A stretch of 64,000 nt of DNA from Elusimicrobiota bacterium (GTDB lineage Bacteria > Elusimicrobiota > Elusimicrobia > Elusimicrobiales > UBA9959), in contig DAIENX010000002.1 of assembly GCA_027340875.1 (NCBI GenBank), positions 1 through 64,000 on the forward strand. The letters are read 5' to 3'. The notes below the pieces were generated by a model. That model worked only from the letters and a program-made list of their open reading frames with translations. It ran no database searches and had not been told where the DNA came from. Shown piece by piece: positions 1-64,000 of the stretch (within the stretch, counting starts at the first letter, position 1; each line of letters opens with the position of its first letter). The translations under genes were made by a program, and so were the position numbers.

Positions 1-332
1 CCGCCGGCAAGACGGAGTTCTGGCAGAAGATAGCCAGGATAAAGCCGGTCTCCACCTTTCCGCACAGCTGGCGCGACCTTTCTATAGTGCTGGAGGAGCG
101 CCACGAGTGGGGGGAGCTCGAGCGCTCCTTCTCCGGAGTGCAGGACCTGGCCTCGGCCAGGCTGGTGGACGTTTATAAGGGCAAGAGCATTCCGGCCGGC
201 CACCGCAGCCTCACGATACGCTTCACGTTCTCCTCGATGGAGAAGACCCTGAACGACGCGGACGTGGGGACCCGCATGACGGCCATACTGGACAAGCTCT
301 CCAGGAACTTCGGGGCCAAGCTCAGGGCATGA
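1..332 (+). CDS. pheT: Phenylalanine--tRNA ligase beta subunit, C-terminal part (5' truncated by window)
   Basis: FDX-ACB domain motifs: FPHSWRDLSIV, DVYKGKSIPAGHRSLTIRFTF, TLND, GAKLR at the C-terminus. Confidence 0.9.
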   Translation, partial: AGKTEFWQKIARIKPVSTFPHSWRDLSIVLEERHEWGELERSFSGVQDLASARLVDVYKGKSIPAGHRSLTIRFTFSSMEKTLNDADVGTRMTAILDKLSRNFGAKLRA

Positions 333-580
333 TGAAGCACAAGCTGGAAGGGGTCTGCTCCAAGGAAGTGAGCTTCAAGGTGGTCTCAGGCCGTCTTAAG
401 GACGTCAGGTTCTACCGCGGCTGCCCGGGGAACCTTAAGGCCCTGGCGCTGCTGCTGGAAGGCATGAGGGTGAGGGACGCGGTGGACAAGCTCAAAGGCA
501 TAACCTGCGGGGATAAGGCCACGTCCTGCTCGGACCAGCTGGCCAGGGTGCTGGAGAGGATAGCCAAGGAAGCGGAATGA
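329..580 (+). CDS. Small TSCPD-domain protein (TIGR03905-like)
   Basis: GVCS...GCPGNL...LKGITCGDKATSCSDQLA pattern; overlaps the pheT stop. Confidence 0.8.
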   Translation: MMKHKLEGVCSKEVSFKVVSGRLKDVRFYRGCPGNLKALALLLEGMRVRDAVDKLKGITCGDKATSCSDQLARVLERIAKEAE

Positions 581-598
581 GAGCTCCTCGGGAGCAAT

Positions 599-627
599 AA
601 AAAGGCCGGGCTGTCCCGGCCTTTTTT
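599..627 (+). terminator. Rho-independent terminator (possibly bidirectional)
   Basis: A-tract, GGCCGGG-ctgt-CCCGGCC hairpin, then TTTTTT. Confidence 0.75.
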
Positions 628-770
628 GCGCCCGCCGGCCCATGCATGACCTTTTGCGTACTCCTGCGCCCGTGCAGGACGGTATACGCGCGTAGGTATT
701 AAAGCCCCATGCTCTGGGTCCTAGTGCCCGTGCCGTCCCTGCCGTCCTCTGTTAAGATATCATCATAGTT

Positions 771-2132
771 ATGGGACCGCTCAAGGCGCTGATCTCTGCG
801 ATGCTCCTGCTGTGCTGCAGGCCAGCCGTCGCTTTGGACCCGCCGGAAGGCGGCCGTTCCGATAAAAGCGTCGTTCATTACGGCATCGACCCGGAGCTGG
901 GCATAGAGAGCCGCTCTTTCTCCCCGGAGCTGGTGAGCGGGCTGTATGAGCGGCTTTCCGGCCGCAAAAGTTCCGGCCTGATAGGCCAGGGCGGTTCCGG
1001 GCTGCCTTCGCGCGGCAGGGTGAAGATACTGGTCCTGCTGGTCGAGTTCGACGAATACCCAGCCCGGCCAGGCGAGACAGCTGAGGCGGTCCAGTCCAGG
1101 ATATTCGGTTCGGGGGGGAGTTTCCCCTTCGAGAGCCTGTCCGCTTTTTACCGCCGTTCCTCCCGCGGCGCGCTCGAGATCGAAGGGAACGTGCTGGGCT
1201 GGTACAAGGCCGGCCGCCGCGCGGACGTGCCGCAGACCAGGGCCGGCCGCGAAGAACTCATCAAGAAAGCGCTGCTGAGCTTCAAGGGACACGACTTTTC
1301 CCAGTACGACAATAACGGCGACGGCGCGATAGACTATTTCGCCGTAGTCTGGACCGGCCCGTCCGGAGACTGGGCCACGTTCTGGTGGGGCGCGGCGCCT
1401 CAATTCTCCGACAAGGCTTTTTCCGTAGGCGGCAAGACGCTCGGCTCCTATTCCTGGCAGGGCGTGGCCGAGGACTGGGCGGACCCCTCCTCCGACTTCA
1501 GGATAACCACGCTCATACACGAGACCGGCCATTCCCTGGGCCTGCCGGACTATTACGATTACAAGCCCGGCGTCGGCCCTGACGGAGGCCTGGGCTATTT
1601 CGACATGATGGACTCCAAGCATTACGACCACAACTGCTTCAGCAAGATGATGCTGGGCTGGGTGGAGCCCAGGGTGGTGAATTACGACGGCGAGTTCTCG
1701 CTGGCGGCTGCGGCCATGTCAGGGGAATGCCTGATGGTGGTGCCGCCGGGAGCCCCGGGCGGCAGGTTCGGCGAGTTCTTCCTGGTGGAGAACCGCAGGC
1801 GCGCCGGCAATGACGCCGACCCCCGCGATATCGGAGAAGGCTTGGTGATCTGGCACGTGGACGCCAGGCTGAATTCCGCCGGTAACGATTTCCTCTTCAA
1901 TAACCAGGACACCGAGCACAAGCTGCTGAGGGCAATGGAGGCGGACGGGAGCGAGAGAATAGAGAAAGGACCCAGCAGGCAGTTCACCCGTACCAGCTTC
2001 TACTCCGCAGGGCGCGAACTGGGCCCGGGCACGGCCCCGTCCAGCGCTTTCTACGGCGGCGGCGTGACCGGCCTGACTCTCACTTCGGTCTCCGACGGCC
2101 AGCAGGCCTCGTTCAGGATAAGTTTCAGGTAA
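771..2132 (+). CDS. Secreted M6-family (immune inhibitor A-like) metalloprotease
   Basis: Signal peptide; KILVLLVEF; FSQYDNNGDG; zinc motif HETGHSLGLPDYYD; EFFLVENR and GLVIWHVD. Confidence 0.85.
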   Translation: MGPLKALISAMLLLCCRPAVALDPPEGGRSDKSVVHYGIDPELGIESRSFSPELVSGLYERLSGRKSSGLIGQGGSGLPSRGRVKILVLLVEFDEYPARPGETAEAVQSRIFGSGGSFPFESLSAFYRRSSRGALEIEGNVLGWYKAGRRADVPQTRAGREELIKKALLSFKGHDFSQYDNNGDGAIDYFAVVWTGPSGDWATFWWGAAPQFSDKAFSVGGKTLGSYSWQGVAEDWADPSSDFRITTLIHETGHSLGLPDYYDYKPGVGPDGGLGYFDMMDSKHYDHNCFSKMMLGWVEPRVVNYDGEFSLAAAAMSGECLMVVPPGAPGGRFGEFFLVENRRRAGNDADPRDIGEGLVIWHVDARLNSAGNDFLFNNQDTEHKLLRAMEADGSERIEKGPSRQFTRTSFYSAGRELGPGTAPSSAFYGGGVTGLTLTSVSDGQQASFRISFR

Positions 2133-2149
2133 AACGCGAGAGGGGATAT

Positions 2150-2183
2150 AAAGGCCGGGTTTTCACCCGGCCTCTTTGCTTTT
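2150..2183. terminator. Terminator hairpin between convergent genes
   Basis: AGGCCGGGT-tttc-ACCCGGCCT followed by a T-rich tract. Confidence 0.65.
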
Positions 2184-2195
2184 CGGGGAGACGTC

Positions 2196-3311
2196 TTACC
2201 TGGGCTGCTGGGGCTGGTGATCCTGCTGATAGGCCATCACGAGCGCCGCTATGGATGCCACCACTTCCTTCGGATAGGTCCTGGTGTCGACCGCGCCGTT
2301 GATGGCGTTGCGGTCGATGGTCAGGCGGATGCCGTCCTCCCAGATGTCGAACGAGCCGTCGCCGAAGCGGTCGCGCATCTCTAGCCGGACGCCGACGCTG
2401 TCCTGCTCCGGGCGGTCCACCGCCACCGTACCCGTTATCTCCCATCGGCCTGCCCACTCCTCCATGCGCAGGCTGGTGCGCCCGGCGCTGAGCTCGTAGC
2501 GGTTCGTGAAGAAGCCGCTGACGCGGCCCCACTGGTGGGTGCCGTTCTCCACGGTGATGTCGGAATCGTACTCCCTGTCGAAGACCTTCCTGAGGCCGAT
2601 CTCTATGCGGGCCCAGGGATCGCGCGCCTCCACGGTGTTCCAGCCGGAGAAGCCGGAGCCGATGGTCAGCCAGATGCGCTGGCTCAGGTCGGCGGATTTT
2701 TCCTCCGGCTTCGGCTCGCCTTTCTCCACCTGCAGGGCCAGTATCATCGAGGTGACGGCGGCCACGGCCTTTTTGGAGATGCGCTCCGCGTCGTAGTTGC
2801 CGTTGATAGAATTGCGGTCCGTGTAGAGGTTCAGCCCGTTGCCGAAGACGCTGTAGGAGAAGTCGTCGAAGCGCTTGCTCACGCTGATGCTGACATAAGT
2901 GGTCTTGTCGCCGTCGCGGACGTTGCCGCTTATGAAGTAGGAGCTGTCCGAGCCGCTCATGCTGAGGAAGAAACCGGAGCCGGACATGCTGTAATAGGTG
3001 CCGGACTTGCGTATTGACGCCCAGGCGTAATCGCTGTCCGTGCGCATGTTGACCTCGAAGCTGCCCTCGAAGCTCTCCCGCACGCGGGTCTCTATGCGGG
3101 CGCCGTAGTCGTCGGCCTGCGCCTCCTTGAAGGACGGGTTGTTGCGCACGCCCATCCAGACGTACTGGCTGGCCGCCCTGGTGGCCGCCGGGACCGCCAC
3201 GGGCGCATCCCCGCTCTCTTTCAGCGCGGAAAGACCGATGGAGGGAAGATCGAAAGAGAAGGCGGGATCCGCAGAGAATACTAACAATACAGCTGAAAGT
3301 ATCTTGAACAT
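2196..3311 (-). CDS. Secreted hypothetical protein with two tandem homologous domains
   Basis: Start placed at ATG 3311 after GGAGG; signal peptide; repeated ARIE...DRNxING...VAxxxxxxxA segments. Confidence 0.7.
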   Translation of the reverse strand: MFKILSAVLLVFSADPAFSFDLPSIGLSALKESGDAPVAVPAATRAASQYVWMGVRNNPSFKEAQADDYGARIETRVRESFEGSFEVNMRTDSDYAWASIRKSGTYYSMSGSGFFLSMSGSDSSYFISGNVRDGDKTTYVSISVSKRFDDFSYSVFGNGLNLYTDRNSINGNYDAERISKKAVAAVTSMILALQVEKGEPKPEEKSADLSQRIWLTIGSGFSGWNTVEARDPWARIEIGLRKVFDREYDSDITVENGTHQWGRVSGFFTNRYELSAGRTSLRMEEWAGRWEITGTVAVDRPEQDSVGVRLEMRDRFGDGSFDIWEDGIRLTIDRNAINGAVDTRTYPKEVVASIAALVMAYQQDHQPQQPR

Positions 3312-3452
3312 TCCAAACCTCCGCATATAGCTTTTTCAATATTATAGATACCTTTAGAACCAGTCCGTAAGGGCCGCAGGGCCCAGGCACCGGCAGGGAC
3401 TTTAGGGCAATTGCCGCATTTGCTAGACTTTCAGGAGGATAACGGAGACTCG

Positions 3453-5012
3453 ATGAACTTCAGCAAAACAGCCATCCTTGCCCTGCTGCTCGGAGCCGCG
3501 GTCCCGGCCGCAGCCGCCGATTTCCGCGACGAGAGCATCTACCTGGTCCTGACCGACCGCTACGCGGACGGCGACCCCGCCAACAACGACGTGTACGGCG
3601 ACGAGTACCGCCCGGGCAACCTGCGCTACTACCAGGGCGGGGATTTCAAAGGGCTCATGGAGAACCTGGACCACATACGGAAGATGGGCTTCTCGGCCGT
3701 CTGGATCACTCCGCCCGTCATGCAGCCACCGGGACGGTACGTAAACAGCTCCAGAACCTACGACGCCGCCGGCTACCACGGCTACTGGGGCTGGGACTTC
3801 TCCCGCATAGATCCGCACCTTGAGTCGAAGGGTGCCTCCTACCGGGAGCTGATAAAGGCCCTGCACTCCAAGGATATGAAGCTGGTCCAGGACATAGTGC
3901 TCAACCACGCCCACGGCGGGGACGCGGACCCGGCGGTCAAGTGGTACGCCGAGCGCGGGATAGCGCGCGGCCTCGGCCGGACCTACGATTATTTCGACGA
4001 CAGGCAGAAGTGGTTCCATCACACGGGACCGGTCATCGCCGACCTGCTGGACTTCAACGAACAGAACCCTGAAGTGCTGAAGTGGTTCACGGAGATCTAC
4101 CGGGGCTACCAGGCCATGGGCGTGGATGCCTTCCGCGTGGACACGCTGGTCTGGATGAACAACGATTTCTGGAGGGACTTCGCCAAGGCCATGCACGCCT
4201 CTAAGAAGGACTTCTTCATGTTCGGCGAGGCCTGGACCAACGACGACTTCGTCATGCTGTCCTCGTATACCAGGCTTTCCCCTGGCGCGCCTATGAACAA
4301 CGCGATGAGTGTGCTGGACATGCCGCTCTCGTCCATGGGGACCTGGGGCCCGATGGAAAAGGTGTTCAAAGGGGGGGATTATTCCGAGGCTGACCGCCTG
4401 TTCTCTCACGACGCCCTGTACCGCGACGCCACCTACCTGGTGACCTTCCTGGACAATCACGACAAGCCCAGGTTCAACGGCGTGGAAGGGGACGGCACGC
4501 CCGCCACCCTGGCGCAGTACTTCGACGCGCTGGACTTCTACTTCACGGTCCGCGGCATCCCGTGCATCTATTACGGCACCGAGGCCAGGATGTCCGGCGG
4601 CAACGATCCGGACAACAGGCGCATGCTGGGCGCCGACGGCATAGCGCGGTCGGAGTCGGACCCGGTCTTTTTCCGCTTGACCAAGCTGAACGCCATCAGG
4701 AAGTCCGCCGCTCCGCTGCGCCGGGGGAGGCAGACGCGCCTGTCGTCCTCGCATGACCAGTACGCCTTCCGGCGGGATTATTTCCGCGAGACGGCCGCAG
4801 TCTTCCTGAACAAGGGAGAGGCCGCCGCGCCGATGAGCGCCGAGGGTCTGCCGGACGGCAGGTACCGCGAGCTGTATACGGGTGTGAGGGTAAAGGTCAA
4901 AGGCGGGAAGCTGTCGACGGAAGTGCCGGCCCACGGCATGCGGGCATTCGTGAAGGGGCGGGTGAAGGGAAAGCCGTGGCTGCTGGCCGGCGGCGAGGAG
5001 GCGGCGGAATGA
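3453..5012 (+). CDS. Secreted GH13 alpha-amylase family protein
   Basis: Signal peptide; IYLVLTDRY, GGDFKG, YHGYW, DIVLNH, FRVDT, GEAW, FLDNHD conserved regions. Confidence 0.9.
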   Translation: MNFSKTAILALLLGAAVPAAAADFRDESIYLVLTDRYADGDPANNDVYGDEYRPGNLRYYQGGDFKGLMENLDHIRKMGFSAVWITPPVMQPPGRYVNSSRTYDAAGYHGYWGWDFSRIDPHLESKGASYRELIKALHSKDMKLVQDIVLNHAHGGDADPAVKWYAERGIARGLGRTYDYFDDRQKWFHHTGPVIADLLDFNEQNPEVLKWFTEIYRGYQAMGVDAFRVDTLVWMNNDFWRDFAKAMHASKKDFFMFGEAWTNDDFVMLSSYTRLSPGAPMNNAMSVLDMPLSSMGTWGPMEKVFKGGDYSEADRLFSHDALYRDATYLVTFLDNHDKPRFNGVEGDGTPATLAQYFDALDFYFTVRGIPCIYYGTEARMSGGNDPDNRRMLGADGIARSESDPVFFRLTKLNAIRKSAAPLRRGRQTRLSSSHDQYAFRRDYFRETAAVFLNKGEAAAPMSAEGLPDGRYRELYTGVRVKVKGGKLSTEVPAHGMRAFVKGRVKGKPWLLAGGEEAAE

Positions 5013-5854
5013 GCTTCAGGGAGATAAAGGCCGTGATGGAAGGGCAATGGGTCGTGGAGGGGGCCGGCGTGAAGCTGAAGCGGATCTTCGGCTTCGGGAA
5101 CACGGAACTGACGGACCCTTTCCTGCTGCTGGATAATTTCGGTTCTGACGTCCCTGAGGACTACGTCGCCGGCTTTCCCTGGCACCCGCACCGGGGCATA
5201 GAGACCATTACCTATATGCTCGAGGGGGAGGTGGAGCACGGCGACTCGCTGGGGAACTCCGGAGTGATACGGAGCGGACAGGTACAGTGGATGACGGCGG
5301 GCTCCGGTATAGTGCATCAGGAGATGCCCAGGCCTTGCGAAGGCACGATGCGCGGCTTCCAGCTCTGGGCCAACCTGCCGAAGAAGCACAAAATGACCAG
5401 GCCTCGCTACCGCGACATCAGGGCCGGGGATATAGCCCGTTACGACGGCGAGGGTTTATCGGTACGTATCATCTGCGGTGAGTACGGGGGGGCGTCCGGA
5501 CCGGCGCAGGATATCATCATCAAGCCCTGGTTCTTCGACGTGAGGGTGGAACCTGGTGCCGTGATAGAGCTTGAGACGCGCCCGGAGGATAACGTGCTGT
5601 GCTGCGTATTCGAGGGTTCCGGCAGCTTCGGCCGGAAGAAACCAGTGGAGGTGCGCCCGGGCATGCTTGCCGCGTTCGGCGATGGCGACAGGCTGGCCTG
5701 CGCGGCCTCCGGGGAAGGGCTGCGCTTCATGCTGATGGCCGGCAAGCCGCTGCGGGAGCCGGTGGCCTGGCGCGGGCCCATCGTGATGAACACGGAGGCG
5801 GAGCTGCGCAGGGCCTTCGAGGAGTACCGGAAGGGTACCTTCATAAAGAACTGA
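5009..5854 (+). CDS. Pirin family protein
   Basis: DPFLLLD, GFPWHPHRGIETITY, WMTAGSGIVHQE, GPIVMNT. Confidence 0.92.
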   Translation: MSFREIKAVMEGQWVVEGAGVKLKRIFGFGNTELTDPFLLLDNFGSDVPEDYVAGFPWHPHRGIETITYMLEGEVEHGDSLGNSGVIRSGQVQWMTAGSGIVHQEMPRPCEGTMRGFQLWANLPKKHKMTRPRYRDIRAGDIARYDGEGLSVRIICGEYGGASGPAQDIIIKPWFFDVRVEPGAVIELETRPEDNVLCCVFEGSGSFGRKKPVEVRPGMLAAFGDGDRLACAASGEGLRFMLMAGKPLREPVAWRGPIVMNTEAELRRAFEEYRKGTFIKN

Positions 5855-5899
5855 CCCGCCCTTACGGGCGGGCCGTCGGGCCGGTCCTGCGGGGCCGGC

Positions 5900-7867
5900 C
5901 TATTTTTTCAACGGGATGTGGAAGAAGAAGCGGGAACCTACGCCGAGCTCGGACTCTATGCCCATCTCGCCGCCGTGGCGCTGGACTATCTCGCGGGCGA
6001 TCTTGAGGCCTAAGCCGAAGCCGGCCTTGCGCATGCCCTGGGCTTCCTTGGTCTGGAAGAACCGCTCCCAGACGCGTGGCAGGTCCTCTTTCGAGATGCC
6101 GATGCCGGTGTCGATCACGCTGACGACCACGCGGTCCGGCAGCAGCTCGCCCTTTATCGTGATCTTGCCGCCTTCCTTGGTGTACTGGATGGCGTTAGTG
6201 CAGAGGTTCTGCACCACCTGGCCGATGCGGGCGTCGTCGCCTGCCAGCGGAGGCAGCACCGGCGGGACTTCCAGCTTCATGTTCAGGTTGCGCTTCTGCG
6301 CCGCTATCTCCACGCGGGCGTAGACGTCGTGCATGACGGCCAGCAGGTTGAGCGTGCCTATTTCGACGCGCAGTTTTCCGGACTCGATCGCGGCGAGGTC
6401 CACCAGGTCGGAGATCAGGATGTTGAGGGTCTTGGCCGAGGTCAGGATGTTGGAGGCGTATTTATGCTCGCTCGGCATCGTCTGCAGCTTCTTGCCCAGC
6501 ACCTCGGAGTAGCCGAGTATCGCGGTCAGCGGGCTCTTCACGTCGTGCGCCACGGTGGCGAAGAACTTCTTCTGGAAGCCGTTGATCAGCTCCAGCTGCT
6601 CCTTCTGCTCCTGCGTCTCTTTCAGCAGGCGGGCGTTCTCGAGCTTCAGGAAGCGGGCCTCCAGCGCCTTCTGCACGGAGAAGATCAGCCGCGAGGCCTC
6701 GACCGGCTTGAGCAGCGCGTCGTCGAGGCCCAGCTCCACCACCTGGCTGACGCCCTGCAGGGCCGCCTTCAGCGGGTACTGGTCCACCATGAAGATGATG
6801 CGCATGTCCGGATCGCGCTCCCGCATCTTCTGCGCCAGCTCCGCGCCGGTGAGCTCCGCCATGGTTATGGCCGTGCCGATGACGGCGAGGTGGAAGGAGC
6901 CTTTCTGCGTCAGGCGCAGCGCCTCCGCGCCGTCCATGGAGGAGGTGACCTCGTAGCCGGCGCCTATCAGCGCCTGGCCGAGGGCCGTAAGGGCGGGCTT
7001 GAAATTGTCCAGCAGGAGTATCCTCTCCCGCTCGCGCTCCTTGAGGCGGACTTCGGCCCCGCCCTCGCTGTTCTCCGCCAGGATGCCGGCCACGCGGCCC
7101 GCGTTCTCCTTGGGCAGGGCGACGGGATTGTTATCCTTGAGCGCCTGTATGGCGTAGCGGGCCAGGTCGGCGCCGGAGACCAGGTAGCAGACCGCCTCGG
7201 GCACGGCCGCGCGCACGGCGGCGTCCAGCTGATAGGCCTTGGCCATCGTGCCGCTGAACTGGGCCACCATGACGTTGTTCACGGGCTGCGCCAGCTGGGC
7301 CGGTTCCTCTTCCTCGCCGGAGCCCCCGAGCAGGGACCAGCCTTTCTTCTTGGTACGCTGGCTGACGGAGGCTATCTTGGCCTGGGTCTGGCCGAGCACT
7401 GCGCTGGGGAGGTCGTCCGCGGCTTCCACGGAGATCGCCTGCACTCCGGATTCTTTCAGGGCCGTCTGTACCGCGCCTGTGGAGAAAAGCACCTGGTCGG
7501 CGAGCAGGACTATGGGCCTGGCTATGACCCTGACCTGGTCGGCAAAGCCCATAGGCAGGGGCCAGGTCAGGCGGCGCAGCGGCGAGGAAACGGAAGGGCC
7601 CATGCTGGCCACCGACTCGAGGGTGAAAAGCGGCACGGCGGGATACTGGGCGTGCAGGTCCAGCACTGCGGAGCGTTCGGTGGGGGGCAGCCAGCCGAAG
7701 TCCACGACCACGGCGGAGCATTCGCCGGCGGCCAGTCTTTCGGCGGCGTATTTCAGGGAGGGCACGCAGAGCAGTTCCATGCCCCTGCCGGACATGGACG
7801 GCGTCATTTCCAGCAGCAATTCCTTGCCGCTGGTCACCAGCAGAACTTTGCCCTTGGTCTCAGCCAT
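5900..7867 (-). CDS. Hybrid receiver/histidine kinase
   Basis: REC-like domain, then HisKA (VAHDVKSPL) and HATPase (NAIQYT, DTGIGI, GFGLGL). Confidence 0.85.
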   Translation of the reverse strand: MAETKGKVLLVTSGKELLLEMTPSMSGRGMELLCVPSLKYAAERLAAGECSAVVVDFGWLPPTERSAVLDLHAQYPAVPLFTLESVASMGPSVSSPLRRLTWPLPMGFADQVRVIARPIVLLADQVLFSTGAVQTALKESGVQAISVEAADDLPSAVLGQTQAKIASVSQRTKKKGWSLLGGSGEEEEPAQLAQPVNNVMVAQFSGTMAKAYQLDAAVRAAVPEAVCYLVSGADLARYAIQALKDNNPVALPKENAGRVAGILAENSEGGAEVRLKERERERILLLDNFKPALTALGQALIGAGYEVTSSMDGAEALRLTQKGSFHLAVIGTAITMAELTGAELAQKMRERDPDMRIIFMVDQYPLKAALQGVSQVVELGLDDALLKPVEASRLIFSVQKALEARFLKLENARLLKETQEQKEQLELINGFQKKFFATVAHDVKSPLTAILGYSEVLGKKLQTMPSEHKYASNILTSAKTLNILISDLVDLAAIESGKLRVEIGTLNLLAVMHDVYARVEIAAQKRNLNMKLEVPPVLPPLAGDDARIGQVVQNLCTNAIQYTKEGGKITIKGELLPDRVVVSVIDTGIGISKEDLPRVWERFFQTKEAQGMRKAGFGLGLKIAREIVQRHGGEMGIESELGVGSRFFFHIPLKK

Positions 7868-7942
7868 GTTCCTTATGCCCTGCAGCCGATCTGAATAGAT
7901 TATAGCATTGGGGGCGGGGGGGAAGCGCGCCGCCGGGAAACG

Positions 7943-7970
7943 AAGGACCCCGCCGCTGGGCGGGGTCCTC
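7943..7970 (-). terminator. Hairpin downstream of the serine protease gene
   Basis: AGGACCCCGCC-gct-GGGCGGGGTCCT inverted repeat; weak U-tract. Confidence 0.5.
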
Positions 7971-7990
7971 GGCCTTGCAGGAAGGCGGAT

Positions 7991-9013
7991 CTAGAAGCGC
8001 ACTGTGCGGGCGAGGTCCTCGTTGTAGGGGACGTCCTCCGCGGCGGTCCTGACGATCTCGGGCTCCATGTTCCTGGAAGGACCGATCTCGGGGATGTACT
8101 TCTGCAGCACGGAGATCTTCGTGACGGCTTCGCCTCGGCCCTCGTTCTGGGCGGTGCGGACCTGCGTCTTGCAGCCGGCGGGGCTGTCGGCGAAGTCGTT
8201 GCCGCCGCGAACCAGGATGCCTTCTATCTTATTGGTCCTGGCGTTGAACACGGCCGAGCCTGAATTGCCGCCGAAGGTGTCGAGGTCGGTCATGAAGAAG
8301 GCCTTGGGCTTGGTGCTGCGCACGGAGGCGTCCCCCGCTACCTTTACCGGCAGGCCGACCGGGTGACCTATCACGAATATCCTGTCGCCGTCCTTAAGGT
8401 CCTTGTCGCGGTTGACCGGCAGCGGCTTGCGACCCTCCACCTTGCGGTCGAGCTGCACGAGCGCGAAGTCGGGACCCGCCCTGTTGAGCAGCGCGTTGAG
8501 GATGGCGATGCCGGTGCCGATTATGCCGGAGGCCTGTTTGTCCAGATCGCGCTTTATGATTCGCTTGCAGCCGTAGACGTCCTTGGCGGGAACGGAGGTG
8601 CGCGCCTGGCCGCCGGCCTGGTCTATGTTGAAGCCGAAGACGAACTTGGTGTCGGCGCAGCGGGCCTCGTCCGTGATGCAGTGGCCGGCCGTCATGACGA
8701 TGTCGTCGCCGACCAGCGTGCCGGAGCAGAAGGCGCCTATGGGCTGCTCGCGGAACTTCTCTCCGGGGCAGAGGTTGAGTGCGTCGCCGAAGTTCATGGT
8801 CTTGAGTCTGGCTTCCCCGTTCTCTAAGTTCACCTGTTTGGAGGGCCAGAGCGAGACCACCGAGTCGGCCAGCTGGCGCATGGCCGGCGAGGATTCGAAG
8901 TAATCGAGCCGGTTATCGTCGCCGTAGATGCTCTTGGCCCCGGCGCTCGCGAGCTGCGGCAGCGCGATGGCCGCCGCGGCCAGTATGGAAAAGGATCTGA
9001 ATATCTTGTTCAT
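7991..9013 (-). CDS. Secreted trypsin-like (S1) serine protease
   Basis: Signal peptide; catalytic motifs TAGHC, DFALV, GGNSGS. Confidence 0.88.
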   Translation of the reverse strand: MNKIFRSFSILAAAAIALPQLASAGAKSIYGDDNRLDYFESSPAMRQLADSVVSLWPSKQVNLENGEARLKTMNFGDALNLCPGEKFREQPIGAFCSGTLVGDDIVMTAGHCITDEARCADTKFVFGFNIDQAGGQARTSVPAKDVYGCKRIIKRDLDKQASGIIGTGIAILNALLNRAGPDFALVQLDRKVEGRKPLPVNRDKDLKDGDRIFVIGHPVGLPVKVAGDASVRSTKPKAFFMTDLDTFGGNSGSAVFNARTNKIEGILVRGGNDFADSPAGCKTQVRTAQNEGRGEAVTKISVLQKYIPEIGPSRNMEPEIVRTAAEDVPYNEDLARTVRF

Positions 9014-9231
9014 AGTTCCTCCGTAATACCTGTATACCTATATAATGGCGGTTTTCAGCGTTTTCCACAAAGGTCTTAGGACCCCGTTTTTTGCGGTAAA
9101 AGGGCAGGCTTGGCCTGGGCCCTAAGGGAAGGTGGCATGCCGGCAGGTCCAGGCGGGCAATCCTGTTTAGGTCGAAATGCCCATGACTGCGCCCATACGG
9201 CGGGGTATACTTTCAGTACAGGTCGGGCCCG

Positions 9232-9273
9232 TGACATAACCATGACAATCATCCGGACGGCAATTTGTATATT
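9232..9273 (+). promoter_or_regulatory. hem operon promoter with TGACA-N6-TGACA direct repeat (OmpR/PhoB-type, HemR-like box) and -10-like TATATT
   Basis: TGACA at 9232 and 9243 (11-bp period); TATATT at 9268-9273, 6 nt before ATG 9280. Confidence 0.65.
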
Positions 9274-9279
9274 TTAACC

Positions 9280-10317
9280 ATGCGCAAGAACTCCCTTTCC
9301 ATAATCCATATCAAGAAGAGAGGAGCCTCGGAACGGGTACTGAGGCTGGCGGCCGCGCTTCGCGAGGAGCTGGACGACTGTTTCTGCCTCGAGTCCTGCC
9401 AGCGCTGGATCTGGGTCTTGCCGGCTTCGGAGTCGGACCGCCTGCCGGTCGCCGGGGAAGGTTTGGAGCTGATGCACGGCCGCGAGGCTTACGATTTCCT
9501 GCTGCGCGTCGCCACCGGACTGGAGAGCGCCGTGGTAGGGGAATCCGACATCTTCGGCCAGATAAAGGAAGCCTGGAAGGGTTTCTCGGGGAAGGGCAGC
9601 CCGCTGCTGCGGGAGCTCGGCGTCTGGATGCAGCGCCTCTTCGAGGACACCAAGGAGATACGCTCGCTGCATATGCAGGACCTCGGCGGCGCCTCCTACG
9701 GCAGCCTGGTGCGCAGGATGCTGCACGGGCGCCGCGTAAGGCCCGAAGGCGAGCGCGAGAAGGTGCTGGTGGTCGGCGCCGGCAAGCTGGCCCTTTCCAT
9801 CGCTCCGTGGCTGGCCGGGTACGACCTCCTGCTCTGGAACCGCAGCCCCGGGAAGCTGCAGGCCCTCGAGGACGAGATCAATTCCAAGAAGACCGCCTCC
9901 GGCGGCACGATGACCCGCGTCGTCGGGCCCGAGGCCGAGAGCGCCGCCTGGCGCGACGCCGACCACGTGGTGGTCTGCGTGCCCGCCGACAAGGCCGAGG
10001 ACGGCCGGCGCATGGCCGACCGGCTGGCTGGCGCCGCCGGCCGCGCGAAGGGGCTGGTGCTGCACCTGGGCGGCTTCAAGCCGGAATGCCAGGACTGGGC
10101 GGCCGCCATAGGCGACGGCTTCGTGGCGCTCGACGACCTTTTCCAGCTTAAAGAGGCACAGGATTCAGCGCGCGGCAAAGCTATCCGTGCGGCCCGGCAC
10201 GCCTGCCGGGAGAGGGCGCGTCTGCGCGGCCTGGGGGGGCTCAGCGTACCGCACGGCTGGGAGGACCTTATGGGGTTCGCCTGTGACCGGGAGCTCTCTT
10301 TATCATGGGTCAGCTGA
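9280..10317 (+). CDS. hemA: Glutamyl-tRNA reductase (short, divergent form)
   Basis: ESCQR in place of STCNR; ATGLESAVVGESDIFGQIK; NADPH-binding VVGAGK; first gene of the hem operon. Confidence 0.8.
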   Translation: MRKNSLSIIHIKKRGASERVLRLAAALREELDDCFCLESCQRWIWVLPASESDRLPVAGEGLELMHGREAYDFLLRVATGLESAVVGESDIFGQIKEAWKGFSGKGSPLLRELGVWMQRLFEDTKEIRSLHMQDLGGASYGSLVRRMLHGRRVRPEGEREKVLVVGAGKLALSIAPWLAGYDLLLWNRSPGKLQALEDEINSKKTASGGTMTRVVGPEAESAAWRDADHVVVCVPADKAEDGRRMADRLAGAAGRAKGLVLHLGGFKPECQDWAAAIGDGFVALDDLFQLKEAQDSARGKAIRAARHACRERARLRGLGGLSVPHGWEDLMGFACDRELSLSWVS

Positions 10318-11876
10318 ACACGTCCGTTACTCATCTCAAACTTGGTACCCGCCGTTCCCTGCTCGCCTGGGCCCAGAGCTCCTGGGTGGCGCGCGAGCTC
10401 GAGCGGCTGCATGCCGCCCGCGGCCTTAAGGTCGAGCTGGTGGGCATAGACACCCGCGGCGACAAGATACTCGATATCCCGCTCAGCCAGGTGGAGGGAA
10501 AGGAGTTCTTCGTGGCCGAGCTGGATGACGCGCTGCGCTCCGGCCGCGTGGACTTCTCCGTCCATTCCCTGAAGGACCTGAGCCTCGAGCGCCCCGCGGA
10601 GTTCGAGCTGGTCTGCATGCCGCGCCGCGAGGACCAGCGCGACGTGATAGTCTTCTCCCCTAAGACGCTGGAGCGCCTAGGAGCGGGAGAGCCGCTGACC
10701 GTAGGCTCCTCCTCTCCCCGCCGGCTCGAGAACCTTCCTCCTTTCCTGTCCAGGGCCCTGCCGTCGGTGAACGGCCGCGACCCGTCGGTGAAGTTCGCCG
10801 AGATACGCGGCAACGTCAACACCCGCCTGGGCCGCCTGCACGAGGCGCCCGGAGCCGAGCGCTATCTCGACGGCGTGGTGCTGGCGCTGGCAGGCCTCTC
10901 CCGCCTGTGGCGCGACGACAAGGGGCGCGCCGAGCTGGAAAAGCTTTTCAGGGGCTGCCGCTGGATGGTGATGCCCCTCAGGCAGAACCCCACCGCTCCT
11001 GGCCAGGGCTCGCTGGCCGTCGAGTGCCGCGCCCCGAAGAACCCTCGCGACGCCGAAGTGAAGGAACTGCTGCTGGCACTGCACGACGAGCCTACCCGCG
11101 CGCAGGTGGAGCGGGAGCGCGCCGTGCTGGCCAAGTGGGGCGGCGGCTGCCATCAGCGCTTCGGCGCCAGCTGCGTGCCGGTGCCGGAGCTGGGCGAGCT
11201 GCTCTATATCCGCGGCCGGCTGCCCGACGGCAGCTTCATAGACGAGGCCAAGGGCCCCGAGCGCGCGGCGCCCGCGTCCGGCCAGGCCTGGAACGGCTCC
11301 GACTGGCGCGGCGAGGGCCTGGAATGGACCTTTGAAGGCAAGGAGAAGGCGCTGGAGGGCAAGGACTGCGCTTTCATAGCGCATGCCCGCGCTGTGCCGC
11401 CTTCGTGGGTGGCGCTGCTGTCCGGAAAGCGCATCTGGACTTCGGGAGCGGCCAGCTGGTTCAAGCTGGCCAAGCTGGGACTCTGGGTGGAGGGCTGCGC
11501 CGAGAACCTCGGCTTCGATCACTTAGTCCCGACGCTGCGCAAGCCGGTGCTCGGCCTTGCCCCGCTTTCGGGCTGGGTGGCCCTGACGCACGAGGTCGGC
11601 GAGGCCGGCTGGGGCGAAGTCGCCGCCGTCGCCACTTACCGGGTCTCCGGAGAAAAGCGCGAAGAGGCCGCCGCCGCCCTGCGGAAGGCCGGCTCGGCCT
11701 ACTGGGGCAGCGCTTCGCAGTTCGAAAGGTACGGCGCCGCTCTGGCGCCGGAGAAGCTCAAGGCGATGAAGCACGCCTGCGGCCCCGGCAAGACCGCTGC
11801 CGCGCTGCGCGCCAAAGGTCTGGAGCCGCAGGTTTTTTTATCTTCGGAGGACTGGAAAAAATGGACAGCAAACTGA
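10305..11876 (+). CDS. hemC: Porphobilinogen deaminase with C-terminal extension (probable HemC-HemD fusion)
   Basis: GTRRSLLAWAQ, TRGDKILD, VHSLKD, GSSSPRR, IRGNVNTRL, GGGC; about 200 extra C-terminal aa; no separate hemD in the operon. Confidence 0.88.
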   Translation: MGQLNTSVTHLKLGTRRSLLAWAQSSWVARELERLHAARGLKVELVGIDTRGDKILDIPLSQVEGKEFFVAELDDALRSGRVDFSVHSLKDLSLERPAEFELVCMPRREDQRDVIVFSPKTLERLGAGEPLTVGSSSPRRLENLPPFLSRALPSVNGRDPSVKFAEIRGNVNTRLGRLHEAPGAERYLDGVVLALAGLSRLWRDDKGRAELEKLFRGCRWMVMPLRQNPTAPGQGSLAVECRAPKNPRDAEVKELLLALHDEPTRAQVERERAVLAKWGGGCHQRFGASCVPVPELGELLYIRGRLPDGSFIDEAKGPERAAPASGQAWNGSDWRGEGLEWTFEGKEKALEGKDCAFIAHARAVPPSWVALLSGKRIWTSGAASWFKLAKLGLWVEGCAENLGFDHLVPTLRKPVLGLAPLSGWVALTHEVGEAGWGEVAAVATYRVSGEKREEAAAALRKAGSAYWGSASQFERYGAALAPEKLKAMKHACGPGKTAAALRAKGLEPQVFLSSEDWKKWTAN

Positions 11877-12868
11877 GATACCCGCTGGGCGCTAGGCGTC
11901 TGCGCCAGAGCCAGGCCGTCCGCGAACTCGCGCGCGAGGTGCGCGTCTCGCAGGAGCAGCTGATACAGGGCTGCTTCGTAGTGGACGGGATAAAGTCGCG
12001 CGAGGCCGTGCCCGGCCTCACCGGCGTCTACCGCGAGACCCCTTCCACGCTGCTGCGCCAGGTCGAGAACGACCTGTCCAAGGGCGTAGGCAAGATCCTG
12101 CTGTTCGGGGTCCCGTCGGAGAAGAAGAAGTCCGGCTTCGATCCCTCTTTCACCGCCCGCCAGATCGCGGCGCTCAAGAAGAACTTCGGCAAGAACCTCT
12201 TCGTGGCCGTCGACGTCTGCCTTTGTTCTTATACGACGCACGGCCACTGCGGCATCCTGAGCCCGGAAGGCGATCACGTGGAGAACGGCAAGACCGTGGC
12301 CGAGCTGGCCCGCGTGGCCGCGGCCTACGCCGAGGCCGGCGCTGACTGCGTGGCCCCCAGCGACATGATGGACTCCCGCGTGGCCGCCATCCGCGAGGCG
12401 CTCGACGCGCGCGGGCTGGAGCGCACGCTGCTGATGAGCTACTCCGCCAAGTTCCATTCCAAGTTCTACGGGCCGTTCCGCCTGGCCGCGGATTCCGCCC
12501 CCAAGGGCGCGGTGACGCTGAAGGACCGCGCCACCTACCAGATAGACCCGGCCCGCCCGCAGGACGCGCTGGAGTGCTCGCTGCGCGACTCCGCCGAGGG
12601 CGCGGACATCCTGATGGTGAAGCCCGGCCTGCCCTATCTCGACGTGCTGCGCGACCTTTCCCGCGAGATCCCGAAGCCCTGGGCCGTCTACGAGACCAGC
12701 GGCGAGTACGCTGGCATCGAGGTGCTGGCCGAGAAGGGGCTGATAAACGGCCCGCTGGCCCACGTGGAGATGTGGACGTCCTTCGTCCGCTCCGGGGCCT
12801 CGATGATCATCACCTACGGCGCCCGCAGCGCTCGCGAATGGCTGCGCGCGGCCGCCGGCCAGTTCTGA
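11861..12868 (+). CDS. hemB: Porphobilinogen synthase (ALA dehydratase)
   Basis: DVCLCSYTTHGHCG, APSDMMD, SYSAKF, GADILMVKPG; start placed at MDSKLR. Confidence 0.95.
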   Translation: MDSKLRYPLGARRLRQSQAVRELAREVRVSQEQLIQGCFVVDGIKSREAVPGLTGVYRETPSTLLRQVENDLSKGVGKILLFGVPSEKKKSGFDPSFTARQIAALKKNFGKNLFVAVDVCLCSYTTHGHCGILSPEGDHVENGKTVAELARVAAAYAEAGADCVAPSDMMDSRVAAIREALDARGLERTLLMSYSAKFHSKFYGPFRLAADSAPKGAVTLKDRATYQIDPARPQDALECSLRDSAEGADILMVKPGLPYLDVLRDLSREIPKPWAVYETSGEYAGIEVLAEKGLINGPLAHVEMWTSFVRSGASMIITYGARSAREWLRAAAGQF

Positions 12869-12881
12869 GACAGGAGAGACC

Positions 12882-14210
12882 ATGACCTCAAACCTCAAGC
12901 AGAAGACCAGCAGGTCCGCCGCGCTGTTCGAGCGCTCCAAGCGCGTCTCGCCCGGCGGCGTGCATTCCCCGGTCCGCGCGTTCAAGGGCGTGGGCGGCAC
13001 GCCGCGCTTCGTGGAGTCCGCCAGGGGCGCGGTGCTCACCGACGTGGACGGCAATAACTATATAGATTTCTGCATGGCCTGGGGTCCGATGCTGTTCGGC
13101 CACCAGGACCAGGACGTAGCACGCGCCGTCAGGGAATCCATGTCCCGCGGCTGGTCCTACGGCACGGCGGAACCCTATTCCCTGGAACTGGCCGAGCTGA
13201 TGACTAAGAACATCCCGTGGGCCCAGAAGGTGCGTTTCGTGAACTCCGGCACGGAGGCCGTGATGTCGGCGCTGCGCGTGGCCCGCGCCGCCACCGGCCG
13301 CGACAAGATCGTAAAGTTCGACGGCTGCTACCACGGACATTCCGACCCGCTGCTGGTGCGCGCCGGCTCCGGCCTCGCCGAGATGGCCAGTCCCGACAGC
13401 GCCGGCGTCTCGGCTTCCGTGGCGCGCGACACCGTGGTGGTCCCGCTCGACGACCTGGGCGCCCTCGAGGCCGCTTTCAGGAAGCACAAGGGCCATATCG
13501 CCGCCGTCATAGTGGAACCGGTGCCGGCCAACAACGGTCTGTTGGTCCAGAAGAAGAGCTTCCTCAGGGAGATGACAGCCATCGCCCGCCGCCACGGCGC
13601 GCTGGTCATCTTCGACGAAGTTATAACCGGCTTCCGCACCGCCTTCGGCGGCATGGCCGAGGTCACCGGCATTCGCCCGGACCTCGTGACCTACGGCAAG
13701 ATCATAGGCGGCGGCTTCCCGGTAGGCGCCTACGCCGGCCGCCGCGACCTGATGGACATGGTGGCCCCTTCCGGCCCCGTCTACCAGGCAGGCACGCTCT
13801 CCGGCAATCCCGTCGCGATGGCCGCCGGCTGCGCGATGTTGAAAAAAATACTGCGCGCGAAGCCCTATAAGGGCCTGGCCGCAGAGGCCGAGAAATTCGC
13901 GGCCTCGGCGGAAGCCGCGGGCCGGAAGGCCGGCGTGCCGGTCAAGGTGCAGCGGTTCTCCTCGATGTTCTGGATGATATTCGGGAACATCTCCACCGCC
14001 GACGGCTTCGTTCGCAGGCCGGACCAGACCCCGGCCGAACATAAGGACCTCTACCTCAAGGTGTTCCATTACGCCCTCGAGCGCGGGGTCTACCTGACGC
14101 CCAGCGCCTTCGAGGTGGATTTCGTCTCCGTGGCGCACAGCGCCGCCCAGTTGGAGCGGGCCTCAAAGGTGGTCTGCCGGGCTATCGAGAATCTCGGAGA
14201 GAGCGCGTGA
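12882..14210 (+). CDS. hemL: Glutamate-1-semialdehyde 2,1-aminomutase
   Basis: PGGVHSPVRAF, NSGTEA, GCYHGHSD, FDEVITGFR, GKIIGGG, YQAGTLSGNP. Confidence 0.95.
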   Translation: MTSNLKQKTSRSAALFERSKRVSPGGVHSPVRAFKGVGGTPRFVESARGAVLTDVDGNNYIDFCMAWGPMLFGHQDQDVARAVRESMSRGWSYGTAEPYSLELAELMTKNIPWAQKVRFVNSGTEAVMSALRVARAATGRDKIVKFDGCYHGHSDPLLVRAGSGLAEMASPDSAGVSASVARDTVVVPLDDLGALEAAFRKHKGHIAAVIVEPVPANNGLLVQKKSFLREMTAIARRHGALVIFDEVITGFRTAFGGMAEVTGIRPDLVTYGKIIGGGFPVGAYAGRRDLMDMVAPSGPVYQAGTLSGNPVAMAAGCAMLKKILRAKPYKGLAAEAEKFAASAEAAGRKAGVPVKVQRFSSMFWMIFGNISTADGFVRRPDQTPAEHKDLYLKVFHYALERGVYLTPSAFEVDFVSVAHSAAQLERASKVVCRAIENLGESA

Positions 14211-15172
14211 AAAAACTGGCCGCGGGCCCGAGACTTGTCTTCGTAGCGCAGGGCCTGTGGCTGCTGGTCGTGTTCCTTCTTGCCGGCTGGTGGGGCCACC
14301 TGATCTACCGGCAGGCCAGCCGGATAGCGGAGCTGGAAGCGAAGCTGGGCATAGCCGCGCAGCTGTCCCAGCTTTCCCTGGACAAGACGCGCCGCATGGT
14401 CTTCTGGGAATCCTCTTCCTTCTTCGCTCTGCTGCTGGCGGCCACGGCCTTCATGCTGTGGCTTTACTGGCTGGATTACCGGCGTAACCGCTCGGTACAG
14501 GCCTTCTTCGCCTCTCTGACCCACGAACTGCGCACCCCGCTGACCAGCATAAGGCTGCAGGCCGAGGCCATCTCGGGCGCGGCCGCCGAGGGCAGGCCGG
14601 ACCCCGCGTTGATCGACAGGCTGCTTCAGGATTCTCTTAGGCTTGAGTCGCAGGTGGAGCGTTCGCTGGAGCTGGCCAGGGCCGAGGGCGGCGGTACCGT
14701 CCATATGCGCCCCGTGGGCCTGCGTCTCTGGTGGGACCGCTTCATCTCCAACTGGAAGGCAACCTGCGGCGCCGGCTGCTCCATAGAGGTCACGGCGGAT
14801 ATAGACCCGGAGCTTTCAGCCACAGCGGACCCGGGCGCTCTGGCCGTGATCTTCCGCAACTTGCTCGAGAACTCCTCGCGGCATTCCAGGCTCCCCTCCG
14901 GGGAGCCGGTGAAGGTTTCCGTCACCTCCTCGAAGAATAGCGGCAAAGTGGAGATAATCTATTCCGACAACGGCCGCGGCTTCGACGGGGATCCCAAAAA
15001 GCTGGGCCGTATCTTCCAGAAAGGCGAACATTCCCAGGGGGCCGGGGTGGGCCTCTATCTGGTGCGCCTGCGGGCGGGGCGGATGGGGGGGGAATGCGAT
15101 TTCTCGGGCGCCGGCGGCTTCCGCGCGGTGCTCGAACTCCCCGAATTCACCGATAACACGGAGCGCGGCTAG
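14207..15172 (+). CDS. Membrane sensor histidine kinase (HemK/Hklep-like by synteny)
   Basis: Two TM segments; THELRTPLTSIRLQAE; DNGRG; GAGVGLY; lies between hemL and hemE. Confidence 0.85.
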   Translation: MKKLAAGPRLVFVAQGLWLLVVFLLAGWWGHLIYRQASRIAELEAKLGIAAQLSQLSLDKTRRMVFWESSSFFALLLAATAFMLWLYWLDYRRNRSVQAFFASLTHELRTPLTSIRLQAEAISGAAAEGRPDPALIDRLLQDSLRLESQVERSLELARAEGGGTVHMRPVGLRLWWDRFISNWKATCGAGCSIEVTADIDPELSATADPGALAVIFRNLLENSSRHSRLPSGEPVKVSVTSSKNSGKVEIIYSDNGRGFDGDPKKLGRIFQKGEHSQGAGVGLYLVRLRAGRMGGECDFSGAGGFRAVLELPEFTDNTERG

Positions 15173-15174
15173 TC

Positions 15175-15885
15175 ATGGTAAAAAAGAACGCCGGCAAAAT
15201 ACTGGTGGTGGAGGACGAGCGCAATCTGGGACAGACGCTGGTCGAATGCCTGGAGAAGGAGGGCTACGAGGCCGCCTGGGCCAGGAGCAAGGCCGAGGCG
15301 GATGCGGAGATCTCGTCGCGCCGCTTCGACCTGGCCCTGCTGGACGTGGGGCTGCCCGACGGCTCAGGCTTCGACGTGGCCTCCGGACTGCGCAAGACGC
15401 AGCCCTCGGCCGCCATAGTTTTCCTCACCGCCATGGGCGCGCCGGAACAGCGCGTGCACGGCCTGGAGCTCGGAGCCGAGGACTACATAGTAAAGCCCTT
15501 CCACCTGAAGGAGCTGCTGCTGCGCATCCACAACGTGATGCGCCGCGCCCTGACGCTGAGCTCGGCCCAGGACGGGGTGAAGCTCGGCCGCGCGGTGGTG
15601 AACTTCTCGCGCTACGAGGCCGTAGTGGCCGGCGCGGTCACGCCGCTGACCCAGAAGGAGACCGCGCTGCTGAAGCTGCTGGTGGACAGGCGCGGCCACG
15701 TGGTCAGCCGCGACGAGATCCTGAACTTCGTCTGGTCGGAGGACGAGTTCCCGAGCTCCCGCACGATAGACAATTTCATCCTGCGCCTCAGGCGCCTGAT
15801 AGAGCAGAAGCCGGACGAGCCGGAGCTGATACGCAGCGTCCGCGGAGTGGGCTACCAGCTGGCCCCTGAGGAGAAAGGAAAATGA
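15175..15885 (+). CDS. OmpR/PhoB-family response regulator (HemR-like by synteny)
   Basis: REC domain (LLDVGLPDG, KPF) plus winged helix (RTIDNFILRLR, SVRGVGY). Confidence 0.9.
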   Translation: MVKKNAGKILVVEDERNLGQTLVECLEKEGYEAAWARSKAEADAEISSRRFDLALLDVGLPDGSGFDVASGLRKTQPSAAIVFLTAMGAPEQRVHGLELGAEDYIVKPFHLKELLLRIHNVMRRALTLSSAQDGVKLGRAVVNFSRYEAVVAGAVTPLTQKETALLKLLVDRRGHVVSRDEILNFVWSEDEFPSSRTIDNFILRLRRLIEQKPDEPELIRSVRGVGYQLAPEEKGK

Positions 15886-16937
15886 CCAACGCTACTGGAA
15901 CTCTTTTCGGGGCCGCGATAGCCCGCGCCAACACCGGCCGCCCGCCGGTCTGGTTCATGCGGCAGGCCGGCCGCTACCACTCGCATTACCAGGAGCTCAA
16001 GAAGCGTTACACCTTCATGGAGCTCTGCAAGAACACCGACGCCGCCTGCGAGGCCACGCTGGGCCCTATAGAGGACTTCGGCTTCGACGCGGCCATACTC
16101 TTCTCCGACCTGCTGTTCCCGCTGGAGGCCATGGGCATGGGCCTGACCTACGATGAGGGCCCCAAGCTGGACTGGCACCTGAAGACGAAAGCGGACTGCG
16201 GCAAGCTGCGCGGCGGCGCTAACAAGGCAGCTTTCATGTCCTTCCAGGGCGAGGCCATGGCGAAGATCCGCGCCCGGCTGCCGAAGGAGAAGGGGCTGCT
16301 CGGCTTCGTCGGCGGCCCGCTGACGCTCTTCTGCTACGCCGTGGAGGGCTCGCACCTCGGCGGCCTGAAGGAATCCCACGCGGCGCTCGCCGACGGACGG
16401 TTCGAGGCCTTCCGGGACAATCTGCTGGACCTGCTGGCCGGGAACATGGCCATACAGGCCCGCGGCGGCGCGGACTGTATGGCCATATTCGACACCTGCG
16501 CCGGAGATTTCAGCCAGGAGGTGTACGGCAAGTACGCGGTACCCGCGCTGAAGGACGTGCTCGCGCGTTTCAAGAAGCTCTGCCCGGACACGCCGGTCAC
16601 TTACTATTCCAAGGGCACGGGTCCTGCGCACTGGAAGCTGCTCGACGGCCTGCCGATAGACTGCCTCGGCGTGGACTGGCATCACGACCTCGCTCAGGTG
16701 CTCACGGACTGGTCCGGGAAGTACGCCATACAGGGCAACATAGACCCCGAGTGGCTGCACCTGCCGGCGGCGGAACTGGAGAAGCGCCTGCGCGAAGTGT
16801 TCGCCAAGGTCAAGGCGCTGCCGGCGGAACTGCGGCGCGGCTGGGTCTGCGGCCTCGGTCACGGCGTGCTGCAGCGCACCCCCGAGGATAACGTCAGGCT
16901 CTTCCTCAGGGTGCAGAAAGAGATCTTCGGGAGCTGA
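15882..16937 (+). CDS. hemE: Uroporphyrinogen decarboxylase
   Basis: PVWFMRQAGRY, DAAILFSD, QGNIDP, LGHG. Confidence 0.95.
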   Translation: MTNATGTLFGAAIARANTGRPPVWFMRQAGRYHSHYQELKKRYTFMELCKNTDAACEATLGPIEDFGFDAAILFSDLLFPLEAMGMGLTYDEGPKLDWHLKTKADCGKLRGGANKAAFMSFQGEAMAKIRARLPKEKGLLGFVGGPLTLFCYAVEGSHLGGLKESHAALADGRFEAFRDNLLDLLAGNMAIQARGGADCMAIFDTCAGDFSQEVYGKYAVPALKDVLARFKKLCPDTPVTYYSKGTGPAHWKLLDGLPIDCLGVDWHHDLAQVLTDWSGKYAIQGNIDPEWLHLPAAELEKRLREVFAKVKALPAELRRGWVCGLGHGVLQRTPEDNVRLFLRVQKEIFGS

Positions 16938-16938
16938 T

Positions 16939-18354
16939 ATGAACAACGAAGAGCTGCTGAGGAAGTACAACGTCCCGGGGCCGCGCTATACCAGCTATCC
17001 CACCGTGCCGTACTGGGAGACCTCGCCGACGCAGGACGAGTGGGTGGTCAGCGTTGCCCGCTCGCTGACCGGCGAGGAGAGCCCGGCCGATTCCGGCATG
17101 GAGCGCCAGAAGTGCGGAGCCGCTGTCTACGTGCACGTGCCGTTCTGCTCGCATAGCTGCCTGTATTGCGGCTGTAACACCCGCTTCACCCGCGACTACA
17201 AGATGGCCCACAACTACGTGGGCTCGGTGCTCAAGGAATGGAACCTGTACCTGGACCTGCTCGCCAAAAAGGACGCGCGGCTGGCCAGGCCTAAGGCCGT
17301 GAAGCTCTCCGAACTGCACGTCGGCGGCGGCACGCCCACCTATTTAAACCCGGAGGACCTGAAGGCCATGCTCGGCGGCATCATCGACCGCTGCGAGAGG
17401 GACCCGCAGGCCGAGTTCTCCATAGAGGCGGACCCCCGCGTAACGAAGCGCGAACACCTGCAGGCCCTGCGGGAGCTCGGCTTCACCCGCCTGAGCCTCG
17501 GCATACAGGATTTCGACCCGCAGGTGCAGGAGACGGTGCGGCGCGTGCAGGACGAGGCGCTGGTTCGCGGAGTCACCGAGACCGCGCGCGAGCTCGGATA
17601 CACCAGCGTGAATTACGACCTGATCTACGGCCTGCCTAGGCAGACGCTGGCCAGCGTGACCGACACTATAGAGGCCGTGCGCCGCCTGAAGCCGGACCGC
17701 ATAGCTTTCTACTCCTACGCCCACGTGCCGTGGATCAAGCCGGCCCACCGCCGCTGGTCCGACGCGGACATCCCCGCCGGCGACGCCAAGCGCGCGCTGT
17801 ACGAGACCGGACGCCGCCTGCTGGCCGAGGCCGGTTACCGCGAGGTCGGCATGGACCATTTTACGCTGGAGACCGACGCCCTCTGGAAGTCCTCGCAGGA
17901 GGGCAAGCTGCACCGCAACTTCATGGGCTACATCACCAGGCAGGTCTCGCCGCTGATAGGGCTGGGCGTCTCCTCGATAGGCGATTCCTGGAACGTCTTC
18001 GCGCAGAACGAGAAGGTGCTGGAGACGTACGACGCCCGGCTGGCCAAGGGCGAGCTGCCGCTGCACCGCGGCCACGTGCTGACCGCGGAGGACCGCGTGC
18101 TGCGCTACCATATCCTCAAACTGATGACCCGCTTCGAGACCTCGTGGGAGAATCCGGCGCTGCGCGTACCTTTCATGGACAGCCTTCCCGAGCGCCTTGG
18201 GGAGCTGGTGAACGACGGGCTGGTGGAGCTTACGGCCTCCGGCGCCCGCATCACCGGGGCGGGGCGCCCGTTCGTGCGCAACGTCTGCATGGCCTTCGAC
18301 GCCAGGCTGGTGCGCAAGGCCCCGACCACCTCGCTGTTCAGCAAGGCCATATAA
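16939..18354 (+). CDS. hemN: Oxygen-independent coproporphyrinogen III oxidase (radical SAM)
   Basis: GPRYTSYP, YVHVPFCSHSCLYCGC, GGGTP, HRNFMGY. Confidence 0.95.
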   Translation: MNNEELLRKYNVPGPRYTSYPTVPYWETSPTQDEWVVSVARSLTGEESPADSGMERQKCGAAVYVHVPFCSHSCLYCGCNTRFTRDYKMAHNYVGSVLKEWNLYLDLLAKKDARLARPKAVKLSELHVGGGTPTYLNPEDLKAMLGGIIDRCERDPQAEFSIEADPRVTKREHLQALRELGFTRLSLGIQDFDPQVQETVRRVQDEALVRGVTETARELGYTSVNYDLIYGLPRQTLASVTDTIEAVRRLKPDRIAFYSYAHVPWIKPAHRRWSDADIPAGDAKRALYETGRRLLAEAGYREVGMDHFTLETDALWKSSQEGKLHRNFMGYITRQVSPLIGLGVSSIGDSWNVFAQNEKVLETYDARLAKGELPLHRGHVLTAEDRVLRYHILKLMTRFETSWENPALRVPFMDSLPERLGELVNDGLVELTASGARITGAGRPFVRNVCMAFDARLVRKAPTTSLFSKAI

Positions 18355-18356
18355 AA

Positions 18357-19325
18357 ATGAGCAAGAGGGGGGTGCTGCTGCTCAATTTCGGCGGCCCTGG
18401 CTTCCTCCGGGAAGTGCGGCCTTTCCTGTACCGCCTGTTCTGCGACCCATACGTGCTTTCCGGTATTCCCGCCCCTTTCAGGCAGGTTATGGCCGCCGTC
18501 ATAGCGGCGGCGAGGGCCCCCGAGTCCTCCCGCTGCTACGCGGCCATAGGCGGCGGCTCGCCGCAGCTCCACTGGACCAAAGTGCAAGCGGAGGGCCTGG
18601 AGCGTCTCCTCAACGCCGGGAGGGCGGCTGGGGACGAGTTCAAGGTCTCGGTGGGCATGCGCTCCTGGGAGCCGGACATCCGCTCCGGCCTCGGGGAGCT
18701 CAGGTCCTGGGGCGCGGAGGAGCTGACGCTGCTGCCGCTTTACCCGCAGTATTCCTTCACTACTACGCGCTCCTCGCTGGAGGAGGCCAGGCGCCAGCTG
18801 GGGAGGATGGGATGGAAGCCTGCGCTGTCGGAGGTGGCGGGCTGGCCGGATGATCCGGGCTACATAACGCTGTCGCGCTCGCTGCTGGAGGACACGCTCA
18901 GGCAGGCGGCTTCGGCCGGCGCGGAGCCGCATGTCATCTTCTCGGCGCATTCGCTGCCGCTCAAGACGGTGGAGCGCGGGGACCCTTACCGCGGCGAGGT
19001 GGAGCGCACCGTGGCCGCGCTGTCCCGCGGCCTTTCGGTCCCCTGGTCGCTCGCCTTCCAGTCCAGGGCCGGGAGCATGCGCTGGCTGGAACCGTATCTC
19101 GAGGACGAGCTGCCGCGGTTGGCCGCGGCCGGAGCCAGGGACCTGGTGGTCTGTCCGGTCAGCTTCGTCAGCGACCACATAGAGACGCTTTGGGAGCTGG
19201 ACATGCTTTACTCCGGGAAGGCCGCGGAGCTGGGCTTCAGGTCCTACCGGCGGGTGCCGGTGTTCAACGGCGACGAGAGGTTCTTTTCGGTGCTCAAAGA
19301 GGTAATGAATGATAGGAAAGCTTGA
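18357..19325 (+). CDS. hemH: Ferrochelatase
   Basis: GVLLLNFGGP, IGGGSP, PLYPQYS, FSAHSLP, FVSDHIETLWELD; start placed at ATG 18357. Confidence 0.93.
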   Translation: MSKRGVLLLNFGGPGFLREVRPFLYRLFCDPYVLSGIPAPFRQVMAAVIAAARAPESSRCYAAIGGGSPQLHWTKVQAEGLERLLNAGRAAGDEFKVSVGMRSWEPDIRSGLGELRSWGAEELTLLPLYPQYSFTTTRSSLEEARRQLGRMGWKPALSEVAGWPDDPGYITLSRSLLEDTLRQAASAGAEPHVIFSAHSLPLKTVERGDPYRGEVERTVAALSRGLSVPWSLAFQSRAGSMRWLEPYLEDELPRLAAAGARDLVVCPVSFVSDHIETLWELDMLYSGKAAELGFRSYRRVPVFNGDERFFSVLKEVMNDRKA

Positions 19326-20631
19326 TACTTCCAGCAGGGAAGCGGCCGTGATAGGTGCCGGGGTCTCCGGCCTGCTCGCGGCCTATCACCTGCACCGCCG
19401 CGGCTACCGCGTGGAGCTGTTCGAGGCCGCCCCGCGCTCCGGCGGCATGATACAGACGGTGAAAACGCCCTACGGCATAGCCGAGAGCGCGGCTCACTCC
19501 TTCCTGGTCAGCAGGCCGGTGAAGGAGTTCTTCGAAGAGGTCGGCGTTAAGCTGGCCCCGCTGAACCCGGACTCCAAAGCCCGCTTCATCTTCAGGGGTG
19601 GCAAGCCGCGCAAGGTCCCTCTCACGGTTTTCGAGGGGGCGGCGGCGGTGCGCCGCGCGCTGTTCGCCGGCCGCCATCTCCCGAAGGGGCTTTCCTACGA
19701 GGACATGAGCGTGGAGGAGTGGGGAGAGCTCTTCCTCGGCCGTCCCGCGGTGGACTACCTGCTCTCGCCTTTCGTGCTGGGCGTCTACGGCTCCTTGCCG
19801 TCGCAGCTCTCGGTGCAGGCAGCCTTCCCGTCGCTGCCAGCGCCGGAGGGCCGCCCGCTGCTGGGGTCCCTGCTGGCGAAACGCAAGCTGAAGAAGCCCG
19901 GGGCCGCCGCGGAGCCTCCCGGCCCGAAGCACCGCACCACGATGATGAGCCCGCTGGGCGGCATAGGCTCGCTGACGCAGAGGCTCGACGAGATACTTAC
20001 CGCGGAGCTGGGGGCGCGCTTCCACAAGAACTGCCCGGTGGACAAGCTGCCGGACGTCCCCAACCTGCTCGTCTGCACCGATCCGCGTTCCGCCGGCCGC
20101 CTGCTGAGGAAGGAAAGTTCGGAGCTGGCGGAGAAGCTGGAGGCCGCGGAGTTCAGCAGCATAGTGAGCGTCACCGCGGTCCTCGACCGCGCGAAGTTCC
20201 GCCGCCCCGTGAAAGGCGTGGGCGTGCTGGTGCCTCCGGTAGAGAAAGGTCCCTGCCTTGGCATACTTTTCAATTCCAGCTCCTTCAAGGGGCGGGTGCT
20301 GGACGAGGGACGCCACGCCTCTTTCACAGTGATGCTGGGCGGCGCCGTGGACCCCGGCTTCGTCGGCGCTTCCGACGCGGCGGTGCGCGAGGCCGTGATG
20401 CGCAGCGCGCGCCAGCTGCTCGGTTATGAAGGGGAGCCGGTACATTTGCAGGTGTTCCGCTGGGAGCGGGCCATACCCGTCTACAGCCCGGCCCTGCTCA
20501 AGACCTGGAAGCTCGCGGAGCGCACCTGGTGCTCCGCGCCCGGCAGGGTGCTCTTCGGCAACTACAGCGCGCAGGTCAGCCTGCGCGGCCTGGTGGAGGG
20601 CAGCCGGGAACTGCCGCCCCCGCTGCCCTGA
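19309..20631 (+). CDS. hemY: FAD-dependent protoporphyrinogen oxidase (HemY/HemG type)
   Basis: VIGAGVSGL FAD motif; GG-I-T; RWERAIPVY; GNY; last gene of the hem operon. Confidence 0.82.
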   Translation: MIGKLDTSSREAAVIGAGVSGLLAAYHLHRRGYRVELFEAAPRSGGMIQTVKTPYGIAESAAHSFLVSRPVKEFFEEVGVKLAPLNPDSKARFIFRGGKPRKVPLTVFEGAAAVRRALFAGRHLPKGLSYEDMSVEEWGELFLGRPAVDYLLSPFVLGVYGSLPSQLSVQAAFPSLPAPEGRPLLGSLLAKRKLKKPGAAAEPPGPKHRTTMMSPLGGIGSLTQRLDEILTAELGARFHKNCPVDKLPDVPNLLVCTDPRSAGRLLRKESSELAEKLEAAEFSSIVSVTAVLDRAKFRRPVKGVGVLVPPVEKGPCLGILFNSSSFKGRVLDEGRHASFTVMLGGAVDPGFVGASDAAVREAVMRSARQLLGYEGEPVHLQVFRWERAIPVYSPALLKTWKLAERTWCSAPGRVLFGNYSAQVSLRGLVEGSRELPPPLP

Positions 20632-20638
20632 GCTACGA

Positions 20639-20808
20639 CTAATCAATCTAATTATGTGCGTCTGGCAGCGGCTTGGCTCGGAAGGCCCTCGCGCAGGCCT
20701 GAGCTTGCGAAGCGCGAAGGCCGAGCGGGAGCGCGGCCACGGTGTGGCCGATAGCGTGCCTGACGAGACAAGCCGGTGACAGGCGCCGCGCACATTGAGG
20801 CGATTTAG
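20639..20808. other. Structured intergenic element (long imperfect inverted repeat; MITE-like or ncRNA)
   Basis: GTCTGGCAGCGGCTTGGCTCG pairs imperfectly with CGAGACAAGCCGGTGACAGGC; outer ATGTGCG/CGCACAT; internal hairpins. Confidence 0.4.
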
Positions 20809-20834
20809 ACCGGGGAAGTTTATATAATTTATCT

Positions 20835-21098
20835 ATGCATAACCGCATAAAGAGCCTGGAAGCGCTGGTGAACGAGGCCATGTCGCGCCTCTCCGCGCTC
20901 ACCGAGGAGAATGCCATGCTGAAGAAGCAGGTGGAGATGCTCGGCGCGGCCCGCAGCAAGGCCGCCGCCAGCGGCGCCGCCGGCAGGGAGCTGGCCGAGT
21001 TGAAGGCCAGGGTACGCCGCAGGCTGGAGCGGATATGCGACAAGATAGAGCGGGCCGGCGAAGGGCAGCCCGGTCTTTTCGACGAGGACGAGGAGTAA
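20835..21098 (+). CDS. Short coiled-coil protein, ZapB-like
   Basis: LEALVNEAMSRLSALTEENAMLK coiled coil, directly upstream of zapA. Confidence 0.65.
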   Translation: MHNRIKSLEALVNEAMSRLSALTEENAMLKKQVEMLGAARSKAAASGAAGRELAELKARVRRRLERICDKIERAGEGQPGLFDEDEE

Positions 21099-21101
21099 GC
21101 C

Positions 21102-21416
21102 ATGCCATCAGGCGGAGATTTCGAGGCCAGGATCTGCAACCGCAACATGAAGTTCCCCGCGGTGGACGGCCTCACGCAGATAGAACAGAGCTCCATCGTA
21201 GGCCAGGTGGAGGAGAAGATCAAGAGCATCGAGGCCAGGATGAAGATCGCCGACTCCTCCAAGCTGGCCATCCTCGCCGCCTACGATTTCGCGGTAGAGC
21301 TTTACAACCTGCGCCAGCGCTCCGAGACCAACCTCACCGCTGACTCCAAGAAGATAGACGAGATGGTGGAAAAGCTCAAAAAGACGCTGGGCGACGCCCA
21401 GGAGAAGGGAGAGTAG
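21102..21416 (+). CDS. zapA: Cell division protein ZapA
   Basis: VEEKIKSI...DSSKLAILAA...ELYNL pattern; about 100 aa. Confidence 0.75.
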   Translation: MPSGGDFEARICNRNMKFPAVDGLTQIEQSSIVGQVEEKIKSIEARMKIADSSKLAILAAYDFAVELYNLRQRSETNLTADSKKIDEMVEKLKKTLGDAQEKGE

Positions 21417-21424
21417 GGTACCGC

Positions 21425-22756
21425 ATGTCAGGAGACCTCTTCGAGGAGAACTCTCCCGTCCAGGAACCCGAGGGAGGGCCGGCCTATTCCCCGCTGGCCG
21501 CGCGCCTCGCCCCTAAAGAGCTGGACGAGTTCGCGGGCCAGGAGGAGATCCTCGGTCCGGGCAAGCTGCTGCGCCGCGCTATAGAAGCGGACAACCTCAA
21601 GTCCGCGGTGTTCTTCGGCCCGCCCGGCTGCGGCAAGACCGCCCTGGCCCGCTACGTGGCCTCCCGCGCCAACGCCAAGGTGTTCGAGCTGAACGCCGTG
21701 CTGGCCGGCGTGCCGGACCTCCGGAAAATTATCGAGTATTCCAAGGGGCTCGGCTCCGGCCTGGCCGCGCGGCAGCGCGTGCTGCTGGTGCTCGACGAGA
21801 TACACCATTTCAACCGCACGCAGCAGGACGTGCTGCTGCCCAGCGTGGAGAAGGGGGAGATCATCCTGATAGGGATGACCACCGAGAACCCGTTCTTCTA
21901 CATCAACCAGGCGCTGCTGTCGCGCTTCATCGTGGTGGAGTTCAAGCCGCTCTCTACGGCGCACCTGTCGGACATCTTCGACAGGGCGCTCACGCACGAG
22001 GAGGGCCTGAAGGCCCTGAAGCCGGAGGCGACACCGGAGGCGAAGAAGTACCTGGTGGAGAACTCCTCCGGAGACGCGCGGCGCCTCCTGAACGCGCTGG
22101 AGCTGGCCGCAGTCACGACCAAGCCCGGCAAGGGCGGGGTCAGGAAGATAGACGAGGCCGTCGCGCGCGAATCCATCCAGCGCAGGAGCCTCCGCTACGA
22201 CCGCAGCTCCGACGAGCATTACGACCATATCTCCGCCTTCATCAAGAGCATGCGCGGCTCGGACCCGGACGCCGCGGTCTATTGGCTGGCCAAGATGCTG
22301 GAGGCCGGCGAGGACCCGAGGTTCGTCGCGCGCCGTATTTTGATCTGCGCCTCAGAGGACGTCGGCAACGCCAACCCGATGGCCCTCGTAATGGCGCAGA
22401 GCGCCTTCAACGCGGCCGAGGTGCTGGGTATGCCGGAGGCGCGCATCATACTGGCGCAGGCGGCCATTTACGTGGCCTGCTCGCCAAAGTCCAACGCCTC
22501 TTATACGGCCGTCAGCGCGGCGCAGGACGAGGTCAGGAACGGGGTCGAGCGCGCGGTGCCGATGCACCTGCGCGACGCCAGCAAGGACGGCGACGCCCTC
22601 GGTCACGGCAAGGGCTACAAGTACCCGCACAGCTTCGAAGGACATTACGTCAAGCAGGAGTACATGCCCGACCCCAAGACCTTCTACGAGCCGTCCGACC
22701 AGGGCTTCGAGATAGAGATCGGCAAGCGCCTTAAACGTCTGCGGGGGCAGAAGTGA
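21425..22756 (+). CDS. rarA: Replication-associated recombination protein A (AAA+ ATPase)
   Basis: GPPGCGKT, DEIHHFN, TTENP, HYDHISAFIKSMRGSD, ASEDVGNA, GYKYPH. Confidence 0.95.
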   Translation: MSGDLFEENSPVQEPEGGPAYSPLAARLAPKELDEFAGQEEILGPGKLLRRAIEADNLKSAVFFGPPGCGKTALARYVASRANAKVFELNAVLAGVPDLRKIIEYSKGLGSGLAARQRVLLVLDEIHHFNRTQQDVLLPSVEKGEIILIGMTTENPFFYINQALLSRFIVVEFKPLSTAHLSDIFDRALTHEEGLKALKPEATPEAKKYLVENSSGDARRLLNALELAAVTTKPGKGGVRKIDEAVARESIQRRSLRYDRSSDEHYDHISAFIKSMRGSDPDAAVYWLAKMLEAGEDPRFVARRILICASEDVGNANPMALVMAQSAFNAAEVLGMPEARIILAQAAIYVACSPKSNASYTAVSAAQDEVRNGVERAVPMHLRDASKDGDALGHGKGYKYPHSFEGHYVKQEYMPDPKTFYEPSDQGFEIEIGKRLKRLRGQK

Positions 22757-24033
22757 GCGCACCGAAGATCTATACCGTCACCGAGCTCAGCCAGGGCATA
22801 AAGTCCCTGCTCGAGAGCAATTTCCGCGAGCTCTGGGTGGAGGGGGAGATCTCCGGACTGAAGGTCTCGTCGCTGGGACATATCTACTTCGACCTGAAGG
22901 ACGCCGGCTCCAACATCTCCGGTGTGCTGTTCCGCGGCTTCGCGCAGGGGCTCAAGTTCGAGCTGGCCAACGGCCTGCTGGTGCGCGTGCGCGGCAATAT
23001 CACCACCTACGATCGCCAGAGCAAGTACCAGCTGATGGCCAAGGCCATAGAGCCCGCCGGCATAGGCCCGCTGCAGCTGGCCTTCGAACAGCTGAAGAAA
23101 AAACTCGCCGCGGAAGGCCTGTTCGATCCTTCCCGCAAGCGGCCGATACCGGCCCTGCCGCAGCAGATAGGCGTGGTCACCTCCCCGACCGGAGCGGCCA
23201 TACGCGACATCCTCTCCGTGCTCAAGCGCCGCTATGCCAACATGCACATAGTGATAGCCCCGGCCAAGGTGCAGGGCGACGGCTCCAAAGAGGAGATAGC
23301 CCAGGCTATAAGGGACCTCAACGACAATTTTCCGGACATGGACGTGATGTTGGTGGGGCGCGGCGGCGGTTCCATGGAGGACCTCTGGGCCTTCAACGAG
23401 GAGATCGTCGCCCGCGCTATAGCCGGCTCGCGGATACCCGTGATCTCCTGCGTCGGCCACGAGACCGATTTCACCATAGCCGACTTCGTCGCGGACCTGC
23501 GCGCGCCGACCCCTTCCGCCGCGGCCGAGGTGGTGGTGAAGAGCAAAGAGGAGCTGGGGTCGCACATAGCGCAGCTCGAAAAACGCCTGCTGCAGAGCCT
23601 GCGCATCTACTACGAGAACCTGCGCGGCAGGTTCCTGCGCCTGGCCGGCAGCCGTATGCTTACCAACCCGCTGACGCTGCTGGAGCGGCCGCTGCAGCGG
23701 CTGGACCAGGCGGTCGAAGGGCTGTTCGACGCGTCCGGCGAGAAGCTGCGCCGCGCCGGGGAGCGGCTCAACCTCAATTCGGAGAAGCTCAAGGCGCTCA
23801 GCCCGCTGTTCCCGCTCAGGAAGGGCTACGCCATAGTGAAGGACGGCAAGGGTAAGGCGGTCAAATCCGCGGCGGCGCTGGCGCCCGGGGACAGGTTGAA
23901 CCTGCAGTTCGCCGAGGGACGCGCCGACGCCGAGGTGCTCAAGGCCTATGGCGGCGCGGCGGAGGAGAATCCGTCGCCGAAGAAGAAGCAGGCGGAGCCG
24001 AAAGGCGGCCCGCAACAGGAGACTTTATGGTGA
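22753..24033 (+). CDS. xseA: Exodeoxyribonuclease VII large subunit
   Basis: WVEGEIS, GHIYFDLKD, TSPTGAAIRD, GRGGGSMEDLWAFN, GHETD, APTPSAAAE. Confidence 0.95.
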   Translation: MSAPKIYTVTELSQGIKSLLESNFRELWVEGEISGLKVSSLGHIYFDLKDAGSNISGVLFRGFAQGLKFELANGLLVRVRGNITTYDRQSKYQLMAKAIEPAGIGPLQLAFEQLKKKLAAEGLFDPSRKRPIPALPQQIGVVTSPTGAAIRDILSVLKRRYANMHIVIAPAKVQGDGSKEEIAQAIRDLNDNFPDMDVMLVGRGGGSMEDLWAFNEEIVARAIAGSRIPVISCVGHETDFTIADFVADLRAPTPSAAAEVVVKSKEELGSHIAQLEKRLLQSLRIYYENLRGRFLRLAGSRMLTNPLTLLERPLQRLDQAVEGLFDASGEKLRRAGERLNLNSEKLKALSPLFPLRKGYAIVKDGKGKAVKSAAALAPGDRLNLQFAEGRADAEVLKAYGGAAEENPSPKKKQAEPKGGPQQETLW

Positions 24034-24269
24034 AAAAAACGGAAAAGGGCGGCTTCGAGGAGAAGCTGGCCAAGCTGGAAGAGATAGTGGGCAAGCTGGA
24101 GGACGAGGGCACTCCTATAGAGGAGTCGCTGACGCTCTTCGAGGAGGGCGTGGCCATTTCCAAGGAGCTTTCGGTGAAGCTCGAGGAAGTCAAGCGCAAG
24201 ATAGAGGTCCTCAAGAAGGACGCCGAGGGCAAGCTGAAGCTGGAGAAGTTCGAGGACGAGCCGCAGTAG
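24027..24269 (+). CDS. xseB: Exodeoxyribonuclease VII small subunit
   Basis: FEEKLAKLEEIVGKLE...IEESLTLFEEG. Confidence 0.93.
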   Translation: MVKKTEKGGFEEKLAKLEEIVGKLEDEGTPIEESLTLFEEGVAISKELSVKLEEVKRKIEVLKKDAEGKLKLEKFEDEPQ

Positions 24270-24280
24270 AATAGACCGTC

Positions 24281-24853
24281 ATGACCGCAGATCGCTTGGA
24301 CCATCTTATAGGCACCGCTGCCGGCTTCGGCGTGGCCGCGTTCTTCATCTACCGACGCTTCCGCAGGAACTTCGGCCGCCAGCGGCTCAAGCGCGGCACC
24401 CTGAAGCTGCGCGTAGCTATCTTCTGCTCGGCGGGCCTGCTGATACTGGCGTCGACCCTGCATTCCATCGCGGCTGCGCTGGCCGCCCTTGCCGGTCTGG
24501 GCGCGGGCCTTGGCATAGCTTTCGCGGCCGCGCGGCATACGCGTTTCGAGGAGCGCGACGGCGAGCTTTATTATGTCCCGCATACCTATGCCGGGTTGGC
24601 CGTCTCCGCCCTGTTCCTGGGGCGCCTGCTCTATCGCCTGGTGTCCGGACTTTCCGCGCCGGCCCCGTCGTCGGCGGTCCTGTACAAAACAAGCGCCTTC
24701 GGTTCCGTCGCCTTCAATCCGGCCACGATGGCCATCTTCTTCATCCTGGTCGGCTATTATGTCTATTTCTACAGTTACCTTCTGCTCCGTTCCGGCCGCC
24801 TGACGGCCGAGGACCTGGAAAGCCGCGCTGCTGCGGGAGGGAAGGGGATATGA
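24281..24853 (+). CDS. Membrane protein, CcdC/DUF1453-like
   Basis: Several TM helices; YRRFRR; TRFE...YYVPH...LFLGRLLYR. Confidence 0.6.
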   Translation: MTADRLDHLIGTAAGFGVAAFFIYRRFRRNFGRQRLKRGTLKLRVAIFCSAGLLILASTLHSIAAALAALAGLGAGLGIAFAAARHTRFEERDGELYYVPHTYAGLAVSALFLGRLLYRLVSGLSAPAPSSAVLYKTSAFGSVAFNPATMAIFFILVGYYVYFYSYLLLRSGRLTAEDLESRAAAGGKGI

Positions 24854-25404
24854 GATACTGGGCTTATATCAATAGCGAGATCAGGGGGCCTTTCGGGAAG
24901 GAGGCGCTGGTCTCCATGAAGGAATTCTCCGGGTCGCTTCTGCTCTGCCCGGAGGGCGGGCAGAGCGGCCAGACGGCCGACTGGAAGCCGGCCTCCTCTT
25001 TCCCGGAAGTGATGTCCGCGAAGCCGGAAGCGCCCGCCGCGGCGCCGCAGGTACCGAAGCCCGCCGCGCCGGGGGCCGAGTCACCACTGGCGCTGACCAT
25101 GCGCGGCTCCCTGATACTGGACCCTGAGATAGAGCAGGCCGCGATAAAGCCCGCGTCCGCTTCCCCTGCCCCCGCCCCCGCGGCCACCGTTGCCGTGAAC
25201 AGGAGCGTATTCGAAGCGCCCGCTAAGAGCGCCGGCGGCGCGGCCCAGCCCGAGCTGCTCGCCGGCAAGCTGGACCAGATAGGCGCCATGCTGCTTTCCG
25301 TTTCCAACGGCCAGACCCAGCTGCTGAGCAGGATGACCAAGCTCGAGACCGAGCTGGCCGCCCTCAAGGCACTCATAGTCCCGCCGCCGCCCAAACAGCC
25401 TTAA
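24850..25404 (+). CDS. Protein with N-terminal GYF_2 (DUF4339)-like domain, Pro/Ala linker and C-terminal coiled coil
   Basis: YWAY...GPF...WKPASSFPE. Confidence 0.6.
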   Translation: MRYWAYINSEIRGPFGKEALVSMKEFSGSLLLCPEGGQSGQTADWKPASSFPEVMSAKPEAPAAAPQVPKPAAPGAESPLALTMRGSLILDPEIEQAAIKPASASPAPAPAATVAVNRSVFEAPAKSAGGAAQPELLAGKLDQIGAMLLSVSNGQTQLLSRMTKLETELAALKALIVPPPPKQP

Positions 25405-25565
25405 TCCCGCCGACTTTTGCCTTCCGGTCTAGCCTTTTCAGTCTATTGCAAGACCGGTCTTTCCATTTTGTAGGATAAGGACAGGGGGATAGCTTCACGG
25501 TCCAGTTCATCGGCCGCGCCGAGGGGCGCGGGGCCGCACTGTCCCCGTCAATCAAAGGGGGGAAA

Positions 25566-26204
25566 ATGAACAAGAACATGAGAGTAACGACGAAGGCCAG
25601 GCACGCCTATACGCAGGCGTACGCCAACTACCTGCGCAGCGGGAACCTGGAGGAGGCCACGCGGCAGGTGGCGCAGGAGATTTACGAGCACAGGGGCAAG
25701 GCCCCCGGCACTCCGGACGGAGACTGGGCGGAAGCCGCTAGGATAACGGCCGAATGGCCGGAGACGATAACGGAGGCCTCGGAGTCGCACCTGTTCGACA
25801 AGGCGCTGGCGAAGACGCGCGCCTGGCTGAAGGACGTGGAAACGGAGCTGGACTACACCAATCCGAACGACGCCTACCGCGCCCTGCGCGCCGTTCTGCA
25901 CGCCATCCGCGACAGGCTGCCGGTGCAGGAGTGCGCCGAGTTCGCCTCGCAGATGCCGGTGTTGATAGCCGGCATGTATTACAGCGGCTGGACCCCGGCC
26001 AACAAGCCGGAGAAGCTGCGCACCGAGACGGAGTTCTTCGGGAAGGTGGGCGCCGCGCTGCCGCCCGGGGCGGACCCGGAGCGCGTTACCAGGGGCGTAA
26101 TAGCCGTCCTGCAGAAGCATATCTCCCCGGGGGAGATGAAGGACGTGAAGAGGAACTTTCCCGAGCGCCTGCGGTACCTCTGGGAGACCGAGGGAACGCA
26201 CTGA
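25566..26204 (+). CDS. DUF2934-like + DUF2267 domain protein
   Basis: AQEIYEHRG...DWAEA; then WLKDV...AYRALRAVLHAIRDRL...SQMP...YYSGW. Confidence 0.7.
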   Translation: MNKNMRVTTKARHAYTQAYANYLRSGNLEEATRQVAQEIYEHRGKAPGTPDGDWAEAARITAEWPETITEASESHLFDKALAKTRAWLKDVETELDYTNPNDAYRALRAVLHAIRDRLPVQECAEFASQMPVLIAGMYYSGWTPANKPEKLRTETEFFGKVGAALPPGADPERVTRGVIAVLQKHISPGEMKDVKRNFPERLRYLWETEGTH

Positions 26205-26249
26205 GCCGGGAGGCGGGGCCGCTCCCGCCGCGGTGAGCGGGGGGAGCGG

Positions 26250-26963
26250 TCAGGCCTTGAGCAGCGGGAGCACGGCCTTCTCCAGGTCGCGCGCGAAGGC
26301 GGTGTTCAGCAGGTCGGCCGGCCTGCCGAGGGCCGTTTCCAACCCGTCGTCGAACCGGATGCCCGGGGAGGAGCCGGCGCGGCCGGAGCGGCCGCGCATG
26401 TTCTCCACCACGCCCAGCAGCGGTACCCCCAGCCTGCGGTAGAGCTCCAGCGAGCGCTCCAATACCGACCTGGCCATAACCGACGGGGTCGTCACCGCCA
26501 GCACCTCGGCCTTGGGCAGCAGCCTTATGGCGTCGAGCGCGGTGTCGTTTATGCCGGGGGGCATGTCCACCACCAGGAAATCAAGGTCGCCCCACAGGGT
26601 GACCGCCAGCATCTCCACCACCGCGCCGGAGATATCGGCGCCGCGCAGCGGCACCGCCCTGCCCGAAGAGAAGAAAGAGACCGACATGAACCTTACGCCG
26701 GACACCTCCGGCGGAAGAAGGCCCATCTCCTCCTCCGGGTAGGCGCCGTCGGCGCCCAGGGCCACGTGGGCTGACGCCCCGCAGAAGTCCAGGTCGGCCA
26801 GACCGGTCCTGTAGCCTTTCTTCGCCAGCAGCAGGGCCAGCGTGGAGGCCGTGACGCTCTTGCCTATGCCGCCTTTCCAGCCGGTGACGGCGATGACGCG
26901 CTTCACCCTGGCCAGCCTGTCTCCTATGACCGAGGGCCTCGGGTCTATCCTCGTCGGGGTCAT
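26250..26963 (-). CDS. hypB: Mrp/MinD-family ATPase; probable ATPase-type HypB nickel-insertion protein
   Basis: IDPR N-terminus; deviant Walker A KGGIGKS; DLDFCGAS; PLRG; WGDLDFLVVDMPPG; VVENM; overlaps the hypA stop; start placed at MTPTRIDPR. Confidence 0.75.
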   Translation of the reverse strand: MTPTRIDPRPSVIGDRLARVKRVIAVTGWKGGIGKSVTASTLALLLAKKGYRTGLADLDFCGASAHVALGADGAYPEEEMGLLPPEVSGVRFMSVSFFSSGRAVPLRGADISGAVVEMLAVTLWGDLDFLVVDMPPGINDTALDAIRLLPKAEVLAVTTPSVMARSVLERSLELYRRLGVPLLGVVENMRGRSGRAGSSPGIRFDDGLETALGRPADLLNTAFARDLEKAVLPLLKA

Positions 26964-27361
26964 TTTTCCCCCTTGAGGTATTTGATGTAGACGCCGCGGC
27001 CCGACTTCACCTCGAAGTCGGGGCTCGCGCAGGCGGGGCAGGCCAGGAAGGCGTGAGCGAGCTCCGGTATGAAATGGATGTTCTCGCCTTCCTCGTCGGT
27101 CTTCTTCAGGTGCTCCAGCGTGAAGTCCTTGCCGCAGGCGCGGCACCCGAAGGCGGCGGCTTCCTCTATGAGCTTGAAGCTGCAGGCGGGCGGCGGCGTG
27201 TCCTTGAGCAGCTCGCGCAGCGCCGTGGAGAAGATGTCCCTGTCTATGGCCTGCAGTTCGCCCAGCACCACGCCTATCTCCGAGAGTCTGCGGATCTTCT
27301 CCGAGGCCGCGTGCTTGTTAGCGGATTTTACCACCGATTCGGCTAGAGCCCATTCGTGCAT
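26960..27361 (-). CDS. hypA: Hydrogenase nickel metallochaperone HypA
   Basis: MHE Ni-binding N-terminus; GEL; two CxxC motifs; IHFIPELAHAFLACPAC insert. Confidence 0.92.
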   Translation of the reverse strand: MHEWALAESVVKSANKHAASEKIRRLSEIGVVLGELQAIDRDIFSTALRELLKDTPPPACSFKLIEEAAAFGCRACGKDFTLEHLKKTDEEGENIHFIPELAHAFLACPACASPDFEVKSGRGVYIKYLKGEK

Positions 27362-27362
27362 A

Positions 27363-28541
27363 TCAGCGTCCTATGTCCGTGGGCGCGCGGCCCAGGGAGT
27401 TCAGCAGCTTCACAACGGCCTGGATGCGGGAAGGCACGTCGTCCTCCACGCCGGCCCGGCCGGGGTAGATCTCGTACTGCCTGCGGTACTTCACCGGGGT
27501 CACGTTGATCATCAGGGAGTTCGCGCCGGCCATCAGCCCTTCCCTGGCGCCGTTGTCCTTGTCGAGCGTCTCGAGCGCGGTGGTGACCAGGATGTTGGCC
27601 TCCGGGTTCATCAGCCGGGCTCGTGCTATGGTGTCCAGCATGGAGCCCAGCGGCGGCAACTTCTCCGCGGAAAGCGGCGTCTCGGGGTGCGGGATGAACG
27701 GGCCGAAAGAGAACATCTCCGCGCCCAGCTCGGCGGTGAGCCGGATGTTCCTGAAGGTGTCGCGGTTGGAGCCGCCCGGCAGGCCGGCGAGGAAGCCCGT
27801 GATGATCATGTAGCCGAGTTCCCGGACGCCGCGTATCAGTTCCAGCCGCGCGTCCAGAGAAGCGCCGGGCTTCATGCGGCCGAACAGGTCCGGGTTCGAG
27901 GTCTCGAAGCGCATAAGTACGCCGCGGGCGCCGGCCTTGTAGAGCGCGGCGTAGGTGGAAAGCGGGCGCGGGCCGATGCTGACTATCAGCAGCACCGGGC
28001 AGCGCTTAAGGATGCCCGAGACTATGCGGGCGAGCTTCGCCTCGTCGTACCAGGGGTCCTCGCCGGACTGGAGCACCAGGGCCTTGAACCCCAGCTCCTT
28101 CACGGCGTATTCCACCGCGTCGAGGATCTCGTCCTCGGTCATGCGGTAGCGGCCGACGGCGGAGTTGTCGCGGCGCAGGCCGCAGTAGAGGCAGTTGGCC
28201 GCGCAATGGCTGGAGAACTCGAGGATGCCGTGCACGCAGCAGGAGTTGCCGAGCTTCTTCTGCCGTACGGCGTTGGCGCGCTCGTGGAGCGTGCGCGGCG
28301 CGGCGGCCAGCTTCCTGTCGGTGTCGCGCAGGCGGAAGAAGAGCCGGCGCCACTCGGCCATGATCTCCATGGCCTCGTCCTCCGGCACGGTCTGGATCAC
28401 GAAACCGCCCTGCGCGTAGACGTAGTCGCCTACCGAGACGCTGGCCAGGCCCGTGTGCGCCTTCTTGGTCTCGTCGAAGTACTCTATGGTGGCGGCGAAG
28501 CCTTCTAGCTTTACCACCTTGCCGGGTATGGCGTAGCACAT
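27363..28541 (-). CDS. Fusion: N-terminal HypC/HupF domain + HydE-like radical SAM domain
   Basis: MCYAIPGKVV...VGDYVYAQGGF...EDEA (HypC); GILEFSSHCAANCLYCGLRRDN..RYRM, LQSGED, RFET, GPFIPHPETPL, GANSLM..YEIY (HydE-like). Confidence 0.85.
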   Translation of the reverse strand: MCYAIPGKVVKLEGFAATIEYFDETKKAHTGLASVSVGDYVYAQGGFVIQTVPEDEAMEIMAEWRRLFFRLRDTDRKLAAAPRTLHERANAVRQKKLGNSCCVHGILEFSSHCAANCLYCGLRRDNSAVGRYRMTEDEILDAVEYAVKELGFKALVLQSGEDPWYDEAKLARIVSGILKRCPVLLIVSIGPRPLSTYAALYKAGARGVLMRFETSNPDLFGRMKPGASLDARLELIRGVRELGYMIITGFLAGLPGGSNRDTFRNIRLTAELGAEMFSFGPFIPHPETPLSAEKLPPLGSMLDTIARARLMNPEANILVTTALETLDKDNGAREGLMAGANSLMINVTPVKYRRQYEIYPGRAGVEDDVPSRIQAVVKLLNSLGRAPTDIGR

Positions 28542-28550
28542 GGCGAGCTC

Positions 28551-29927
28551 CTAGAAGTAGAGGTCCCTGCGGCCCCTGGCTATCTGGGCGAGGCGCCTGC
28601 CGGCCTCTTCCCTCAGGGCCAGGTTCTCGATGCCGCCTACGCATCTGCGGATGAGCTCCCTGCCCTTCCGGCGCAGCCCGGCGTCGCCGAAGTCGCTCAG
28701 GTACTCGGCGAAGGTCAGGGCGGCGTTCAGGTCGCAGAACTTGTGGATGTGGCCGGGCTTGGAGAGCTCCATGAATCGCTCTCCGGTGCGGCCGCTGCGG
28801 TAGCAGGCCGTGCAGAAGCTGGGTATCAGGTCGCTCTCGGCCGCGGCGCGCACCACCTCGCGCAGCGGGCGGGCGTCGTGGATGTCGAACTGAGGCTGCC
28901 TGGCGCCGCTGCAGTAGCCGCCGGTCACCGGCACGGAGCCGGCGGAAGCCTGCGAGACGCCGATGTCGAAGGCCCTGCGGCGGATCTCGGGACTTTCCCG
29001 GGTGGACAGGATGATGCCGGCGTAGGGCATGGCCAGCCGGAGTATGGCTATCAGCTTCAGGAAGTCGGCGTCGCTGACGGGATGGGCCGGCTTGTAGCTG
29101 ACCGAGGGGGCCTCGCGCAGCCTTGGCACGGAGATGGTGTGGGGGCCGACGTTGTGCACTGCCTCCAGGTTCCTCGCGTGCGCGGCCAGGCCCAGCAGCT
29201 CGAAGCGCCAGTCGTAGAGCCCGAACAGGACCCCCAGGCCGACGTCGTCTATGCCGCCCTCGAAGGCTCGGCCCGGAGCCCCGAGCTGCCGCTCATAGTC
29301 CGCTTTGGGGCCGGTGTGCAGGCTCTCGTAGGTGGGGCGGTGATAGGTCTCCTGGAAAAGCTGGTAGGTGCCGATGCCGGCCTCCTTGAGCTTTCTGTAG
29401 TTCTCTGGTGTGGTGGCGGCGATGTTGACGTTGACCCTGCGGATGTTGCCCTTCGGGACCTTCACCGAGTAGATCCTCTTTATCACGCTTACGATGTAGT
29501 CTATCGTGTTGCGGGACGGGTCCTCGCCGGCCTCGAGCAGGATGCGTTTGTGGCCCTGGCCTATCAGGAACCTGGTCTCCCTCTCCACCTCGGCCAGCGT
29601 CAGCTTGCGCCTGCTCATGCTCCTATTGGCGGAGCGGAAGTTGCAGTAGCAGCACTCGTTGACGCAGTGGTCGGAGACGTAGAGCGGCGCGAACAGGACC
29701 AGCCTGCGCCCGTATATCTCGCGCTTTACTTCGGAGGCGGCGCGGAACAGCCGCTCGGTCAGCGCGGTATCGGTGACGTGCACCAGCCTGGCGACGTCGG
29801 CCAGGGCGAGGCCTTTCTTCTTCCGCGCCTTCTCTATTATCGCGGCGATCTCGCCGTTCGACGGGTTCTTGGCCCTGTCGAGCATGTCCTGCAGGAAGCC
29901 GGTCCTCAGCGATAGCGGCACGGTCAT
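28551..29927 (-). CDS. hydG: HydG-type tyrosine-lyase radical SAM protein ([FeFe]-hydrogenase maturase family)
   Basis: FAPLYVSDHCVNECCYC; IRRVNVN; YQLFQETYH; GPHTISVPR; C-terminal CX2CX22C (CTAC...KFC). Confidence 0.88.
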   Translation of the reverse strand: MTVPLSLRTGFLQDMLDRAKNPSNGEIAAIIEKARKKKGLALADVARLVHVTDTALTERLFRAASEVKREIYGRRLVLFAPLYVSDHCVNECCYCNFRSANRSMSRRKLTLAEVERETRFLIGQGHKRILLEAGEDPSRNTIDYIVSVIKRIYSVKVPKGNIRRVNVNIAATTPENYRKLKEAGIGTYQLFQETYHRPTYESLHTGPKADYERQLGAPGRAFEGGIDDVGLGVLFGLYDWRFELLGLAAHARNLEAVHNVGPHTISVPRLREAPSVSYKPAHPVSDADFLKLIAILRLAMPYAGIILSTRESPEIRRRAFDIGVSQASAGSVPVTGGYCSGARQPQFDIHDARPLREVVRAAAESDLIPSFCTACYRSGRTGERFMELSKPGHIHKFCDLNAALTFAEYLSDFGDAGLRRKGRELIRRCVGGIENLALREEAGRRLAQIARGRRDLYF

Positions 29928-29984
29928 AGGTTCCTCCGATCCATAGTTGTCTGCCTGTGCCCGGCCGTGGCCGGGAAAAATAGT

Positions 29985-30473
29985 TCAACGGGGCCCGAAT
30001 TCCAGCAGGCAGCCCAGTATCAGCCGCGCGGAGCTCTCTACTTCCCGCGACAGGCCGGCGCCGTAGGCGGTGTTCTTGGGCTGTATGCCCAGAAACACGG
30101 TGCGGGCGCTGGTGTCCTCGCCTATTATCCCGGCGACTACGCTCAGCGGTATGGAATGGGTGGAGAGGGTGCCTTCTCCGATGTGTTCCGGAGCTATGAC
30201 GCGCACCTCGCCCGGGCTGCCGCCGAAATCCGCCGCGTCGATGAATATCACCTTCGCCGGCTTCAGCCCGGCGGCCTTGTCGACCACGCTCTCCGGCCTA
30301 TCGAAGGCGTTGATGAGTCTGAAGCCCAGCTCCCGGCCCAGCAGGCGGCCGCCGATGAACGGCCCCACCCCGTCGTCGCCCCTGAACGGGTTGCCGACCG
30401 TTATCACGAGGGTGTCGCCGCCCTCGCAGGGGGCCAGCGCCTGCCTGGCTTCAGCGGTTAACGTAGGTGACAT
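29985..30473 (-). CDS. Hydrogenase maturation endopeptidase (HycI/HybD family)
   Basis: VGNPFRGDDGVG, FIDAADFG..PG, STH, LGIQP. Confidence 0.9.
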   Translation of the reverse strand: MSPTLTAEARQALAPCEGGDTLVITVGNPFRGDDGVGPFIGGRLLGRELGFRLINAFDRPESVVDKAAGLKPAKVIFIDAADFGGSPGEVRVIAPEHIGEGTLSTHSIPLSVVAGIIGEDTSARTVFLGIQPKNTAYGAGLSREVESSARLILGCLLEFGPR

Positions 30474-31779
30474 TGAGCATATGCGTCGAGCAGGAGATGC
30501 AGGGGTCGTAGGCCCTTACCAGCATCTCGAGCGCGAGCGTTATCTCCTCTTCGGTCTTGTGCAGTATCTCCGGCAGCAGTTTCTTCATGTCGTGCTGGAT
30601 ATTGTTGATGTTCTGGTTCGTCGGGATGATGCAGTTGGCGTTGACTATGGCGCCCTTGGCGTCCGTCTGGTAGTTGTGGAACAGCGTCCCGCGCGGCACC
30701 TCCACGGCGCCCACGCCGTCCCCGGCGCGGAGCGGGACCTTGCCCTGTTCGTTCACCCCGACCAGCACCTGCTCGTCGTAGTTGATCCCGCGCTTGCGCA
30801 GGTCGTTCAGGATGGCGATCGCGTCCTCCAGGCAGTGCACGCACTCCACCAGCTGGGCGGCGGTGTTGAGGTAGGGGTTGCGGCAGACGGGTTTCAGGCC
30901 TATCCGCTCGGCCACGGCCTTGGCGTCCGGGTGCAGCTTGGCGGAGTTGAGATTGAAGCGGGCCAGCGCGCCTACCGCGTAGGACTCGCGGCTGAGCTTC
31001 GTGAACTTGGCGGAGGAGCGCGGGTCCACGAACTCGTTGGTGACCTTCCTGTACTCCTTCTTGCTCATCCGCACGCCGTCCGTGGAGCCGATGTCCCCCT
31101 CCAGGAACGGGTACTCGGGGCCGTCGTTGACCATGGCCACGTACTCGGTGTCGCGCTCGAACTCCGGGAACTTGAAGCCGGCGGCCAGGTCCACGGTCAC
31201 GGCCATGTCCGCGCGCATGCCGCGCAGGATGTTCAGCATGCGGTCTATGTCGTGCTCGGAGGGCAGCTTGGTGAAGCCTCCGGCGACGCAGGAGATCGGG
31301 TGCACATGGCGGCCGACCAGGATCTCGCAGAGGTCGTTGCAGTCCTTCTTCATGCGCAGTGCCCGCCTGACCACCTTGTTGTGCGTGGCCACCAGCGGCA
31401 CGAAGCTCTTGACCCCCAGCATGTCCGGGGCTACCAGCAGGTAGATGTGCAGGATATGGCTGTCCAGCGTCTCGAAGTGCATCAGCAGCTTGCGCAGCTT
31501 CAGGGTCTGGTCGGTGGGGGCTATCCCGAGGGCGTCCTCGGCGGCCTGTATGGAGGCCAGCGAATGGCCGCACGAGCAGATGCCGCAGATGCGGCTGGTG
31601 ATGTGCTGCGCCTCGAACACCGAGCGGCCGCGCAGCATGCCCTCGAAGAAGCGCGGGGCCTCGACGACGTTGAACTCGCATTTCTCTATGCGGCCCTCCC
31701 TGACGTTGACCACGATGTTGCCGTGGCCCTCGACGCGGGTGACGTATTCGCTCTTGATGTCTACGTTCTTGTTAGCCAT
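30451..31779 (-). CDS. Group 3b [NiFe]-hydrogenase large (alpha) subunit
   Basis: TRVEGHG; PRFFEG; L1 SRICGIC; EVPRG; L2 RAYDPCISCSTH plus short cleavable tail; start placed at MANKNV. Confidence 0.93.
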   Translation of the reverse strand: MANKNVDIKSEYVTRVEGHGNIVVNVREGRIEKCEFNVVEAPRFFEGMLRGRSVFEAQHITSRICGICSCGHSLASIQAAEDALGIAPTDQTLKLRKLLMHFETLDSHILHIYLLVAPDMLGVKSFVPLVATHNKVVRRALRMKKDCNDLCEILVGRHVHPISCVAGGFTKLPSEHDIDRMLNILRGMRADMAVTVDLAAGFKFPEFERDTEYVAMVNDGPEYPFLEGDIGSTDGVRMSKKEYRKVTNEFVDPRSSAKFTKLSRESYAVGALARFNLNSAKLHPDAKAVAERIGLKPVCRNPYLNTAAQLVECVHCLEDAIAILNDLRKRGINYDEQVLVGVNEQGKVPLRAGDGVGAVEVPRGTLFHNYQTDAKGAIVNANCIIPTNQNINNIQHDMKKLLPEILHKTEEEITLALEMLVRAYDPCISCSTHMLNVTYVNR

Positions 31780-32522
31780 TATTTCTTTCCTTCCCTGCAC
31801 TTGTTGTACATGTCCATCTTCGCGGCTATCATCGCGGGGGTCACGTTGTACTTGGCCATCACGTCCTTGGCGGCGTTCTCGCGCGGGTTGCTGATCATGC
31901 CGCGGCAGCCGTAGCAGACGTTGTTGTTGTTGACGCACCAGGAATTGCAGCCCGCCCTGGTGACCGGGCCCATGCAGGTCACGCCGCGCTCGTACATGCA
32001 GACGTTCTCGTTGAACTTGCACTCCACGCAGACCGGGTGGTCCGGCACGGTATAGGGCATCCCCTTCAGGATGTGCTTGAGGACCTCCACCAGCTCGGGG
32101 ATGTAGGCCGGGCAGTTGTTGATGGTGTAGTCCACCTTGACCACCTGGTGCAGCGGCCTGGTCTTGGCGGTGGGGAAGCTCTTGTGGTCGGCGCCGTAGA
32201 CGTACTTGCCTATCTCCTCCAGGTCGAACGAGTTCTTCATCCCGTTCACGCCGCCGGTGGCGGCGCAGGCGCCGAAGGCCACCAGGACCTTGGCCCTCTC
32301 CCGGATCTTCTTGAGCCGTTCCGCGGAGTGGTCGTCGGTGACGCTGCCCTCCACGAACGCTACGTCGTACTTCCATTCCCACTTCTCGGACATGACCTCG
32401 CGGAACTCCACTACGTCCACCAGCTCGAGCACGTCGAGCAGGGTCTCGCCCATGTTGGCGAGCTGCAATTGGCAGCCCTCGCAGCAGGACAGATCGAAGA
32501 AAGCGACTTTAGGTTTTGACAT
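31779..32522 (-). CDS. Group 3b [NiFe]-hydrogenase small (delta) subunit
   Basis: SCCEGCQ, VEGSV, GACAATGG, NCP, VCVECK, CMGPVTRAGC, CYGCRG. Confidence 0.92.
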   Translation of the reverse strand: MSKPKVAFFDLSCCEGCQLQLANMGETLLDVLELVDVVEFREVMSEKWEWKYDVAFVEGSVTDDHSAERLKKIRERAKVLVAFGACAATGGVNGMKNSFDLEEIGKYVYGADHKSFPTAKTRPLHQVVKVDYTINNCPAYIPELVEVLKHILKGMPYTVPDHPVCVECKFNENVCMYERGVTCMGPVTRAGCNSWCVNNNNVCYGCRGMISNPRENAAKDVMAKYNVTPAMIAAKMDMYNKCREGKK

Positions 32523-32536
32523 GGCGGTCCTCCGGG

Positions 32537-33379
32537 TCACATCTTGGCTACGTTCTTTATCCTGTCGTAGCTGAACACCGGCCCGTCCTGGCAGCAGTAG
32601 TAGTTGTCGATGCTGTCGATCTGGCAGTGCCCGCACTTCCCCATGCCGCATTTCATGTGCCGCTCCAGGGAGAGGATGATGTTGCGCTCGGCTATCTTCT
32701 TCTTCAGCAGCTCGGAGATCACGAACTTGTACATGACAGGGGGGCCTACCACCACGGCGAAGGTCCTCTCCGGGTTGATCGTGACGCCCGGGATGATGGA
32801 GGTTATCAGGCCGATGTTGCCGGCCCAGTCCGGGCTGCCCTTGTCCACGGTCACGTTGAAGTTGACGTCCACCCGCTTCTGCCAGAACTCCAGGTCGTCG
32901 GCGAAGAGCATCTCGCTGGGGTTGCGGCAGCCCAGCAGGATGTCCACCTTGCCGAACTCGCGCCGGTTGTCGATCACGTAGTTTATCAGCGAGCGCAGCG
33001 GCGCTATGCCGAGGCCGCCCGCCACGAAGATCAGGTCGTTGCCGGCCAGCACCTTGACCGGGAAGCCCTTGCCGAACGGGCCGCGGATGCCGATCTCGTC
33101 GCCGGCCTCGAGGGCGTGCATAGCGTTGGTGACCCGGCCGGCCGCGCGCACGCAGAGCTCGAAGGAGCCGCGCTTGGTGGGGGAGGAGCAGAGCGAGATA
33201 GGGGCCTCGCCCACGCCGAAGACCGAGACCTGGACGAACTGGCCTGGCTCGTAGTCCATCGCGCGGCCGTTGTCCAGCTCTATCTCGAAGAGCTTCTCCG
33301 AGGGGGTCATCCGCTTGACGCGGATGATGCGGCCTTTCCTGACGCGCCAGTTAGAGTTGACGAGCTCTTCCTTTATCAT
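32537..33379 (-). CDS. Sulfhydrogenase gamma subunit (FAD/NAD(P)-binding, [2Fe-2S])
   Basis: PGQFVQV..GVGEAPIS, RGPFGKGF, AGGLGIAPLRS, GPPVM, ERHMKCGMGKCGHC, CQDGPVF. Confidence 0.92.
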   Translation of the reverse strand: MIKEELVNSNWRVRKGRIIRVKRMTPSEKLFEIELDNGRAMDYEPGQFVQVSVFGVGEAPISLCSSPTKRGSFELCVRAAGRVTNAMHALEAGDEIGIRGPFGKGFPVKVLAGNDLIFVAGGLGIAPLRSLINYVIDNRREFGKVDILLGCRNPSEMLFADDLEFWQKRVDVNFNVTVDKGSPDWAGNIGLITSIIPGVTINPERTFAVVVGPPVMYKFVISELLKKKIAERNIILSLERHMKCGMGKCGHCQIDSIDNYYCCQDGPVFSYDRIKNVAKM

Positions 33380-34422
33380 GCGGCCTCCTTTACCAGTGCT
33401 GTAAGCGTTTCCTTGAGCCGGATGCCCGCCATGCAGGTCCGGGTGCACCTGCCGCAGCCGGTGCAGAAGAAGCGGTAGTACTTGCCGAGCGAGAAGCGGA
33501 ACTTGCGGTAATGGCGGTGCCGCAGGCGCTCGGCCTGGCCGCTGCGGAAATTCTCGCCGCCGGCCACCTTGGCGAAGGTCTCGACCTCGCAGGAATCCCA
33601 GGTCCGGACGCGCTTGCCGCTCTTCAGGTCCAGGTTCAGCGTGTCGGCTATGTCGAAGCAGTAGCAGGTGGGGCAGACGTTGGTGCAGTTGCCGCAGCCC
33701 AGGCATTTGTCCCCGATGGCCTTCCAGACCGGGCTGTTCTCGCTCTTGTCGAAGATGGCCGGGAGCTTCTTGCGGTCGACGTTCACCTCGTCCTTGAAGC
33801 GGGAGCGCTTGGCGTCCCTGATGGCGTAGAGCGCCTCCATCTGGGCCTGCGTGGCGGGCTTGAACAGGTTGCTGCTGTCCACCAGGTCGTCGCCGGCCTG
33901 GGTGTTCACGTGCGCCATGAAGACCTCTCCCATGTCGGTGAAGAACAGGTCGTAGCCGCCGTTGGGGAAGTTCGAGTTCATCAGGTTGCAGCTGGCGTGC
34001 TCGTCGCAGTACTCGGTGCACTCCAGGCCGATGACGGTTATGTTGTCCTTGCGGCGCAGGTAGTTGTAGTCGCGCGGTCTTTCGGAGAAGACGATGTTCA
34101 GGCACTGGATGCCGTTCAGGTCGCAGGTGTGGACTCCGAAGATGACGGTGTTCTCGTGCTCGAGCAGGGCCTCGGCGTTCTCCACGTGGCCGGTGCTGAA
34201 GCTCAGCATCGTCTCCTTCTGCGGCAGGAAGTACTTCTTGGGGGGCAGTATCGTGGGTATGTGCTTGAGGGCTATGTCGTTAGCGGAGGTGACCTCCGTG
34301 AAGGCGTAGTTGCCGTAGCCCTTGCTGACCGGCGCCACCACCTTGTGATTGCGCGAGAGCTTCACGATGAAGCTGTTAAGGTCGTCTTTTCTGAGGATGA
34401 AGTACCGCGTGTGCGTTCCCAT
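33376..34422 (-). CDS. Sulfhydrogenase beta subunit (4Fe-4S dicluster, AsrA-like)
   Basis: PPKKYFLP, FGVHTCD, CLGCGNCTNVCPTCYC, WDSC, CTGCGRCTRTC; GGAGG RBS before MGTHT. Confidence 0.9.
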   Translation of the reverse strand: MGTHTRYFILRKDDLNSFIVKLSRNHKVVAPVSKGYGNYAFTEVTSANDIALKHIPTILPPKKYFLPQKETMLSFSTGHVENAEALLEHENTVIFGVHTCDLNGIQCLNIVFSERPRDYNYLRRKDNITVIGLECTEYCDEHASCNLMNSNFPNGGYDLFFTDMGEVFMAHVNTQAGDDLVDSSNLFKPATQAQMEALYAIRDAKRSRFKDEVNVDRKKLPAIFDKSENSPVWKAIGDKCLGCGNCTNVCPTCYCFDIADTLNLDLKSGKRVRTWDSCEVETFAKVAGGENFRSGQAERLRHRHYRKFRFSLGKYYRFFCTGCGRCTRTCMAGIRLKETLTALVKEAA

Positions 34423-34483
34423 AAGATGCCTCCGTGGCCGGGGCCCCGGCCTGGGACTTTCCGTCGGAAAATCCTCTATATTT

Positions 34484-34512
34484 ATTGTGCAACATGGGGG
34501 GGCCGCTGTAAA
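34484..34512 (-). promoter_or_regulatory. Putative sigma70 promoter of the hydrogenase operon
   Basis: Minus strand TTTACA-17 nt-CACAAT in an AT-richer patch about 60 nt upstream of the beta subunit start. Confidence 0.35.
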
Positions 34513-34715
34513 CAAGAACGGTCAACAGCGGGATTGAATTTAGTCAGGTCCCGGGGGGGAGTATGGTCAAGCCGCGCCCTGCCTTCGCCTGGCGCGCTGA
34601 CGGCAAGGATATCCGCTTTCGGTCCCCCCGGTCCGGTCCCCAGATAACTGGATTTGTACGATATTTGGCCTGCCCGGGCAAGTAGCCTGTCGCGGTTATT
34701 CTATAATAGTCAGGT

Positions 34716-35447
34716 ATGAAGAAGCGCTTGGACGTCGCGTGCGTGGAACTGGGGCTTTTCGAAAGCCGCGAGAAGGCCCTGCGCGCCATAATGGCGGGGC
34801 TGGTCATCGTCAACGGGAAGCCGGCCGACAAGGCCGGCATGCCGGTGCGGGACGGGGACGTGCTGGACCTGGCCGCCCCCGGCTGCCCTTACGTCTCCCG
34901 CGGGGGGCTGAAGCTGAAAGGGGCATTGGAGGCCTTCGGGCTGGAGCCCGCGGGCAAGATCTGCCTGGACGTCGGCGTGGCTACCGGCGGTTTCACCGAC
35001 TGCTTCCTGCAGGCCGGCGCTTCCAGGGTCTACGCCGTGGACGTAGGCGAGGGCCAGATCCACGAGAAGATAAAAGCCGACCCGCGCGTGGTCTTCATGC
35101 CGCGCACGAACGCGCGCTTCCTCAAGCCGGAGCTTTTCCCGGAGAGGCCGGAACTGTGCGCGATAGACGTCTCTTTCATCTCGCTGAAGCTTATCCTCGG
35201 GCCAGTTCTGTCGGTGATTGCTCCCGGAGGGAAGGTAATAGCCCTGGTCAAGCCGCAGTTCGAACTGCAGCCTTCTGACCTGCGCAAAGGCATCGTAAAG
35301 GACGAGGAGACAAGACTGGGCGTGATGGTCTCCATGAGGGCTTTCCTTGCGGGATCCCTGCCCGGCGCGCAAGAACTGGGCCTGAGGGATTCTCCTATAA
35401 AGGGCGCGAAGGGGAACCTCGAGTTCCTCTGGCTGCTGGGTGTTTAA
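34716..35447 (+). CDS. tlyA: TlyA-family rRNA methyltransferase
   Basis: S4 domain (RLDV..SREKA); YVSRGGLKL; TGGFTD; DVSFISL; LVKPQFE; SPIKG..GN.EF. Confidence 0.93.
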   Translation: MKKRLDVACVELGLFESREKALRAIMAGLVIVNGKPADKAGMPVRDGDVLDLAAPGCPYVSRGGLKLKGALEAFGLEPAGKICLDVGVATGGFTDCFLQAGASRVYAVDVGEGQIHEKIKADPRVVFMPRTNARFLKPELFPERPELCAIDVSFISLKLILGPVLSVIAPGGKVIALVKPQFELQPSDLRKGIVKDEETRLGVMVSMRAFLAGSLPGAQELGLRDSPIKGAKGNLEFLWLLGV

Positions 35448-35464
35448 TAGCTTCCCCCCGGAGG

Positions 35465-35503
35465 AAAAAAGAAAGGGCCCCTTCCGGGGCCCTTTCTTTT
35501 TTT
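35465..35503. terminator. Bidirectional Rho-independent terminator
   Basis: AAAAAAGAAAGGGCCCC-ttcc-GGGGCCCTTTCTTTTTT between convergent genes. Confidence 0.85.
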
Positions 35504-35515
35504 AGGCTGTACGGC

Positions 35516-36253
35516 TTAGTAGCACTGACCCTGGTAGGTATAGATCTTCTCGGTCTCGACGGACTTGCCGGTGTAGCTGCCGAGCGTCTGATCGCCCTGC
35601 ACGAACCCGGCGGCCAGGTCGCGCGTGGTGGTCTGGAAGTGGAAGGTCACGTTCTGGTGGCCCCACTGGGTGACCCACTGGGTGTAGCAGTTGGGGACGT
35701 GCGGAGGCTGGCCCTGGAAGTCGGGGGTGTGCACCGCGACCGGGTTGGGCACGGAAGGAGCCTGGCGGCTGCCGATCTCGTCCTGGCCGAGGCCGGCTTC
35801 CAGCGTCTTGGAGGCGGCGGTCTCATTGGACTTAAGGGCGCGGCAGATGGTCTCCGGGCGCTGGTAGGTGCAGGACTCCCAGCCGGACTGGTCGGCGGAG
35901 TTAGTGACGACGGTCTTCATCGTGCCCTTCAGGCCGAAGTTCTGGCCGATCTGGGCGGGGGTGAGGTCGAAGGTCTCGCCGATGTTGATGTTCTTGTCGA
36001 AGCTGATCTTGACCTTGGTGGGCTGGTCGGCGTTCTTGATCTCCAGCGTTATTTCCTTGTTGTTGCCGGACTTGCCGATGACGGCCTTGGTCTGGAACTG
36101 GCCGGGATTGATGGTCACGATCGCGCGGTTCTGGTTGGCGAAGGTCACAGGCGAAGTCAGGTCCAGCATACCGCCGAAGTTGATCTCGTTGCAGCCGACC
36201 AGGACGGCCATCATGGCGGCGATCCCGAGGCTGGATATTATCTTCTTGTTCAT
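35516..36253 (-). CDS. Hypothetical lipoprotein
   Basis: Signal peptide with lipobox LVGC; GGAGAG RBS; beta-rich with four later Cys. Confidence 0.75.
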   Translation of the reverse strand: MNKKIISSLGIAAMMAVLVGCNEINFGGMLDLTSPVTFANQNRAIVTINPGQFQTKAVIGKSGNNKEITLEIKNADQPTKVKISFDKNINIGETFDLTPAQIGQNFGLKGTMKTVVTNSADQSGWESCTYQRPETICRALKSNETAASKTLEAGLGQDEIGSRQAPSVPNPVAVHTPDFQGQPPHVPNCYTQWVTQWGHQNVTFHFQTTTRDLAAGFVQGDQTLGSYTGKSVETEKIYTYQGQCY

Positions 36254-36496
36254 CTTTTAACTCTCCTCATTGCTTACCGTATTCTGCTTCCCCTTAACCC
36301 GATCATCGATCACTGGGGTACCTTCCATTAGACAAAATAGCGCGGACCCTGCATAGCGTCATAGGACCTATGCGCAAGTAGGTAAATGGTCCTATGCCGG
36401 GATAGGACCTTCGGGCAAAGGTTCCCGGCGGCCGGCAACTATCCGAGCGCGGAGAAATAATAGTATCATGAGGCTCTAGGGCAGACCTTCATTAAT

Positions 36497-37663
36497 ATGG
36501 CGACGAAAAGACAAGGCCCCGCATGCGTGGTCTGGGAGCTGACGCTGGCCTGCAACCTCAAATGCCTGCATTGCGGCTCCACCGCGGGAGGGCGCCGCGA
36601 GGCCGAGCTTTCCACGGCCGAGGCGCTCGAGCTCTGTTCCGGCCTTAAGGAGGCCGGCTGCGGCGGCGTGGCCCTTATGGGCGGCGAGCCGCTGTTGAGG
36701 AAGGATTTCCCGGCCATCGCATCCAGGGTGAGGGAGCTGGGCATGGAGCTCTCCGTCATCACCAACGGCACGGTGCGGCCTGACGGGATATTTACCCTGC
36801 TGAAGAGCCTGGGCCCCAGGGCCGTGGCCATAAGCCTGGACGCGGCCGGCCCGGAGCTGCACGACCGGATACGCGGGGTCCCGGGCGCGTTCGCCAAGGC
36901 CTCTTCGTTCATCGAAGACGCGCTGAAAGCCGGCCTGCCGGTCAGCGTTATCACCACGGTGCATAAACTCAACATCTCCGAGCTTCCCGGGCTGCGCGAT
37001 ATAATAAAAGGAAGGGGGATAGCCTGGCAGGTGCAGACCGCCGGCGCGGAAGGCGGCCGTTTCTCGCGCGACCTGCTGCTGGACCAGGAGGAGTTCTATT
37101 CCGTCGGGATGTTCGTGGAATCCTGCCGCCGCGAATATTCCCCGGAGGAGCTCCCGGTCATAGGCGCCCATGACCTCGGCTACCATTCCCTGCTGCTGAA
37201 GAACGTCTCGCTCTACGAGAAATGGGAGGGCTGTCAGGCCGGCGTCTCGGTGGCCGGCATACGCAGCGACGGCGGCGTGCTCGGTTGCCTGGCGGTCAAC
37301 GACGACCGCTTCGTGGAAGGCAGCGTGCGCAGGGAGCCGTTCCAGGCCATCTGGAGCCGGCCCGGCGCGTTCTCCTACGCGAGGGATTTTTCGCCCGGGA
37401 AGCTGGGGGAGAACTGTGCCGGCTGCGGTCACGCCGAGACCTGCCGCGGCGGCTGCAGCGAGATGTCGCTGATGAAGACGGGCCGTCCGCACAACGATCC
37501 CTATTGCTTCCGCGCCATAGAGGACAGGCTGTTCTTCAAAGGTCCCGGAGGGGCCGTCAGGAAGCTCGGCGCCTCTATCGCCGCCGGCCGCGGACGTGCG
37601 CCGTTCGGCCGGCTCGGCCGGATATTCTCGGGGAAAAGGGGGGAGGCCGGTGGAGACAGATAA
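36497..37663 (+). CDS. Radical SAM protein with SPASM domain
   Basis: VWELTLACNLKCLHC; GGEP; SPASM CQAG...GVLGC...CAGCGHAETCRGGC...DPYC. Confidence 0.9.
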   Translation: MATKRQGPACVVWELTLACNLKCLHCGSTAGGRREAELSTAEALELCSGLKEAGCGGVALMGGEPLLRKDFPAIASRVRELGMELSVITNGTVRPDGIFTLLKSLGPRAVAISLDAAGPELHDRIRGVPGAFAKASSFIEDALKAGLPVSVITTVHKLNISELPGLRDIIKGRGIAWQVQTAGAEGGRFSRDLLLDQEEFYSVGMFVESCRREYSPEELPVIGAHDLGYHSLLLKNVSLYEKWEGCQAGVSVAGIRSDGGVLGCLAVNDDRFVEGSVRREPFQAIWSRPGAFSYARDFSPGKLGENCAGCGHAETCRGGCSEMSLMKTGRPHNDPYCFRAIEDRLFFKGPGGAVRKLGASIAAGRGRAPFGRLGRIFSGKRGEAGGDR

Positions 37664-38630
37664 GGGCATACGCCTGAACCTGGGCTGCGGATATAACAGG
37701 CTCGAGGGCTGGCTTAACGCCGACGCCAGTCCGTACTCCGCGGCGGACCGCGTGATGGAGGCCCAGGACCTGGAGTTCGGGGCCTCGTCCGTGGAGGAGG
37801 TGAAGGCCCTGCAGCTCGTGGAGCATCTGGGCTTCTTCAGGACCAAGTATTTCCTGTCGGAATGCTGGCGGGTGCTGAAGCCCGGCGGCCGGCTGACGAT
37901 AGAGACCCCGGACGTCGACGCGGCCTTCAGGGCCTATCTCGCGGGCGGTCACTCCGAGAAGGAGTCAGCGCTGGGCTGGATATTCGGTCCGGAGAGCCCG
38001 GGCATGCATCACCTCTACTGTTTCCCGCGGGAACTGCTGGCCGAGCTGCTCGCGGAGGCCGGCTTCTCCGTGGAAAAGCAGGAGGGCTTCCTGTTCCAGC
38101 CGTCCCGGCCGGCGCTGAGGTTCTCGGCCGTCAAGAAGGAAGGAGAGAAGGCTGCCCTTAATTCCGCCCTGCGCCGCCGCCTGCTGGACAGGGGGTTGGC
38201 CGCGTTCACGCGGGAGGAGGAGAGCGCGGGGCTGGAGCTGGCGGTGCGGAGGCTGGTGGCCGGCGGCGGGAATTCCGCGGCGGAGCTGGAGCAGGCCCTG
38301 ATCAGCGCCCCGGCGGCCCTGGAGTATTTCGCGCTGGTGGAGGAGAACGAGCCGCGTCCGTCGCGCGAGGCGGCGGCCTGCGGCAGGCTGGCTTCCTGGT
38401 CGGCGCAGGGCAGGCTGGCGGCCGCGTTCCTGGAAGGGCTGCGCGGCGGGCTGGACGAGAACGCGGCGTTCTCGGCGGCGGAGTCGCTGGGCCGGCGCCT
38501 GCTCGCGGCCCCCCTGGAGGGCGGCGTCGAGCCGCCCGGGCCAAGGCCCCTGAACGGCGCCCCGGCGGCGTTCACTTTCGGCGCCGTTTCCGCCTGGGCT
38601 TTCCGCGAGAAGGCAGGCGGCAGGCGCTGA
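37650..38630 (+). CDS. Class I SAM-dependent methyltransferase domain with helical C-terminal extension
   Basis: RLNLGCG..GWLNAD; LVEHL; ECWRVLKPGG..IETPD; GTG start after GGAGG overlapping the rSAM stop. Confidence 0.8.
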   Translation: METDKGIRLNLGCGYNRLEGWLNADASPYSAADRVMEAQDLEFGASSVEEVKALQLVEHLGFFRTKYFLSECWRVLKPGGRLTIETPDVDAAFRAYLAGGHSEKESALGWIFGPESPGMHHLYCFPRELLAELLAEAGFSVEKQEGFLFQPSRPALRFSAVKKEGEKAALNSALRRRLLDRGLAAFTREEESAGLELAVRRLVAGGGNSAAELEQALISAPAALEYFALVEENEPRPSREAAACGRLASWSAQGRLAAAFLEGLRGGLDENAAFSAAESLGRRLLAAPLEGGVEPPGPRPLNGAPAAFTFGAVSAWAFREKAGGRR

Positions 38631-38695
38631 GGCGGTTCCCCGCTGGAGAGAAAATTAATAGAATTCTGTCGTATCCTGGAGGTGGAGAGGTGAAT

Positions 38696-39004
38696 ATGAA
38701 GAAACTTTTAGAGCTGGGCGCGAAGACGGGCCTGACCAAGGCCGAAGTGAACCGTGTGGCGAGGTTCGGGCTGCTGGGCCTGCTGGCCGTGGGCCTGGCC
38801 GGCATAGCGGGCTGCTTCAGGGCTCAGAAAGCGGAGGCGCCGCAGAGCGCCGATAAACCGGGCACTCTGCAGGATATAGTCAGCTCGGTGAACAAGAGCA
38901 CCGGCGCCGCGCAGGGCCAGGACAACTGCGGTCCTTACCCGGGCTACCCCTGCGGCACCCGGTATTACACGGTGAGCGTTTCGGATTTCCGGCGGTCAGC
39001 CTGA
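38696..39004 (+). CDS. Small putative lipoprotein with Cys/Tyr/Pro-rich C-terminal motif
   Basis: Strong RBS; hydrophobic segment ending IAGC; C-terminal CGPYPGYPCGTRYY. Confidence 0.65.
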   Translation: MKKLLELGAKTGLTKAEVNRVARFGLLGLLAVGLAGIAGCFRAQKAEAPQSADKPGTLQDIVSSVNKSTGAAQGQDNCGPYPGYPCGTRYYTVSVSDFRRSA

Positions 39005-39933
39005 TGAGGGCCTGGCTGCTTTCCGTTCTTTTCCTGCTCCCGTCGGCGGCGGGCGCTTTCGACTGCCCGGCCGCCGGGGAGAAGCCGGAAGACTGCCCGT
39101 GGGCAGGGGTCGCCAGGCTGGCGGCCGGCGGAGCGGATATCGCGAAGACCCTCCGGGAGCATGCGCCGGGCCTGCTGGCCCAGGTGGACGCCGACAAGGC
39201 CAACGGCCGCCTGCTCGGTCTCTGGGGGGAGAGCATCAACTACGACGAGCTGGCCGAAGGCCAGATCGTAGACCCCGGCATACTTGCTTTCATAGCCGCG
39301 CGCCTGGGCGCCCCCGCGCCGGACGGCAGGATCATGCACGCCGGAGCGGAGCACACCTACGGCTATCTTTTCAGTCTCCTGCCGACGAAGTTCGGCTTTA
39401 AAAGGGCGCGCTGGGTCCGGCCTGACATCGAGGACGGCCTGGGGCTGCCTCGCGGCACGGCGGGACCTTCTCCGTCGTCCGGCACGCTGCTCTCCAACGT
39501 GACCTGCATAGCCGGCGGCATAGCCCTCCGGGACGACCCGCGAGCCTTCGCCTCGCTCAGGGAGGCCGGCGCTTCCTGCGCCCCCGCGGCGCGGCGCTTC
39601 ATCGAGGCCGGGGCCGGGCGCGTCAGGCTCACTGAGGACGTCGGTCTGCCAGGCGGCAGGACGGTCTCGCTGCGCACCGATTTCGTCCGTTTCGCGAAGA
39701 GCTCCGGCACCAACTCGCGCCTGCTGATCTACTCCGTCAAGGATTCCGCCGCGGCCCATGCCTACCTGGTCACGGCCTTCCCCGTAAGCGAGGAATTCGA
39801 GGAGAAGGCCACCGCCCGTTCCGGCCTGGGGACCGATAAGCCGGTGCAGACCCGCTACAACGCCTTCGTCCGCGGCCTGACCGGCGCCGGCAGGTTCAAG
39901 GGCCGGCGAAGCGCGGCTAAACTGGAAAAATGA
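39004..39933 (+). CDS. Secreted hypothetical protein
   Basis: Signal peptide (AGA-F); HAG.EHTYGYLFS motif; translationally coupled on both sides. Confidence 0.7.
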   Translation: MRAWLLSVLFLLPSAAGAFDCPAAGEKPEDCPWAGVARLAAGGADIAKTLREHAPGLLAQVDADKANGRLLGLWGESINYDELAEGQIVDPGILAFIAARLGAPAPDGRIMHAGAEHTYGYLFSLLPTKFGFKRARWVRPDIEDGLGLPRGTAGPSPSSGTLLSNVTCIAGGIALRDDPRAFASLREAGASCAPAARRFIEAGAGRVRLTEDVGLPGGRTVSLRTDFVRFAKSSGTNSRLLIYSVKDSAAAHAYLVTAFPVSEEFEEKATARSGLGTDKPVQTRYNAFVRGLTGAGRFKGRRSAAKLEK

Positions 39934-41417
39934 GGGGACTGCTTCTTCTGCCGCTGCTGGCCGCCCTGTCCGGGTGCGGCGGCTTCTATTCGGTCAGGGT
40001 GCCTTACCGCCTGCCGGCCAGCCCCGCGGCCGTTTCCGCCAGGCCGGCTTTGGGAGCGCTCTATCTGGTGCTGGTCCCTCCCGAAGGGGCGGCGGACAGG
40101 GAGCCCGGCCTTGCCGGCCTGCTCGGCAGACAGGGCCCTGACATGGACCTGCCTGCCCTCGCCGGGGCAGCGGCCGCCGCCATCAGGACCCCTTCGGTAA
40201 AGGTCTGCGCCTGGAACGTGGAAAGGGCCAGCGCATCGGCCGGCGCCTTCGCCTCCCGGTTCAGTCCCACCGGCCTGCTGGAGATATCGCTCTCGAGGCC
40301 GTCCATTTCCTCCGGGAAGGAGGAAAGGAGAGTGACCGTGACGGAGAAGGGGAAGAGCCGTCAGGTCAAGAGCAAGGTCTGGGTGTATACCGCCGTAGTC
40401 GGAGCGGACGTGAGGCTGTTGTCCTGGCCGGACCGGCGGCAGCTGGACAGCTGGTCGGATTCCGAGACGGTGTCCGAGGAGCGGGTGGACGATTCCCGCG
40501 ATCCGGAGGACTGGTATTCCGGGTGGGAGGACCGGCTTTTCAAGGAGCTGGCCGGTAAAGTCGCCGCCAGGTACTCCGGGCGTACCGTGTTCAGGTCGCG
40601 CCCCCTGTTCGCCAAGAACAAGGACAAACTTTCGGAGAAGGCCCTGGCGCTGGCGCGCTCCGGGGACTGGAGCGGCGCCGCGGCCATCTGGCGCGAAAGA
40701 GCCGCCGCCGGCGGCGGCTGGCGCGACTATCTCGGCCTGGCGGTGGCGTCCGAGCTTTCCGGGGACCTTCCTGCCGCCCGCGGCTATTACGACCGCGCCA
40801 GGGCCGCCTCGGGCGGGGGAAAGGCCGCGTCCTCGGTGCGCTGGGAAGAAATATTCGGCGACATCGATTACGCCTCCTCGGCCCCGCCGGAGCGCGCCTG
40901 CGACGATTCCTGGTTCGGGGTGAAGACCGTCCTGCTGCCGTTCTCCGACGAGACCAACAGCGTGGACGGTCCGCCGCTGGTCAGGCAGCTGGTCTACGAC
41001 CGGCTGAGGGAGGCCGGCTACGACCTGGTGCCGCTGGAGGCCGCGGACGAGGCCCTCAGGCGCCGCGGCTACAGCGACGGAGGCCAGCTGGCGGCCGCCA
41101 GGCCGGAGGAGATCGCTGCCTGGCTGGGCGCCGGCCGCCTGATATACTGCGATATCAGCGACTATGGCGAGGTCATAGCCGGCGTATACAACAGGCGCAT
41201 GATAGCCGGCACGGCCAGGATATGGGAGAAAGGGGCGCCGGAAGTCTCCATCCGGGAAAGCGTGATAAAGATAAGCACGCAGAAGAGCCTGCTCGGCGGC
41301 CTCGCCTCACAGCTGGCCAGGGGACTGATGGAGAGGATCGGGAACAAGCCGTTGGGCCTTGAGGCGGGTCTTTTCGCCAGGCAGCTGTCATCCGACCTGC
41401 CGGCCATGTCCAGATAG
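39930..41417 (+). CDS. Lipoprotein with TPR-like segment and C-terminal GNA1162/DUF799-like domain
   Basis: Lipobox LSGC; GDWSGAAAIW...YLGLAVASE (TPR-like); VLLPFSDETNSVDGP. Confidence 0.55.
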   Translation: MRGLLLLPLLAALSGCGGFYSVRVPYRLPASPAAVSARPALGALYLVLVPPEGAADREPGLAGLLGRQGPDMDLPALAGAAAAAIRTPSVKVCAWNVERASASAGAFASRFSPTGLLEISLSRPSISSGKEERRVTVTEKGKSRQVKSKVWVYTAVVGADVRLLSWPDRRQLDSWSDSETVSEERVDDSRDPEDWYSGWEDRLFKELAGKVAARYSGRTVFRSRPLFAKNKDKLSEKALALARSGDWSGAAAIWRERAAAGGGWRDYLGLAVASELSGDLPAARGYYDRARAASGGGKAASSVRWEEIFGDIDYASSAPPERACDDSWFGVKTVLLPFSDETNSVDGPPLVRQLVYDRLREAGYDLVPLEAADEALRRRGYSDGGQLAAARPEEIAAWLGAGRLIYCDISDYGEVIAGVYNRRMIAGTARIWEKGAPEVSIRESVIKISTQKSLLGGLASQLARGLMERIGNKPLGLEAGLFARQLSSDLPAMSR

Positions 41418-41424
41418 GAGCGGT

Positions 41425-42705
41425 TCAGCCGCGCTCGAATACCAGCAGCGTCTCGGCGTGAGGGGTGTTCGGGTAGAAGTCGAAGCCGGCCGAACGGGTC
41501 AGTTTGTATTTCTCCAGGAAGAAGGCCGCATCCCGACCCTGCGTTATCGGGTTGCAGGACAGGTAGATGATCTTCTTCGGCAGTATCTCCATGATGCGCT
41601 TTATGACCTTGTTGTGCAGGCCCGCGCGCGGCGGGTCCAGCACAAGTATGTCCGTGCCGTCGAAGAGGTTCTCCTTTGCCTTTTCGGAAAGCGAGCAGAC
41701 CGTCTCGAAATTCCTCGCGCCGTTGGCCTCGGCGTTCAGCGCCGCGTACTTGGCCGAGCTGCCCGAGGCTTCCACCGCCAGCACCTTGTCGGCCAGGTCG
41801 CGCAGCGTCAGGCCTATAACGCCTACCCCCGAATAGAGGTCCACCAGCTTGCCGCATTTGAAGGCGGCCGCCCTTATCTCCTTCAGCGCCTCCGTGAACA
41901 GCTCGATGTTGTTCTGGAAGAAGCAGTCGAAGCCGTAGGAGAACTTCCCGCCGAGTATCTCCTCGGTGACGAAGTCGTCCCCCCAGGACTTCATGATGCC
42001 GTCCACCTGGCTGACCGAGCTGACGGGGTTGGAATAGATGGCCAGGAAGCCGTTGAGACCCTCCACCTTCATGTCGGGGAGCTGTATATCCTGCCTTTTC
42101 AGGAACAGGGCAGCCACGCGCGAGCCGGGGGTCTTGGCCTCGCGGATTATCAGCGTTTTGAGATCCGCCGTAGAAAGTTTCAGGGAGTTCAATATCTCCA
42201 GTATCCTCTTCGCGGCGGAGTTCGTTTCGGGGCTGATCAGCGCGCAGCCCTCGGGCAGCAGGTACTTCTCCCGGTAGTTGCCGCGCTTGTGGAAGGCGAA
42301 GGAAAGCGAGCCCGGTTCTCCGGTGAAGCTGTACTCTATCTTGGTCCGGTAGCCGTACGTCCTCTCGGCGCCGTAGAACTTGTCCAGCCGTATGGTCTCC
42401 TTCGTGGTCTGGTAGAGGAGGTCCTCTATCAGGGCTTTCTTGGTCTCGCACTGGAAACCGTAGTCCATGACCTGCCACGGTGAACAGCTGAGGTAATGGT
42501 CCTCCTTAGGGGTCACGCGGTTAGGCGAAGGGGTGATTATCTCCAGCAGCTCGGCCTCCGCGAAGTTTCTCTTCTCGAAGGTGGTCCTGACCCGAGCGGT
42601 CTCGCCCGGCAGCACGCCGTAGCAGAAGACCACCTTGCCCTCGCTGCGGCCTAGCGCCTTGCCTTCCCCTACTATCTTCTTGAATTCCAGCGTTATCTCT
42701 CTCAT
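41425..42705 (-). CDS. TRAM-domain RNA (uracil-5)-methyltransferase, RlmD/TrmA family
   Basis: TRAM N-terminus (GVLPGE); FFQNN; DLYSGVG; LDPPRAG; YLSCNP; DFYPNTPHAE. Confidence 0.88.
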   Translation of the reverse strand: MREITLEFKKIVGEGKALGRSEGKVVFCYGVLPGETARVRTTFEKRNFAEAELLEIITPSPNRVTPKEDHYLSCSPWQVMDYGFQCETKKALIEDLLYQTTKETIRLDKFYGAERTYGYRTKIEYSFTGEPGSLSFAFHKRGNYREKYLLPEGCALISPETNSAAKRILEILNSLKLSTADLKTLIIREAKTPGSRVAALFLKRQDIQLPDMKVEGLNGFLAIYSNPVSSVSQVDGIMKSWGDDFVTEEILGGKFSYGFDCFFQNNIELFTEALKEIRAAAFKCGKLVDLYSGVGVIGLTLRDLADKVLAVEASGSSAKYAALNAEANGARNFETVCSLSEKAKENLFDGTDILVLDPPRAGLHNKVIKRIMEILPKKIIYLSCNPITQGRDAAFFLEKYKLTRSAGFDFYPNTPHAETLLVFERG

Positions 42706-42817
42706 CGGTGTCCTGCCTTGCCCTCCCCCGGGCGGACTGCGGGGAGCGGCTGTTGTTCGTGAGGCTCAAAAAACGACGGCTAATATACTACAATACTTGG
42801 GGGGACGGCTCCCAATA

Positions 42818-43996
42818 ATGGACCTGTACAGCGCGCTTATCAAGATCGACATCCAGCGGGCTTCCCGCGGCTTTCTGCTGAGCCTCGCGTCCGCCGCGCT
42901 GGTCCTTAACCTCTCCACCTCGTGGAAGATCTTCGGCGGGGTGCCGCTGCGCGAGGCGGCCTCCCGCTCGCTGATGGCGGTGAATTCCTCTTTCTTCTAC
43001 GATTCCGGCCTCTCGGAGCCAGTGCCGGTGGCGGCCCTGAAGGCCGGCATGCTTACGGGGGCGGACCCGGACCGGGTGGTCAGGGCCGAGGGCCTGGCTG
43101 CCTTAGCGGCGCTGTTCCTGGCTACCCTTTTCGTGCTCTGGAAGCGCTACGGCGATGCGGCCGCGTCGATGGCCGCGCTTTTCCTGGCGGCTAACCCGTA
43201 TGCCGGCTACTACGCGATGCAGGGCGCGTCGCATCTGTACGCCCTTTTCTTCCTCCTGCTCTTCTGGCATTATTTCGACAGCCCGGAAGGCGGAAACCGC
43301 CACGCGGCGTTTGCGGGCGTCGCGGGCGGGCTGGCCTGTCTCAGCAGGCTGGATTCCGCCTGGGCTATGCTGATAATAGCCGCCCTTACCCTGGCGGTGA
43401 GGCGCGGGGGGCTGGACCTGAAGCGGGCTGGCCTTTCATTGGGCCTGGCGCTGCTGCTGTGCCTGCCGTACCTGGCCTGGCAGAAGTCACGGTACGGGAG
43501 TTCCATGTATTCGCAGGAGATATCCCTGAGACGTTGGGATAATGTCGACCGCTTCGGCTATGCCACCGGAGCAAAACGGGAACAGGGCCCGCTCCGGGTG
43601 ACGGAGTTCGTTTTCCGCAACGGCGCCGCCGGTCCGCTGAACGACTCCTTCCGCGGCCTGGGAAGGGCGCTTTCCTATGAACTGCCCAAGACACTTTACT
43701 ACAAGCCGCTGCTGGTGCTGGTCTTTCTCGGCGTATACGCCGGGTTCCTGCGCAAGAAGGACAGGCTTCTTTTCCTGCTGGCGGCGGTGCTGCTGCCGGT
43801 GCTGCCGCTGGCGGCCATCAACGAAGTCCCGTCCAGCGGCGGTATAGAGCTGAGCTATTATCTGCAGACGCTCTGGGCGCTGTGCGCGCTGGCCGGGCTT
43901 GGCCTGCAGGAGACCATGTCCTGGCTAGAGGAGTCCGGCATTAAATGGGCGGCTTCGCTGGCGGAGCGCGAAAGAAAGCACGGGAGGAAAAGGTGA
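42818..43996 (+). CDS. Polytopic membrane protein, GT-C/ArnT-like glycosyltransferase
   Basis: Many TM helices; ALFLAANP; AGGLACLSR; start placed at MDLYS. Confidence 0.5.
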   Translation: MDLYSALIKIDIQRASRGFLLSLASAALVLNLSTSWKIFGGVPLREAASRSLMAVNSSFFYDSGLSEPVPVAALKAGMLTGADPDRVVRAEGLAALAALFLATLFVLWKRYGDAAASMAALFLAANPYAGYYAMQGASHLYALFFLLLFWHYFDSPEGGNRHAAFAGVAGGLACLSRLDSAWAMLIIAALTLAVRRGGLDLKRAGLSLGLALLLCLPYLAWQKSRYGSSMYSQEISLRRWDNVDRFGYATGAKREQGPLRVTEFVFRNGAAGPLNDSFRGLGRALSYELPKTLYYKPLLVLVFLGVYAGFLRKKDRLLFLLAAVLLPVLPLAAINEVPSSGGIELSYYLQTLWALCALAGLGLQETMSWLEESGIKWAASLAERERKHGRKR

Positions 43997-44940
43997 AAAT
44001 TCCAGTAAAGCACAAGTTCATCGCCGTCGTGGCGCTGATGTTCCTGCTCCCGTTCCTGCTGTTGAGCAGGCATTTCGTCTACGGCGAGCGGGAGATCCAG
44101 CAGCGGGACACGGTAGCCTACCTGGAGCTGCGCACCGTCACGGCCGCCTCGATCATCTCGGACGTGCTCAACCTGAACTACAGCCTCAACCGGATAGCGG
44201 GGCCGGAGGTCCAGTCCGGGGCGCAGGCCGTAAAGAAAGAGCTGGCTGCGCGCGTCAAGCAGAACCCTTTCGTCTATTCCGAGCTCGCGCTGCTGTCCGT
44301 TTCCGGTTCCGAGCTCGCCCGGTTCTCCGCGTACAAGGAGCCGGGGCCGCGGCTCGACTACGCCAAGAGCGACGTCTTCGCGGCGGCCAAGAAGACCTCC
44401 TCCCCGGCCGGGGCCGTGGAGTACGGGGAGTATACCCCGCCTGCGCTGGTGCTGACGGAGCCGCTCTACCGCAACGGCACGCCGGCCTATTACGCCGCCG
44501 GCCGTCTGAGCCTCGGCTACCTGGGAGAGGTCGTGCGGACGATGGGCCGCAATTCCCGCGGCAGCTTCGGACTGGTGGACATGGGCGGGCAGGTGATAGC
44601 GGATTCCCAGAGCATGTCCATAGTCCGCCCCGGGCTGAAAGCGCCTCCGGAGGTGCTCAAGATGGTCGCCGTGGCGGCCGGCAGGGAGTCCAGCAGCTTT
44701 TCCGGGGAGGCGAGCTTCCGCGGCAGGACCCTGCTGGCGGCCGTGGCCAACGTCCCCGGCTCTATGTGGTGGGTATATGAGATAGTCGACCCGGCCCGAT
44801 TGCCTGCGCGCACCGGATCGTTCTGGGTCTGGCGGGTGGTGCTGTCCGGCGTGGGGCTGATCATCGCGTTCAGCGTAATAACCTGGATGCTGGCCATGCG
44901 CTGGCTGGCCGGTGGCGATACCGGGTCCGCCGGCTCCTAG
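43993..44940 (+). CDS. Membrane-anchored Cache-like sensor domain protein lacking a cytoplasmic output domain
   Basis: Two TM helices flanking a periplasmic region with LVDMGGQVIAD and WWVY motifs; stop about 13 aa after TM2. Confidence 0.6.
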   Translation: MKIPVKHKFIAVVALMFLLPFLLLSRHFVYGEREIQQRDTVAYLELRTVTAASIISDVLNLNYSLNRIAGPEVQSGAQAVKKELAARVKQNPFVYSELALLSVSGSELARFSAYKEPGPRLDYAKSDVFAAAKKTSSPAGAVEYGEYTPPALVLTEPLYRNGTPAYYAAGRLSLGYLGEVVRTMGRNSRGSFGLVDMGGQVIADSQSMSIVRPGLKAPPEVLKMVAVAAGRESSSFSGEASFRGRTLLAAVANVPGSMWWVYEIVDPARLPARTGSFWVWRVVLSGVGLIIAFSVITWMLAMRWLAGGDTGSAGS

Positions 44941-45106
44941 GAGCCTGTCCGGCATAAGGCTTTCATGCGTGAAATTGACGATTTTGTTGACGAGCCGAAG
45001 CGACGCGAGGCGAGCATCCTCGAAGAGAGGCTGTGAGCAGAGCGGCGCAAAGGCGCAGGCCAAAAGCGGAAATTGCAGGCGAAATTGCTTATGTCGGACC
45101 GGCTCC
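44940..45106. mobile_element. MITE-like non-autonomous element (167 bp)
   Basis: 19-bp terminal inverted repeats GGAGCCTGTCCGGCATAAG / CTTATGTCGGACCGGCTCC (2 mismatches), with TA on both flanks; no transposase. Confidence 0.7.
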
Positions 45107-45187
45107 TAAGGGCGTTTTTCCGGCCCATGTGCTATAATTGAACCGTGAGGGCGCCCGCCGCGCAGGCCGCGGGCCGATAAACAGGTC

Positions 45188-46687
45188 ATGCTCCGCTCCA
45201 ATCCGCACCTGATAGAGATAAACGCCAGGCTGTGGCTGAAACAGCTCAGGGCCAAGTATTCCCAGCCTGAGCTGACGCTCTCGTCCATCCCTGACGACGA
45301 ATGGCTGCAGCTTCGCCATCTTGGCATCGACATAGTCTGGCTGGTGGGCGTCTGGGAGCCCAGCCCGGAATCCGAGCGCATAGCCAGGCAGGACAAGGCC
45401 CTGCTGGAAGAGGTCAAGACCATCCCGCCGGGCTTCGGGCCGGAGGACCTCTGTTCGTCCCCTTACTCCATCCACTGGTACCGCCTGAACCAGGACCTGG
45501 GCTTCGAATGGGAGCTCAAGGCCCTGCGCGAGAAGCTGAATTCCATGGGGATGAAGCTGATGGTGGACCTGGTCTCCAACCACACCTCCAGGGACAATCC
45601 TTACATCCGGGAATGCCCGGACTGCTTCATACACGGCACGGAGAAGGACTTCGCCGAGCACCCGGACTGGTTCTACGAGATGGAAGGGGGGGACGGCAGG
45701 AAGCTCTACATCGCCTACGGCCGTGACCCCAACTTCCCCGCCTGGACGGACAGCGCGCAGCTCAACTATTTCAATCCCGCCGCCAGGGAGCGGATGCTCT
45801 CGGTGCTGATGCGCATAGCGGACATGGCCGACGGCGTGCGCTGCGACATGGTGATGCTGACCCTGAACGAGATCCACGAGGCCACGTGGGGCTGGCTGCT
45901 GGGGCGCAACGGCTACCGCCGTCCGGACGAAGAGTTCTGGGACGGGGCGATCCGCGCTGTCAGGGAGAAGCACCCCGAGTTCATCTTCCTGGCCGAGGTC
46001 TATTGGGGCTTGGAGTGGCGCGTGCAGCAGATGGGCTTCGACTATACCTACGACAAGGGCACCTACGACAGGCTCCGCTTCCAGGGGCCCCAGGAAGTGC
46101 GCGGACACCTGCGCGCCGAGAAGCTCTACCAGAAGCGCTCGGCCCGTTTCATCGACAACCACGACGAGCAGCCCTCCCTTACGGCTTTCGGCCGTCAGAA
46201 GGCCATGTCGGCTGCGGTGATAATCTCCACCATCAAGGGCCTGCGCTTCTATAACGACAACCAGCTGGACGGCGTTCCGATACGCCCGCCCCTGCAGCTG
46301 GCCGGGCTTTATGACAGGCCGTCGGACCAGGAGGTCCGGAAATTCTATTCCAAGCTGCTGAAGATAACCGATCACCCTGCTTTCCACGGAGGGGAGTGGT
46401 CGCTGCTGGAGGTCCGCAAGTGCGACAAGGAGAACAAGACCAACGCCAATATCCTCGCCTGGTCCTGGGCCCAGCGCCGCACGCTGAAGGTCGTAGTGGT
46501 CAACTACTCCGGAGAGCCGTCCTGCGGCGTGATCAACATCTCCCTCAAGAGCGATGGCGAGACGAAGGCCATCTTCGAGGAGCTGTCCGACAGGTTCTTC
46601 TCTTTCAAGGCGGGGGACCTGGCCGGCGGCCTGCGGCTGCAGGAGATGGCCCCCTATTCGGCCTACATCTTCGACGTGGAATTCTGA
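45188..46687 (+). CDS. Cytoplasmic GH13 alpha-amylase family protein
   Basis: EINAR.WL; SPYSI; DLVSNH; GRDPNFPAWTD; DGVRCDM; AEVYW; FIDNHDE. Confidence 0.88.
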   Translation: MLRSNPHLIEINARLWLKQLRAKYSQPELTLSSIPDDEWLQLRHLGIDIVWLVGVWEPSPESERIARQDKALLEEVKTIPPGFGPEDLCSSPYSIHWYRLNQDLGFEWELKALREKLNSMGMKLMVDLVSNHTSRDNPYIRECPDCFIHGTEKDFAEHPDWFYEMEGGDGRKLYIAYGRDPNFPAWTDSAQLNYFNPAARERMLSVLMRIADMADGVRCDMVMLTLNEIHEATWGWLLGRNGYRRPDEEFWDGAIRAVREKHPEFIFLAEVYWGLEWRVQQMGFDYTYDKGTYDRLRFQGPQEVRGHLRAEKLYQKRSARFIDNHDEQPSLTAFGRQKAMSAAVIISTIKGLRFYNDNQLDGVPIRPPLQLAGLYDRPSDQEVRKFYSKLLKITDHPAFHGGEWSLLEVRKCDKENKTNANILAWSWAQRRTLKVVVVNYSGEPSCGVINISLKSDGETKAIFEELSDRFFSFKAGDLAGGLRLQEMAPYSAYIFDVEF

Positions 46688-46704
46688 GCGGCGTCGCTCT
46701 GGGC

Positions 46705-46735
46705 AGAAGGCCGGCTGAAGCCGGCCTTTCTTTTT
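46705..46735 (+). terminator. Rho-independent terminator
   Basis: AAGGCCGGC-tgaa-GCCGGCCTT followed by TCTTTTT. Confidence 0.75.
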
Positions 46736-46752
46736 GGTATGCGGCCGGAGCT

Positions 46753-47481
46753 TTACGGCTCCCGGGCCAGAGTGAAAGCCGCTACGGATACCGCCCCGGC
46801 CCGCCGGAGCCCGGAAGCCAGCTCCCTAAGGGTGGCCAGCGTGGTGGCCACGTCGTCCACAAGCAGTATGGACCTGCCTTTGACCAGCTCCGGCCTGGCC
46901 ACCGAGAAGGCCCCCTCCACGTTCGCCAGCCTTTCCCGCTTGGAAAGAGCGGTCTGGCTGCCCGTATCCCTGTTCCTCGCCGCCGCGCCCTCCAGATGGA
47001 AAAGGTTGGCGCGGGCGGGCAGCGCGGCGGCCAGCAGCCCGGCCTGGTTGAAGCCTCTCTCCCGTTCCCGCGACGGATGCAGCGGCACCGCCACCGCGAA
47101 GCCGTGGCCGGCCAGCTCCGGGAAGCGCGGCAGCGCCGCGGCCATTTCAGCGCCGAGCCAAGCCGCCAGGTCGCTCCTTCCGCGGTATTTCAGCGCGTGC
47201 ACGAGCGAGCGCAGCTGCGGGTTGAAGACGAAAGCGGAGCGGGCAGCGGACAACGGGCCGCCGCGGGCGCCGCGGCAGTCCCTGCAGGAGGCCCCGCCGT
47301 CGGGCAGCGGCAGGCCGCAGAAAGCGCAGTACGGAGCTCGCAGCGGCTCCAGCCCCCCGGCGCACGGCGCGCAGAGCGGCTCCCCGGCCAGGTAATGCAG
47401 GTCCTCTCCGCAATGGGCGCAGGTCCGCGGCAGCAGCGCGTTCAGCAGCCATTTGCCGGCCTTCGAGAGCGCCGTTCTCAT
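46753..47481 (-). CDS. comF: ComF-family protein (double zinc ribbon + phosphoribosyltransferase)
   Basis: CxxC pairs; LKY; VPLHPSRERERGFNQA; LLVDDVATT. Confidence 0.88.
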   Translation of the reverse strand: MRTALSKAGKWLLNALLPRTCAHCGEDLHYLAGEPLCAPCAGGLEPLRAPYCAFCGLPLPDGGASCRDCRGARGGPLSAARSAFVFNPQLRSLVHALKYRGRSDLAAWLGAEMAAALPRFPELAGHGFAVAVPLHPSRERERGFNQAGLLAAALPARANLFHLEGAAARNRDTGSQTALSKRERLANVEGAFSVARPELVKGRSILLVDDVATTLATLRELASGLRRAGAVSVAAFTLAREP

Positions 47482-47513
47482 GTGATCCCCCTGTAGGCCC
47501 TCCCGGACCTGTG

Positions 47514-50500
47514 TCAGAACTGGAACGTAAGCGTGCTGCCCGCCTGGTAGGAGAGGTATTCCTCCTGCTTCAGGTATTTGTGCCACAGCCGTTGCAGGCC
47601 GAGGTTGAAGGTGAGACGCAGGTTCTTGGCGGCCTCGTAGTCCGCGCTGGAGTTCAGCGAGAAAAGCCTGTTGTTCTCCGCTATGGTTATGGGCGAGGTC
47701 TTGATCGCGTAGCTCAGCGTCGTGGTCCAGACTATGCGGTTTGTGAAGATGATGGCCTGCTTCATGAACGGCAGCTTGAGCCCCTTGGGCAGCTGGAAGT
47801 CTGACTTTATGAGCACGCTGGGCGTCACGGTCCGGGTGTTGGCCGTGATCACTCCGAGCGCTCCCTTCGTCTTGTCGGATACGTAGTCCACCTTGGGGGT
47901 GAAGCGGAACTTGCCGCGGTCGAACGTGCCCTGCAGCGTGGCGTCGTCGTGGCGCGACTGCTGCGTGAAGCGGTCCACGCGCAGGTCCTTCTTGTCGGAG
48001 AGGCGCAGGTTGTAGCTGAGGGCGGTGTCTACCTTGTTCAGCAGCTTGAAGCGCAGGTCCACGCCATAGGTGCCAGCCGTCTCTAGGGAGACGGTCTTGG
48101 CCTCGTTGGTGTTGCGCGAGTATTTCAGGTTGACCGTCGCGCCCTGCGCCCAGCGCTGGACCCGCATCAGCGTCTCGAGCTGGGACAGCGAGAGTATCAT
48201 GTCGGGGAAGGTGCGGTTCACGCTCTTGGATATGGTGCCGGTGACCTCGGAGCGCTGTACCGAGTTGGTGAAGTTGTTGGTCAGCGAGAGCGTCTTCAGC
48301 GGTGCCGCCCCTCCTGTCAGCCCGTAACCCTCGAAAGGCTGCCAGCGCTGCGTGGAGTTAACGGTATCGCGCAGCGTTACCGAGTTGCGCAGCGCGAACG
48401 GGCTGGCGGGCTTGAGCGAGTCGCGCAGCCAGAGCCTGGAGCGGGTATTGTAGTCCTTCTCCACGTTCAGCCACGAGTCGCCGTCCTGGATCTGGTAGTT
48501 GGAGGACAGCACCAGCGAGCGGAGCAGGCGGTTCCGCGGCATCAGGTCGTTCATGCTGAAAGTCAGGCCCACGCCGCCCTGCGCGGTGCGGTTCACGGTC
48601 TTGATCTCGCCGGTGGTGAAGACATGGGAGGACCGCGCCACCGTCACCGTGGTGATGTTGAGGTTGTTGCTCTCTATCGTGGTCACGGAATAGTTGATGG
48701 ACGGGTTCAGCCAGCGGGCGAACAGAAGGTTGGAATTGAAGTCCACCGTCTGCTGCAGCGACTTGTTGTAGCGCTCGAGGCTCAGCGGGTCGGAGAGAGG
48801 GCTCCTCTCCTCCCTCGCTGTCTGCAGCGAGTAGCCGGGGTTGAACGAGGACCCCGTCCACGGTATGAACGTGAGCTTGGCGCCGTAGGCGTCGGTGCGC
48901 TCGCGGGTCTTGTATAGGCCCGACAGCAGGAGGAGCTTGTCGGCGTTGTAGCTGACGCGGTTCAGACCCAGCGAGTAGTTGAGGTTGAGCGTCCGAGGGA
49001 AGAGCGGGAAGCTGCCGGGCACGCTGTAGCCCAGCGTGGCCGCGTAGAGGTCCCTGTCGTCCTTGCGGCTGAGCAGGCTGTAGTCCACTACCCCTTTGGT
49101 GTAGTTCAGGCCCAGCTTCGGCAGCGCGGGCAGGCTCAACGTGCCCGCCGCCGTGCCGTCGAACTTCTTCACGCGGCCCTGCTGCAGCGAATTGACCAGG
49201 TTGTTGGAGCCGGTGACCAGCGTGTTGGGCGTCACGGTTATCTGCCTGGCCGCGGTGAAGTTCATCGGGAAGAAGGCCAGGCGGCTGATGTTCAGATAAC
49301 CGGTCTGCTGCTCGTTATCCTGGTTGGAGATGGCGGTGACAGGCGTCTGGAAGCTGCGGTCCATGAAGCGGTGCTTGCCGCCGAAGCTGATCCAGCCGGG
49401 TATCTCGAAGGCGCCCTCCACCTTGCGCGCGTTGCCGACCCGGGTCAGAGGCTTGGCGACGTGAAGCTCGTTGAAGTAGACGGTGCCGGTGTGCGCGGAG
49501 GAATCGGTGGCCTCCACGCCGGCTATGAACTGCGGTATCTGCTGCAGGCTAGGGGCGCCGCTGGAGGAGACCGTCACTCCGAAGGTGCCGGAGGTCCAGA
49601 CGTCCGGGATCTCGTCGCCGGTGATGTCCTCCTGGTCCAGTGTTATCAGCTTCCAGCCGGTGAAGTTCAGCGGCACGGAGGCCTTGAAATAATTGTTGCC
49701 GTCGCCGGCCTTCAGGTAGAAGGAGGCGCCCGCGTTCGCGCCGCTCTCGCTCTTGACCAGGAAGCGCAGCTCCTTGTGCTGGGAGACGTCTATCGCCCGG
49801 GTGAACTTGCGGTAGACGTAGACGGTGGACGTGGAGTAGATCCCGGTGTAATCTATTGCCAGCGTCTGCTCCGTGATGGAGCTGGCATTGCTCTTCTTCT
49901 TCTGCTCGGAAACGGAGCCGTAGAGGTCGTTGAAGACCCGCGTCGCGTCCCCGCCGGCCTCGTAGATCGGGGTGTAGCCTGGGTTGTCCTGGTTGTTGAC
50001 TCCGATGGCCTGCATCGAGCCCGGGCTGGTGGAGGACTGCACCGACCAGGTGTTGCCCACCGCGGAGATGCGGGCGAACTTGACGACGCCAGAGTTCGCC
50101 CCGCCGGCGGATTTCTTCAGCGTGATGCGGACCTGCTTGATGGCGCTCCACTTGTAGGTGTCGGTGGAGGTTATGGCCAGCGGCAGGTAAAGGGTGTGCC
50201 AGCCGGTGAAGTCCACGGTGTTCTTGCGGTTGCCTGGCGCCGGCGTGCTGTCGTTGTTGTCTATGAACGTGGTGCCGTTGACGTAGCCGAGGCTGCCGCC
50301 GGTGAAATCCTGCTGGTCCAGGCGGCCGTTCTTGTTCAGGTCCTCCGAGTCCAGGCGGCCGTTCCCGGAGCCGTAGCGCTTGCTGTTCTTGCCGGTGGGA
50401 GCGTAGAGCCAGCCGATGTCTTCCGCGCTGGAGACCTGGCTGTCACAGTTCAGGTCCTCGCTCTTCGGCGCTCCCGAAAGGACTAGGCCTGAGGTGCAGA

Positions 50501-52868
50501 CGAAGTTCTGGCCGCCGGTGTTGTCGGAGTCTTCGTCGATCTGGCCCAGGTGGATGTTGAACTGCGGCCCGGGCGTGCTGGGGGAGTTCTGGCCGTACAT
50601 CACCAGCTCGAGCACGTTCTTCTGCGAGAAGTCCAGGCCGGTGGGTGACAGCGGGTAGACTATCGAGACCTCGTTCGAGTTCGTGAAGTCGTAGCTGATA
50701 TCCAGCACCTGCTGCGTGCCGTCCGAGGTGGCCGCCGGGTTGATGTCCCTGGCCTTCACGCTCTCGTTGTACCAGTCCAGCGACAGCGGGTCGGCCGGGC
50801 CGGAGGAGCCCGGGGGGTTTGAGGCGATGAACCAGTAGTTCTTGTCCATCGACGGGGAGTCTTCCTGCTTGACGCCCTCCATGTTGTCTATCAGAGCGTA
50901 TTTGTTCAGGTTGGGGTTCAGCCTGCTCTGCGCGGCCTCGGCCCCCAGCGTGGTCCTCAGCCCGAGCAGGTTAAGGCCCTTGAGCTGGGCGTCGCCTTCG
51001 TAGACCAGCATGCTGTTGGTCAGGTCGGTGATGTTGGGCACCGTGTTGGACTTGATGCCGCCCTGATAGAGCAGCGTGGAGCCGGCCGAGAAATGGCTGC
51101 CGAAATCGTAAGAGACTCGCCCGCCCACCAGCGACTGGTTGCCCACGCCGCCGAACGGCGAGACCTCGTAGGTGATCTCTATCTTCGAGTCCTGGCCTAT
51201 GCGCTCCGGGTAGTAGAACGTGATGAAGCCGGAGTCGTAGTCGATGAAATATTCCTCGTTGCGGCCCAGCTTCTTGCCGTCCACGCGCACCACCTCCGAC
51301 TGCAGCACGATATTGGGCTCCAGGATGAAGGTCTTGAAGCGGTACGAGTATTCCACCCGGATGACGCGCTTGGAGACCGGGGCGGCGGAATAGATCTGCG
51401 GGTCTTCCTGCGAGGCGTTGTCCTGGTCGGCGAAAGGCTTGAGCAGATGGAAGATGCCCTGTTCGAAGTCCACCTCGATAGTGTCCGGGTAGGTCTGCGG
51501 CGGGTTCAGCGTGGAGCCCACCGGCGTCCGGTTCAGGTCCTGCACCTTCAGTATGAAGTTGCCGCTGCCGTTGTCGCGCACGAGATTGCTCTGGCCTATG
51601 GAGTAGTAGGTCTTGAGCTCCCGGCGGTGGGATACCTGCTGCGCGGCCACGGCCGTATCCGAGGAGATCGCGATGTCGTTCTGCGTCTTGATTATCGCCG
51701 GTATCGCCGGCGCCGCCGCCGCGTCCAGGGTCGACGTGGAGCTGTTCTGCGACAGCATGGTGCCGCCCGCGTTCTGGAAGTCTATTATCACCACGTCCTG
51801 CGGGTTCAGCGTACGGCCGAAGGTCACGAGGCCCTTGGCGTAGTCCATCACGTAGTCTATGCCGGGGCTCATCAGCTGGAACCGGCCGGTATAGCTGGAG
51901 GTCTGGACGGACATGTCCTTGCCGGTCAGGGCGAAGACGGTCACGTTATCCACCTGTGCCTGCGTCTGCTGGTCGATATAGACCCGCTCCGAACCCGACT
52001 TGATCGGCAGACGGGCCGTGTTGCCGAAGGTCACGTCGTAGTATTTGCGGCGCAGATAGTTGGTGTCGAGGACGTCGACCCCCTGGAACTGGGTGTTCCC
52101 CGTGAACTGCCGGGTCTTCGTCTGGCCTTTCGTGCGGGAGCCCACCACCGTCATCTTCAGGCGGTTGGTCCTCAGGTCGGCCCTGATGCCGAACAGCTGC
52201 TTGTTGTAGGAGACGAACTCCGTGGCCGGCAGCGAGAGGTCTATGTCGCCGAACGACACGTTCTGCACCACCTCGTTCGGGTCGCCCTGGTAGACCACCG
52301 AGATGTCCTGCTTGTCCTGCTTGGTGTCGTCGTAGTCGACGTTGACGGTGATCTTCTGGCCGACCTTGCCCTGCATGCGCACCTGCATCTGCTGTGTGAT
52401 CTCGAACAGGCTGAGGCTGCGCGGGCGCGTGACGGTGGTCTGCTCGTTGATGAACTTCTTGCCGCTGTAACTGAGGGCTATCACCTTGCGGCCGGTGACC
52501 GACAGCGAAGTGCCGGATTCGCGGAACTCCACCTGCGGCTCCGGGGGGGCGGGGGCCTCCGTGGACACCGCCACGGCCGCCACCGGCGGCAGTTCCTCGC
52601 TCATGTAGCGGCCGGTCTCCACCGCTTCCCTGGCCTCGTTCCAGGCCTCGTTACTGTAGGTGATGGGCACGTCCTCGGCCATGCTGTCGATGTCCGCGGC
52701 TCCGGTGGAGGTGGACACCTCTCCGGAGTCCAGTATCGCGGACGGGTCCTGCCTGTCCAGCAGCAGGAAGCGGCCGCCGCCGGGGGAGAGCACGGCGAAA
52801 TCAGCCGCCCGCGCGGGCGCGCAGCTCAGGGCCAGGGCAAGTGACAGCAGTACAGGTTTGAAGTTCAT
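47514..52868 (-). CDS. Very large outer-membrane beta-barrel protein, SprA/Sov-like
   Basis: Signal peptide; QQMQVRMQGKVGQKITVNVDYD...GDIDLSLP...QLFGI; DYVMDYAKG and EYFIDYDSG; DSEDLNKNGRLD; C-terminal Phe. Confidence 0.65.
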   Translation of the reverse strand: MNFKPVLLSLALALSCAPARAADFAVLSPGGGRFLLLDRQDPSAILDSGEVSTSTGAADIDSMAEDVPITYSNEAWNEAREAVETGRYMSEELPPVAAVAVSTEAPAPPEPQVEFRESGTSLSVTGRKVIALSYSGKKFINEQTTVTRPRSLSLFEITQQMQVRMQGKVGQKITVNVDYDDTKQDKQDISVVYQGDPNEVVQNVSFGDIDLSLPATEFVSYNKQLFGIRADLRTNRLKMTVVGSRTKGQTKTRQFTGNTQFQGVDVLDTNYLRRKYYDVTFGNTARLPIKSGSERVYIDQQTQAQVDNVTVFALTGKDMSVQTSSYTGRFQLMSPGIDYVMDYAKGLVTFGRTLNPQDVVIIDFQNAGGTMLSQNSSTSTLDAAAAPAIPAIIKTQNDIAISSDTAVAAQQVSHRRELKTYYSIGQSNLVRDNGSGNFILKVQDLNRTPVGSTLNPPQTYPDTIEVDFEQGIFHLLKPFADQDNASQEDPQIYSAAPVSKRVIRVEYSYRFKTFILEPNIVLQSEVVRVDGKKLGRNEEYFIDYDSGFITFYYPERIGQDSKIEITYEVSPFGGVGNQSLVGGRVSYDFGSHFSAGSTLLYQGGIKSNTVPNITDLTNSMLVYEGDAQLKGLNLLGLRTTLGAEAAQSRLNPNLNKYALIDNMEGVKQEDSPSMDKNYWFIASNPPGSSGPADPLSLDWYNESVKARDINPAATSDGTQQVLDISYDFTNSNEVSIVYPLSPTGLDFSQKNVLELVMYGQNSPSTPGPQFNIHLGQIDEDSDNTGGQNFVCTSGLVLSGAPKSEDLNCDSQVSSAEDIGWLYAPTGKNSKRYGSGNGRLDSEDLNKNGRLDQQDFTGGSLGYVNGTTFIDNNDSTPAPGNRKNTVDFTGWHTLYLPLAITSTDTYKWSAIKQVRITLKKSAGGANSGVVKFARISAVGNTWSVQSSTSPGSMQAIGVNNQDNPGYTPIYEAGGDATRVFNDLYGSVSEQKKKSNASSITEQTLAIDYTGIYSTSTVYVYRKFTRAIDVSQHKELRFLVKSESGANAGASFYLKAGDGNNYFKASVPLNFTGWKLITLDQEDITGDEIPDVWTSGTFGVTVSSSGAPSLQQIPQFIAGVEATDSSAHTGTVYFNELHVAKPLTRVGNARKVEGAFEIPGWISFGGKHRFMDRSFQTPVTAISNQDNEQQTGYLNISRLAFFPMNFTAARQITVTPNTLVTGSNNLVNSLQQGRVKKFDGTAAGTLSLPALPKLGLNYTKGVVDYSLLSRKDDRDLYAATLGYSVPGSFPLFPRTLNLNYSLGLNRVSYNADKLLLLSGLYKTRERTDAYGAKLTFIPWTGSSFNPGYSLQTAREERSPLSDPLSLERYNKSLQQTVDFNSNLLFARWLNPSINYSVTTIESNNLNITTVTVARSSHVFTTGEIKTVNRTAQGGVGLTFSMNDLMPRNRLLRSLVLSSNYQIQDGDSWLNVEKDYNTRSRLWLRDSLKPASPFALRNSVTLRDTVNSTQRWQPFEGYGLTGGAAPLKTLSLTNNFTNSVQRSEVTGTISKSVNRTFPDMILSLSQLETLMRVQRWAQGATVNLKYSRNTNEAKTVSLETAGTYGVDLRFKLLNKVDTALSYNLRLSDKKDLRVDRFTQQSRHDDATLQGTFDRGKFRFTPKVDYVSDKTKGALGVITANTRTVTPSVLIKSDFQLPKGLKLPFMKQAIIFTNRIVWTTTLSYAIKTSPITIAENNRLFSLNSSADYEAAKNLRLTFNLGLQRLWHKYLKQEEYLSYQAGSTLTFQF

Positions 52869-52995
52869 TCCTCGCTACGGCGCCGGCAACGGAACCACCC
52901 CGCCGGGGGCGGGCAAACAGCAACAGCCCGTACCGCGCGGCATTCCGCGCGGACCGGGCTACTACAGTACGGCCGATATATAATAGAATAAATAA

Positions 52996-54105
52996 ATGGC
53001 CGTGCCTATAGCCCGCCTGTACGTATTGAAGACGTTCGCCAAGTTCTTCCTGCTTTCCCTTTTTATATTCATTTCCCTGCTGGTCATGCTGAACTTCGTG
53101 GGCATAGTGAACCAGGGCGTGCTGGCCGGTTTCTCCTTCTATTTCTTCTCGGCGAGCATCTTCTACATGCTGCCGACCATCGTGTCGATGTCGCTGCCGC
53201 TGGCCTTCCTGCTGGCCGTGCTGCTCAGCCTCGGACAGATGTCGCAGGACGGCGAGATACTGGCCCTGCGCGCCGGCGGCTTCTCCTTCTTCGAGATCTT
53301 CTCGTGGGTGTTCGGCGCCGCAGTGCTGTCCGTGCTGCTTCTGGCGGCGGTCAATAACTGGCTGGGGCCGGCGGGGCAGAAGGTCTCCGGCGACTATACC
53401 GAGGCCATGCTTACGCGCCTGACCAAAATAGACCTCAAGCCGCGCACCTTCCAGCAGATCTCTGACTGGGTGCTTTACGCCGACGAGGTCAACAGCCTGA
53501 CCGGCTCGATGCGCGGCGTGAAGCTGACGCGGCGGATAAATAAGAGGACCGGACCGGCCTTCATCAACAAGATCAGCGCCGCTTCCGGACGCTACAGCAT
53601 GGCCATCGGCCGCGGCCTGCTCATTTCGCTTTCCGACGGGCAGTTCAGCCAGACCGATTACCGCCACCAGGAGAAGGTGCTGTACGGCCGCTTCGCCTCC
53701 TACTCCACGATGCTGCCGTTCTTCTCGGACGCGGGGCCAAAGAGGAAGCTGGGTCCCAAGGAACTCACTTCCTCACAGCTCTTCGACCGTGCGGCCGGGG
53801 CCGCCGACGCGGACCAGGCCGCGCGCTACCGGGTGGAGGCGCTGTCCCGTTTCGCGATGTCGCTGGCGCCGCTGGCGTTCTTCCTGGTGGGCGCCCCGCT
53901 GGGAGTCGGTCTGGACAAGCGCGGCAGGTCGGCCGCGTTCGCGCTCACGCTGCCGGTCATCTTCTTCTATTACGGGCTGACCATAACCGCCATGGTGCTC
54001 AGCCGCAAGCACGCCGTCCTCTACCCCTGGGCCATCTTCCTGCCCGCTGCGCTCATCATCGCCGCAGGGCTATGGTTCTGGAAGCGCAGGCTTTACGCGA
54101 AATGA
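52996..54105 (+). CDS. lptF: LptF/LptG-family LPS export permease
   Basis: 3+3 TM layout; LPLAFLLAVLLSLGQMSQDGEILALRAGG; GAPLG. Confidence 0.8.
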   Translation: MAVPIARLYVLKTFAKFFLLSLFIFISLLVMLNFVGIVNQGVLAGFSFYFFSASIFYMLPTIVSMSLPLAFLLAVLLSLGQMSQDGEILALRAGGFSFFEIFSWVFGAAVLSVLLLAAVNNWLGPAGQKVSGDYTEAMLTRLTKIDLKPRTFQQISDWVLYADEVNSLTGSMRGVKLTRRINKRTGPAFINKISAASGRYSMAIGRGLLISLSDGQFSQTDYRHQEKVLYGRFASYSTMLPFFSDAGPKRKLGPKELTSSQLFDRAAGAADADQAARYRVEALSRFAMSLAPLAFFLVGAPLGVGLDKRGRSAAFALTLPVIFFYYGLTITAMVLSRKHAVLYPWAIFLPAALIIAAGLWFWKRRLYAK

Positions 54106-55190
54106 ACAGGATATTCTTCCGATATATAGCCGCCAGTTTCTGGGCCCCGTTCGGGTTCGGGCTGACGGTCTTCTGCCTGCTCCTTACCTTCGGCAGCCTC
54201 TTCGATTCGCTGAACTTCTTCATCCGCAGCGGCGCCGGGCCGTGGGTCTTCGCCAGGTACGTTCTTTTCCAGGTGCCGTATTTCGTCGTCAAGATGGCGC
54301 CCATAGCCACCCTGCTGGCCGTGCTGTTCTCCCTGGGCGGCATGATGTCCAGAGGGGAGTGGAAGGCCGGCCTGGCCGGCGGCTGGCGCCCGATGGACAT
54401 GATAAAGCCGCTGCTGGCGTGCGCGCTGCTGGTCGGTGCCGGACAGTTCCTGCTGCAGGAGACCATAGCCCCAGAGCTCTATCTGCGTTCCACCCACCTT
54501 TACGAGGAGAACCTCCGCGGCCGCGAGGACTGGCAGAGGCTGGTCAAGAAGAACGTCACGTTCTCCGCCGGGGAGGGGACGTTCGTCACGGCCGCGCTCT
54601 TCGACGGGCTGAAGAAGACGATGTCGGGAGTGGTGGCGGATTTCTACGGCGGCGGCAGGCTCTCCCGCGAGCTCAACGCCGCCAGCGCCCGCTGGGACGA
54701 CGCCGGGAGACGCTGGATATTCTCCTCCGGGGTGCGGGTCGACTACGAGGGCGACAGCCCGCGTTCCATCACGCGCTTTCCAGAGTACGTCTCCGAGGTC
54801 TCCGTGCCTCCGGAGGACCTGGTGCTGGAGCGCCTGGTCCCCGACGGGGTCTCCATCCCCGACGTGCTGGCGCGCATCGCCCGCCTGAAGGCGGTCGGCG
54901 CGCCCTCCGGAGAGGAGCGCACGCTGTTCTGGGTGCAGTTCTTCTCTCCGCTGGCCGCCCCGGTCATGGCGCTCATTGGCGCGGCCATGGCCATGTTCAT
55001 GGGGCGGGGCAACAGGCTCTACAGCGTCGGCTTCTCGGTGGGCTTCGGCTTCTTCTTCTGGGCCATGCTGATCATGGGCCAGGAGGCGGGCAGCGCCGGG
55101 ATGGTCTCCCCTTTCCTGGCCGGACTGCTTCCGGTGTTCGTTTTCGCGGCGGCGTCTTTCTGGGCGCTGAGTAAAGCCAGGGCGCTTTGA
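54102..55190 (+). CDS. lptG: LptF/LptG-family LPS export permease
   Basis: PIATLLAVLFSLG.M...E; ASARWD..RW; second gene of the tandem pair. Confidence 0.8.
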   Translation: MNRIFFRYIAASFWAPFGFGLTVFCLLLTFGSLFDSLNFFIRSGAGPWVFARYVLFQVPYFVVKMAPIATLLAVLFSLGGMMSRGEWKAGLAGGWRPMDMIKPLLACALLVGAGQFLLQETIAPELYLRSTHLYEENLRGREDWQRLVKKNVTFSAGEGTFVTAALFDGLKKTMSGVVADFYGGGRLSRELNAASARWDDAGRRWIFSSGVRVDYEGDSPRSITRFPEYVSEVSVPPEDLVLERLVPDGVSIPDVLARIARLKAVGAPSGEERTLFWVQFFSPLAAPVMALIGAAMAMFMGRGNRLYSVGFSVGFGFFFWAMLIMGQEAGSAGMVSPFLAGLLPVFVFAAASFWALSKARAL

Positions 55191-55200
55191 GTCCCGAGGC

Positions 55201-55232
55201 AAAAAAAGCCGGCCCTGCGGCCGGCTTTTTTT
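55201..55232. terminator. Bidirectional Rho-independent terminator
   Basis: AAAAAAAGCCGGCC-ctgc-GGCCGGCTTTTTTT between convergent lptG and tkt. Confidence 0.85.
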
Positions 55233-55246
55233 ATCGGCCGTTCGGC

Positions 55247-57211
55247 CTACTTCACCATCTTGCGGGCCGTCTCGGCTATCCTGCGCGCGGTAAGGCCGAG
55301 CGCCTCATAGGCCTTTTCGGCCGGCGCCGACTTGCCGAACGTTTCCACTCCTACTGTCTCCACGTCGCCGCCGATCAGGTCGCGCCAGCCGGCGGACCTG
55401 CCGGCCTCCACGGCCACCTTCGGGAGCTCCGGTATGAACACGGAGTCGCGGTATGCCTTGTCCTGCCCGAGGAACAGCTCGAAGGACGGTACGGATATGA
55501 TGCGCGCCCCGATGCCTTCCTTCTCCAGGAGGGCGGCGTCCTCGAACAGCAGCTGAACTTCCGAGCCGGAGCCGACCAGCTCCACTGACGGGACTATCGA
55601 CGGGCCGCGCAGCAGGTAAGCGCCGCGCTTGACCCCGGCCGCTATCTTTTCGCGGTACTGGCCCATCAGCGGCAGCTTCTGGCGGGACAGGGCCAGGCAG
55701 GCCGGGCGGCCGGAACGGACCGCCGCCTCCCAGGCATAGAGCGTCTCCCAGGCGTCGGCCGGGCGCAGCACCGTCAGGTCCGGTATCAGCCTCAGGCTCA
55801 TCAGGTGCTCTACGGGCTGGTGGGTAGGGCCGTCCTCGCCCACGCCTATGCTGTCGTGCGTGAAGACGAACACCGCGGGCGCCTTCATCAGCGCGGCCAG
55901 GCGCAGGGCCGGCCTCATATAGTCGGAGAATACCAGGAAGGTAGCGCCGAAGGGTATCAGCCCTCCGTGCAGGGCCAGGCCGTTGAGGACCGAGCCCATC
56001 GCGTGCTCGCGGATGCCGAAATGCAGCGTGCGCTCCGGCTCCTTGAGGAAGTCCGTCTTCGTCGAGGGGCCCAGGTCGGCCGAGCCGCCTGTGAGGCCCG
56101 GGAGCTTTTCGGCCATGAGGTTTATAACCTTGCCCGAGGCCTCGCGGGTCGCGAGCGGCTTGTCGAAGAACTCGGGGCCTGGCTCGAACAGCCCGTCGGG
56201 TATCTCCCGGCCGAGCATGGCCTTGGCCAGCTCCGCCTTCTCCGGGAGGGCCTCTGAATAGTTCTTCCAGAGCTTCAGCCAGCGCTTGCGGTCGCGCTCA
56301 CCGGCGGCGGCCAGCTCGGCGAAGCGGGCCTTGGCCTCCTCCGGAACGCAGAACTGCTGGTCGGGATCGCAGCCGAGAGTCCTCTTCGTGGCCTGTATCT
56401 CGTCGGGCTTGAGCGGCTCGCCGTGCACCGAATTCCTGTCCTGCTTGGGACTGCCGAAGCCGATATGGGTCTTCGCGATTATCAGGGAGGGCTTCTCCTC
56501 TTCGCGCTTGGCCTTCTTGATCGCGTTGTCCACCTCGGCGAGGTCGTTGCCGTCCTCCACCTCTATCACCTGCCAGTCCTGCGCCTGGAAGCGCTTCTTA
56601 ACGTCCTCGGTGAAGGTCAGGGCCGTGGAGCCCTCTATCGTGATGCCGTTGGAGTCGTAGAGGCAGATCAGCTTGCCCAGCTTCCAGTGGCCGGCCAGCG
56701 AAGCGGCCTCGTACGAGACTCCCTCCATCAGGTCCCCGTCGCCGCAGAGCACGTAGGTATGGTGGTTGACCAGCTGGAACTCGGGGGTGTTAAGCTTCCC
56801 GGCCAGCAGTTTCTCGGCCAGGGCCATGCCGACGGCCGAGGCGAAGCCCTGGCCCAGCGGACCGGTGGTCATCTCCACGCCCTTGGTGTGGCCGTATTCC
56901 GGATGGCCCGGGGTCAGGCTGTCGAGCTGGCGGAAATCCTTGAGGTCGTCCATCGTCAGGCCGAAGCCGTACATGAACAGCATCGAGTAGAGCAGCGAGG
57001 AGCCGTGCCCGGCGGAGAGCACGAAGCGGTCCCGGTCGAACCAGCCGGGGTCTGAGGGGGAGATCCTCAGGTGCCCCGCCCAGATGGCGTACGCCAGCGG
57101 GGCGGCGCCCAGTGGCAGTCCGGGGTGGCCGGAGTTGGCCTTTCCCACCATGTCTATGGAAAGGGTCCGCAGGGTCTCCACGCAGAGCTTGTCGGTGTTG
57201 TCGAATTTCAT
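55247..57211 (-). CDS. tkt: Transketolase
   Basis: ANSGHPG, DRFVLSAGH, TPGHPE, TTGPLGQG, GDGDLMEG, FGIREHAM, GEDGPTHQPVE. Confidence 0.97.
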   Translation of the reverse strand: MKFDNTDKLCVETLRTLSIDMVGKANSGHPGLPLGAAPLAYAIWAGHLRISPSDPGWFDRDRFVLSAGHGSSLLYSMLFMYGFGLTMDDLKDFRQLDSLTPGHPEYGHTKGVEMTTGPLGQGFASAVGMALAEKLLAGKLNTPEFQLVNHHTYVLCGDGDLMEGVSYEAASLAGHWKLGKLICLYDSNGITIEGSTALTFTEDVKKRFQAQDWQVIEVEDGNDLAEVDNAIKKAKREEEKPSLIIAKTHIGFGSPKQDRNSVHGEPLKPDEIQATKRTLGCDPDQQFCVPEEAKARFAELAAAGERDRKRWLKLWKNYSEALPEKAELAKAMLGREIPDGLFEPGPEFFDKPLATREASGKVINLMAEKLPGLTGGSADLGPSTKTDFLKEPERTLHFGIREHAMGSVLNGLALHGGLIPFGATFLVFSDYMRPALRLAALMKAPAVFVFTHDSIGVGEDGPTHQPVEHLMSLRLIPDLTVLRPADAWETLYAWEAAVRSGRPACLALSRQKLPLMGQYREKIAAGVKRGAYLLRGPSIVPSVELVGSGSEVQLLFEDAALLEKEGIGARIISVPSFELFLGQDKAYRDSVFIPELPKVAVEAGRSAGWRDLIGGDVETVGVETFGKSAPAEKAYEALGLTARRIAETARKMVK

Positions 57212-57759
57212 TTTCTCTCCAGTAGGCTGATCTTCCAGGCCTGCAGGGCTATGACCGTCTTCGAGTCGCGTATCTTGCCGGTCCTGACCATGCGCCAGGC
57301 TTTTTTGAAAGGGATGGTCTCGAGCGTGAGGAACTCGTCCTCGTCGGGCTCGGGCTTGCCGCCGGCGAGGCCGGTGGCGAAATAGATGTGCAGCACCTCG
57401 GTGGAGAAGGCGGGGGTGGGCCAGTAGGAGAGGATGCGGTATATCTTCTTCGCGGTGTAGCCGGTCTCTTCCTTGAGCTCCGCCTTCACGCGCGCGAGCG
57501 GGCTGTCCTTGGCCGAATGGAGCTTGCCTGCCGGTATCTCCAGCGTGACCTGGCCTACCGGGTAGCGGAACTGGCGGACGAAGACTATGCGGCCGTCGGA
57601 GAGCACCGGCAGCACGGCGACCGCGCCCGGGTGGTCGACGAACTCGCGGGTGGCTTTTTTCCCGTTCGGTATGGTTACGGTATCCGCGCGGAAATTTACG
57701 GTGCCGGAAAAGATAAGCCGCTTCTTATGCCTTTTCTCGGTATAAGGATGAACGGCCAT
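57208..57759 (-). CDS. NUDIX hydrolase (ADP-ribose pyrophosphatase, NudF-like)
   Basis: REFVDHPGAV, QFRYP, EIPAGK...ELKEETGY, DEDE, DSKT; start placed at MAVHP. Confidence 0.88.
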   Translation of the reverse strand: MAVHPYTEKRHKKRLIFSGTVNFRADTVTIPNGKKATREFVDHPGAVAVLPVLSDGRIVFVRQFRYPVGQVTLEIPAGKLHSAKDSPLARVKAELKEETGYTAKKIYRILSYWPTPAFSTEVLHIYFATGLAGGKPEPDEDEFLTLETIPFKKAWRMVRTGKIRDSKTVIALQAWKISLLERK

Positions 57760-58067
57760 ATAACGATTATATAAATTCCGTAACCCCCGCGCCTTGACCA
57801 AAGTTCCGTGTCGCTCATCAGCGGTCAAATCTTGGAGAGTGAGAGACAAAGACAGATATGTTTTGAGAAGCCGCCGTGGAGCCCCGGCGGTTTTGTTTTC
57901 AGGGGAGATCGATGGCGGCGCGCACGGTGTGCGCGACCGCGTGCCTGAAGACCCGATACCACGCCAGCGCCGTTCCAGGCGGGGATTTCCCATAGGTCCT
58001 ATTTTATTTATATAATTAAAGTCCGCGGTCAGGGAAACCGCGGGTTTTTCGTTTTCAAATATCTGTA

Positions 58068-61000
58068 ATGGCTCCGGAATTCATTCACCTCCATAACCAC
58101 TCCGAGTACTCGCTGCTCGACGGGATGCTGCGCATCTCCGACGGTCACGGCGGCCCCTCTGAATTCCTGAAGGGTCTCGCCGCCCAGCCCGGCAACGCCT
58201 TCGCTCTGACCGACCACGGCAACATGTACGGCGCGATGGAGTTCTATTTCATAGCCCAGAGCCTGGGGCTCAAGCCCATCGTCGGCTGCGAATGCTACAT
58301 CGCCCGCGGCTCGCGCAAGGACAAGGAGAAGGGGACCACCCGCCGCGACAACGGCCACATGACCGTGCTCGCGAAGAACGAGACAGGCTACAAGAATCTG
58401 ATGAAGATGGTCTCCGCCTCGTTCATCGAAGGCTTCTACCACGATCCCCGCATAGACGAGGAGCTGCTCGAGAAGCACAAGGAAGGCCTCGTCTGCCTCT
58501 CCGGCTGCCTGAAGTCGCACGTAGCGCGCAATTGCGCCGAGGGCAAGATCGACGAGGCGGTCAAGCTCGCCTCCCGCTATAACGACATCCTCGGCAAGGG
58601 CAACTTCTACCTGGAACTGATGGACCACAACATCCCCGAGGAGCAGGCGGCCATGGCCGGTCTCCTCGAGACGGCCAAACGCACCGGGATACCTCTCGTC
58701 GCCACCAACGACTGTCATTACCAGAAGAAAGAGGACTGGGAGGCGCACGACGCCCATATCTGCATCTCCACCGGCGCGCTGATGGATGACCCGGACCGCA
58801 TGCGCATGACCACGCATGAACTCTATTACAAGTCCCCGGCGGAGATGATAAAGCTCTTCTCGCATACCCCGGAGGCCGTGAAGAACACCCTCGTCATAGC
58901 CGACATGTGCAACCTCAAGGTGGACAACAGCAAGCTGCACCTGCCCGCCTTCGACATTCCCGCCGAGTACAAGGCCAAATACGGCGACGAGGGGGACTTC
59001 CACTATCTGAAGGACCTTTGCGAAGAAGGCCTGCGCAAGAAGGTGCCTAACGCCGGGGAGGAGTACCGGAAGCGTCTCGAGTTCGAGCTGGATACCATCA
59101 AGAAGATGGGCTTCTCCAGCTACTTCCTGATAGTGATGGACTTCATCAGGCACGGCCGCAGCGTAGGCGTTCCCGTGGGCCCGGGCCGCGGCTCCGGCGC
59201 CGGCGCGCTGGTCGCCTACACGCTGGACATCACGCGGGTAGATCCGCTGCCCAACTCCCTGCTGTTCGAGCGTTTCCTCAACCCGGGCCGCAAGAGCATG
59301 CCAGACCTGGACATCGACTTTTCCGACGAGGGCCGCGAGCGGGTGGTGCAGTACGTGCGCGAGAAGTACGGCTCCTCGCGCGTGGCGAACATTATCACCT
59401 ACGGCACCATCAAGGCCAAGAGCGCCATTCGGGACGTCGGCCGCGTGATGGGCATACCGCTCGCCGACGTCAACGCGATAGCCAAACTGATCCCCGGCGA
59501 CCCGAAGGCCACCCTCTTCAAGTCCATCAACGACAGCAGCGAGTTGAAGGGCTTCATGCGGGACCCGAAGCTCAAGAAGATGTTCGACATCGCGATGAAG
59601 GTGGAGGGCCTGCGCCGGCACACCGGAGTGCACGCCGCGGGCGTCGTCATTTCCAAGGACGACGTGACCGACTACGTCCCGCTCGCCAACCGCAACACCA
59701 AGGAGATCATCACCACGCAGTACGACGGCAACATGCTGGGCTCGCTCGGCATGCTGAAGGTGGACTTCCTCGGCCTGCGCACGCTTTCGGTCATTGAGAC
59801 CGCCTCCGAGTTCATACGCACGCTGCCCGGCAAGTCGGATTTTGACATATATTCCATCCCGATGGACGACAAGGCCACGTTCGACCTGCTCTGCGAGGGC
59901 CGGACCACCGGCGTGTTCCAGCTGGAAAGCGAGGGCATGAAGAAGCTGGTCAAGGGTCTAAAACCCACGGTCTTCAGCGACATCGCGGCCCTCGTGGCGC
60001 TATACCGCCCCGGCCCGATAGAGAGCGGCATGCTCGAGATGTTCGTCGAGCGCAAGCACGGCCGCAAGAGGATCGTCTACGACCACCCGCTGCTCGAGCC
60101 CATCCTGAAGGACACCTACGGTACGATGGTGTAACAGGAACAGGTGATGGAGATAGCCAAGAGCATGGCCAAGTTCACTCCGAGCGAGGCCGACGACTTC
60201 CGCAAGGCGATGGGCAAGAAGAAACTGGACGTGATGGAGAAGCTGCGCGAGAAGTTCATCAGGCAGTCCAAGGAGCACCACGACGTCCCGAACAAGCTCT
60301 CCGCCAAGATATTCGACGACATGGCCAAGTTCGCGGGCTACGGCTTCAATAAGTCCCATTCCGTAGCCTATGCCCTGGTGGCCTACCAGACCGCGTGGCT
60401 GAAGGCCAACTACCCCACCGAGTTCATGGCCGCGCTGCTGACCAGCGAGATCGGCCACAGCCCTATCGGCTCCGAGGACAAGGAGAACAAGCTGGTGACC
60501 TATATCGGAGAGGCCCAGGACATGGAGATAGGGATCCTGGGGCCGAGCGTGAACCGCTCCCAAAAGCGCTTTTCCATAGAGCCCCATAACGGCAAGCCCG
60601 CCATCCGCTTCGCGCTGACCGCGGTGAAGAACGTAGGTGAGGGCGTCGTGGAGGCTATGGTGGCCGAGCGCGCCAAGAACGGCCCGTTCCGCTCTTTCGA
60701 GGAGTTCACGCTGCGGGCGGATTCCAAGCAGCTCAACAAGCGCGTGCTGGAATCCCTGGCCAAGGGCGGCGCCTTCGACTGCTTCTACCCGGCCGAGAAG
60801 GCCGAGATCTCGCGGACGAAGGCGATGGAGGCCTACGAGTCCTTCTGCGGCGGCAAGGGCTCTTACGACTGCAACCAGACCATGCTGTTCGCGGAAGAGA
60901 AGAAGGAAGCGCCCGTGATGAACGAACACACGCTGCTGAAGAACGAGCGCGAGGTGCTGGGCTTCTATTTCTCCGGCCACCCGCTGAACAGCTACCGCCG

Positions 61001-61580
61001 CCATCTGGCCATGGTCTCGAACGCCCCGGTGGAGAAGGTGCTGGCCGGCGCTTTCGCCGAAGGGGCGGTCGTGCGCGTGGCCGGCATCGTGGCCCAGTTC
61101 AAGAGCATGCAGACCAAGAAGACCGGCGAGCCGATGGCCAAGTTCGAGGTGGAGGACCTGACCGGGAACCTCGGCGTCTGCCTGTTCCCCAAGAAGTACA
61201 AGGTCTACGGTCCGCAGCTCGGACCCAACAAGGTCGTAGTGGTCGCCGGCAAGGTGCAGAAATCTGATTTCGGTGAGCAGAATTACGAGCTGATAGCAGA
61301 GGAGGCCTACAGCCTCTTCGACGCGATGAACAAGTGGGCCAGGGGGCTGGTGGTCAAGCTGCCGGAAGGCATACTCTTCGACGAAAAGCAGCTGCACGAG
61401 CTCAAGACGCTGCTCGGGCGCAACCACGGCATGTGCCCGGTCTATTTCCAGGTGGACGCCAAGGGGCGCGGCACCTACCTGATAGAGACGACGGAGCGGG
61501 TGGAGCTCGGCGACGAGCTTCTGAGGGAGATAGAGAGGCTGCTCGGAGACAAGACATGGAAAGTGGAAAGCGGATCCTGA
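58068..61580 (+). CDS. dnaE: DNA polymerase III alpha subunit, interrupted by one in-frame TAA at 60132-60134
   Basis: PHP (HLHNHSEYSLLDG), GPGRGSGAG, PDLDID, HAAG, KVDFLGL, TYGTMV*QEQVM, FAGYGFNKSH, OB fold; both ORFs are in the same frame. Confidence 0.93.
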
Positions 61581-61930
61581 TAGCCGACGACGACCCGGAC
61601 CTGATAGACCTGCTGGAAACCTACTTCCGCAGGCAGGGCTTCGACGTTACCGCCAAGGTCAACGGTAAGGACGCGCTGCAGGCGGCCGAGTCCGACAGGT
61701 TCGACCTTGTGCTGCTGGACGTGATGATGCCGTATATAGACGGCTACCACGTGGCCAGCGAGATCTCCTCCCGACTCGGGACCAACGCGCCCAAGATCAT
61801 CATAATGACCTCGAGGGACACTTCGAGCGAGCGCGGCATCGCCCTGCTGAGCGGCGCCAACGAGATAGTGCAGAAGCCCTTCTCGCTGGAGGACATGGAC
61901 GCCAAGGTGAAGGCCGTGCTCGGGACGTGA
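61556..61930 (+). CDS. Single-domain response regulator
   Basis: ILIADDD, LLDVMMP.IDG, KPF. Confidence 0.9.
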   Translation: MESGKRILIADDDPDLIDLLETYFRRQGFDVTAKVNGKDALQAAESDRFDLVLLDVMMPYIDGYHVASEISSRLGTNAPKIIIMTSRDTSSERGIALLSGANEIVQKPFSLEDMDAKVKAVLGT

Positions 61931-61964
61931 CCCGCGGCGCAGAAATAAACTCAAGGAAGGTAAG

Positions 61965-62708
61965 ATGAAAAAACTCAACCTCGTACTGGCCATGCTCCTC
62001 GTCCTGCCGGCGCTCGCCGCCGCGAAGGACGACGGCGGGGAAGCTGTCGTCCTCCCGGACACGGAGATGATAGACATCCCGACCGCCGGCATACTGGACT
62101 ACTACGGCTTCATGCTGAAGACCCGTTTCTACTCCGCCGGCGGGGTGCTCGGCGGGATCAACTTCGGCGTGCAGGAGCGGCTGAACCTGGGCGCCTCGAT
62201 GCTGGTGGACAGGCTGGTCGGCTCGGATTCCCCTATTAAGATGCGCCGTCCCGAGATCCGCGTCAAGTTCCGCTTCTCCGACGGCGGCTATTACATCCCG
62301 GCCATGGCCGTAGGTTACGACGGACAGGGCTACTACTACGACCCGGCGGCCAAGAAGTACCTGGAGAAGGGGCACGGGCTCTACCTGGTGGGCTCCAAGG
62401 AAGTGCTCGCCCCAGGCCTGGCCGTGCACGGCGGCTTCAACGTCTCGGACTTCGACAAGCAGTACCTGTTCGGCTTCCTGGGCGTAAACTACACGCTGGA
62501 GGACAAGGTGGCCTTCATGGTGGAGGAGGACAACCTCTTTCACACTGACGACCCTTCCAGGCTCAACATCGGCACGCGCCTCTACGTTACGCCCTACTTC
62601 CAGCTGGACTTCGGCGTGCGCGAGATAAACCGCAGCGGGCGCTACTCCAACGGTCTCAAGCGCCGCGCGGAGCGCATAGTGCAGATGCGCTATAACACCA
62701 GTTTCTGA
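61965..62708 (+). CDS. Outer-membrane beta-barrel protein (YjbH-like)
   Basis: Signal peptide; IDIPTAGIL; PAMAVG; LYLVGSK; alternating beta strands; terminal Phe. Confidence 0.6.
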   Translation: MKKLNLVLAMLLVLPALAAAKDDGGEAVVLPDTEMIDIPTAGILDYYGFMLKTRFYSAGGVLGGINFGVQERLNLGASMLVDRLVGSDSPIKMRRPEIRVKFRFSDGGYYIPAMAVGYDGQGYYYDPAAKKYLEKGHGLYLVGSKEVLAPGLAVHGGFNVSDFDKQYLFGFLGVNYTLEDKVAFMVEEDNLFHTDDPSRLNIGTRLYVTPYFQLDFGVREINRSGRYSNGLKRRAERIVQMRYNTSF

Positions 62709-62740
62709 CCTTATCCGGACTTATTACCAAGGAGACGAAA

Positions 62741-63775
62741 ATGAGCAAGAAAATAGCTATCCTTACCGGCGGCGGGGACTGCCCCGGCCTGAACCCGGCC
62801 ATAAAGGGCTGCGTCTGGGCGGCGGAGAAGTTCGGGTTCGAATGCATAGGCCTCAACGACGGCTGGAAGGGCCTGGTGGACGGCCTGACCACGCCGCTGA
62901 ACCGCGAACTGACCGAGTACGCGATAACCCAGGGCGGCACGATGCTCGGAACCTCCCGTACCAACCCCTTCAAGAACGAGGATAACGTAAAGAAGTGTCT
63001 GGACACGTTCAAAAAGCTGGACCTGCACGCGCTGGTCGCGATGGGCGGCGAGGACACCCTTGGCGTGGCCACCCGCTTCTACAGGGACCACGAGCTCAAC
63101 GTGGTCGGCGTGCCTAAGACGATGGACAACGACCTGAACGCCACCGACTATACTTTCGGCTTCGACACTTCCGTTACCAAGGCGATGGAGGCCGCCGCCT
63201 CCCTGATGGATACCGGCCGCAGCCACCGGCGCGTGATGGTGCTCGAGGTCATGGGCCGCCATGCCGGCTGGGTGGCGTTGTTCACCGCCATCGCGGCCGC
63301 GGCCGACTTCGTCTGTATCCCGGAGAGAACGATAGACACGGAGGCCATGCTGAAGAAGATCAGGGGCTCCTACGCCCGCAAGAGGTTCGCGCTGGTGGTC
63401 ACCAGCGAGGCTTCCGAACTGCCGGCGGTCGGAGAGGGCGAGCAGAAGCGCGAGCTCGACCAGTTCGGCCACGTGATCCTCAAGGACCGCGGCATGGGCG
63501 AGCGCATAGCCTCATTCATAGAGAAGAACACCGGCCTGGAGACCCGCTCGGCGGTGATAGGCCACATGCAGCGCGGCGGCGCGCCCACGCTGTTCGACCG
63601 CATGCTCGGAGTGCGCGTCGGCGTCAAGGCGGCCGAGTTGGTGCGCGACGGCAAGTTCGGCCAGATGTCCGCCCTGGTGGGCAATCAGATAGTCGGCGTG
63701 CCGCTGGAAAAGGCCACCGGAGAGCTCAAGACCGTCTCCAAGGACTGGGACGAGCTCATGACGGTGTTGTTCTAG
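62741..63775 (+). CDS. pfkA: 6-phosphofructokinase, PfkA family (group III)
   Basis: TGGGDCPGLN, GGTMLGTSR, GGEDT, PKTMDND, EVMGRHAG, GHMQRGG. Confidence 0.93.
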   Translation: MSKKIAILTGGGDCPGLNPAIKGCVWAAEKFGFECIGLNDGWKGLVDGLTTPLNRELTEYAITQGGTMLGTSRTNPFKNEDNVKKCLDTFKKLDLHALVAMGGEDTLGVATRFYRDHELNVVGVPKTMDNDLNATDYTFGFDTSVTKAMEAAASLMDTGRSHRRVMVLEVMGRHAGWVALFTAIAAAADFVCIPERTIDTEAMLKKIRGSYARKRFALVVTSEASELPAVGEGEQKRELDQFGHVILKDRGMGERIASFIEKNTGLETRSAVIGHMQRGGAPTLFDRMLGVRVGVKAAELVRDGKFGQMSALVGNQIVGVPLEKATGELKTVSKDWDELMTVLF

Positions 63776-63784
63776 GAGAGGGAA

Positions 63785-64000
63785 ATGGAAAACGCTCAAG
63801 CCAAGGCGCCGGCCAAGTTCCAGCGCCGGACGATACTGATAAAGAAGCACCTGCAGTACCGCTACATGTCGCTGATCTTCTTCAGCGTACTGCTGGCGTT
63901 CATCGTGGTGGGCCTCGACGTGCTCTGGACGGTCTCTAAGGTCGTCAACGAGCATCCGATGATGCAGCCGCTGCTGGACGAGATGGCTCAGATGGTGCCT
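63785..64000 (+). CDS. Membrane protein, 3' truncated by window
   Basis: RBS GGAGAGG; MENAQAK...RRTILIKKHLQYRY followed by a TM helix; frame open to the window end. Confidence 0.6.
   Translation, partial: MENAQAKAPAKFQRRTILIKKHLQYRYMSLIFFSVLLAFIVVGLDVLWTVSKVVNEHPMMQPLLDEMAQMVP

Follow-up and report, generated by a model that had tools for sequence, protein, structure and literature searches.

The window analysed here, a stretch of 64,000 nucleotides, comes from contig DAIENX010000002.1 of the Elusimicrobiota bacterium GCA_027340875.1 (hereafter G000), whose assembly comprises 2.81 Mb in 112 contigs and is 92.45% complete and 5.49% contaminated. Positions 26250-34422 are occupied by a packed minus-strand operon of nine genes encoding a four-subunit [NiFe] hydrogenase, a protease, HydG, a HypC::HydE-like fusion, HypA and an Mrp-type HypB (Table 1). 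With start codons taken from the translations, adjacent genes share 1-23 nt or stand 1-57 nt apart, hypA and hypB overlapping by 4 nt, and profile matches together with the translations confirm the positions and strand that a preliminary description of this DNA had given for all nine genes. The dN/dS values against genome G001 all lie at 0.07-0.18 and point to purifying selection on the entire operon.

The operon lies within an 8.7-kb cassette that in G000 is set between housekeeping genes. In the related genome G104, window position 26013 is joined to 34715 with ~300 bp between them, and in G172, a member of the same genus, 17 bp separate the counterparts of positions 24260 and 34717. The flanks are collinear with the same-genus genome and 76-79% identical to it in DNA sequence (XseA is 81% identical and TlyA 76%). 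Contigs from four DNA runs span positions 24260 and 34715; a look-up of sequencing runs turned up none of RNA.

Table 1. Features of the cassette and its flanks, in window coordinates, with dN/dS against G001.
Feature	Position	Strand	Match or basis	dN/dS
xseA, cassette flank	22753-24033
DUF2267 gene, cassette flank	25566-26204
Cassette extent relative to the syntenic backbone of relatives	26014..34714	none	G104/G172 junctions
Mrp/MinD-type ATPase (Mrp/NUBPL type), HypB equivalent	26250..26963	-	PF10609, 160.9 bits	0.077
HypA (Thermococcales-type nickel chaperone)	26960..27361	-	PF01155, 76.2 bits; NF003008, 145.8 bits (cut-off 125)	0.183
HypC::HydE-like fusion	27363..28541	-	PF01455, 50.8 bits (residues 1-63); PF04055 (Radical_SAM); BATS	0.098 (whole gene)
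HydG (radical SAM tyrosine lyase type, C-terminal cluster domain)	28551..29927	-	TIGR03955, 513.5 bits (cut-off 312.15)	0.131
HycI-type maturation endopeptidase	29985..30473	-	PF01750, 40.6 bits; TIGR00072, 97.4 bits (cut-off 47.45)	0.069
[NiFe] large subunit (alpha), group-3b type, C-terminal extension	30451..31779	-	PF00374 (NiFeSe_Hases), 120.1 bits	0.071
Hydrogenase delta (small) subunit	31779..32522	-	Oxidored_q6, 91.3 bits	0.129
Hydrogenase gamma subunit (FAD/NAD(P)-binding, 2Fe-2S)	32537..33379	-	NAD_binding_1; FAD_binding_6; DHODB_Fe-S_bind	0.112
Hydrogenase beta subunit (Fe-S, ShyB/HydB-like)	33376..34422	-	Fer4_22, 103.9 bits	0.089
tlyA-like FtsJ/S4 gene, cassette flank	34716-35447

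The hydrogenase is probably of the group 3b (sulfhydrogenase) type, as had been proposed, judging from its NCBIfam matches, its beta-gamma-delta-alpha subunit set and the CxxC motifs of its large subunit. The top NCBIfam matches of alpha (ShyA, 237 bits; HydA, 231 bits), beta (ShyB, 235 bits; HydB, 231 bits) and delta (HydD, 169 bits; ShyD, 162 bits) are all Shy or Hyd subunits, with scores under the Pyrococcus-built equivalog cut-offs; gamma matches NF006220 (cytochrome-c3 hydrogenase subunit gamma) at 290.8 bits, under the cut-off of 395, and the Hyd and Shy models rank just lower. The alpha subunit contains RICGICSCGH and DPCISCSTH, the latter followed by a 9-residue tail. A second [NiFe] hydrogenase, of the Hdr-Mvh type, is encoded on another contig. 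The large subunits of the two intact [NiFe] hydrogenases retain all four cysteine motifs, and each is accompanied by a protease of its own; G000 as a whole contains one HypC domain, one HydG and one HydE-like gene. The operon HypA matches Thermococcus kodakarensis HypA (3a43) and is 60% identical to HypA of G172. The best solved match of the Mrp-type ATPase is 3vx3 of the same archaeon (204.9 bits), whose chain also occurs with HypA in entries 5aun, 5auo and 5aup, and these entries match both operon proteins. As this closest solved relative was co-crystallised with HypA and the gene adjoins hypA, the name Mrp-type HypB is retained; the ATPase is 67.6% identical to the hypA-adjacent orthologue of G172.

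HydG, likewise identified in the preliminary description, passes the TIGR03955 cut-off and matches the solved HydG 4wcx at 502.9 bits over residues 14-458. Its CX3CX2C motif is located at residue 88; CX2CX22C, the C-terminal auxiliary-cluster motif that separates HydG from ThiH, follows at residue 372. The site of this cluster is where the iron complex is built. Among the HydGs of 80 fusion-related loci, all 42 contain CX3CX2C, and of the 38 that extend to the C-terminus 34 contain CX2CX22C. Score and cluster motifs thus mark the operon protein as a probable bona fide member of the HydG family. It is 47% identical to the HydG of G172 versus 64-67% to the fusion-adjacent HydGs of other phyla.

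The fusion protein consists of a HypC domain (residues 1 to ~63), a long helix (54-78) and a HydE-like radical SAM domain (~84-387). Its HypC half exceeds the cut-off of PF01455 (28.5 bits) and scores 42.5 bits against TIGR00074 (cut-off 48), and its HydE half scores 224.7 bits against TIGR03956, under the cut-off of 254.6. The fusion matches T. maritima HydE (TmHydE) at 220 bits and ~37% identity and T. kodakarensis HypC at 32 bits, and its AlphaFold model (pLDDT 93.4, pTM 0.91) superimposes on TmHydE by Foldseek with a TM-score of 0.82-0.88. The N-terminus, MCYAIPG, displays the Met-Cys-x-x-x-Pro motif of the HypC family with its iron-binding Cys2, a residue that all 73 complete fusions have. 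Position 44 of the HypC domain is Gln in every one of 52 fusions and His in six of six canonical HypCs from HypD-bearing genomes; this is the conserved His of the canonical HypC strand V-H-x-G-F/Y-A.

What distinguishes the radical SAM half from canonical HydE? The SAM-cluster cysteines C113, C117 and C120 are kept in all 73 fusions. When TmHydE numbering is mapped by hand onto the alignment, the fusions and canonical HydEs have in common the SAM-cluster cysteines, E58, L157, R/K159, E161, T162, M224, T268, T269 and M291; residue roles were taken from PMC11826987, which ties M224, M291, T268/T269, E58 and E161 to HydE catalysis and its iron intermediates. Confined to the fusions are the changes of R54 to His (73/73), T134 to Phe, Ile or Val, R155 to Gly, Ala or Ser with the Arg moved to 154, and K309 to Arg (70/73), at positions where 16-17 of 17 canonical HydEs keep R54, T134, R155 and K309. 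A single branch of the tree (SH-aLRT 100) divides 73 fusion domains from 16 canonical HydEs, the G000 domain grouping with Planctomycetota and Lentisphaerota sequences, and across 50 fusion genomes TIGR03956 gives 207-280 bits for fusion-type genes and 293-386 bits for stand-alone HydEs. The radical SAM half is therefore a diverged HydE paralogue and not HydE itself. The earlier designation, HypC::HydE, is borne out in domain architecture, HydE fold and SAM cysteines; as a claim to HydE proper it has to be given up. The G000 protein departs from an ordinary HydE in that its score lies under the TIGR03956 cut-off, four pocket residues are changed and the genome has neither HydF nor [FeFe] hydrogenase.

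The absence of hypD, hypE, hypF, hydF and [FeFe] hydrogenase genes, noted previously for the window, extends in profile searches to the whole 2.81 Mb assembly. HypD and Fe_hyd_lg_C (the [FeFe] hydrogenase) gave 0 matches in the G000 assembly. HypE was not found there (best match 22.9 bits, cut-off 251.6), nor was HypF (one 38-bit match to profile positions 2-83) or HydF (generic GTPase matches only, at most 54.6 bits, cut-off 325.6). The same searches recovered these families in control genomes expected to have them. G000 does not have the canonical Hyp pathway, that is, HypD, HypE and HypF alongside a [NiFe] hydrogenase.

Comparison with close relatives reveals what was lost. G172, G104 and G164 contain an orthologous beta-gamma-delta-alpha-protease-X-hypA-hypB locus (identity to the window: alpha 68-74%, HypA 60-61%, HypB 67%), and their large subunits, from HypD-bearing genomes, are sister to that of G000 (SH-aLRT 99). 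HypD is present in 11 of 11 other members of the same family and HypF in four of four tested, and the fusion was found in none of five relatives tested. The stretch from the prepilin peptidase gene to the membrane-protein gene, which carries hypC-hypD-hypE and spans 4.4-5.4 kb in the relatives, is reduced to ~0.7 kb in G000, where 142 nt are left of the 4.8 kb of the old 3b site. The hypCDE site of G000 is thus an emptied syntenic locus and not an assembly gap, and G001 has the same layout and the same absences. In the G000 lineage, hypCDEF was replaced by the cassette in a natural swap. The parts of the cassette differ in affinity, alpha being sister to the relatives' large subunits and the HydE-like domain and HydG lying nearer to other phyla.

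How general is this pattern? In an unbiased phylum sample of 201 genomes, 81 gave a large-subunit match. Of HypD and the fusion, 68 of these genomes have only the former and 11 only the latter; no genome combines the two, and neither occurs in the remaining two (G053, whose 3b operon runs into a contig end, and G062, 78% complete). The fusion occurs in eight families of this sample, including f1, f15 and f21, in which HypD is present in 11/11, 10/11 and 8/9 of the other members, respectively. We also assembled a set of 80 fusion-bearing genomes from many phyla, 79 of them draft bins and one a closed chromosome. HypD was detected in three (0 of the 50 first tested and 3 of the remaining 30), HypF in three, HypE in two and none of the three proteins in 76. 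The exceptions are G275 and G279, with HypD, HypE and HypF, G271 with HypD and G255 with HypF; GC content gave no indication of mixed bins. All compared data except the one chromosome are metagenome bins. That chromosome (G048, 1.28 Mb) encodes HydG, the fusion and a group-4 large subunit in which both cysteine motifs are present; HypD, HypE, HypF, HydF and [FeFe] hydrogenase were not found in it.

In the 50 fusion genomes tested further, a large-subunit match is universal (50/50), HydG is present in 48 (not found in G027 and G043) and [FeFe] hydrogenase in 18; HydF is lacking in 36 and [FeFe] hydrogenase in 32. A second, stand-alone HydE occurs in 14 of the 18 genomes with [FeFe] hydrogenase and 0 of the 32 without it, HydF follows the same pattern (14 versus 0), and 13 of the 14 genomes carrying a stand-alone HydE have a single HydG. 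Canonical HydE was not found in four of the 18 (G013, G018, G043 and G047), three of which also lack HydF; in some organisms, therefore, the fusion could double as an ordinary HydE. Fusion genes adjoin hypA within 3b and group-4 operons; often they stand alone with HydG, and at several loci no hydrogenase lies nearby. One lies beside CODH/ACS genes, and the HydG-fusion pair occurs in some DPANN-labelled bins. The earlier expectation that the HydG-fusion pair accompanies group 3b hydrogenases and excludes hypDEF stands for linkage to [NiFe] hydrogenases across phyla and for complementarity to HypD; it was too narrow in naming group 3b, as a group-4 operon is also involved, and too strict on exclusion, which is conserved across phyla and within the phylum sample and not absolute (3/80 with HypD).

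We propose, with a probability of about 0.7, that the operon is a self-sufficient [NiFe] cassette in which HydG and the HypC::HydE-like fusion perform the iron-ligand branch that normally belongs to HypC, HypD, HypE and HypF. HydG would cleave tyrosine with SAM and build an iron-carbonyl-cyanide-cysteine complex on its C-terminal cluster, as it does for [FeFe] hydrogenases. The radical SAM half of the fusion would then take up this complex and strip the cysteine, its remodelled pocket keeping the product mononuclear and not paired for HydF. Within the same polypeptide, the iron fragment would pass to HypC Cys2, and the HypC domain would dock on the unprocessed large subunit and insert it. Finally, HypA and the Mrp-type HypB would insert nickel and the HycI-type protease would cut the C-terminal tail. 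The Hdr-Mvh-type hydrogenase of G000 would also have to be served by this module. The proposal draws on observed gene content, domain architecture, catalytic motifs, hypCDEF replacement and complementary distribution, as well as on the selection estimates; from these we infer every chemical step, the activity of the enzymes, the tyrosine origin of the ligands and a conversion of Fe(CO)2(CN) to Fe(CO)(CN)2. The known HydG product has two CO and one CN and the iron of [NiFe] hydrogenases one CO and two CN, a mismatch in ligand stoichiometry that counts against the proposed pathway. The computational tests named beforehand as able to refute the hybrid reading were run, none refuted it, and the reading is supported. 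Our literature searches found no description of [NiFe] maturation by HydG and a HypC::HydE-like protein; the gene pattern suggests a second, hitherto undescribed route to the [NiFe] iron-carbonyl-cyanide centre.

Could the fusion instead be mainly a scaffold in the manner of HypC-HypD? HydG would then do no more than supply CO and cyanide, either free or as a labile complex, the ligands would be attached to iron held between HypC Cys2 and the radical SAM domain, and radical chemistry would have some other role or be vestigial. Like HypC-HypD, the fusion couples a HypC domain to a [4Fe-4S] protein, in a rigid model (pTM 0.91), and its four changed pocket residues could reflect loss of the HydE reaction and not its modification; according to PMC9431212, a clostridial HydG has been demonstrated to release free CO and CN. 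We nevertheless consider this alternative unlikely, given that the SAM-cluster cysteines are kept in 73/73 fusions along with M224, M291, T268/T269, E58 and E161 (tied to HydE catalysis and iron intermediates in PMC11826987), that the dN/dS of the whole fusion gene is 0.098, and that 34 of the 38 neighbouring HydGs extending to the C-terminus retain the C-terminal motif.

Another possibility is that HydG and the fusion build a different iron-carbonyl cofactor or an unrecognised hydrogenase-like enzyme, the [NiFe] hydrogenases being matured by unknown proteins or inactive. The fusion loci without a nearby hydrogenase, the one beside CODH/ACS genes, the pairs in DPANN-labelled bins and the 18 loci, out of 52 with sufficient sequence on either side, whose fetched stretch contains no HydG would fit this reading. 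It is nonetheless very unlikely in our judgement: the fused domain is HypC, whose only known clients are [NiFe] large subunits; a large-subunit match was obtained in every one of the 50 fusion genomes tested; the fusion sits next to hypA in 3b and group-4 operons and is complementary to HypD among hydrogenase-bearing genomes; and purifying selection is equal on structural and maturase genes. The cassette could also be an artefact, with hypCDEF missed in incomplete bins or contig C14 mis-binned, in view of the completeness and contamination of G000 and the 79 draft bins among the 80 comparison genomes. This is extremely improbable, since the flanks match a same-genus genome in sequence and order, the hypCDE and old 3b sites are present as contiguous emptied loci, G001 repeats the layout and absences and the closed chromosome the gene set, and HypD in 0/50 and 3/30 genomes cannot stem from 8-10% missing sequence per genome.

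The proposed pathway can be compared with known systems. With [FeFe] H-cluster maturation by HydE, HydF and HydG (T. maritima HydE, T. italicus HydG) it shares a HydG that scores above the family cut-off and has both cluster motifs intact, and a radical SAM half with the HydE fold and most catalytic-pocket residues. It differs in that G000 has neither HydF nor [FeFe] hydrogenase, the latter also being absent from 32 of 50 fusion genomes, and genomes with [FeFe] hydrogenase usually carry a canonical HydE besides the fusion (14/18). Unlike canonical HydEs, the fusion domains form a separate clade in which R54 is replaced by His, T134 by a hydrophobic residue and K309 by Arg, and the Arg at 154/155 is shifted; the C-terminal stretch of the G000 fusion aligned with the TmHydE auxiliary-cluster site has no cysteine. 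HmdB/HcgA are radical SAM enzymes of the BioB/HydE/PylB group tied to the iron-carbonyl cofactor of [Fe]-hydrogenase, and the fusion resembles them as an enzyme of this group linked to a hydrogenase iron-carbonyl cofactor; its match to TIGR03957 is weak (58.6 bits, far under the cut-off of 320.9) and its domain architecture differs. Relative to the canonical Hyp pathway, G000 lacks both the HypD scaffold and cyanide synthesis by HypE and HypF, and in place of a small, free-standing HypC that works with HypD it has a HypC fused to a radical SAM enzyme, with Gln for a conserved His that has a role in canonical HypC. The target enzyme is shared with that pathway, its large subunit bearing two CxxC motifs and ending in a cleavable tail; so are HypA, a HypB-type NTPase, a HycI-type protease and a HypC module with an N-terminal Cys, and the nickel branch corresponds to the Thermococcus form, the operon HypA resembling 3a43 (116 bits) and the Mrp-type ATPase 3vx3 (205 bits).

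What could take the place of HypCDEF in the Elusimicrobiota genome G000, whose [NiFe]-hydrogenase operon also carries HydG and a HypC::HydE-like fusion? We propose, at a probability of about 0.6, that many uncultured anaerobes use HydG and the fusion to derive from tyrosine, by a radical SAM route, the Fe(CN)2(CO) centre of their [NiFe] hydrogenases, and that the pair is a complete alternative to HypCDEF and a mobile two-gene module that has repeatedly displaced hypCDEF. These anaerobes belong to Omnitrophota, Planctomycetota, WOR-3, Firestonebacteria, Spirochaetota, other groups and, probably, Elusimicrobiota. The operon itself is as the preliminary description had it: ORF listing and family scans bear out nine minus-strand genes, with start codons read from translations, and neighbouring genes either overlap by 1–23 nt or are separated by gaps of 1–57 nt. 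No RNA run carrying the operon was listed. All scores of the four structural subunits on the Shy/Hyd models lie below equivalog cut-offs that are Pyrococcus-based. HydG is an ordinary member of its family; it matches the solved HydG 4wcx at 503 bits and retains both the CX3CX2C motif and the C-terminal CX2CX22C motif. Protease and nickel branch, both of Thermococcus type, are likewise unremarkable. The assignment of the ATPase as an Mrp-type HypB is upheld by its match to 3vx3, the ATPase that was co-crystallised with HypA 3a43 in 5aun, 5auo and 5aup.

Genes of the hydrogenase operon (window 26250–34422) and other loci discussed in the text
Feature	Sequence	Coordinates	Strand	Matches and remarks
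Beta subunit	window	33376–34422	-	Shy/Hyd subunit best match
Gamma subunit	window	32537–33379	-	NF006220 best match, Shy/Hyd models just below
Delta subunit	window	31779–32522	-	Shy/Hyd subunit best match
Alpha (large) subunit	window	30451–31779	-	Shy/Hyd best match; RICGICSCGH, DPCISCSTH, nine-residue tail
HycI-type protease	window	29985–30473	-	
HydG	window	28551–29927	-	513.5 bits against a cut-off of 312
HypC::HydE-like fusion	window	27363–28541	-	HypC domain (residues 1–63) plus radical SAM/BATS
HypA	window	26960–27361	-	matches Thermococcus kodakarensis HypA 3a43
Mrp-type ATPase	window	26250–26963	-	matches 3vx3
Two ORFs (190 and 184 aa)	window	24281–25404	+	no Pfam match; between xseAB and the DUF2267 gene
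Radical SAM/SPASM gene	window	36497–37663		just downstream of the cassette
Hdr-Mvh hydrogenase cluster	G000 contig C101 (L016)	2830–10183		group 3c type
NikR-like and nickel/cobalt transporter-like ORFs	G000 contig C72	6093–6858		judged by eye
Broken HypD frame	G088 contig C73	8799–9801		1 TGA; 1 TAG, 3 TAA
Fusion beside ACS/CODH-type genes	L050 (Planctomycetia bin)	11250–14781		

The fusion is the unusual member of the operon. HydE is the best match of its radical SAM/BATS domain, at 224.7 bits against a cut-off of 254.6, and the protein failed the membership tests for HydE and for free HypC alike. In a quick tree, the 73 fusion domains and the 16 canonical HydEs fall on opposite sides of a single branch with an SH-aLRT of 100. 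When Thermotoga maritima HydE (TmHydE) numbering is mapped by hand from the fusion–TmHydE alignment, the SAM-cluster cysteines and E58, L157, R/K159, E161, T162, M224, T268, T269 and M291 are kept in both groups. Position 54 is Arg in canonical HydE (16/16) and His in the fusions (73/73); position 134 is Thr in 16 of 17 canonical proteins and mostly Phe, Ile or Val in the fusions (Thr in 4/73); position 155 is Arg in 17/17 and Gly, Ala or Ser in the fusions, 71 of 73 of which have Arg at 154; and position 309 is Lys in 16/17 and Arg in 70/73. The G000 fusion has H104, I186, R206-G207 and R362 at these sites. One study locates R54, T134 and R155 of HydE near the cyanides of the dimerising product and proposes a proton-relay role for K309 (PMC11826987). 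In contrast to TmHydE, the G000 fusion has no cysteine in the C-terminal stretch aligned with the auxiliary-cluster site. The HypC half contains Cys2 in 73 of 73 fusions, whereas the His of canonical HypC (6/6 from HypD-bearing genomes) is Gln in all 52 fusions compared. An AlphaFold model of the fusion is one confident body (pLDDT 93.4, pTM 0.91) whose fold matches TmHydE, with a long helix (residues 54–78) linking the HypC and HydE-like domains.

How might such a protein work? We propose that HydG makes an iron-carbonyl-cyanide-cysteine complex, which the remodelled HydE-like domain would turn into a mononuclear fragment. Cys2 of the fused HypC domain would then accept the iron fragment and insert it into the large subunit, after which HypA and the Mrp-type HypB would add nickel and the protease would complete maturation. 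Such a route would also have to convert a set of two CO and one CN into one of one CO and two CN.

The genes reported missing from the window are missing from the whole G000 assembly (2.81 Mb in 112 contigs, 92.45% complete, 5.49% contaminated; the window lies on contig C14). There are no matches to HypD or to the [FeFe] H-cluster domain, and the HypE, HypF and HydF profiles match only unrelated paralogues, far below their cut-offs. HypC domain, HypA, HydG and HydE-like gene are each present once. HypD is present in all 11 other members of the family in our phylum sample, so mis-binning of the cassette contig was the first possibility to test. It is excluded by the flanks, a second assembly, independent contigs and an emptied hyp locus. 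The cassette flanks are 76–79% identical in DNA to those of G172, a member of the same genus (XseA 81% and TlyA 76% identical as proteins), which has only 17 bp between the equivalents of window positions 24260 and 34717; in G104, of the same family, the DUF2267 gene (to 26013 in the window) is directly followed by tlyA (34715). The second assembly, G001, is collinear with window 25524–41404 at 88.7% identity, and in four DNA runs of a single study short contigs span the two cassette junctions. In the family members G164 and G104 the hyp locus reads pilin, prepilin peptidase, hypC-hypD-(regulator)-hypE and a membrane protein, followed in G104 by hypF; HypE was identified there from its position and sequence. 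On G000 contig C72 these flanks lie about 0.7 kb apart, against 4.4–5.4 kb in the relatives. The locus is thus emptied and not missing from the assembly. HypF scores above its cut-off in all four relatives tested and is absent from G000 and G001. We note that a NikR-like ORF and a nickel/cobalt transporter-like ORF adjoin the emptied hypCDE site.

At the cassette borders neither direct nor inverted repeats stood out. Two plus-strand ORFs of the window are missing at the equivalent place in G172 and G104, which indicates a second small insertion beside the cassette, and a radical SAM/SPASM gene just downstream is unrelated to the operon.

Where did the cassette come from? At another locus, G172, G104 and G164, all users of HypCDEF, carry beta-gamma-delta-alpha-protease, a 490-residue permease-like gene, hypA and an Mrp-type hypB, with 68–74% (alpha), 60–61% (HypA) and 67% (HypB) identity to the window genes. 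In G000 this old locus is represented by the ends of contigs C106 and C58, which overlap; of the 4.8 kb of hydrogenase genes 142 nt remain, and neither hypA nor hypB is left. In a quick maximum-likelihood tree the G000/G001 alpha is sister to the alphas of the three relatives (SH-aLRT 99), branching outside their group although G172 belongs to the same genus. The HydE-like domain clusters with Planctomycetota and Lentisphaerota fusions, and the window HydG shares 47% identity with the HydG that G172 itself encodes, but 64–67% with fusion-linked HydGs of other phyla. We rejected transfer of the whole cassette from Planctomycetota, since hypA, hypB and the genes of the four subunits resemble those native to the family; only HydG and the fusion look foreign. 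We therefore read the cassette as a mosaic, in which a foreign HydG–fusion pair appears to replace the permease-like gene between a family-type hydrogenase and its nickel branch. The cassette was probably received from a related lineage, and the native operon and hypCDEF would have been lost after its arrival. dN/dS between G000 and G001 is 0.07–0.18 for all nine operon genes.

G000 also encodes a second intact [NiFe] hydrogenase, an Hdr-Mvh cluster of HdrB/C-like proteins, HdrA, MvhD, small and large subunits and its own HycI-type protease, with no other maturation gene in its vicinity. The large subunit has its cysteine motifs, and the cluster is 97% identical in G001. The idea that this enzyme is ancestral is unsupported, as the relatives match it at only 33%, and then with their group-3b hydrogenase. 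A weak third PF00374 match (contig C84) is NuoD-like, lacks the cysteine motifs and was rejected as a hydrogenase.

Does the fusion replace HypD beyond this genome? An unbiased sample of 201 genomes of the phylum contains 81 with a large-subunit match (E <= 1e-8): 68 have HypD without the fusion, 11 have the fusion without HypD, none has both and two have neither. The fusion genomes fall in eight families, in three of which nearly all other members have HypD. The first of these two exceptions, G062 (78% complete), carries an isolated HypC where a contig ends; in the second, G053, a contig end cuts the 3b operon directly after alpha. In G088 the HypD frame is broken by stops; its congener G064 has the fusion and lacks HypD, and the G088 hypD may have been caught in decay.

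Across phyla, the fusion architecture was found in all 120 of the best protein clusters listed, and 80 fusion loci were kept from 88 confirmed matches. Nearly all of the genomes compared in this work are metagenome bins, which counts against the proposal. The expected exclusion between fusion and hypDEF holds at this scale, though not absolutely: 76 of the 80 genomes have none of HypD, HypE and HypF, and at least one of these occurs in the other four, which counts against our proposal (HypD in three, 0/50 of a first set and 3/30 of a second; HypF in three; HypE in two). In the three genomes with both, the GC contents of the fusion and HypD contigs are 0.39/0.38, 0.41/0.45 and 0.55/0.58, values that fit mixed bins and true coexistence alike. 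All of the first 50 genomes, picked for longer loci, have a large-subunit match, and HydG exceeds its cut-off in 48; the two without HydG count against our proposal. On the closed 1.28 Mb chromosome of G048, HydG and the fusion accompany a group-4 large subunit that has both cysteine motifs, and HypD, HypE, HypF, HydF and an [FeFe] hydrogenase are all absent. The fusion lies in 3b operons at 24 loci (at least 45% alpha identity); elsewhere it follows hypA behind a group-4 operon, or occurs as hypA-hydG-fusion or as a bare hydG-fusion pair. Counts of HypA, HypB and non-3b hydrogenases in the 80 loci are lower bounds, tblastn with the window proteins being too insensitive. HydG directly adjoins the fusion at 28 of the 52 loci that have room on both sides; at 6 it lies farther off within the stretch, and 18 of the stretches contain no HydG. 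Beside the long-type fusions of loci L062, L068, L072 and L087, HydG reaches its C-terminus and the exact CX2CX22C spacing is absent. At L050 the genes immediately downstream of the fusion are one of the prismane/CO-dehydrogenase family and one for an ACS/CODH beta subunit, and the 21 kb fetched there contain no hydrogenase.

Could the fusion simply be the HydE of an [FeFe] hydrogenase? Among the same 50 genomes, all of which have a fusion-type gene (207–280 bits on the HydE model), 18 encode an [FeFe] hydrogenase and 14 encode HydF. A second, stand-alone HydE (293–386 bits), usually beside HydF and HydG, is found in 14 of these 18 and in none of the 32 without an [FeFe] hydrogenase; the four in which canonical HydE was not found count against our proposal. 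Thirteen of the 14 genomes with a stand-alone HydE have a single HydG, which suggests that one HydG feeds both the [FeFe] and the [NiFe] branch. In G018 and G047 the [FeFe] hydrogenase matches score about 320 bits; the fusion and a single HydG are present, and canonical HydE and HydF were not found. Either sequence is missing from these two bins or the fusion can act for both classes of enzyme.

To our knowledge, HypCDEF has been regarded as making the Fe(CN)2(CO) group in all [NiFe] hydrogenases, and where the CO ligand comes from in the absence of oxygen has long been a question. If our proposal is right, a radical SAM route from tyrosine is a second, chemically defined answer to it. Metagenomic genomes without hyp genes may then still make active hydrogenases, a HydE or HydG annotation is no proof of an [FeFe] hydrogenase, and the compact nine-gene cassette could be used to produce an NAD(P)-linked [NiFe] hydrogenase in a heterologous host. 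Since HypCDEF users have orthologues of the G000 hydrogenase and nickel genes, the two maturation sets would be exchangeable on one enzyme, which makes G000 a good entry point for comparing them. Full-text searches, with subscription journals largely outside their reach, found no description of HydG or a HypC–HydE fusion acting on [NiFe] hydrogenases. One account reports HypCDEF in all clostridial acetogens that it studied (PMC9431212), and these are therefore not the same case as the HydG–fusion system. Finally, [NiFe] and [FeFe] maturation would be connected: two hydrogenase classes regarded as independently evolved would share the chemical core of their maturation, with the branch point at HydE in the one and HypC::HydE' in the other.

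Follow-up and report, generated by a model that had tools for sequence, protein, structure and literature searches.

A HypC–HydE-like fusion encoded beside HydG in a [NiFe] hydrogenase operon of an Elusimicrobiota bacterium: a candidate replacement for HypC, HypD, HypE and HypF

The 64,000-nucleotide stretch of Elusimicrobiota DNA analysed here (the window) carries, within a [NiFe] hydrogenase operon, a gene for HydG next to a gene in which HypC is fused to a HydE-like radical SAM domain, in a genome from which, by comparison with its relatives, the usual maturases have been deleted. Taken together, these features point to an undescribed route to the iron-carbonyl-cyanide centre, and we regard it as probable, from sequence evidence, that the hydG and hypC-hydE module makes and delivers the iron-carbonyl-cyanide unit of [NiFe] hydrogenase and replaces HypC, HypD, HypE and HypF in this organism. 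A literature search of main texts returned no function for the fusion and no HydG route to [NiFe]; the fusion itself receives a passing mention in one preprint. The accessible portions of a 2025 review (PMC12134894) describe six Hyp proteins as necessary for anaerobic [NiFe] cofactor synthesis, and the words HydG and radical SAM are absent from that paper.

The fusion gene (27363..28541, reverse strand) is one ATG-started open reading frame of 392 amino acids with no internal stops and, as an earlier note on this DNA had claimed, its HypC portion runs in frame into a HydE-like radical SAM domain. Pfam searches recovered both parts, HupF_HypC (PF01455, residues 1–63; 50.8 bits against a cut-off of 28.5, E 1.8e-13) and Radical_SAM (residues 108–260; 51.4 bits against 29.5), together with a BATS domain (residues 282–364; 29.8 bits against 22.2). 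The HypC domain with its Cys2, which had been recognised from the letters alone, is borne out by the translated N-terminus (MCYAIPG), by the PF01455 score and by alignment with the solved HypC 2z1c (E 3.4e-8); on the NCBIfam model TIGR00074 the same domain scored 42.5 bits against a cut-off of 48, that of PF01455 being exceeded. Cys2 is invariant in all 71 family members, as are the N-terminal Met-Cys, Pro6 and Gly7. The canonical HypC histidine of the V-H-x-G-F strand had also been read as replaced, and alignment with 2z1c and 3d3r indeed places Gln44 (in the motif YAQGGF) at its position, the glutamine being found in 71 of 71 fusion proteins. According to the accessible part of the same review (PMC12134894), this histidine possibly helps to hold iron on the HypC-HypD complex, and its invariant exchange for glutamine agrees with the suggestion, made in the note, that its loss fits a changed partner. 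The AF2 model of the fusion (pLDDT 94, pTM 0.91) predicts a compact two-domain fold consisting of a HypC β-barrel (residues 7–52), linker helices (54–78 and 85–97) and then the radical SAM barrel, which carries C101-C102-x-H104 and C113x3C117x2C120.

Thermotoga maritima HydE is the best sequence match of the fusion (220 bits, E 3e-64, residues 84–387) and also its top Foldseek match (E 7e-33, TM 0.85 on the target). The HydE motifs quoted previously are all present and align with their T. maritima counterparts: C113-AAN-C117-LY-C120 with C63/C67/C70, LQSGED (157–162) with LQSGED, GPFIPHPETPL (280–290) with GPFIPHPDTPL, and Y356-EI-Y359 with Y303-QL-Y306. The score on the HydE model TIGR03956 was 224.7 bits, under the NCBI equivalog cut-off of 254.6; canonical HydE from the same genus reaches 335–358 bits. 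PylB (110.1 bits against a cut-off of 348.2), BioB (72.1 against 225) and HmdB (58.6 against 320.9) were each rejected as identities, with fold ranking and tree also against them. No BioB match was found in this genome at E ≤ 1e-20 when an outgroup was sought, and the HydE tree was therefore rooted with HydG and ThiH-like proteins; all 58 fused domains fell into one clade (SH-aLRT 99) on a long stem, apart from the 16 canonical HydE proteins. The placement in a HydE-related clade argues against a true BioB or PylB. The HydE identity assigned earlier thus stands as far as family, fold and clade are concerned, and does not stand as an assignment to canonical HydE, given the score under the cut-off and the changes in the pocket.

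Residues kept in the fused domains correspond to HydE C63/C67/C70, E58, V105, L157, R159, M224, T268/T269, M291, Y303 and Y306 (E58, R159, M224, M291 and T268/T269 in 53–58 of the 58), and M224 and M291 are the residues that hold Fe(I) in HydE in the accessible part of PMC11826987. The same part of that source has R54, T134, R155 and T269 contacting the cyanides of the dimer product; in the fused domains R54 is replaced by His and R155 by Gly, Ala or Ser without exception (58/58), and T134 by Phe, Ile or Val in 54/58. H52 has become Cys in all 58, V51 is likewise replaced by Cys and K309 mostly by Arg, and there are no auxiliary-cluster cysteines. The window protein has His104, Ile186, Gly207 and Arg362 at the positions of R54, T134, R155 and K309, all four of which are retained in 16/16 canonical HydE proteins. 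The pocket in which HydE accommodates the cyanides of its Fe2 dimer product is accordingly remodelled in the alignment, with an invariant Cys102/His104 pair and Cys101 beside it on strand β1, and the radical SAM domain is, on these comparisons, HydE-like and not a canonical HydE.

The operon lies on one strand (the reverse), with intergenic gaps of -23 to +57 nt, in the order beta subunit, gamma subunit, small subunit, large subunit, protease, hydG, fusion, hypA and an ATPase-type hypB, and its hydrogenase belongs to [NiFe] group 3b. A promoter-like site seen in the sequence (34512-34484) stands ahead of the beta-subunit gene (33376..34422; 348 aa, 4Fe-4S dicluster, PF17179 at 103.9 bits), which is followed by genes for the FAD/NAD-binding and [2Fe-2S] gamma subunit (32537..33379; 280 aa, PF00175, PF10418 and PF00970), the small subunit (31779..32522; 247 aa, PF01058 at 91.3 bits) and the large subunit (30451..31779; 442 aa, PF00374). 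The large subunit retains RICGIC and ends in DPCISCSTH followed by a 9-residue C-terminal extension; in the source records its homologues appear as sulfhydrogenase alpha or Ni/Fe hydrogenase alpha. The hydrogenase maturation endopeptidase (29985..30473; 162 aa) matches PF01750 (40.6 bits) and TIGR00072 (97.4 bits against 47.45). HydG, the radical SAM tyrosine lyase (28551..29927; 458 aa, TIGR03955 at 513.5 bits against 312.15), aligns over its full length with T. italicus HydG 4wcx (503 bits), through the C-terminal CX2CX22C motif for the cluster and on to the end of the chain. In a quick-search tree (LG+G4, five canonical rows) canonical HydG nests among the module HydG proteins, which gives no clear sign of a distinct module HydG type. 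The hydG stop precedes the fusion start by 9 nt, and the hypA ATG begins 1 nt past the fusion TGA. HypA, the nickel metallochaperone (26960..27361; 133 aa), is identified by PF01155 (76.2 bits) and NF003008 (145.8 against 125), and the last gene encodes a Mrp/NUBPL-type P-loop ATPase (26250..26963; 237 aa, PF10609 at 160.9 bits) whose best solved relative is the Thermococcus kodakarensis Mrp homologue 3vx3 (204.7 bits; runner-up 109 bits) and which is probably an ATPase-type HypB.

The genome (G000; 92.45% complete, 5.49% estimated contamination) has HypA, the ATPase-type HypB and the protease, and its only HypC is the fusion. HypD was sought in it and not found, no HypE, HypF or HydF scored over the family cut-off, and a search for HydA was also negative. 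Two intact [NiFe] hydrogenases are nevertheless encoded, the group 3b enzyme of the window and a Mvh-type enzyme on contig C101. Two relatives of the same genus (G028 and G005) carry hypF and a hypC-hypD-lysR-hypE cluster, and on contig C72 of the present genome the genes that flank and separate these two blocks are colinear with the relatives' hyp locus at 71–78% nucleotide identity, with approximately 27 bp in place of hypF and approximately 50–75 bp in place of the hypE-to-hypC segment. Judged from this colinearity, both blocks are cleanly deleted; no direct repeats bracketing them were found in this genome, and no deletion mechanism is therefore proposed. HypD is present in 34 of 40 genus relatives, including all 23 high-quality genomes. 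In the genus sample, the module occurs only here and in a second species (G031), whose fusion shares 95% amino-acid identity with that of the window, and both genomes are without HypD, HypE and HydA. The clean loss of HypD, HypE and HypF agrees with the suggestion of the earlier note that the radical SAM domain may stand in for HypD.

The fusion is not confined to this genus. The best 120 of 6112 homologues all carry PF01455 and PF04055, and of 417 pattern matches in the genomes of 185,579 species, 380 encode a relative; an assembly artefact is excluded, since homologues share both domains, occur at 380 loci and include the copy in the second species. NCBI calls many members HydE. A survey across many phyla, of 50 genomes that carry the fusion and whose completeness is not given, found HydG over the cut-off in 48 and a [NiFe] large subunit in 48, and HypD and HypE in one each. 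HydA is present in 11 of the 50, and in all five genomes with HydA and the fusion that were tested a separate canonical HydE was also encoded. Within 80 fetched loci, HydG adjoins the fusion in 52 and HypD, HypE or HypF in none, and a [NiFe] large subunit lies inside the locus in 21. In three Planctomycetota loci (L034, L040 and L043) the genes around the fusion are unrelated and HydG is absent for 10 kb, and the genomes concerned do have HydG elsewhere. Natural triple fusions of HypC, HydE and HydG were found as 15 proteins. Two genomes (G068 and G073) have the module in one region with hydF, hydA and canonical hydE, and a link of the module to [FeFe] maturation is possible in these.

In [FeFe] maturation, HydG cleaves tyrosine and builds an iron-carbonyl-cyanide synthon. 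In the route that we propose, HydG would do the same here, assembling Fe(CO)x(CN)y-cysteine on its C-terminal cluster, and the HydE-like barrel would take up this synthon and carry out HydE radical chemistry on the cysteine ligand; HydE-type chemistry is proposed because the SAM cluster and the residues holding substrate and Fe(I) are kept. We infer that a mononuclear iron unit would then be retained at Cys102/His104, the scaffold role usually played by HypD, and would be handed to Cys2 of the tethered HypC for insertion into the apo-large subunit. Nickel addition by HypA and the ATPase-type HypB and trimming of the C-terminal tail by the protease would follow the canonical pathway. The known product of HydG (two CO, one CN) and the Fe(CN)2CO of the [NiFe] site, with its one CO and two CN, differ in ligand stoichiometry, and this mismatch would require ligand exchange or a second HydG turnover. 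To a broader statement we give slightly better than even weight: that many strict anaerobes, including DPANN archaea, Omnitrophota, Planctomycetota, Elusimicrobiota and this lineage, make Fe(CN)2CO wholly from tyrosine by means of HydG ligands and a HypC-tethered, remodelled HydE scaffold, without HypD, HypE, HypF or carbamoyl phosphate, and that HypCDEF was displaced recently in this genus by horizontal transfer.

Other explanations were weighed against this route. The module might supply CO only, with cyanide and scaffold coming from other, unrecognised proteins, and we consider this unlikely, though the best placed of the alternatives. HydG does make CO, and one genome (G073) has the module together with HypD and HypE; against this, HydG makes cyanide too, HypD and HypE are each limited to one of the 50 fusion genomes, and with hypF and hypE deleted in the present genome the only known cyanide route is gone. 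The anaerobic origin of CO is, in the accessible part of PMC12134894, the most pressing open question, and a CO-only role would speak to it. A lower probability still attaches to the fusion being a HydE variant for [FeFe] hydrogenase or another iron-carbonyl cofactor, with its [NiFe] neighbours incidental. The NCBI naming, the 11 genomes with HydA and a locus of G068 (L060) in which the module lies 4 kb from hydF would suit that explanation, but 39 of the 50 fusion genomes are without HydA while 48 have a [NiFe] large subunit, the present genome has neither HydA nor HydF, a separate canonical HydE accompanies HydA in 5/5 genomes tested, the chaperone at its N-terminus is specific to [NiFe], and a large subunit lies inside 21/80 loci.

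Two further explanations appear very improbable to us, and about equally so. One holds that the absence of HypCDEF reflects incomplete bins, or that contig C14 is a contaminant, the fusion being accessory to a normal pathway; the completeness and contamination estimates given above leave some room for it, as do five further genus relatives (63–89% complete) that have neither HypD nor the fusion. A single contig of this genome is nevertheless colinear with both hyp blocks precisely missing, the flanks of the window match 40/40 genus relatives at 76–83% identity, and HypD is missing from 49 of the 50 independent genomes (completeness not given), nearly all of which have the large subunit and HydG. 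The other holds that hydrogenases and module have been decaying since HypCDEF was lost and persist only as remnants, and could appeal to position 191 of the fusion, occupied by Glu in 48 of 58 family members but by Pro in the window protein and Ala in the second species of the genus. It is opposed by purifying selection, with dN/dS between these two species at 0.098 (fusion), 0.131 (HydG) and 0.069 (protease), and by the open frames and metal-binding motifs kept in both large subunits of this genome.

Should the broader statement hold, the [NiFe] cofactor would have a second biosynthetic route, independent of the first, and the machineries that mature [FeFe] and [NiFe] enzymes would be directly bridged in evolution. 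A HydG-based route would give many uncultured anaerobes, a large group, a defined source of both CO and CN in tyrosine, and the compact two-gene cassette could serve heterologous [NiFe] hydrogenase production. The genus offers a natural before-and-after comparison, in which orthologous hydrogenases are served by HypCDEF or by the module. There are also consequences for annotation: the [FeFe] maturase names now given to fusion genes can create a false impression of [FeFe] hydrogenase metabolism, and genomes with the module may be scored as being without [NiFe] maturation.

Compared with known systems, the fusion shares with HypC, HybG and HupF (E. coli; T. kodakarensis 2z1c and 3vyr) the PF01455 match, a β-barrel followed by a helix in the model, and an operon setting in which HypA, HypB and the protease accompany a [NiFe] hydrogenase. 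It differs in having Gln for the conserved His (H51 in E. coli) in every one of its 71 members, in being bound covalently to a 310-residue radical SAM domain where HypC is a small stand-alone partner of HypD, and, unlike the HypC-HypD scaffold, in belonging to a genome without a HypD partner. With HydE (T. maritima; PDB 3iiz, 3cix and 7o1o; TIGR03956) it has in common the CX3CX2C triad, the barrel fold and a HydG partner, whereas the N-terminal HypC, the remodelled R54, H52, V51, T134 and R155 positions and the separate clade set it apart, as does its occurrence without HydF or HydA in this genome and without HydA in 39 of 50 fusion genomes. The HydG-HydE-HydF system, which makes the [2Fe] subcluster, likewise couples a bona fide HydG to a HydE-type enzyme, and natural HydE-HydG fusions are known in both; it differs from the present case in that this genome has no HydF scaffold and no HydA target, and the presumed product of the module is a mononuclear Fe unit for the [NiFe] site in place of an Fe2 dimer. 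HypX, a CO-forming add-on of aerobic [NiFe] maturation, supplements HypABCDEF and is unrelated to the module in fold and chemistry, whereas the module accompanies the loss of HypCDEF.

The gene for the HypC-HydE-like fusion protein lies within a nine-gene [NiFe] hydrogenase operon (34422 down to 26250, encoded entirely on the minus strand, adjacent genes overlapping or separated only slightly) in the order beta subunit (Fer4_22), gamma subunit (FAD/NAD binding), small subunit, large subunit, protease, HydG, fusion, HypA and an Mrp/NUBPL-type ATPase; the four-subunit layout of this hydrogenase is one we take to be group 3b. The [NiFe] large subunit (442 aa) carries the motifs RICGIC and DPCISCSTH, ending in a tail of 9 residues, and its homologues are named sulfhydrogenase alpha or Ni/Fe hydrogenase alpha in their source records. 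HydG scored 513.5 bits against an NCBIfam cut-off of 312.15 and aligned over its full length with Thermoanaerobacter italicus HydG (4wcx, 503 bits), the C-terminal CX2CX22C motif included; judged by sequence, it is a bona fide HydG. The hydG stop is 9 nt from the fusion start, and the fusion stop is 1 nt from the hypA ATG. The closest solved structure to the operon ATPase was the T. kodakarensis Mrp homologue 3vx3 (204.7 bits; next match 109 bits), presumably an ATPase-type HypB.

The fusion itself is one ATG-started open frame of 392 aa on the minus strand (27363..28541), exactly where the earlier note had placed a single in-frame HypC-HydE gene. It begins MCYAIPG and contains a HupF_HypC domain with Cys2 (PF01455, residues 1–63, 50.8 bits, cut-off 28.5), a Radical_SAM domain (PF04055, residues 108–260, 51.4 bits, cut-off 29.5) and a BATS domain (residues 282–364, 29.8 bits, cut-off 22.2). 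Solved T. kodakarensis HypC covers residues 1–66, and Gln44 aligns with the conserved HypC His in two solved HypC proteins, so that the replacement of this His claimed in the earlier note was borne out, as was its HydE-like reading of the remainder, for which every quoted motif is present and aligned to its HydE counterpart. The possibility that the radical SAM domain is a true BioB or PylB fared poorly: HydE was the top NCBIfam model (224.7 bits, under the curated cut-off of 254.6), with PylB (110.1), BioB (72.1) and HmdB (58.6) all far behind, and among solved structures Thermotoga maritima HydE (TmHydE) matched residues 84–387 with 220 bits vs 79.7 for PylB and 46.7 for BioB. The AlphaFold2 model (71-sequence alignment; mean pLDDT 94.0, pTM 0.91) comprises a beta-barrel (residues 7–52), helices at 54–78 and 85–97 and then the radical SAM barrel, and the high pTM for two domains suggests that they are held in a fixed mutual arrangement. 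Foldseek ranked TmHydE first (E 7e-33), followed by PylB (3e-22) and then HydG, BioB and ThiH (~1e-17).

The fusion is real and widespread. Both PF01455 and PF04055 were present in the best 120 of 6112 homologues (56–99% identity, 387–435 aa), and a pattern scan of one genome per species (185,579 species) returned 417 matches, 380 of which encode a relative of the fusion, which disposes of the assembly artefact that the earlier note had considered. Record titles of the 80 loci kept name Planctomycetota, Omnitrophota, Lentisphaerae, Elusimicrobiota, Firestonebacteria, WOR-3, Zixibacteria, Brevinematales/Spirochaetes, Saganbacteria, Margulisbacteria, Patescibacteria and DPANN archaea. Fifteen longer proteins (727–946 aa) are HypC-HydE-HydG triple fusions, the HydG part scoring 489–607 bits in the three scanned. 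By tblastn, HydG was found in 52 of the 80 fetched loci, mostly <600 bp away on the same strand; the large subunit was found in 21 and the protease in 19, many loci being short contigs. HypD, HypE and HypF were found in 0/80 by single-query tblastn, a search insensitive to short or divergent proteins and here run over many short contigs. At genome level, 50 of the 79 non-self loci were picked for taxon spread, ahead of any genome-level result; HydG was above cut-off in 48/50 of these fusion-bearing genomes, the [NiFe] large subunit likewise in 48/50 (49/50 at E <= 0.001), and HydA was present in 11/50. Among these 50 genomes, for which completeness figures were not reported, HypD was found in one and HypE above cut-off also in one, the same Omnitrophota genome (G073).

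In a quick IQ-TREE analysis (78 rows, SH-aLRT support only; P-numbered fusion rows thinned to 1 in 3, all locus-derived rows kept), the 58 HypC-fused radical SAM domains (50 two-domain fusions, 7 triple fusions and the window protein) formed a single clade (58/58, support 99, stem 0.93), with canonical HydE (16 rows, including 6 of the window's own genus) outside it. The window fusion had its nearest neighbours among fusions of MAGs that bear the labels Elusimicrobiaceae, Lentisphaerae and Planctomycetota, and canonical HydE of its own genus was only 35–37% identical to it, which points to horizontal acquisition.

Residues were mapped by HMMER alignment to TmHydE and tallied in the 58 fused and 16 canonical sequences. 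Common to both were C63/C67/C70, E58, V105, S136, L157, R159, E161, M224, T268/T269, M291, Y303 and Y306. Other positions differed: R54 (Arg in 16/16 canonical, His in 58/58 fused), H52 (His 11/16, Cys 58/58), V51 (Val 14/16, Cys 51/58 and Ser 7/58), T134 (Thr 16/16, Phe/Ile/Val 54/58), R155 (Arg 16/16, Gly/Ala/Ser 58/58), D154 (Asp 13/16, Arg 53/58) and K309 (Lys 16/16, Arg 42/58 and Lys 15/58), and the three auxiliary-cluster Cys, found in 14/16 canonical sequences, occurred in 0/58 fused. According to PMC11826987, M224 and M291 hold Fe(I) intermediates, K309 forms a salt bridge with E58 and takes part in a radical relay, and the cyanide ligands of the product, an Fe2 dimer, are contacted by R54, T134, R155 and T269. 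Read against these roles, the fused clade has kept the half of the active site that deals with substrate and radical and has rebuilt the product pocket. A Cys102/His104 pair is invariant in the clade and, since the two lie two residues apart on strand beta-1 of the AlphaFold2 model, their side chains are predicted to face the same side. Residue 191 (27969–27971; TmHydE E139) is Pro in the window fusion and Ala in the orthologue of a congeneric genome, G031, the position being Glu in 48/58 fused domains and 16/16 canonical HydE.

The genome containing the window (G000; 2.8 Mb, 112 contigs, 92.45% complete, 5.49% contamination) had zero HypD matches, no HypE above cut-off (top score 22.9 bits), a single HypF match to an acylphosphatase-like stretch (38 bits), no HydF above cut-off and no [FeFe] hydrogenase. 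The window's contig, C14, is native to this genome, as its housekeeping flanks match 40/40 sampled genus relatives at 76–83% nucleotide identity. The fusion was the sole HypC match, and two intact [NiFe] hydrogenases are encoded, the second outside the window (contig C101:4473–10183; HdrA(-like), MvhD(-like), small subunit MvhG, large subunit MvhA with RICGVC ... DPCFGCATH and tail, and its own protease), so both would depend on that one HypC-type domain. The absence of HypCDEF is not due to an assembly gap. A relative, G028, has the order nikR, C11 peptidase, hypF, 271-aa gene, hypE, lysR-type gene, hypD, hypC, prepilin peptidase; on contig C72 of G000 the peptidase, 271-aa gene and prepilin peptidase are colinear with it (73–77% identity), with ~27 bp at the hypF position and ~50 bp at that of hypE-lysR-hypD-hypC. 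Comparison with relative G005 agreed as regards hypC to hypE (71–78% identity, ~75 bp left); the G005 contig ends before hypF. The LysR-type regulator gene between hypD and hypE in relatives (8325–9230 of the G028 hyp locus, L026; similar spacing in G005) was lost from G000 along with them. Two short intergenic stretches (~100–190 nt) bordering the hypE-to-hypC block (L026:7185–7319 and L026:10715–10905) each match 6–8 different G000 contigs at 79–88% identity and are thus present in multiple copies. The two are dissimilar in sequence, and the hyp deletion is not flanked by direct repeats. BioB had no G000 match at E <= 1e-20, either because biotin synthase is truly absent or because its gene falls within the 7.5% of the genome that was not recovered.

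Among 40 sampled genus relatives, HypD was found in 34, including all 23 high-quality genomes, HypE above cut-off in 33, HydA in 22 and a separate canonical HydE (335–358 bits) adjoining a HydG of 374–440 bits in 20. Apart from G031, five relatives without HypD are 63–89% complete and the three of them examined (G006, G007, G008) had no HypC match of any kind, so that their lack of HypD looks like incompleteness. Only G000 and G031 carried hydG and the fusion between protease and hypA, an interval filled by unrelated genes (permease, YbaB, sigma factor, RcpC-like) in four other relatives examined, and no HypD, HypE, HydA or canonical HydE was found in either genome. G031 is 91% identical to the window across 12.4 kb, and the two genomes, as kin rather than independent cases, count as one event. 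The dN/dS values between them (fusion 0.098, HydG 0.131, protease 0.069) show the hydG-fusion module to be under purifying selection.

An alternative role for the fusion, as the HydE of [FeFe] maturation, is brought to mind by two Omnitrophota genomes in which the module lies among [FeFe] genes: a ~15-kb region (G068 contig C2:403148–418595; likewise G073 contig C1) encodes HydG, the fusion, a 730-aa radical SAM protein, a Rex-like gene, HydF, HydA and canonical HydE, the module being 4 kb from hydF at the G068 locus (L060). The separate canonical HydE (308–386 bits) found beside the fusion (252–265 bits) in 5/5 HydA-bearing fusion genomes tested, 4/5 of which have HydF, speaks against the fusion acting as the [FeFe] HydE in those genomes. 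In the two Omnitrophota genomes, a single HydG may serve both the [FeFe] and the [NiFe] pathway. Linkage to hydG also varies. At three Planctomycetota loci the genes around the fusion are unrelated ones and HydG is absent for 10 kb, although each genome has a HydG elsewhere. At three loci titled Brevinematales/Spirochaetes (L091, L103, L108) it directly follows a group-3b hydrogenase and protease, with no adjoining HydG; G084 and G093, two of these genomes that were checked, each have their sole above-cut-off HydG on another contig (439–450 bits, canonical-like).

Replacement of HypCDEF by HydG and the fusion is the reading best supported by these comparisons, given their co-location and co-occurrence, the almost complete lack of overlap with HypD or HypE, the clean deletion, the natural triple fusions, the HydE catalytic residues kept, the remodelled product pocket and the purifying selection. 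HydG would make an Fe-CO-CN-cysteine synthon, from which the HydE-like barrel would strip the cysteine; Cys102/His104 could then hold the iron unit in place of Cys41 of HypD, and the unit would pass first to Cys2 in the HypC domain tethered to the barrel and then to the large subunit, with HypA, HypB and the protease finishing the [NiFe] site afterwards. The ligands do not match in number: the known HydG synthon carries two CO and a single CN, and one CO with two CN is what the [NiFe] site requires.

A 2025 review (PMC12134894) describes six Hyp proteins as necessary for anaerobic synthesis of the [NiFe] cofactor and the anaerobic origin of CO as the most pressing question, and has 0 occurrences of 'HydG' and 'radical SAM'; it also states that HypC H51 possibly helps to coordinate iron on the HypC-HypD complex. 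In keeping with the loss of HypD, this His is Gln without exception in the HypC part of the fusions. A Cell 2024 survey (PMC11216029) assigns HydE and HydG of archaea to [FeFe] maturation and has 0 occurrences of 'HypC'. Literature searches returned no functional description of the fusion. Compared with the HydE family, the fusion scores under the NCBIfam cut-off and has replaced the product-pocket residues and auxiliary-cluster Cys of canonical HydE; compared with the HypC family, it has Gln44 in place of the conserved His. Since each family has defining features that were looked for and found to be absent, the fusion, although built from two known kinds of protein, is counted as a member of neither.

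Follow-up and report, generated by a model that had tools for sequence, protein, structure and literature searches.

In the canonical [NiFe] hydrogenase systems of Escherichia coli and T. kodakarensis, maturation relies on HypA–HypF and an endopeptidase. To our knowledge, the anaerobic source of the CO ligand in this pathway is unsettled. HypD, HypE and HypF count as the universal means of making Fe(CN)2CO (PMC9431212). The radical-SAM enzyme HydG belongs to a different setting, in which it cooperates with HydE and HydF in maturing the H-cluster of an [FeFe] hydrogenase (HydA) encoded by the same genome. As described in PMC8162317, HydG converts each tyrosine to CN− and CO in equal amounts, its known synthon is the CO-rich Fe(CO)2(CN)(Cys), and His265 of the T. 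italicus enzyme ligates the dangler Fe. In T. maritima HydE (TmHydE), M224 and M291 hold Fe(CO)2(CN)S intermediates.

Here we analyse a 64,000-nt stretch of Elusimicrobiota DNA (the window) in which a HydG-type gene lies in a [NiFe] hydrogenase operon next to a gene fusing HypC to HydE. A search of the main text of openly accessible papers found none proposing HydG or HydE in [NiFe] maturation; in the same literature the fusion is mentioned in passing in one preprint only.

The HydG-type protein

The reading frame at 28551–29927 (−) is open, and its 458-residue product is predicted to be a fully equipped HydG-type radical-SAM tyrosine lyase. It matches TIGR03955 (rSAM_HydG) at 513.5 bits (E = 4.1e-154; cut-off 312.15) across profile positions 30–470 of 470, and its similarity to T. 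italicus HydG (4WCX; 502.9 bits, residues 14–458) extends along the whole chain. With ThiH it shares the tyrosine-lyase radical-SAM core, but it scores 272.7 bits on the ThiH model TIGR02351, whose cut-off is 380, in a match confined to residues 27–369, and only 178.5 bits on the ThiH structure 7PD1 (residues 39–359); ThiH lacks the C-terminal cluster domain. These scores, that domain and a separate bona fide ThiH operon elsewhere in the genome bear out the initial annotation of the protein as HydG and not ThiH.

The motifs on which that annotation had drawn are all in place. The radical-SAM CX3CX2C comprises C88, C92 and C95 (CVNECCYC, window positions 29643–29666). GPHTISVPR, including His263, occupies residues 261–269 (29121–29147) and is identical in 4WCX. 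The C-terminal CX2CX22C string spans residues 372–398 (28734–28814), with C372, C375 and C398 aligning with the equivalent cysteines in 4WCX and 4RTB; the GVGPHTISVPRLR block and the C-terminal cysteine spacing likewise agree with 4WCX. His263 corresponds to the dangler-iron ligand His265 of T. italicus HydG, with the residue numbering presuming an inferred 14-residue tag in the deposited chain. All seven of these cysteine and histidine residues are invariant in 33/33 HydGs linked to the fusion.

The window HydG is as close to 4WCX as are the [FeFe]-linked HydGs of its relatives (482.5, 441.3 and 404.5 bits), or closer. It differs from [FeFe]-type HydG in its genome, which lacks HydA and HydF; in its [NiFe] operon; in its partner, a HydE fused to HypC; and in its phylogenetic position, within a 44-member clade (SH-aLRT 100) of which all 44 members are fusion-linked. 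D86, E132, A171, Q214 and L290 distinguish this clade from 40 'canonical' HydGs of the window's own phylum, but were dropped as a diagnostic signature because the [FeFe]-type T. italicus HydG, by eye, also has E132 and A171.

No thiamine genes turned up when the window's ORFs were scanned for protein families, in line with what had been noted for the neighbourhood. An authentic ThiH (462 bits) is encoded on another contig, C49, in a thiC-D-S-H-E operon. The only related gene in the window encodes a thiamine-diphosphate-using transketolase (55247–57211).

The operon and the HypC–HydE fusion

The operon encodes a group 3b [NiFe] hydrogenase, with all of its genes on the minus strand. It begins with four structural genes: a sulfhydrogenase beta-like Fe–S subunit (33376–34515, 379 residues), a gamma-like FAD/NAD(P) subunit (32537–33379, 280 residues), the small (delta) subunit (31779–32651 as the longest ORF) and the large subunit (sulfhydrogenase alpha-like; 30451–31779, 442 residues). 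Sulfhydrogenase delta models match the small subunit from residue 46, and its true start is probably near 32515–32540. The family of the gamma-like subunit is named 'HydG' in some libraries and is unrelated to radical-SAM HydG. Downstream, with tight spacing or overlaps, follow a HycI-type maturation endopeptidase (29985–30473, 162 residues; TIGR00072 97.4 bits, cut-off 47.45), HydG, the HypC–HydE fusion, the nickel metallochaperone HypA (26960–27361, 133 residues; NF003008 145.8 bits, cut-off 125) and a Mrp/MinD-type ATPase, an archaeal-style ATPase-type HypB (26250–26963, 237 residues; T. kodakarensis 3VX3, E = 1.3e-59) whose start overlaps the hypA stop (ATGA). The T. kodakarensis Mrp-homologue ATPase of 3VX3 is also present in the HypA complexes 5AUN–5AUQ. 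A scan for promoters and terminators gave nothing over shuffled expectation.

Much of this is standard for [NiFe] maturation: a HypC domain with an N-terminal Cys, HypA, a HycI-type protease, an ATPase-type HypB resembling that of T. kodakarensis, and a client large subunit with the usual motifs (RICGIC, VPRG, DPCISCSTH and a C-terminal tail). The 3b active-site motifs are identical between enzymes served by the cassette and those served by HypD. The departure from the canonical systems is that HypD, HypE and HypF were not found in the genome and that HypC occurs solely fused to a radical-SAM enzyme.

The fusion (27363–28541 (−), 392 residues), separated from hydG by 9 nt, matches HypC PF01455 (50.8 bits), HydE TIGR03956 (224.7 bits) and TmHydE (220 bits). 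A HypC beta-barrel (residues 1 to about 63, beginning Met-Cys2) is followed by a helical linker and a HydE-type radical-SAM TIM barrel (84–387) with cysteines C113, C117 and C120; the AF2 model has a pLDDT of 93.7 and a pTM of 0.91. Gln44, an invariant residue, aligns with the conserved HypC His. Residues 84–387 resemble T. maritima HydE (3CIX/7O1O; 37% identity, TM 0.82–0.88) and retain both its radical-SAM cysteines and, as M276 and M344, the equivalents of M224 and M291. By contrast, the fusion carries HypC and a long helix at its N terminus, has a family-specific C101-C102-x-H104 in place of [IV]-[HLYF]-x-R and an Arg in place of K309, and lacks the C-terminal auxiliary-cluster cysteines. 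Its TIGR03956 score lies under the cut-off of 254.6; the fold and the methionine pair are HydE-like. A complex prediction for HydG with HypC–HydE scored 0.00 in a run without controls, which speaks neither for nor against binding.

In the congener G122, an amino-acid transporter and ybaB lie between hycI and hypA of the 3b operon, and the flanks differ; comparison with this genome and other relatives disfavours a resident operon in the window that had received an insertion. The large subunit is about equally similar to those of three relatives (68–69% identity), whereas RarA identity drops through 87, 74 and 57%, a pattern on which the window operon looks xenologous.

Maturation genes in the genome and its sister

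The genome is a metagenome-assembled genome (MAG) of 112 contigs, 92.45% complete with 5.5% contamination, so that absences from it alone fall short of proof. Contig C14 is compositionally central (fifth closest of 97 contigs). Two [NiFe] hydrogenases are encoded, the group 3b enzyme and an Hdr-linked group 3c enzyme. Genome-wide searches found no [FeFe] H-cluster domain (PF02906), no HydF (best 54.6 bits, cut-off 325), no HypF (best 38.1 bits, cut-off 466.1), no HypE (best 22.9 bits, cut-off 251.6) and no match to HypD (TIGR00075); the sole HypC domain (PF01455) is that of the fusion. A sister genome, G201, has the same operon and the same absences, with operon proteins 93–96% identical and RarA 94%.

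HydA and HydF, the usual companions of HydG, were found in neither of these two genomes, as judged by PF02906 and the HydF cut-off. Their absence weakens the case for an H-cluster maturase, not that for a HydG-type enzyme. The initial annotation had noted that the only visible client was the [NiFe] enzyme; this now extends from the window to the whole 92%-complete genome, and recurs in the sister and in dozens of unrelated genomes.

Distribution of the fusion

In a sample of 201 genomes from the phylum, HypD and the fusion exclude one another. Seventy-seven of these encode a [NiFe] large subunit; 64 have HypD, 11 have the fusion (HypD in 0/11), none has both, and two have neither, among them the 100% complete G003. 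Completeness of the ten fusion-bearing genomes other than our own is 89–98%, and nine of the ten lack any H-cluster domain. Within the window's own family, HypD is found in 11/11 other genomes, and canonical HydG and HydE in exactly the five that have HydA; G122 is a congener with HypD, HydA and canonical HydE/HydG.

Beyond the phylum sample, we examined 50 other fusion-bearing genomes, picked from 80 for long contigs and diversity and not at random; completeness figures are absent for this set and its relatives are not independent. HypD and HypE were each found in 1/50 and HypF over the cut-off in 0/50, whereas 49/50 have a [NiFe] large subunit. The exception to exclusivity is G221, which has the fusion together with hypD, hypE and a partial hypF. 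HydA occurs in 12/50 and HydF in 9/50, all nine with HydA. Five genomes with HydA/HydF and the fusion have one HydG each, which fits a precursor shared between the two pathways.

No more than 1 kb separates HydG from the fusion in 48/80 loci, or 39/56 where both sides have room. A [NiFe] large subunit is near the cassette in only 21/80 loci (8/30 where each flank extends for 6 kb or more), and physical linkage to hydrogenase genes is therefore not the rule.

A candidate maturation route

The identity of the genes, their motifs and order in the operon, the inventory of what the genomes do and do not encode, and the exclusivity with HypD lead us to infer a route in which HydG and the HypC–HydE fusion probably replace HypCDEF in making the Fe–CO/CN unit. 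We likewise consider it likely that HydG here works for [NiFe] and not [FeFe] hydrogenases, passing its product to HypC–HydE.

In the proposed first step, HydG would split tyrosine and load CO and CN− onto the Cys/His-held 'dangler' iron of its C-terminal cluster, giving an Fe(CO)x(CN)y(Cys) synthon; both ligands would then come from tyrosine, and cyanide would not come from carbamoyl phosphate via HypF and HypE. The HydE-type barrel of the fusion would receive the synthon and free it of its cysteine, a step that HydE performs when the H-cluster is assembled. The resulting mononuclear Fe–CO/CN unit would pass to Cys2 of the HypC domain, perhaps assisted by the Cys-Cys-x-His motif in the scaffold role of HypD, and from the HypC domain to the large subunits of the 3b and 3c enzymes. 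Finally, HypA and the ATPase-type HypB would insert nickel and endopeptidases would cut the C-terminal tail.

Besides the loose linkage to hydrogenase genes, G221 and the two [NiFe]-bearing genomes with neither HypD nor the fusion, two points of chemistry count against this proposal. First, the HydG product, Fe(CO)2(CN)(Cys), does not match the Fe(CN)2(CO) of [NiFe] enzymes, and the sequences give no hint of how the count changes; we think it unlikely that the CO/CN count of such [NiFe] enzymes is itself non-standard. Second, the fusion keeps both TmHydE-type methionines, which have been proposed to serve in dimerizing two Fe units and would be superfluous for a mononuclear product.

Alternative explanations

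The alternative that survives best, although unlikely, is that the module gives only part of the site, such as CO alone, with cyanide coming from an unrecognized enzyme other than HypE and HypF. The CO-rich Fe(CO)2(CN) synthon (PMC8162317) would suit such a division, and 21/50 fusion-bearing genomes have weak AIR-synthase-fold matches to the HypE model. Those matches, at 41–118 bits, are all far below the cut-off of 251.6; no HypE over the cut-off is found in 49/50 genomes, nor HypF in any of the 50, and our own genome has neither. Moreover, the equal yield of CN− and CO from each tyrosine, reported by the same source, makes a second cyanide source unnecessary.

Only a little less likely is that HydG and HypC–HydE mature some other metalloenzyme, a cryptic [FeFe]-like or novel Fe–CO/CN protein, with the [NiFe] enzymes matured by unknown factors or inactive. 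The distance of the cassette from hydrogenase structural genes in most loci speaks for such a client, as do the retained methionine pair of the HydE domain and the [FeFe] hydrogenase in 12 of the 50 genomes. Against this, the family of the fused HypC domain is known from [NiFe] maturation only; a [NiFe] large subunit accompanies the fusion in all but one of those 50 genomes and in 11/11 of the phylum sample; 38/50, and all but one of the ten other fusion-bearing genomes of that sample, have no H-cluster domain; the fusion and HypD exclude each other; and in the window hydG and the fusion sit between the hydrogenase protease and hypA.

A clearly weaker alternative, which we regard as improbable, holds that HypCDEF, or HydA and HydF, are present in the organism and were lost from the assembly, so that HydG is an ordinary [FeFe] maturase located here by chance. 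The 112 contigs and incomplete recovery leave room for this, and the congener G122 does carry HypD, HydA and canonical HydE/HydG. Yet this would require the assembly to have missed five or more unlinked gene families together, and the same absences recur in the independently assembled sister genome, in 49/50 further genomes and in every one of the ten further phylum-sample genomes with the fusion; the window HydG, moreover, is unlike the congener's type and falls in a separate, wholly fusion-linked clade.

That the protein acts as a ThiH, cleaving tyrosine to dehydroglycine for thiazole, can be dismissed as highly implausible: its ThiH homology over the N-terminal 370 residues misses the ThiH cut-off while the HydG cut-off is far exceeded, a C-terminal cluster domain of about 90 residues lies outside the ThiH matches, and the true ThiH sits in the thiamine operon.

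Implications

Taken at the breadth of its distribution, the replacement of HypCDEF by HydG and HypC–HydE suggests that many uncultured anaerobes, spread over twelve or more bacterial phyla and including some archaea of the DPANN type, probably make the Fe–CO/CN half of the [NiFe] site without HypD, HypE or HypF. In that case [FeFe] and [NiFe] sites would share the HydG synthon as their precursor, with the fused HydE as the branch point. If true, a second, radical-SAM route would revise the textbook view of HypCDEF as the universal Fe(CN)2CO machinery, name tyrosine explicitly as the origin of the CO ligand under anaerobic conditions, and tie together the maturation of two hydrogenase classes that are considered unrelated. 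It would also account for the 'orphan [FeFe] maturases' in hundreds of MAGs from Omnitrophota, Planctomycetota, Elusimicrobiota and other groups, where such genes would be mislabelled HydE, HydG or biotin synthase and mistaken for signs of an [FeFe] hydrogenase. The same two genes would offer a cassette for the heterologous production of [NiFe] hydrogenases.

By sequence, HydG is a typical family member

The open reading frame at 28551–29927 (minus strand) encodes a radical-SAM protein of 458 amino acids. It scores 513.5 bits (E = 4.1e-154) against the NCBIfam profile rSAM_HydG TIGR03955, exceeding the cut-off of 312.15 and covering profile positions 30–470 of 470, compared with 272.7 bits over residues 27–369 only against ThiH TIGR02351 (cut-off 380). 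The initial annotation had proposed this profile comparison, and all of the HydG motifs that it had described are present: the radical-SAM motif C88-x3-C92-x2-C95, GPHTISVPR at residues 261–269 with His263, and the C-terminal C372-x2-C375-x22-C398. In a search of solved structures, Thermoanaerobacter italicus HydG (4WCX) aligns from residue 14 to the last residue with 502.9 bits, with an identical GVGPHTISVPRLR block and equal C-terminal cysteine spacing; the ThiH structure 7PD1 aligns with 178.5 bits over residues 39–359 only. [FeFe]-linked HydGs of relatives score 482.5, 441.3 and 404.5 bits against T. italicus HydG, so that the window's protein is at least as close to it as they are. In the available text of PMC8162317, the fifth, 'dangler' iron of the T. 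italicus structure is ligated by the conserved histidine 265, and HydG, consuming two tyrosines, forms complexes A and B, which are Fe(CO)(CN) and Fe(CO)2(CN)(Cys), respectively. Judged by its sequence, the window's HydG is an ordinary family member, and nothing suggests altered catalysis.

HydG belongs to a [NiFe] hydrogenase operon

HydG is encoded within a run of nine minus-strand genes, in the order sulfhydrogenase-type beta (33376–34515) and gamma (32537–33379) subunits, small subunit (31779–~32540), large subunit of a group 3b [NiFe] hydrogenase (30451–31779), HycI-type endopeptidase (29985–30473), HydG, a HypC–HydE fusion of 392 amino acids (27363–28541, 9 nt from hydG), HypA (26960–27361) and an Mrp/MinD-type ATPase (26250–26963). 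The ATG of the last gene overlaps the hypA stop, and its product matches the Thermococcus kodakarensis ATPase-type HypB 3VX3 (E = 1.3e-59). The NCBIfam name 'sulfhyd_HydG' denotes the sulfhydrogenase gamma family, a naming trap by which two unrelated proteins of one operon, the gamma subunit and the radical-SAM protein, may both carry the database label HydG. The 3b large-subunit motifs RICGIC, VPRG and DPCISCS[T/A]H are the same in enzymes served by the cassette (HydG and the fusion) and in those served by HypD, and the pocket therefore shows no sign of a different cofactor.

The fusion joins HypC to a HydE barrel

The fusion opens with a HupF/HypC domain (residues 1–63; PF01455, 50.8 bits; T. 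kodakarensis HypC 2Z1C, E = 5e-7) whose first residues are Met-Cys, and residues 84–387 form a HydE-type radical-SAM barrel that scores slightly below cut-off against TIGR03956 (224.7 versus 254.6 bits) and aligns to Thermotoga maritima HydE with 220 bits. An AlphaFold2 model built with 33 homologues is confident as a single body (pLDDT 93.7, pTM 0.91), predicting a beta-barrel (7–52), a long helix (54–78) and then a TIM barrel; its top structural matches are T. maritima HydE entries (TM 0.82–0.88, 37% identity). Two T. maritima HydE methionines hold Fe(CO)2(CN)S intermediates, according to the available text of PMC11826987, and both are retained in the fusion family, as M276 (30/33) and M344 (33/33), with Arg362 (30/33) taking the place of the relay lysine K309. 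Here, deposited-chain positions minus 10 reproduce the T. maritima numbering of M224, M291 and K309. Alignment to HydE finds no C-terminal auxiliary-cluster cysteines in the fusion's HydE domain.

The fusion family instead carries C101-C102-x-H104 (32/33, 33/33 and 33/33, respectively) where eight canonical HydEs from relatives have [I/V]-[H/L/Y/F]-x-R. This Cys-Cys-x-His motif is a candidate metal-binding site. A cysteine of HypD has a role in the HypC–HypD complex, and by analogy the motif, together with Cys2 of the HypC domain, could stand in for it.

The genome has two [NiFe] hydrogenases and this cassette

The initial annotation's view that a [NiFe] enzyme is the only visible client holds for the whole assembly. 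No [FeFe] H-cluster domain was found in it, and no HydF over cut-off (best 54.6 bits; cut-off 325.55). Likewise not found in the assembly were HypD, HypE (best 22.9 bits), HypF (best 38.1 bits, limited to an acylphosphatase-like stretch) and any HypC domain besides the fusion. There are two [NiFe] hydrogenases, the window's 3b enzyme and a group 3c enzyme on contig C101 (3020–10183, locus L105), where HdrC-like, HdrA, MvhD, MvhG and MvhA genes are accompanied by a HyaD/HybD-type protease of their own and by no maturation genes. The 3c enzyme would have to rely on the same cassette as the 3b enzyme. The window's contig (C14) is no compositional outlier, ranking 5th closest of 97 contigs to the genome tetranucleotide mean.

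The cassette is found mostly where HypD is absent

The fusion family is large: the best 120 database matches all have PF01455 and PF04055, under the source names '[FeFe] hydrogenase H-cluster radical SAM maturase HydE' or 'biotin synthase'. A scan of a single genome from each species gave 178 confirmed stretches that encode the fusion, from which 80 loci were kept; by record title, 38 are from Omnitrophota, 14 from Planctomycetota and 4 from Elusimicrobiota, three are archaeal MAGs, and about ten further bacterial phyla contribute a few each. At 48 of the 80 loci HydG is no more than 1 kb from the fusion, as it is at 39 of the 56 that extend at least 1.6 kb to either side. A [NiFe] large subunit is encoded in the locus at 21 of the 80, 16 of these being 3b-like.

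Fifty of these genomes were taken for longer contigs and diversity, with no completeness figures given. HypD and HypE exceed their cut-offs in a single genome, the same one for both (G221), and HypF in none (G221 has a C-terminal half). An H-cluster domain is present in 12, and HydF over cut-off in 9, all nine also with HydA. Five genomes (G215, G221, G240, G244 and G247; loci L039, L047, L087, L093 and L097) combine HydA, HydF and the fusion with a single HydG each, and in G215 and G221 HydG, fusion, HydF and HydA lie within ~13–14 kb of each other. This suggests that one HydG product may feed both hydrogenase classes in those five.

Quality figures are given for a second sample, 201 evenly drawn genomes of the window's phylum, with a [NiFe] large subunit (E ≤ 1e-12) in 77 of them. 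HypD is found in 64 of these 77, the fusion in 11 (eight as a single full match, three as split or weaker matches), both in none and neither in 2; we give counts and not a statistical test, because related genomes are not independent. The fusion genomes include the sole HypD-less members of two families, whose other sampled members all have HypD (10/10 and 8/8). HypD is also present in 11/11 other genomes of the family to which the window belongs, and canonical HydE and HydG in five of the 11, exactly the five with HydA. Thus, in at least three families separately, the fusion and HydG occur where other genomes have HypD.

The two genomes with neither are G012 (78% complete) and G003 (100% complete). 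At the thresholds used, G003 has [NiFe] large-subunit matches and no HypD, fusion or HydG, possibly reflecting a third solution or a very divergent HypD.

Phylogeny of HydG and origin of the operon

Ninety-six rows entered a rapid maximum-likelihood tree: 52 HydGs adjacent to a fusion (among them the window's), 3 non-adjacent HydGs in fusion loci, 40 labelled canonical and, as outgroup, the ThiH of this genome; identical sequences were excluded, as were matches with <300 aligned residues or <38% identity. A clade of 44 members (SH-aLRT 100), 44/44 from fusion loci, contains the window's HydG. The remaining 11 fusion-locus rows are dispersed among canonical clades, the canonical rows coming from one phylum only, together with two 'canonical' rows that are really fusion-linked: L086, with a fusion cut at a contig end, and L158 (genome G004), with a split fusion. 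Most dispersed HydGs belong to a second arrangement, in which a fusion of ~430 amino acids lies upstream of HydG (loci L069, L084–L088 and L090–L098); these loci include three archaeal (DPANN-type) MAG records, and their HydGs cluster with canonical clades. Five positions distinguish the 44-member clade from canonical rows; they were rejected as a signature, as T. italicus HydG has two of the five.

A congener (G122) has a 3b operon made up of hycI, a gene for an amino-acid transporter, ybaB, hypA and the ATPase gene; it has no cassette, and its flanks differ from those of the window's operon. The window's large subunit is 68–69% identical to those of three relatives, while RarA identity falls with distance (87%, 74% and 57%). 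The entire operon, with its cassette, therefore seems to have arrived by transfer, hypCDEF being lost afterwards.

Other features of the window

The dnaE gene (DNA polymerase III alpha; 58068–61580, plus strand) has one in-frame TAA at 60132–60134 (...GTMV*QEQVMEIA...), beyond which reading goes on in the same frame. The TAA may be an artefact of sequencing or assembly, or else a genuine nonsense codon interrupting an essential gene. A tetrapyrrole biosynthesis cluster (9265–20631, plus strand) encodes GluTR-like, porphobilinogen deaminase, class-III aminotransferase, uroporphyrinogen decarboxylase, radical-SAM and protoporphyrinogen-oxidase-like proteins, interrupted by a histidine kinase/response regulator pair. 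At 36497–41417 (plus strand), a radical SAM/SPASM enzyme precedes frames without family matches and a GNA1162-like lipoprotein. At 47514–52868 (minus strand), a 1784-amino-acid frame composed like coding DNA (GC3 0.91) matches no Pfam family at E ≤ 1e-6.

A proposed route to the [NiFe] cofactor

We consider it likely that HydG and the HypC–HydE fusion supply the Fe–CO/CN unit of [NiFe] hydrogenases. HydG would make an Fe–CO/CN–cysteine synthon, from which the HydE barrel would remove the cysteine; the mononuclear unit would be parked on Cys2 with the Cys-Cys-x-His motif, and the HypC domain would dock on the precursor large subunits of the 3b and 3c enzymes. Nickel insertion by HypA with the ATPase-type HypB would follow, and the proteases would finish maturation.

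This route has a stoichiometry problem, the known HydG product being Fe(CO)2(CN) and the [NiFe] site Fe(CN)2(CO), and the module might play a partial part, such as supplying CO only; two tyrosines yield two CN– and two CO (PMC8162317, available text), and we regard a partial part as unlikely. That the module serves another, unrecognised client seems improbable: a [NiFe] large subunit exceeds the cut-off in 49 of the 50 fusion genomes, some matches covering only the N-terminal 69 positions and perhaps being group 4-like; nine of the ten other fusion genomes of the phylum sample have no H-cluster domain. Those ten are 89–98% complete, and it is very improbable that the assembly (112 contigs, 2.8 Mb, 92.45% complete, 5.49% contamination) simply missed the genes; the sister genome G201 has the identical nine-gene operon and the same absences (operon proteins 93–96% identical, RarA 94%). 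A ThiH function is extremely improbable: HydG and ThiH have only the tyrosine-lyase step in common (PMC8162317, available text), the genome encodes a true ThiH (462 bits) on contig C49 amid thiC, thiD, thiS and thiE, and family scans found no thiamine genes in the 64-kb window, as initially remarked. To the extent that sequence alone can decide, HydG is not ThiH.

The available text of PMC9431212 again names HypCDEF as the proteins that make Fe(CN)2CO, and that of PMC11216029 and PMC7325909 has no bearing on HydG or HydE in [NiFe] maturation. No paper assigning either protein to [NiFe] maturation was found in the main texts of freely accessible papers. The initial reading, that HydG can make an Fe–CO/CN synthon and that a [NiFe] enzyme is its only visible client, is supported and, as far as could be searched, the system to which HydG belongs would be a new form of hydrogenase maturation, absent from print.
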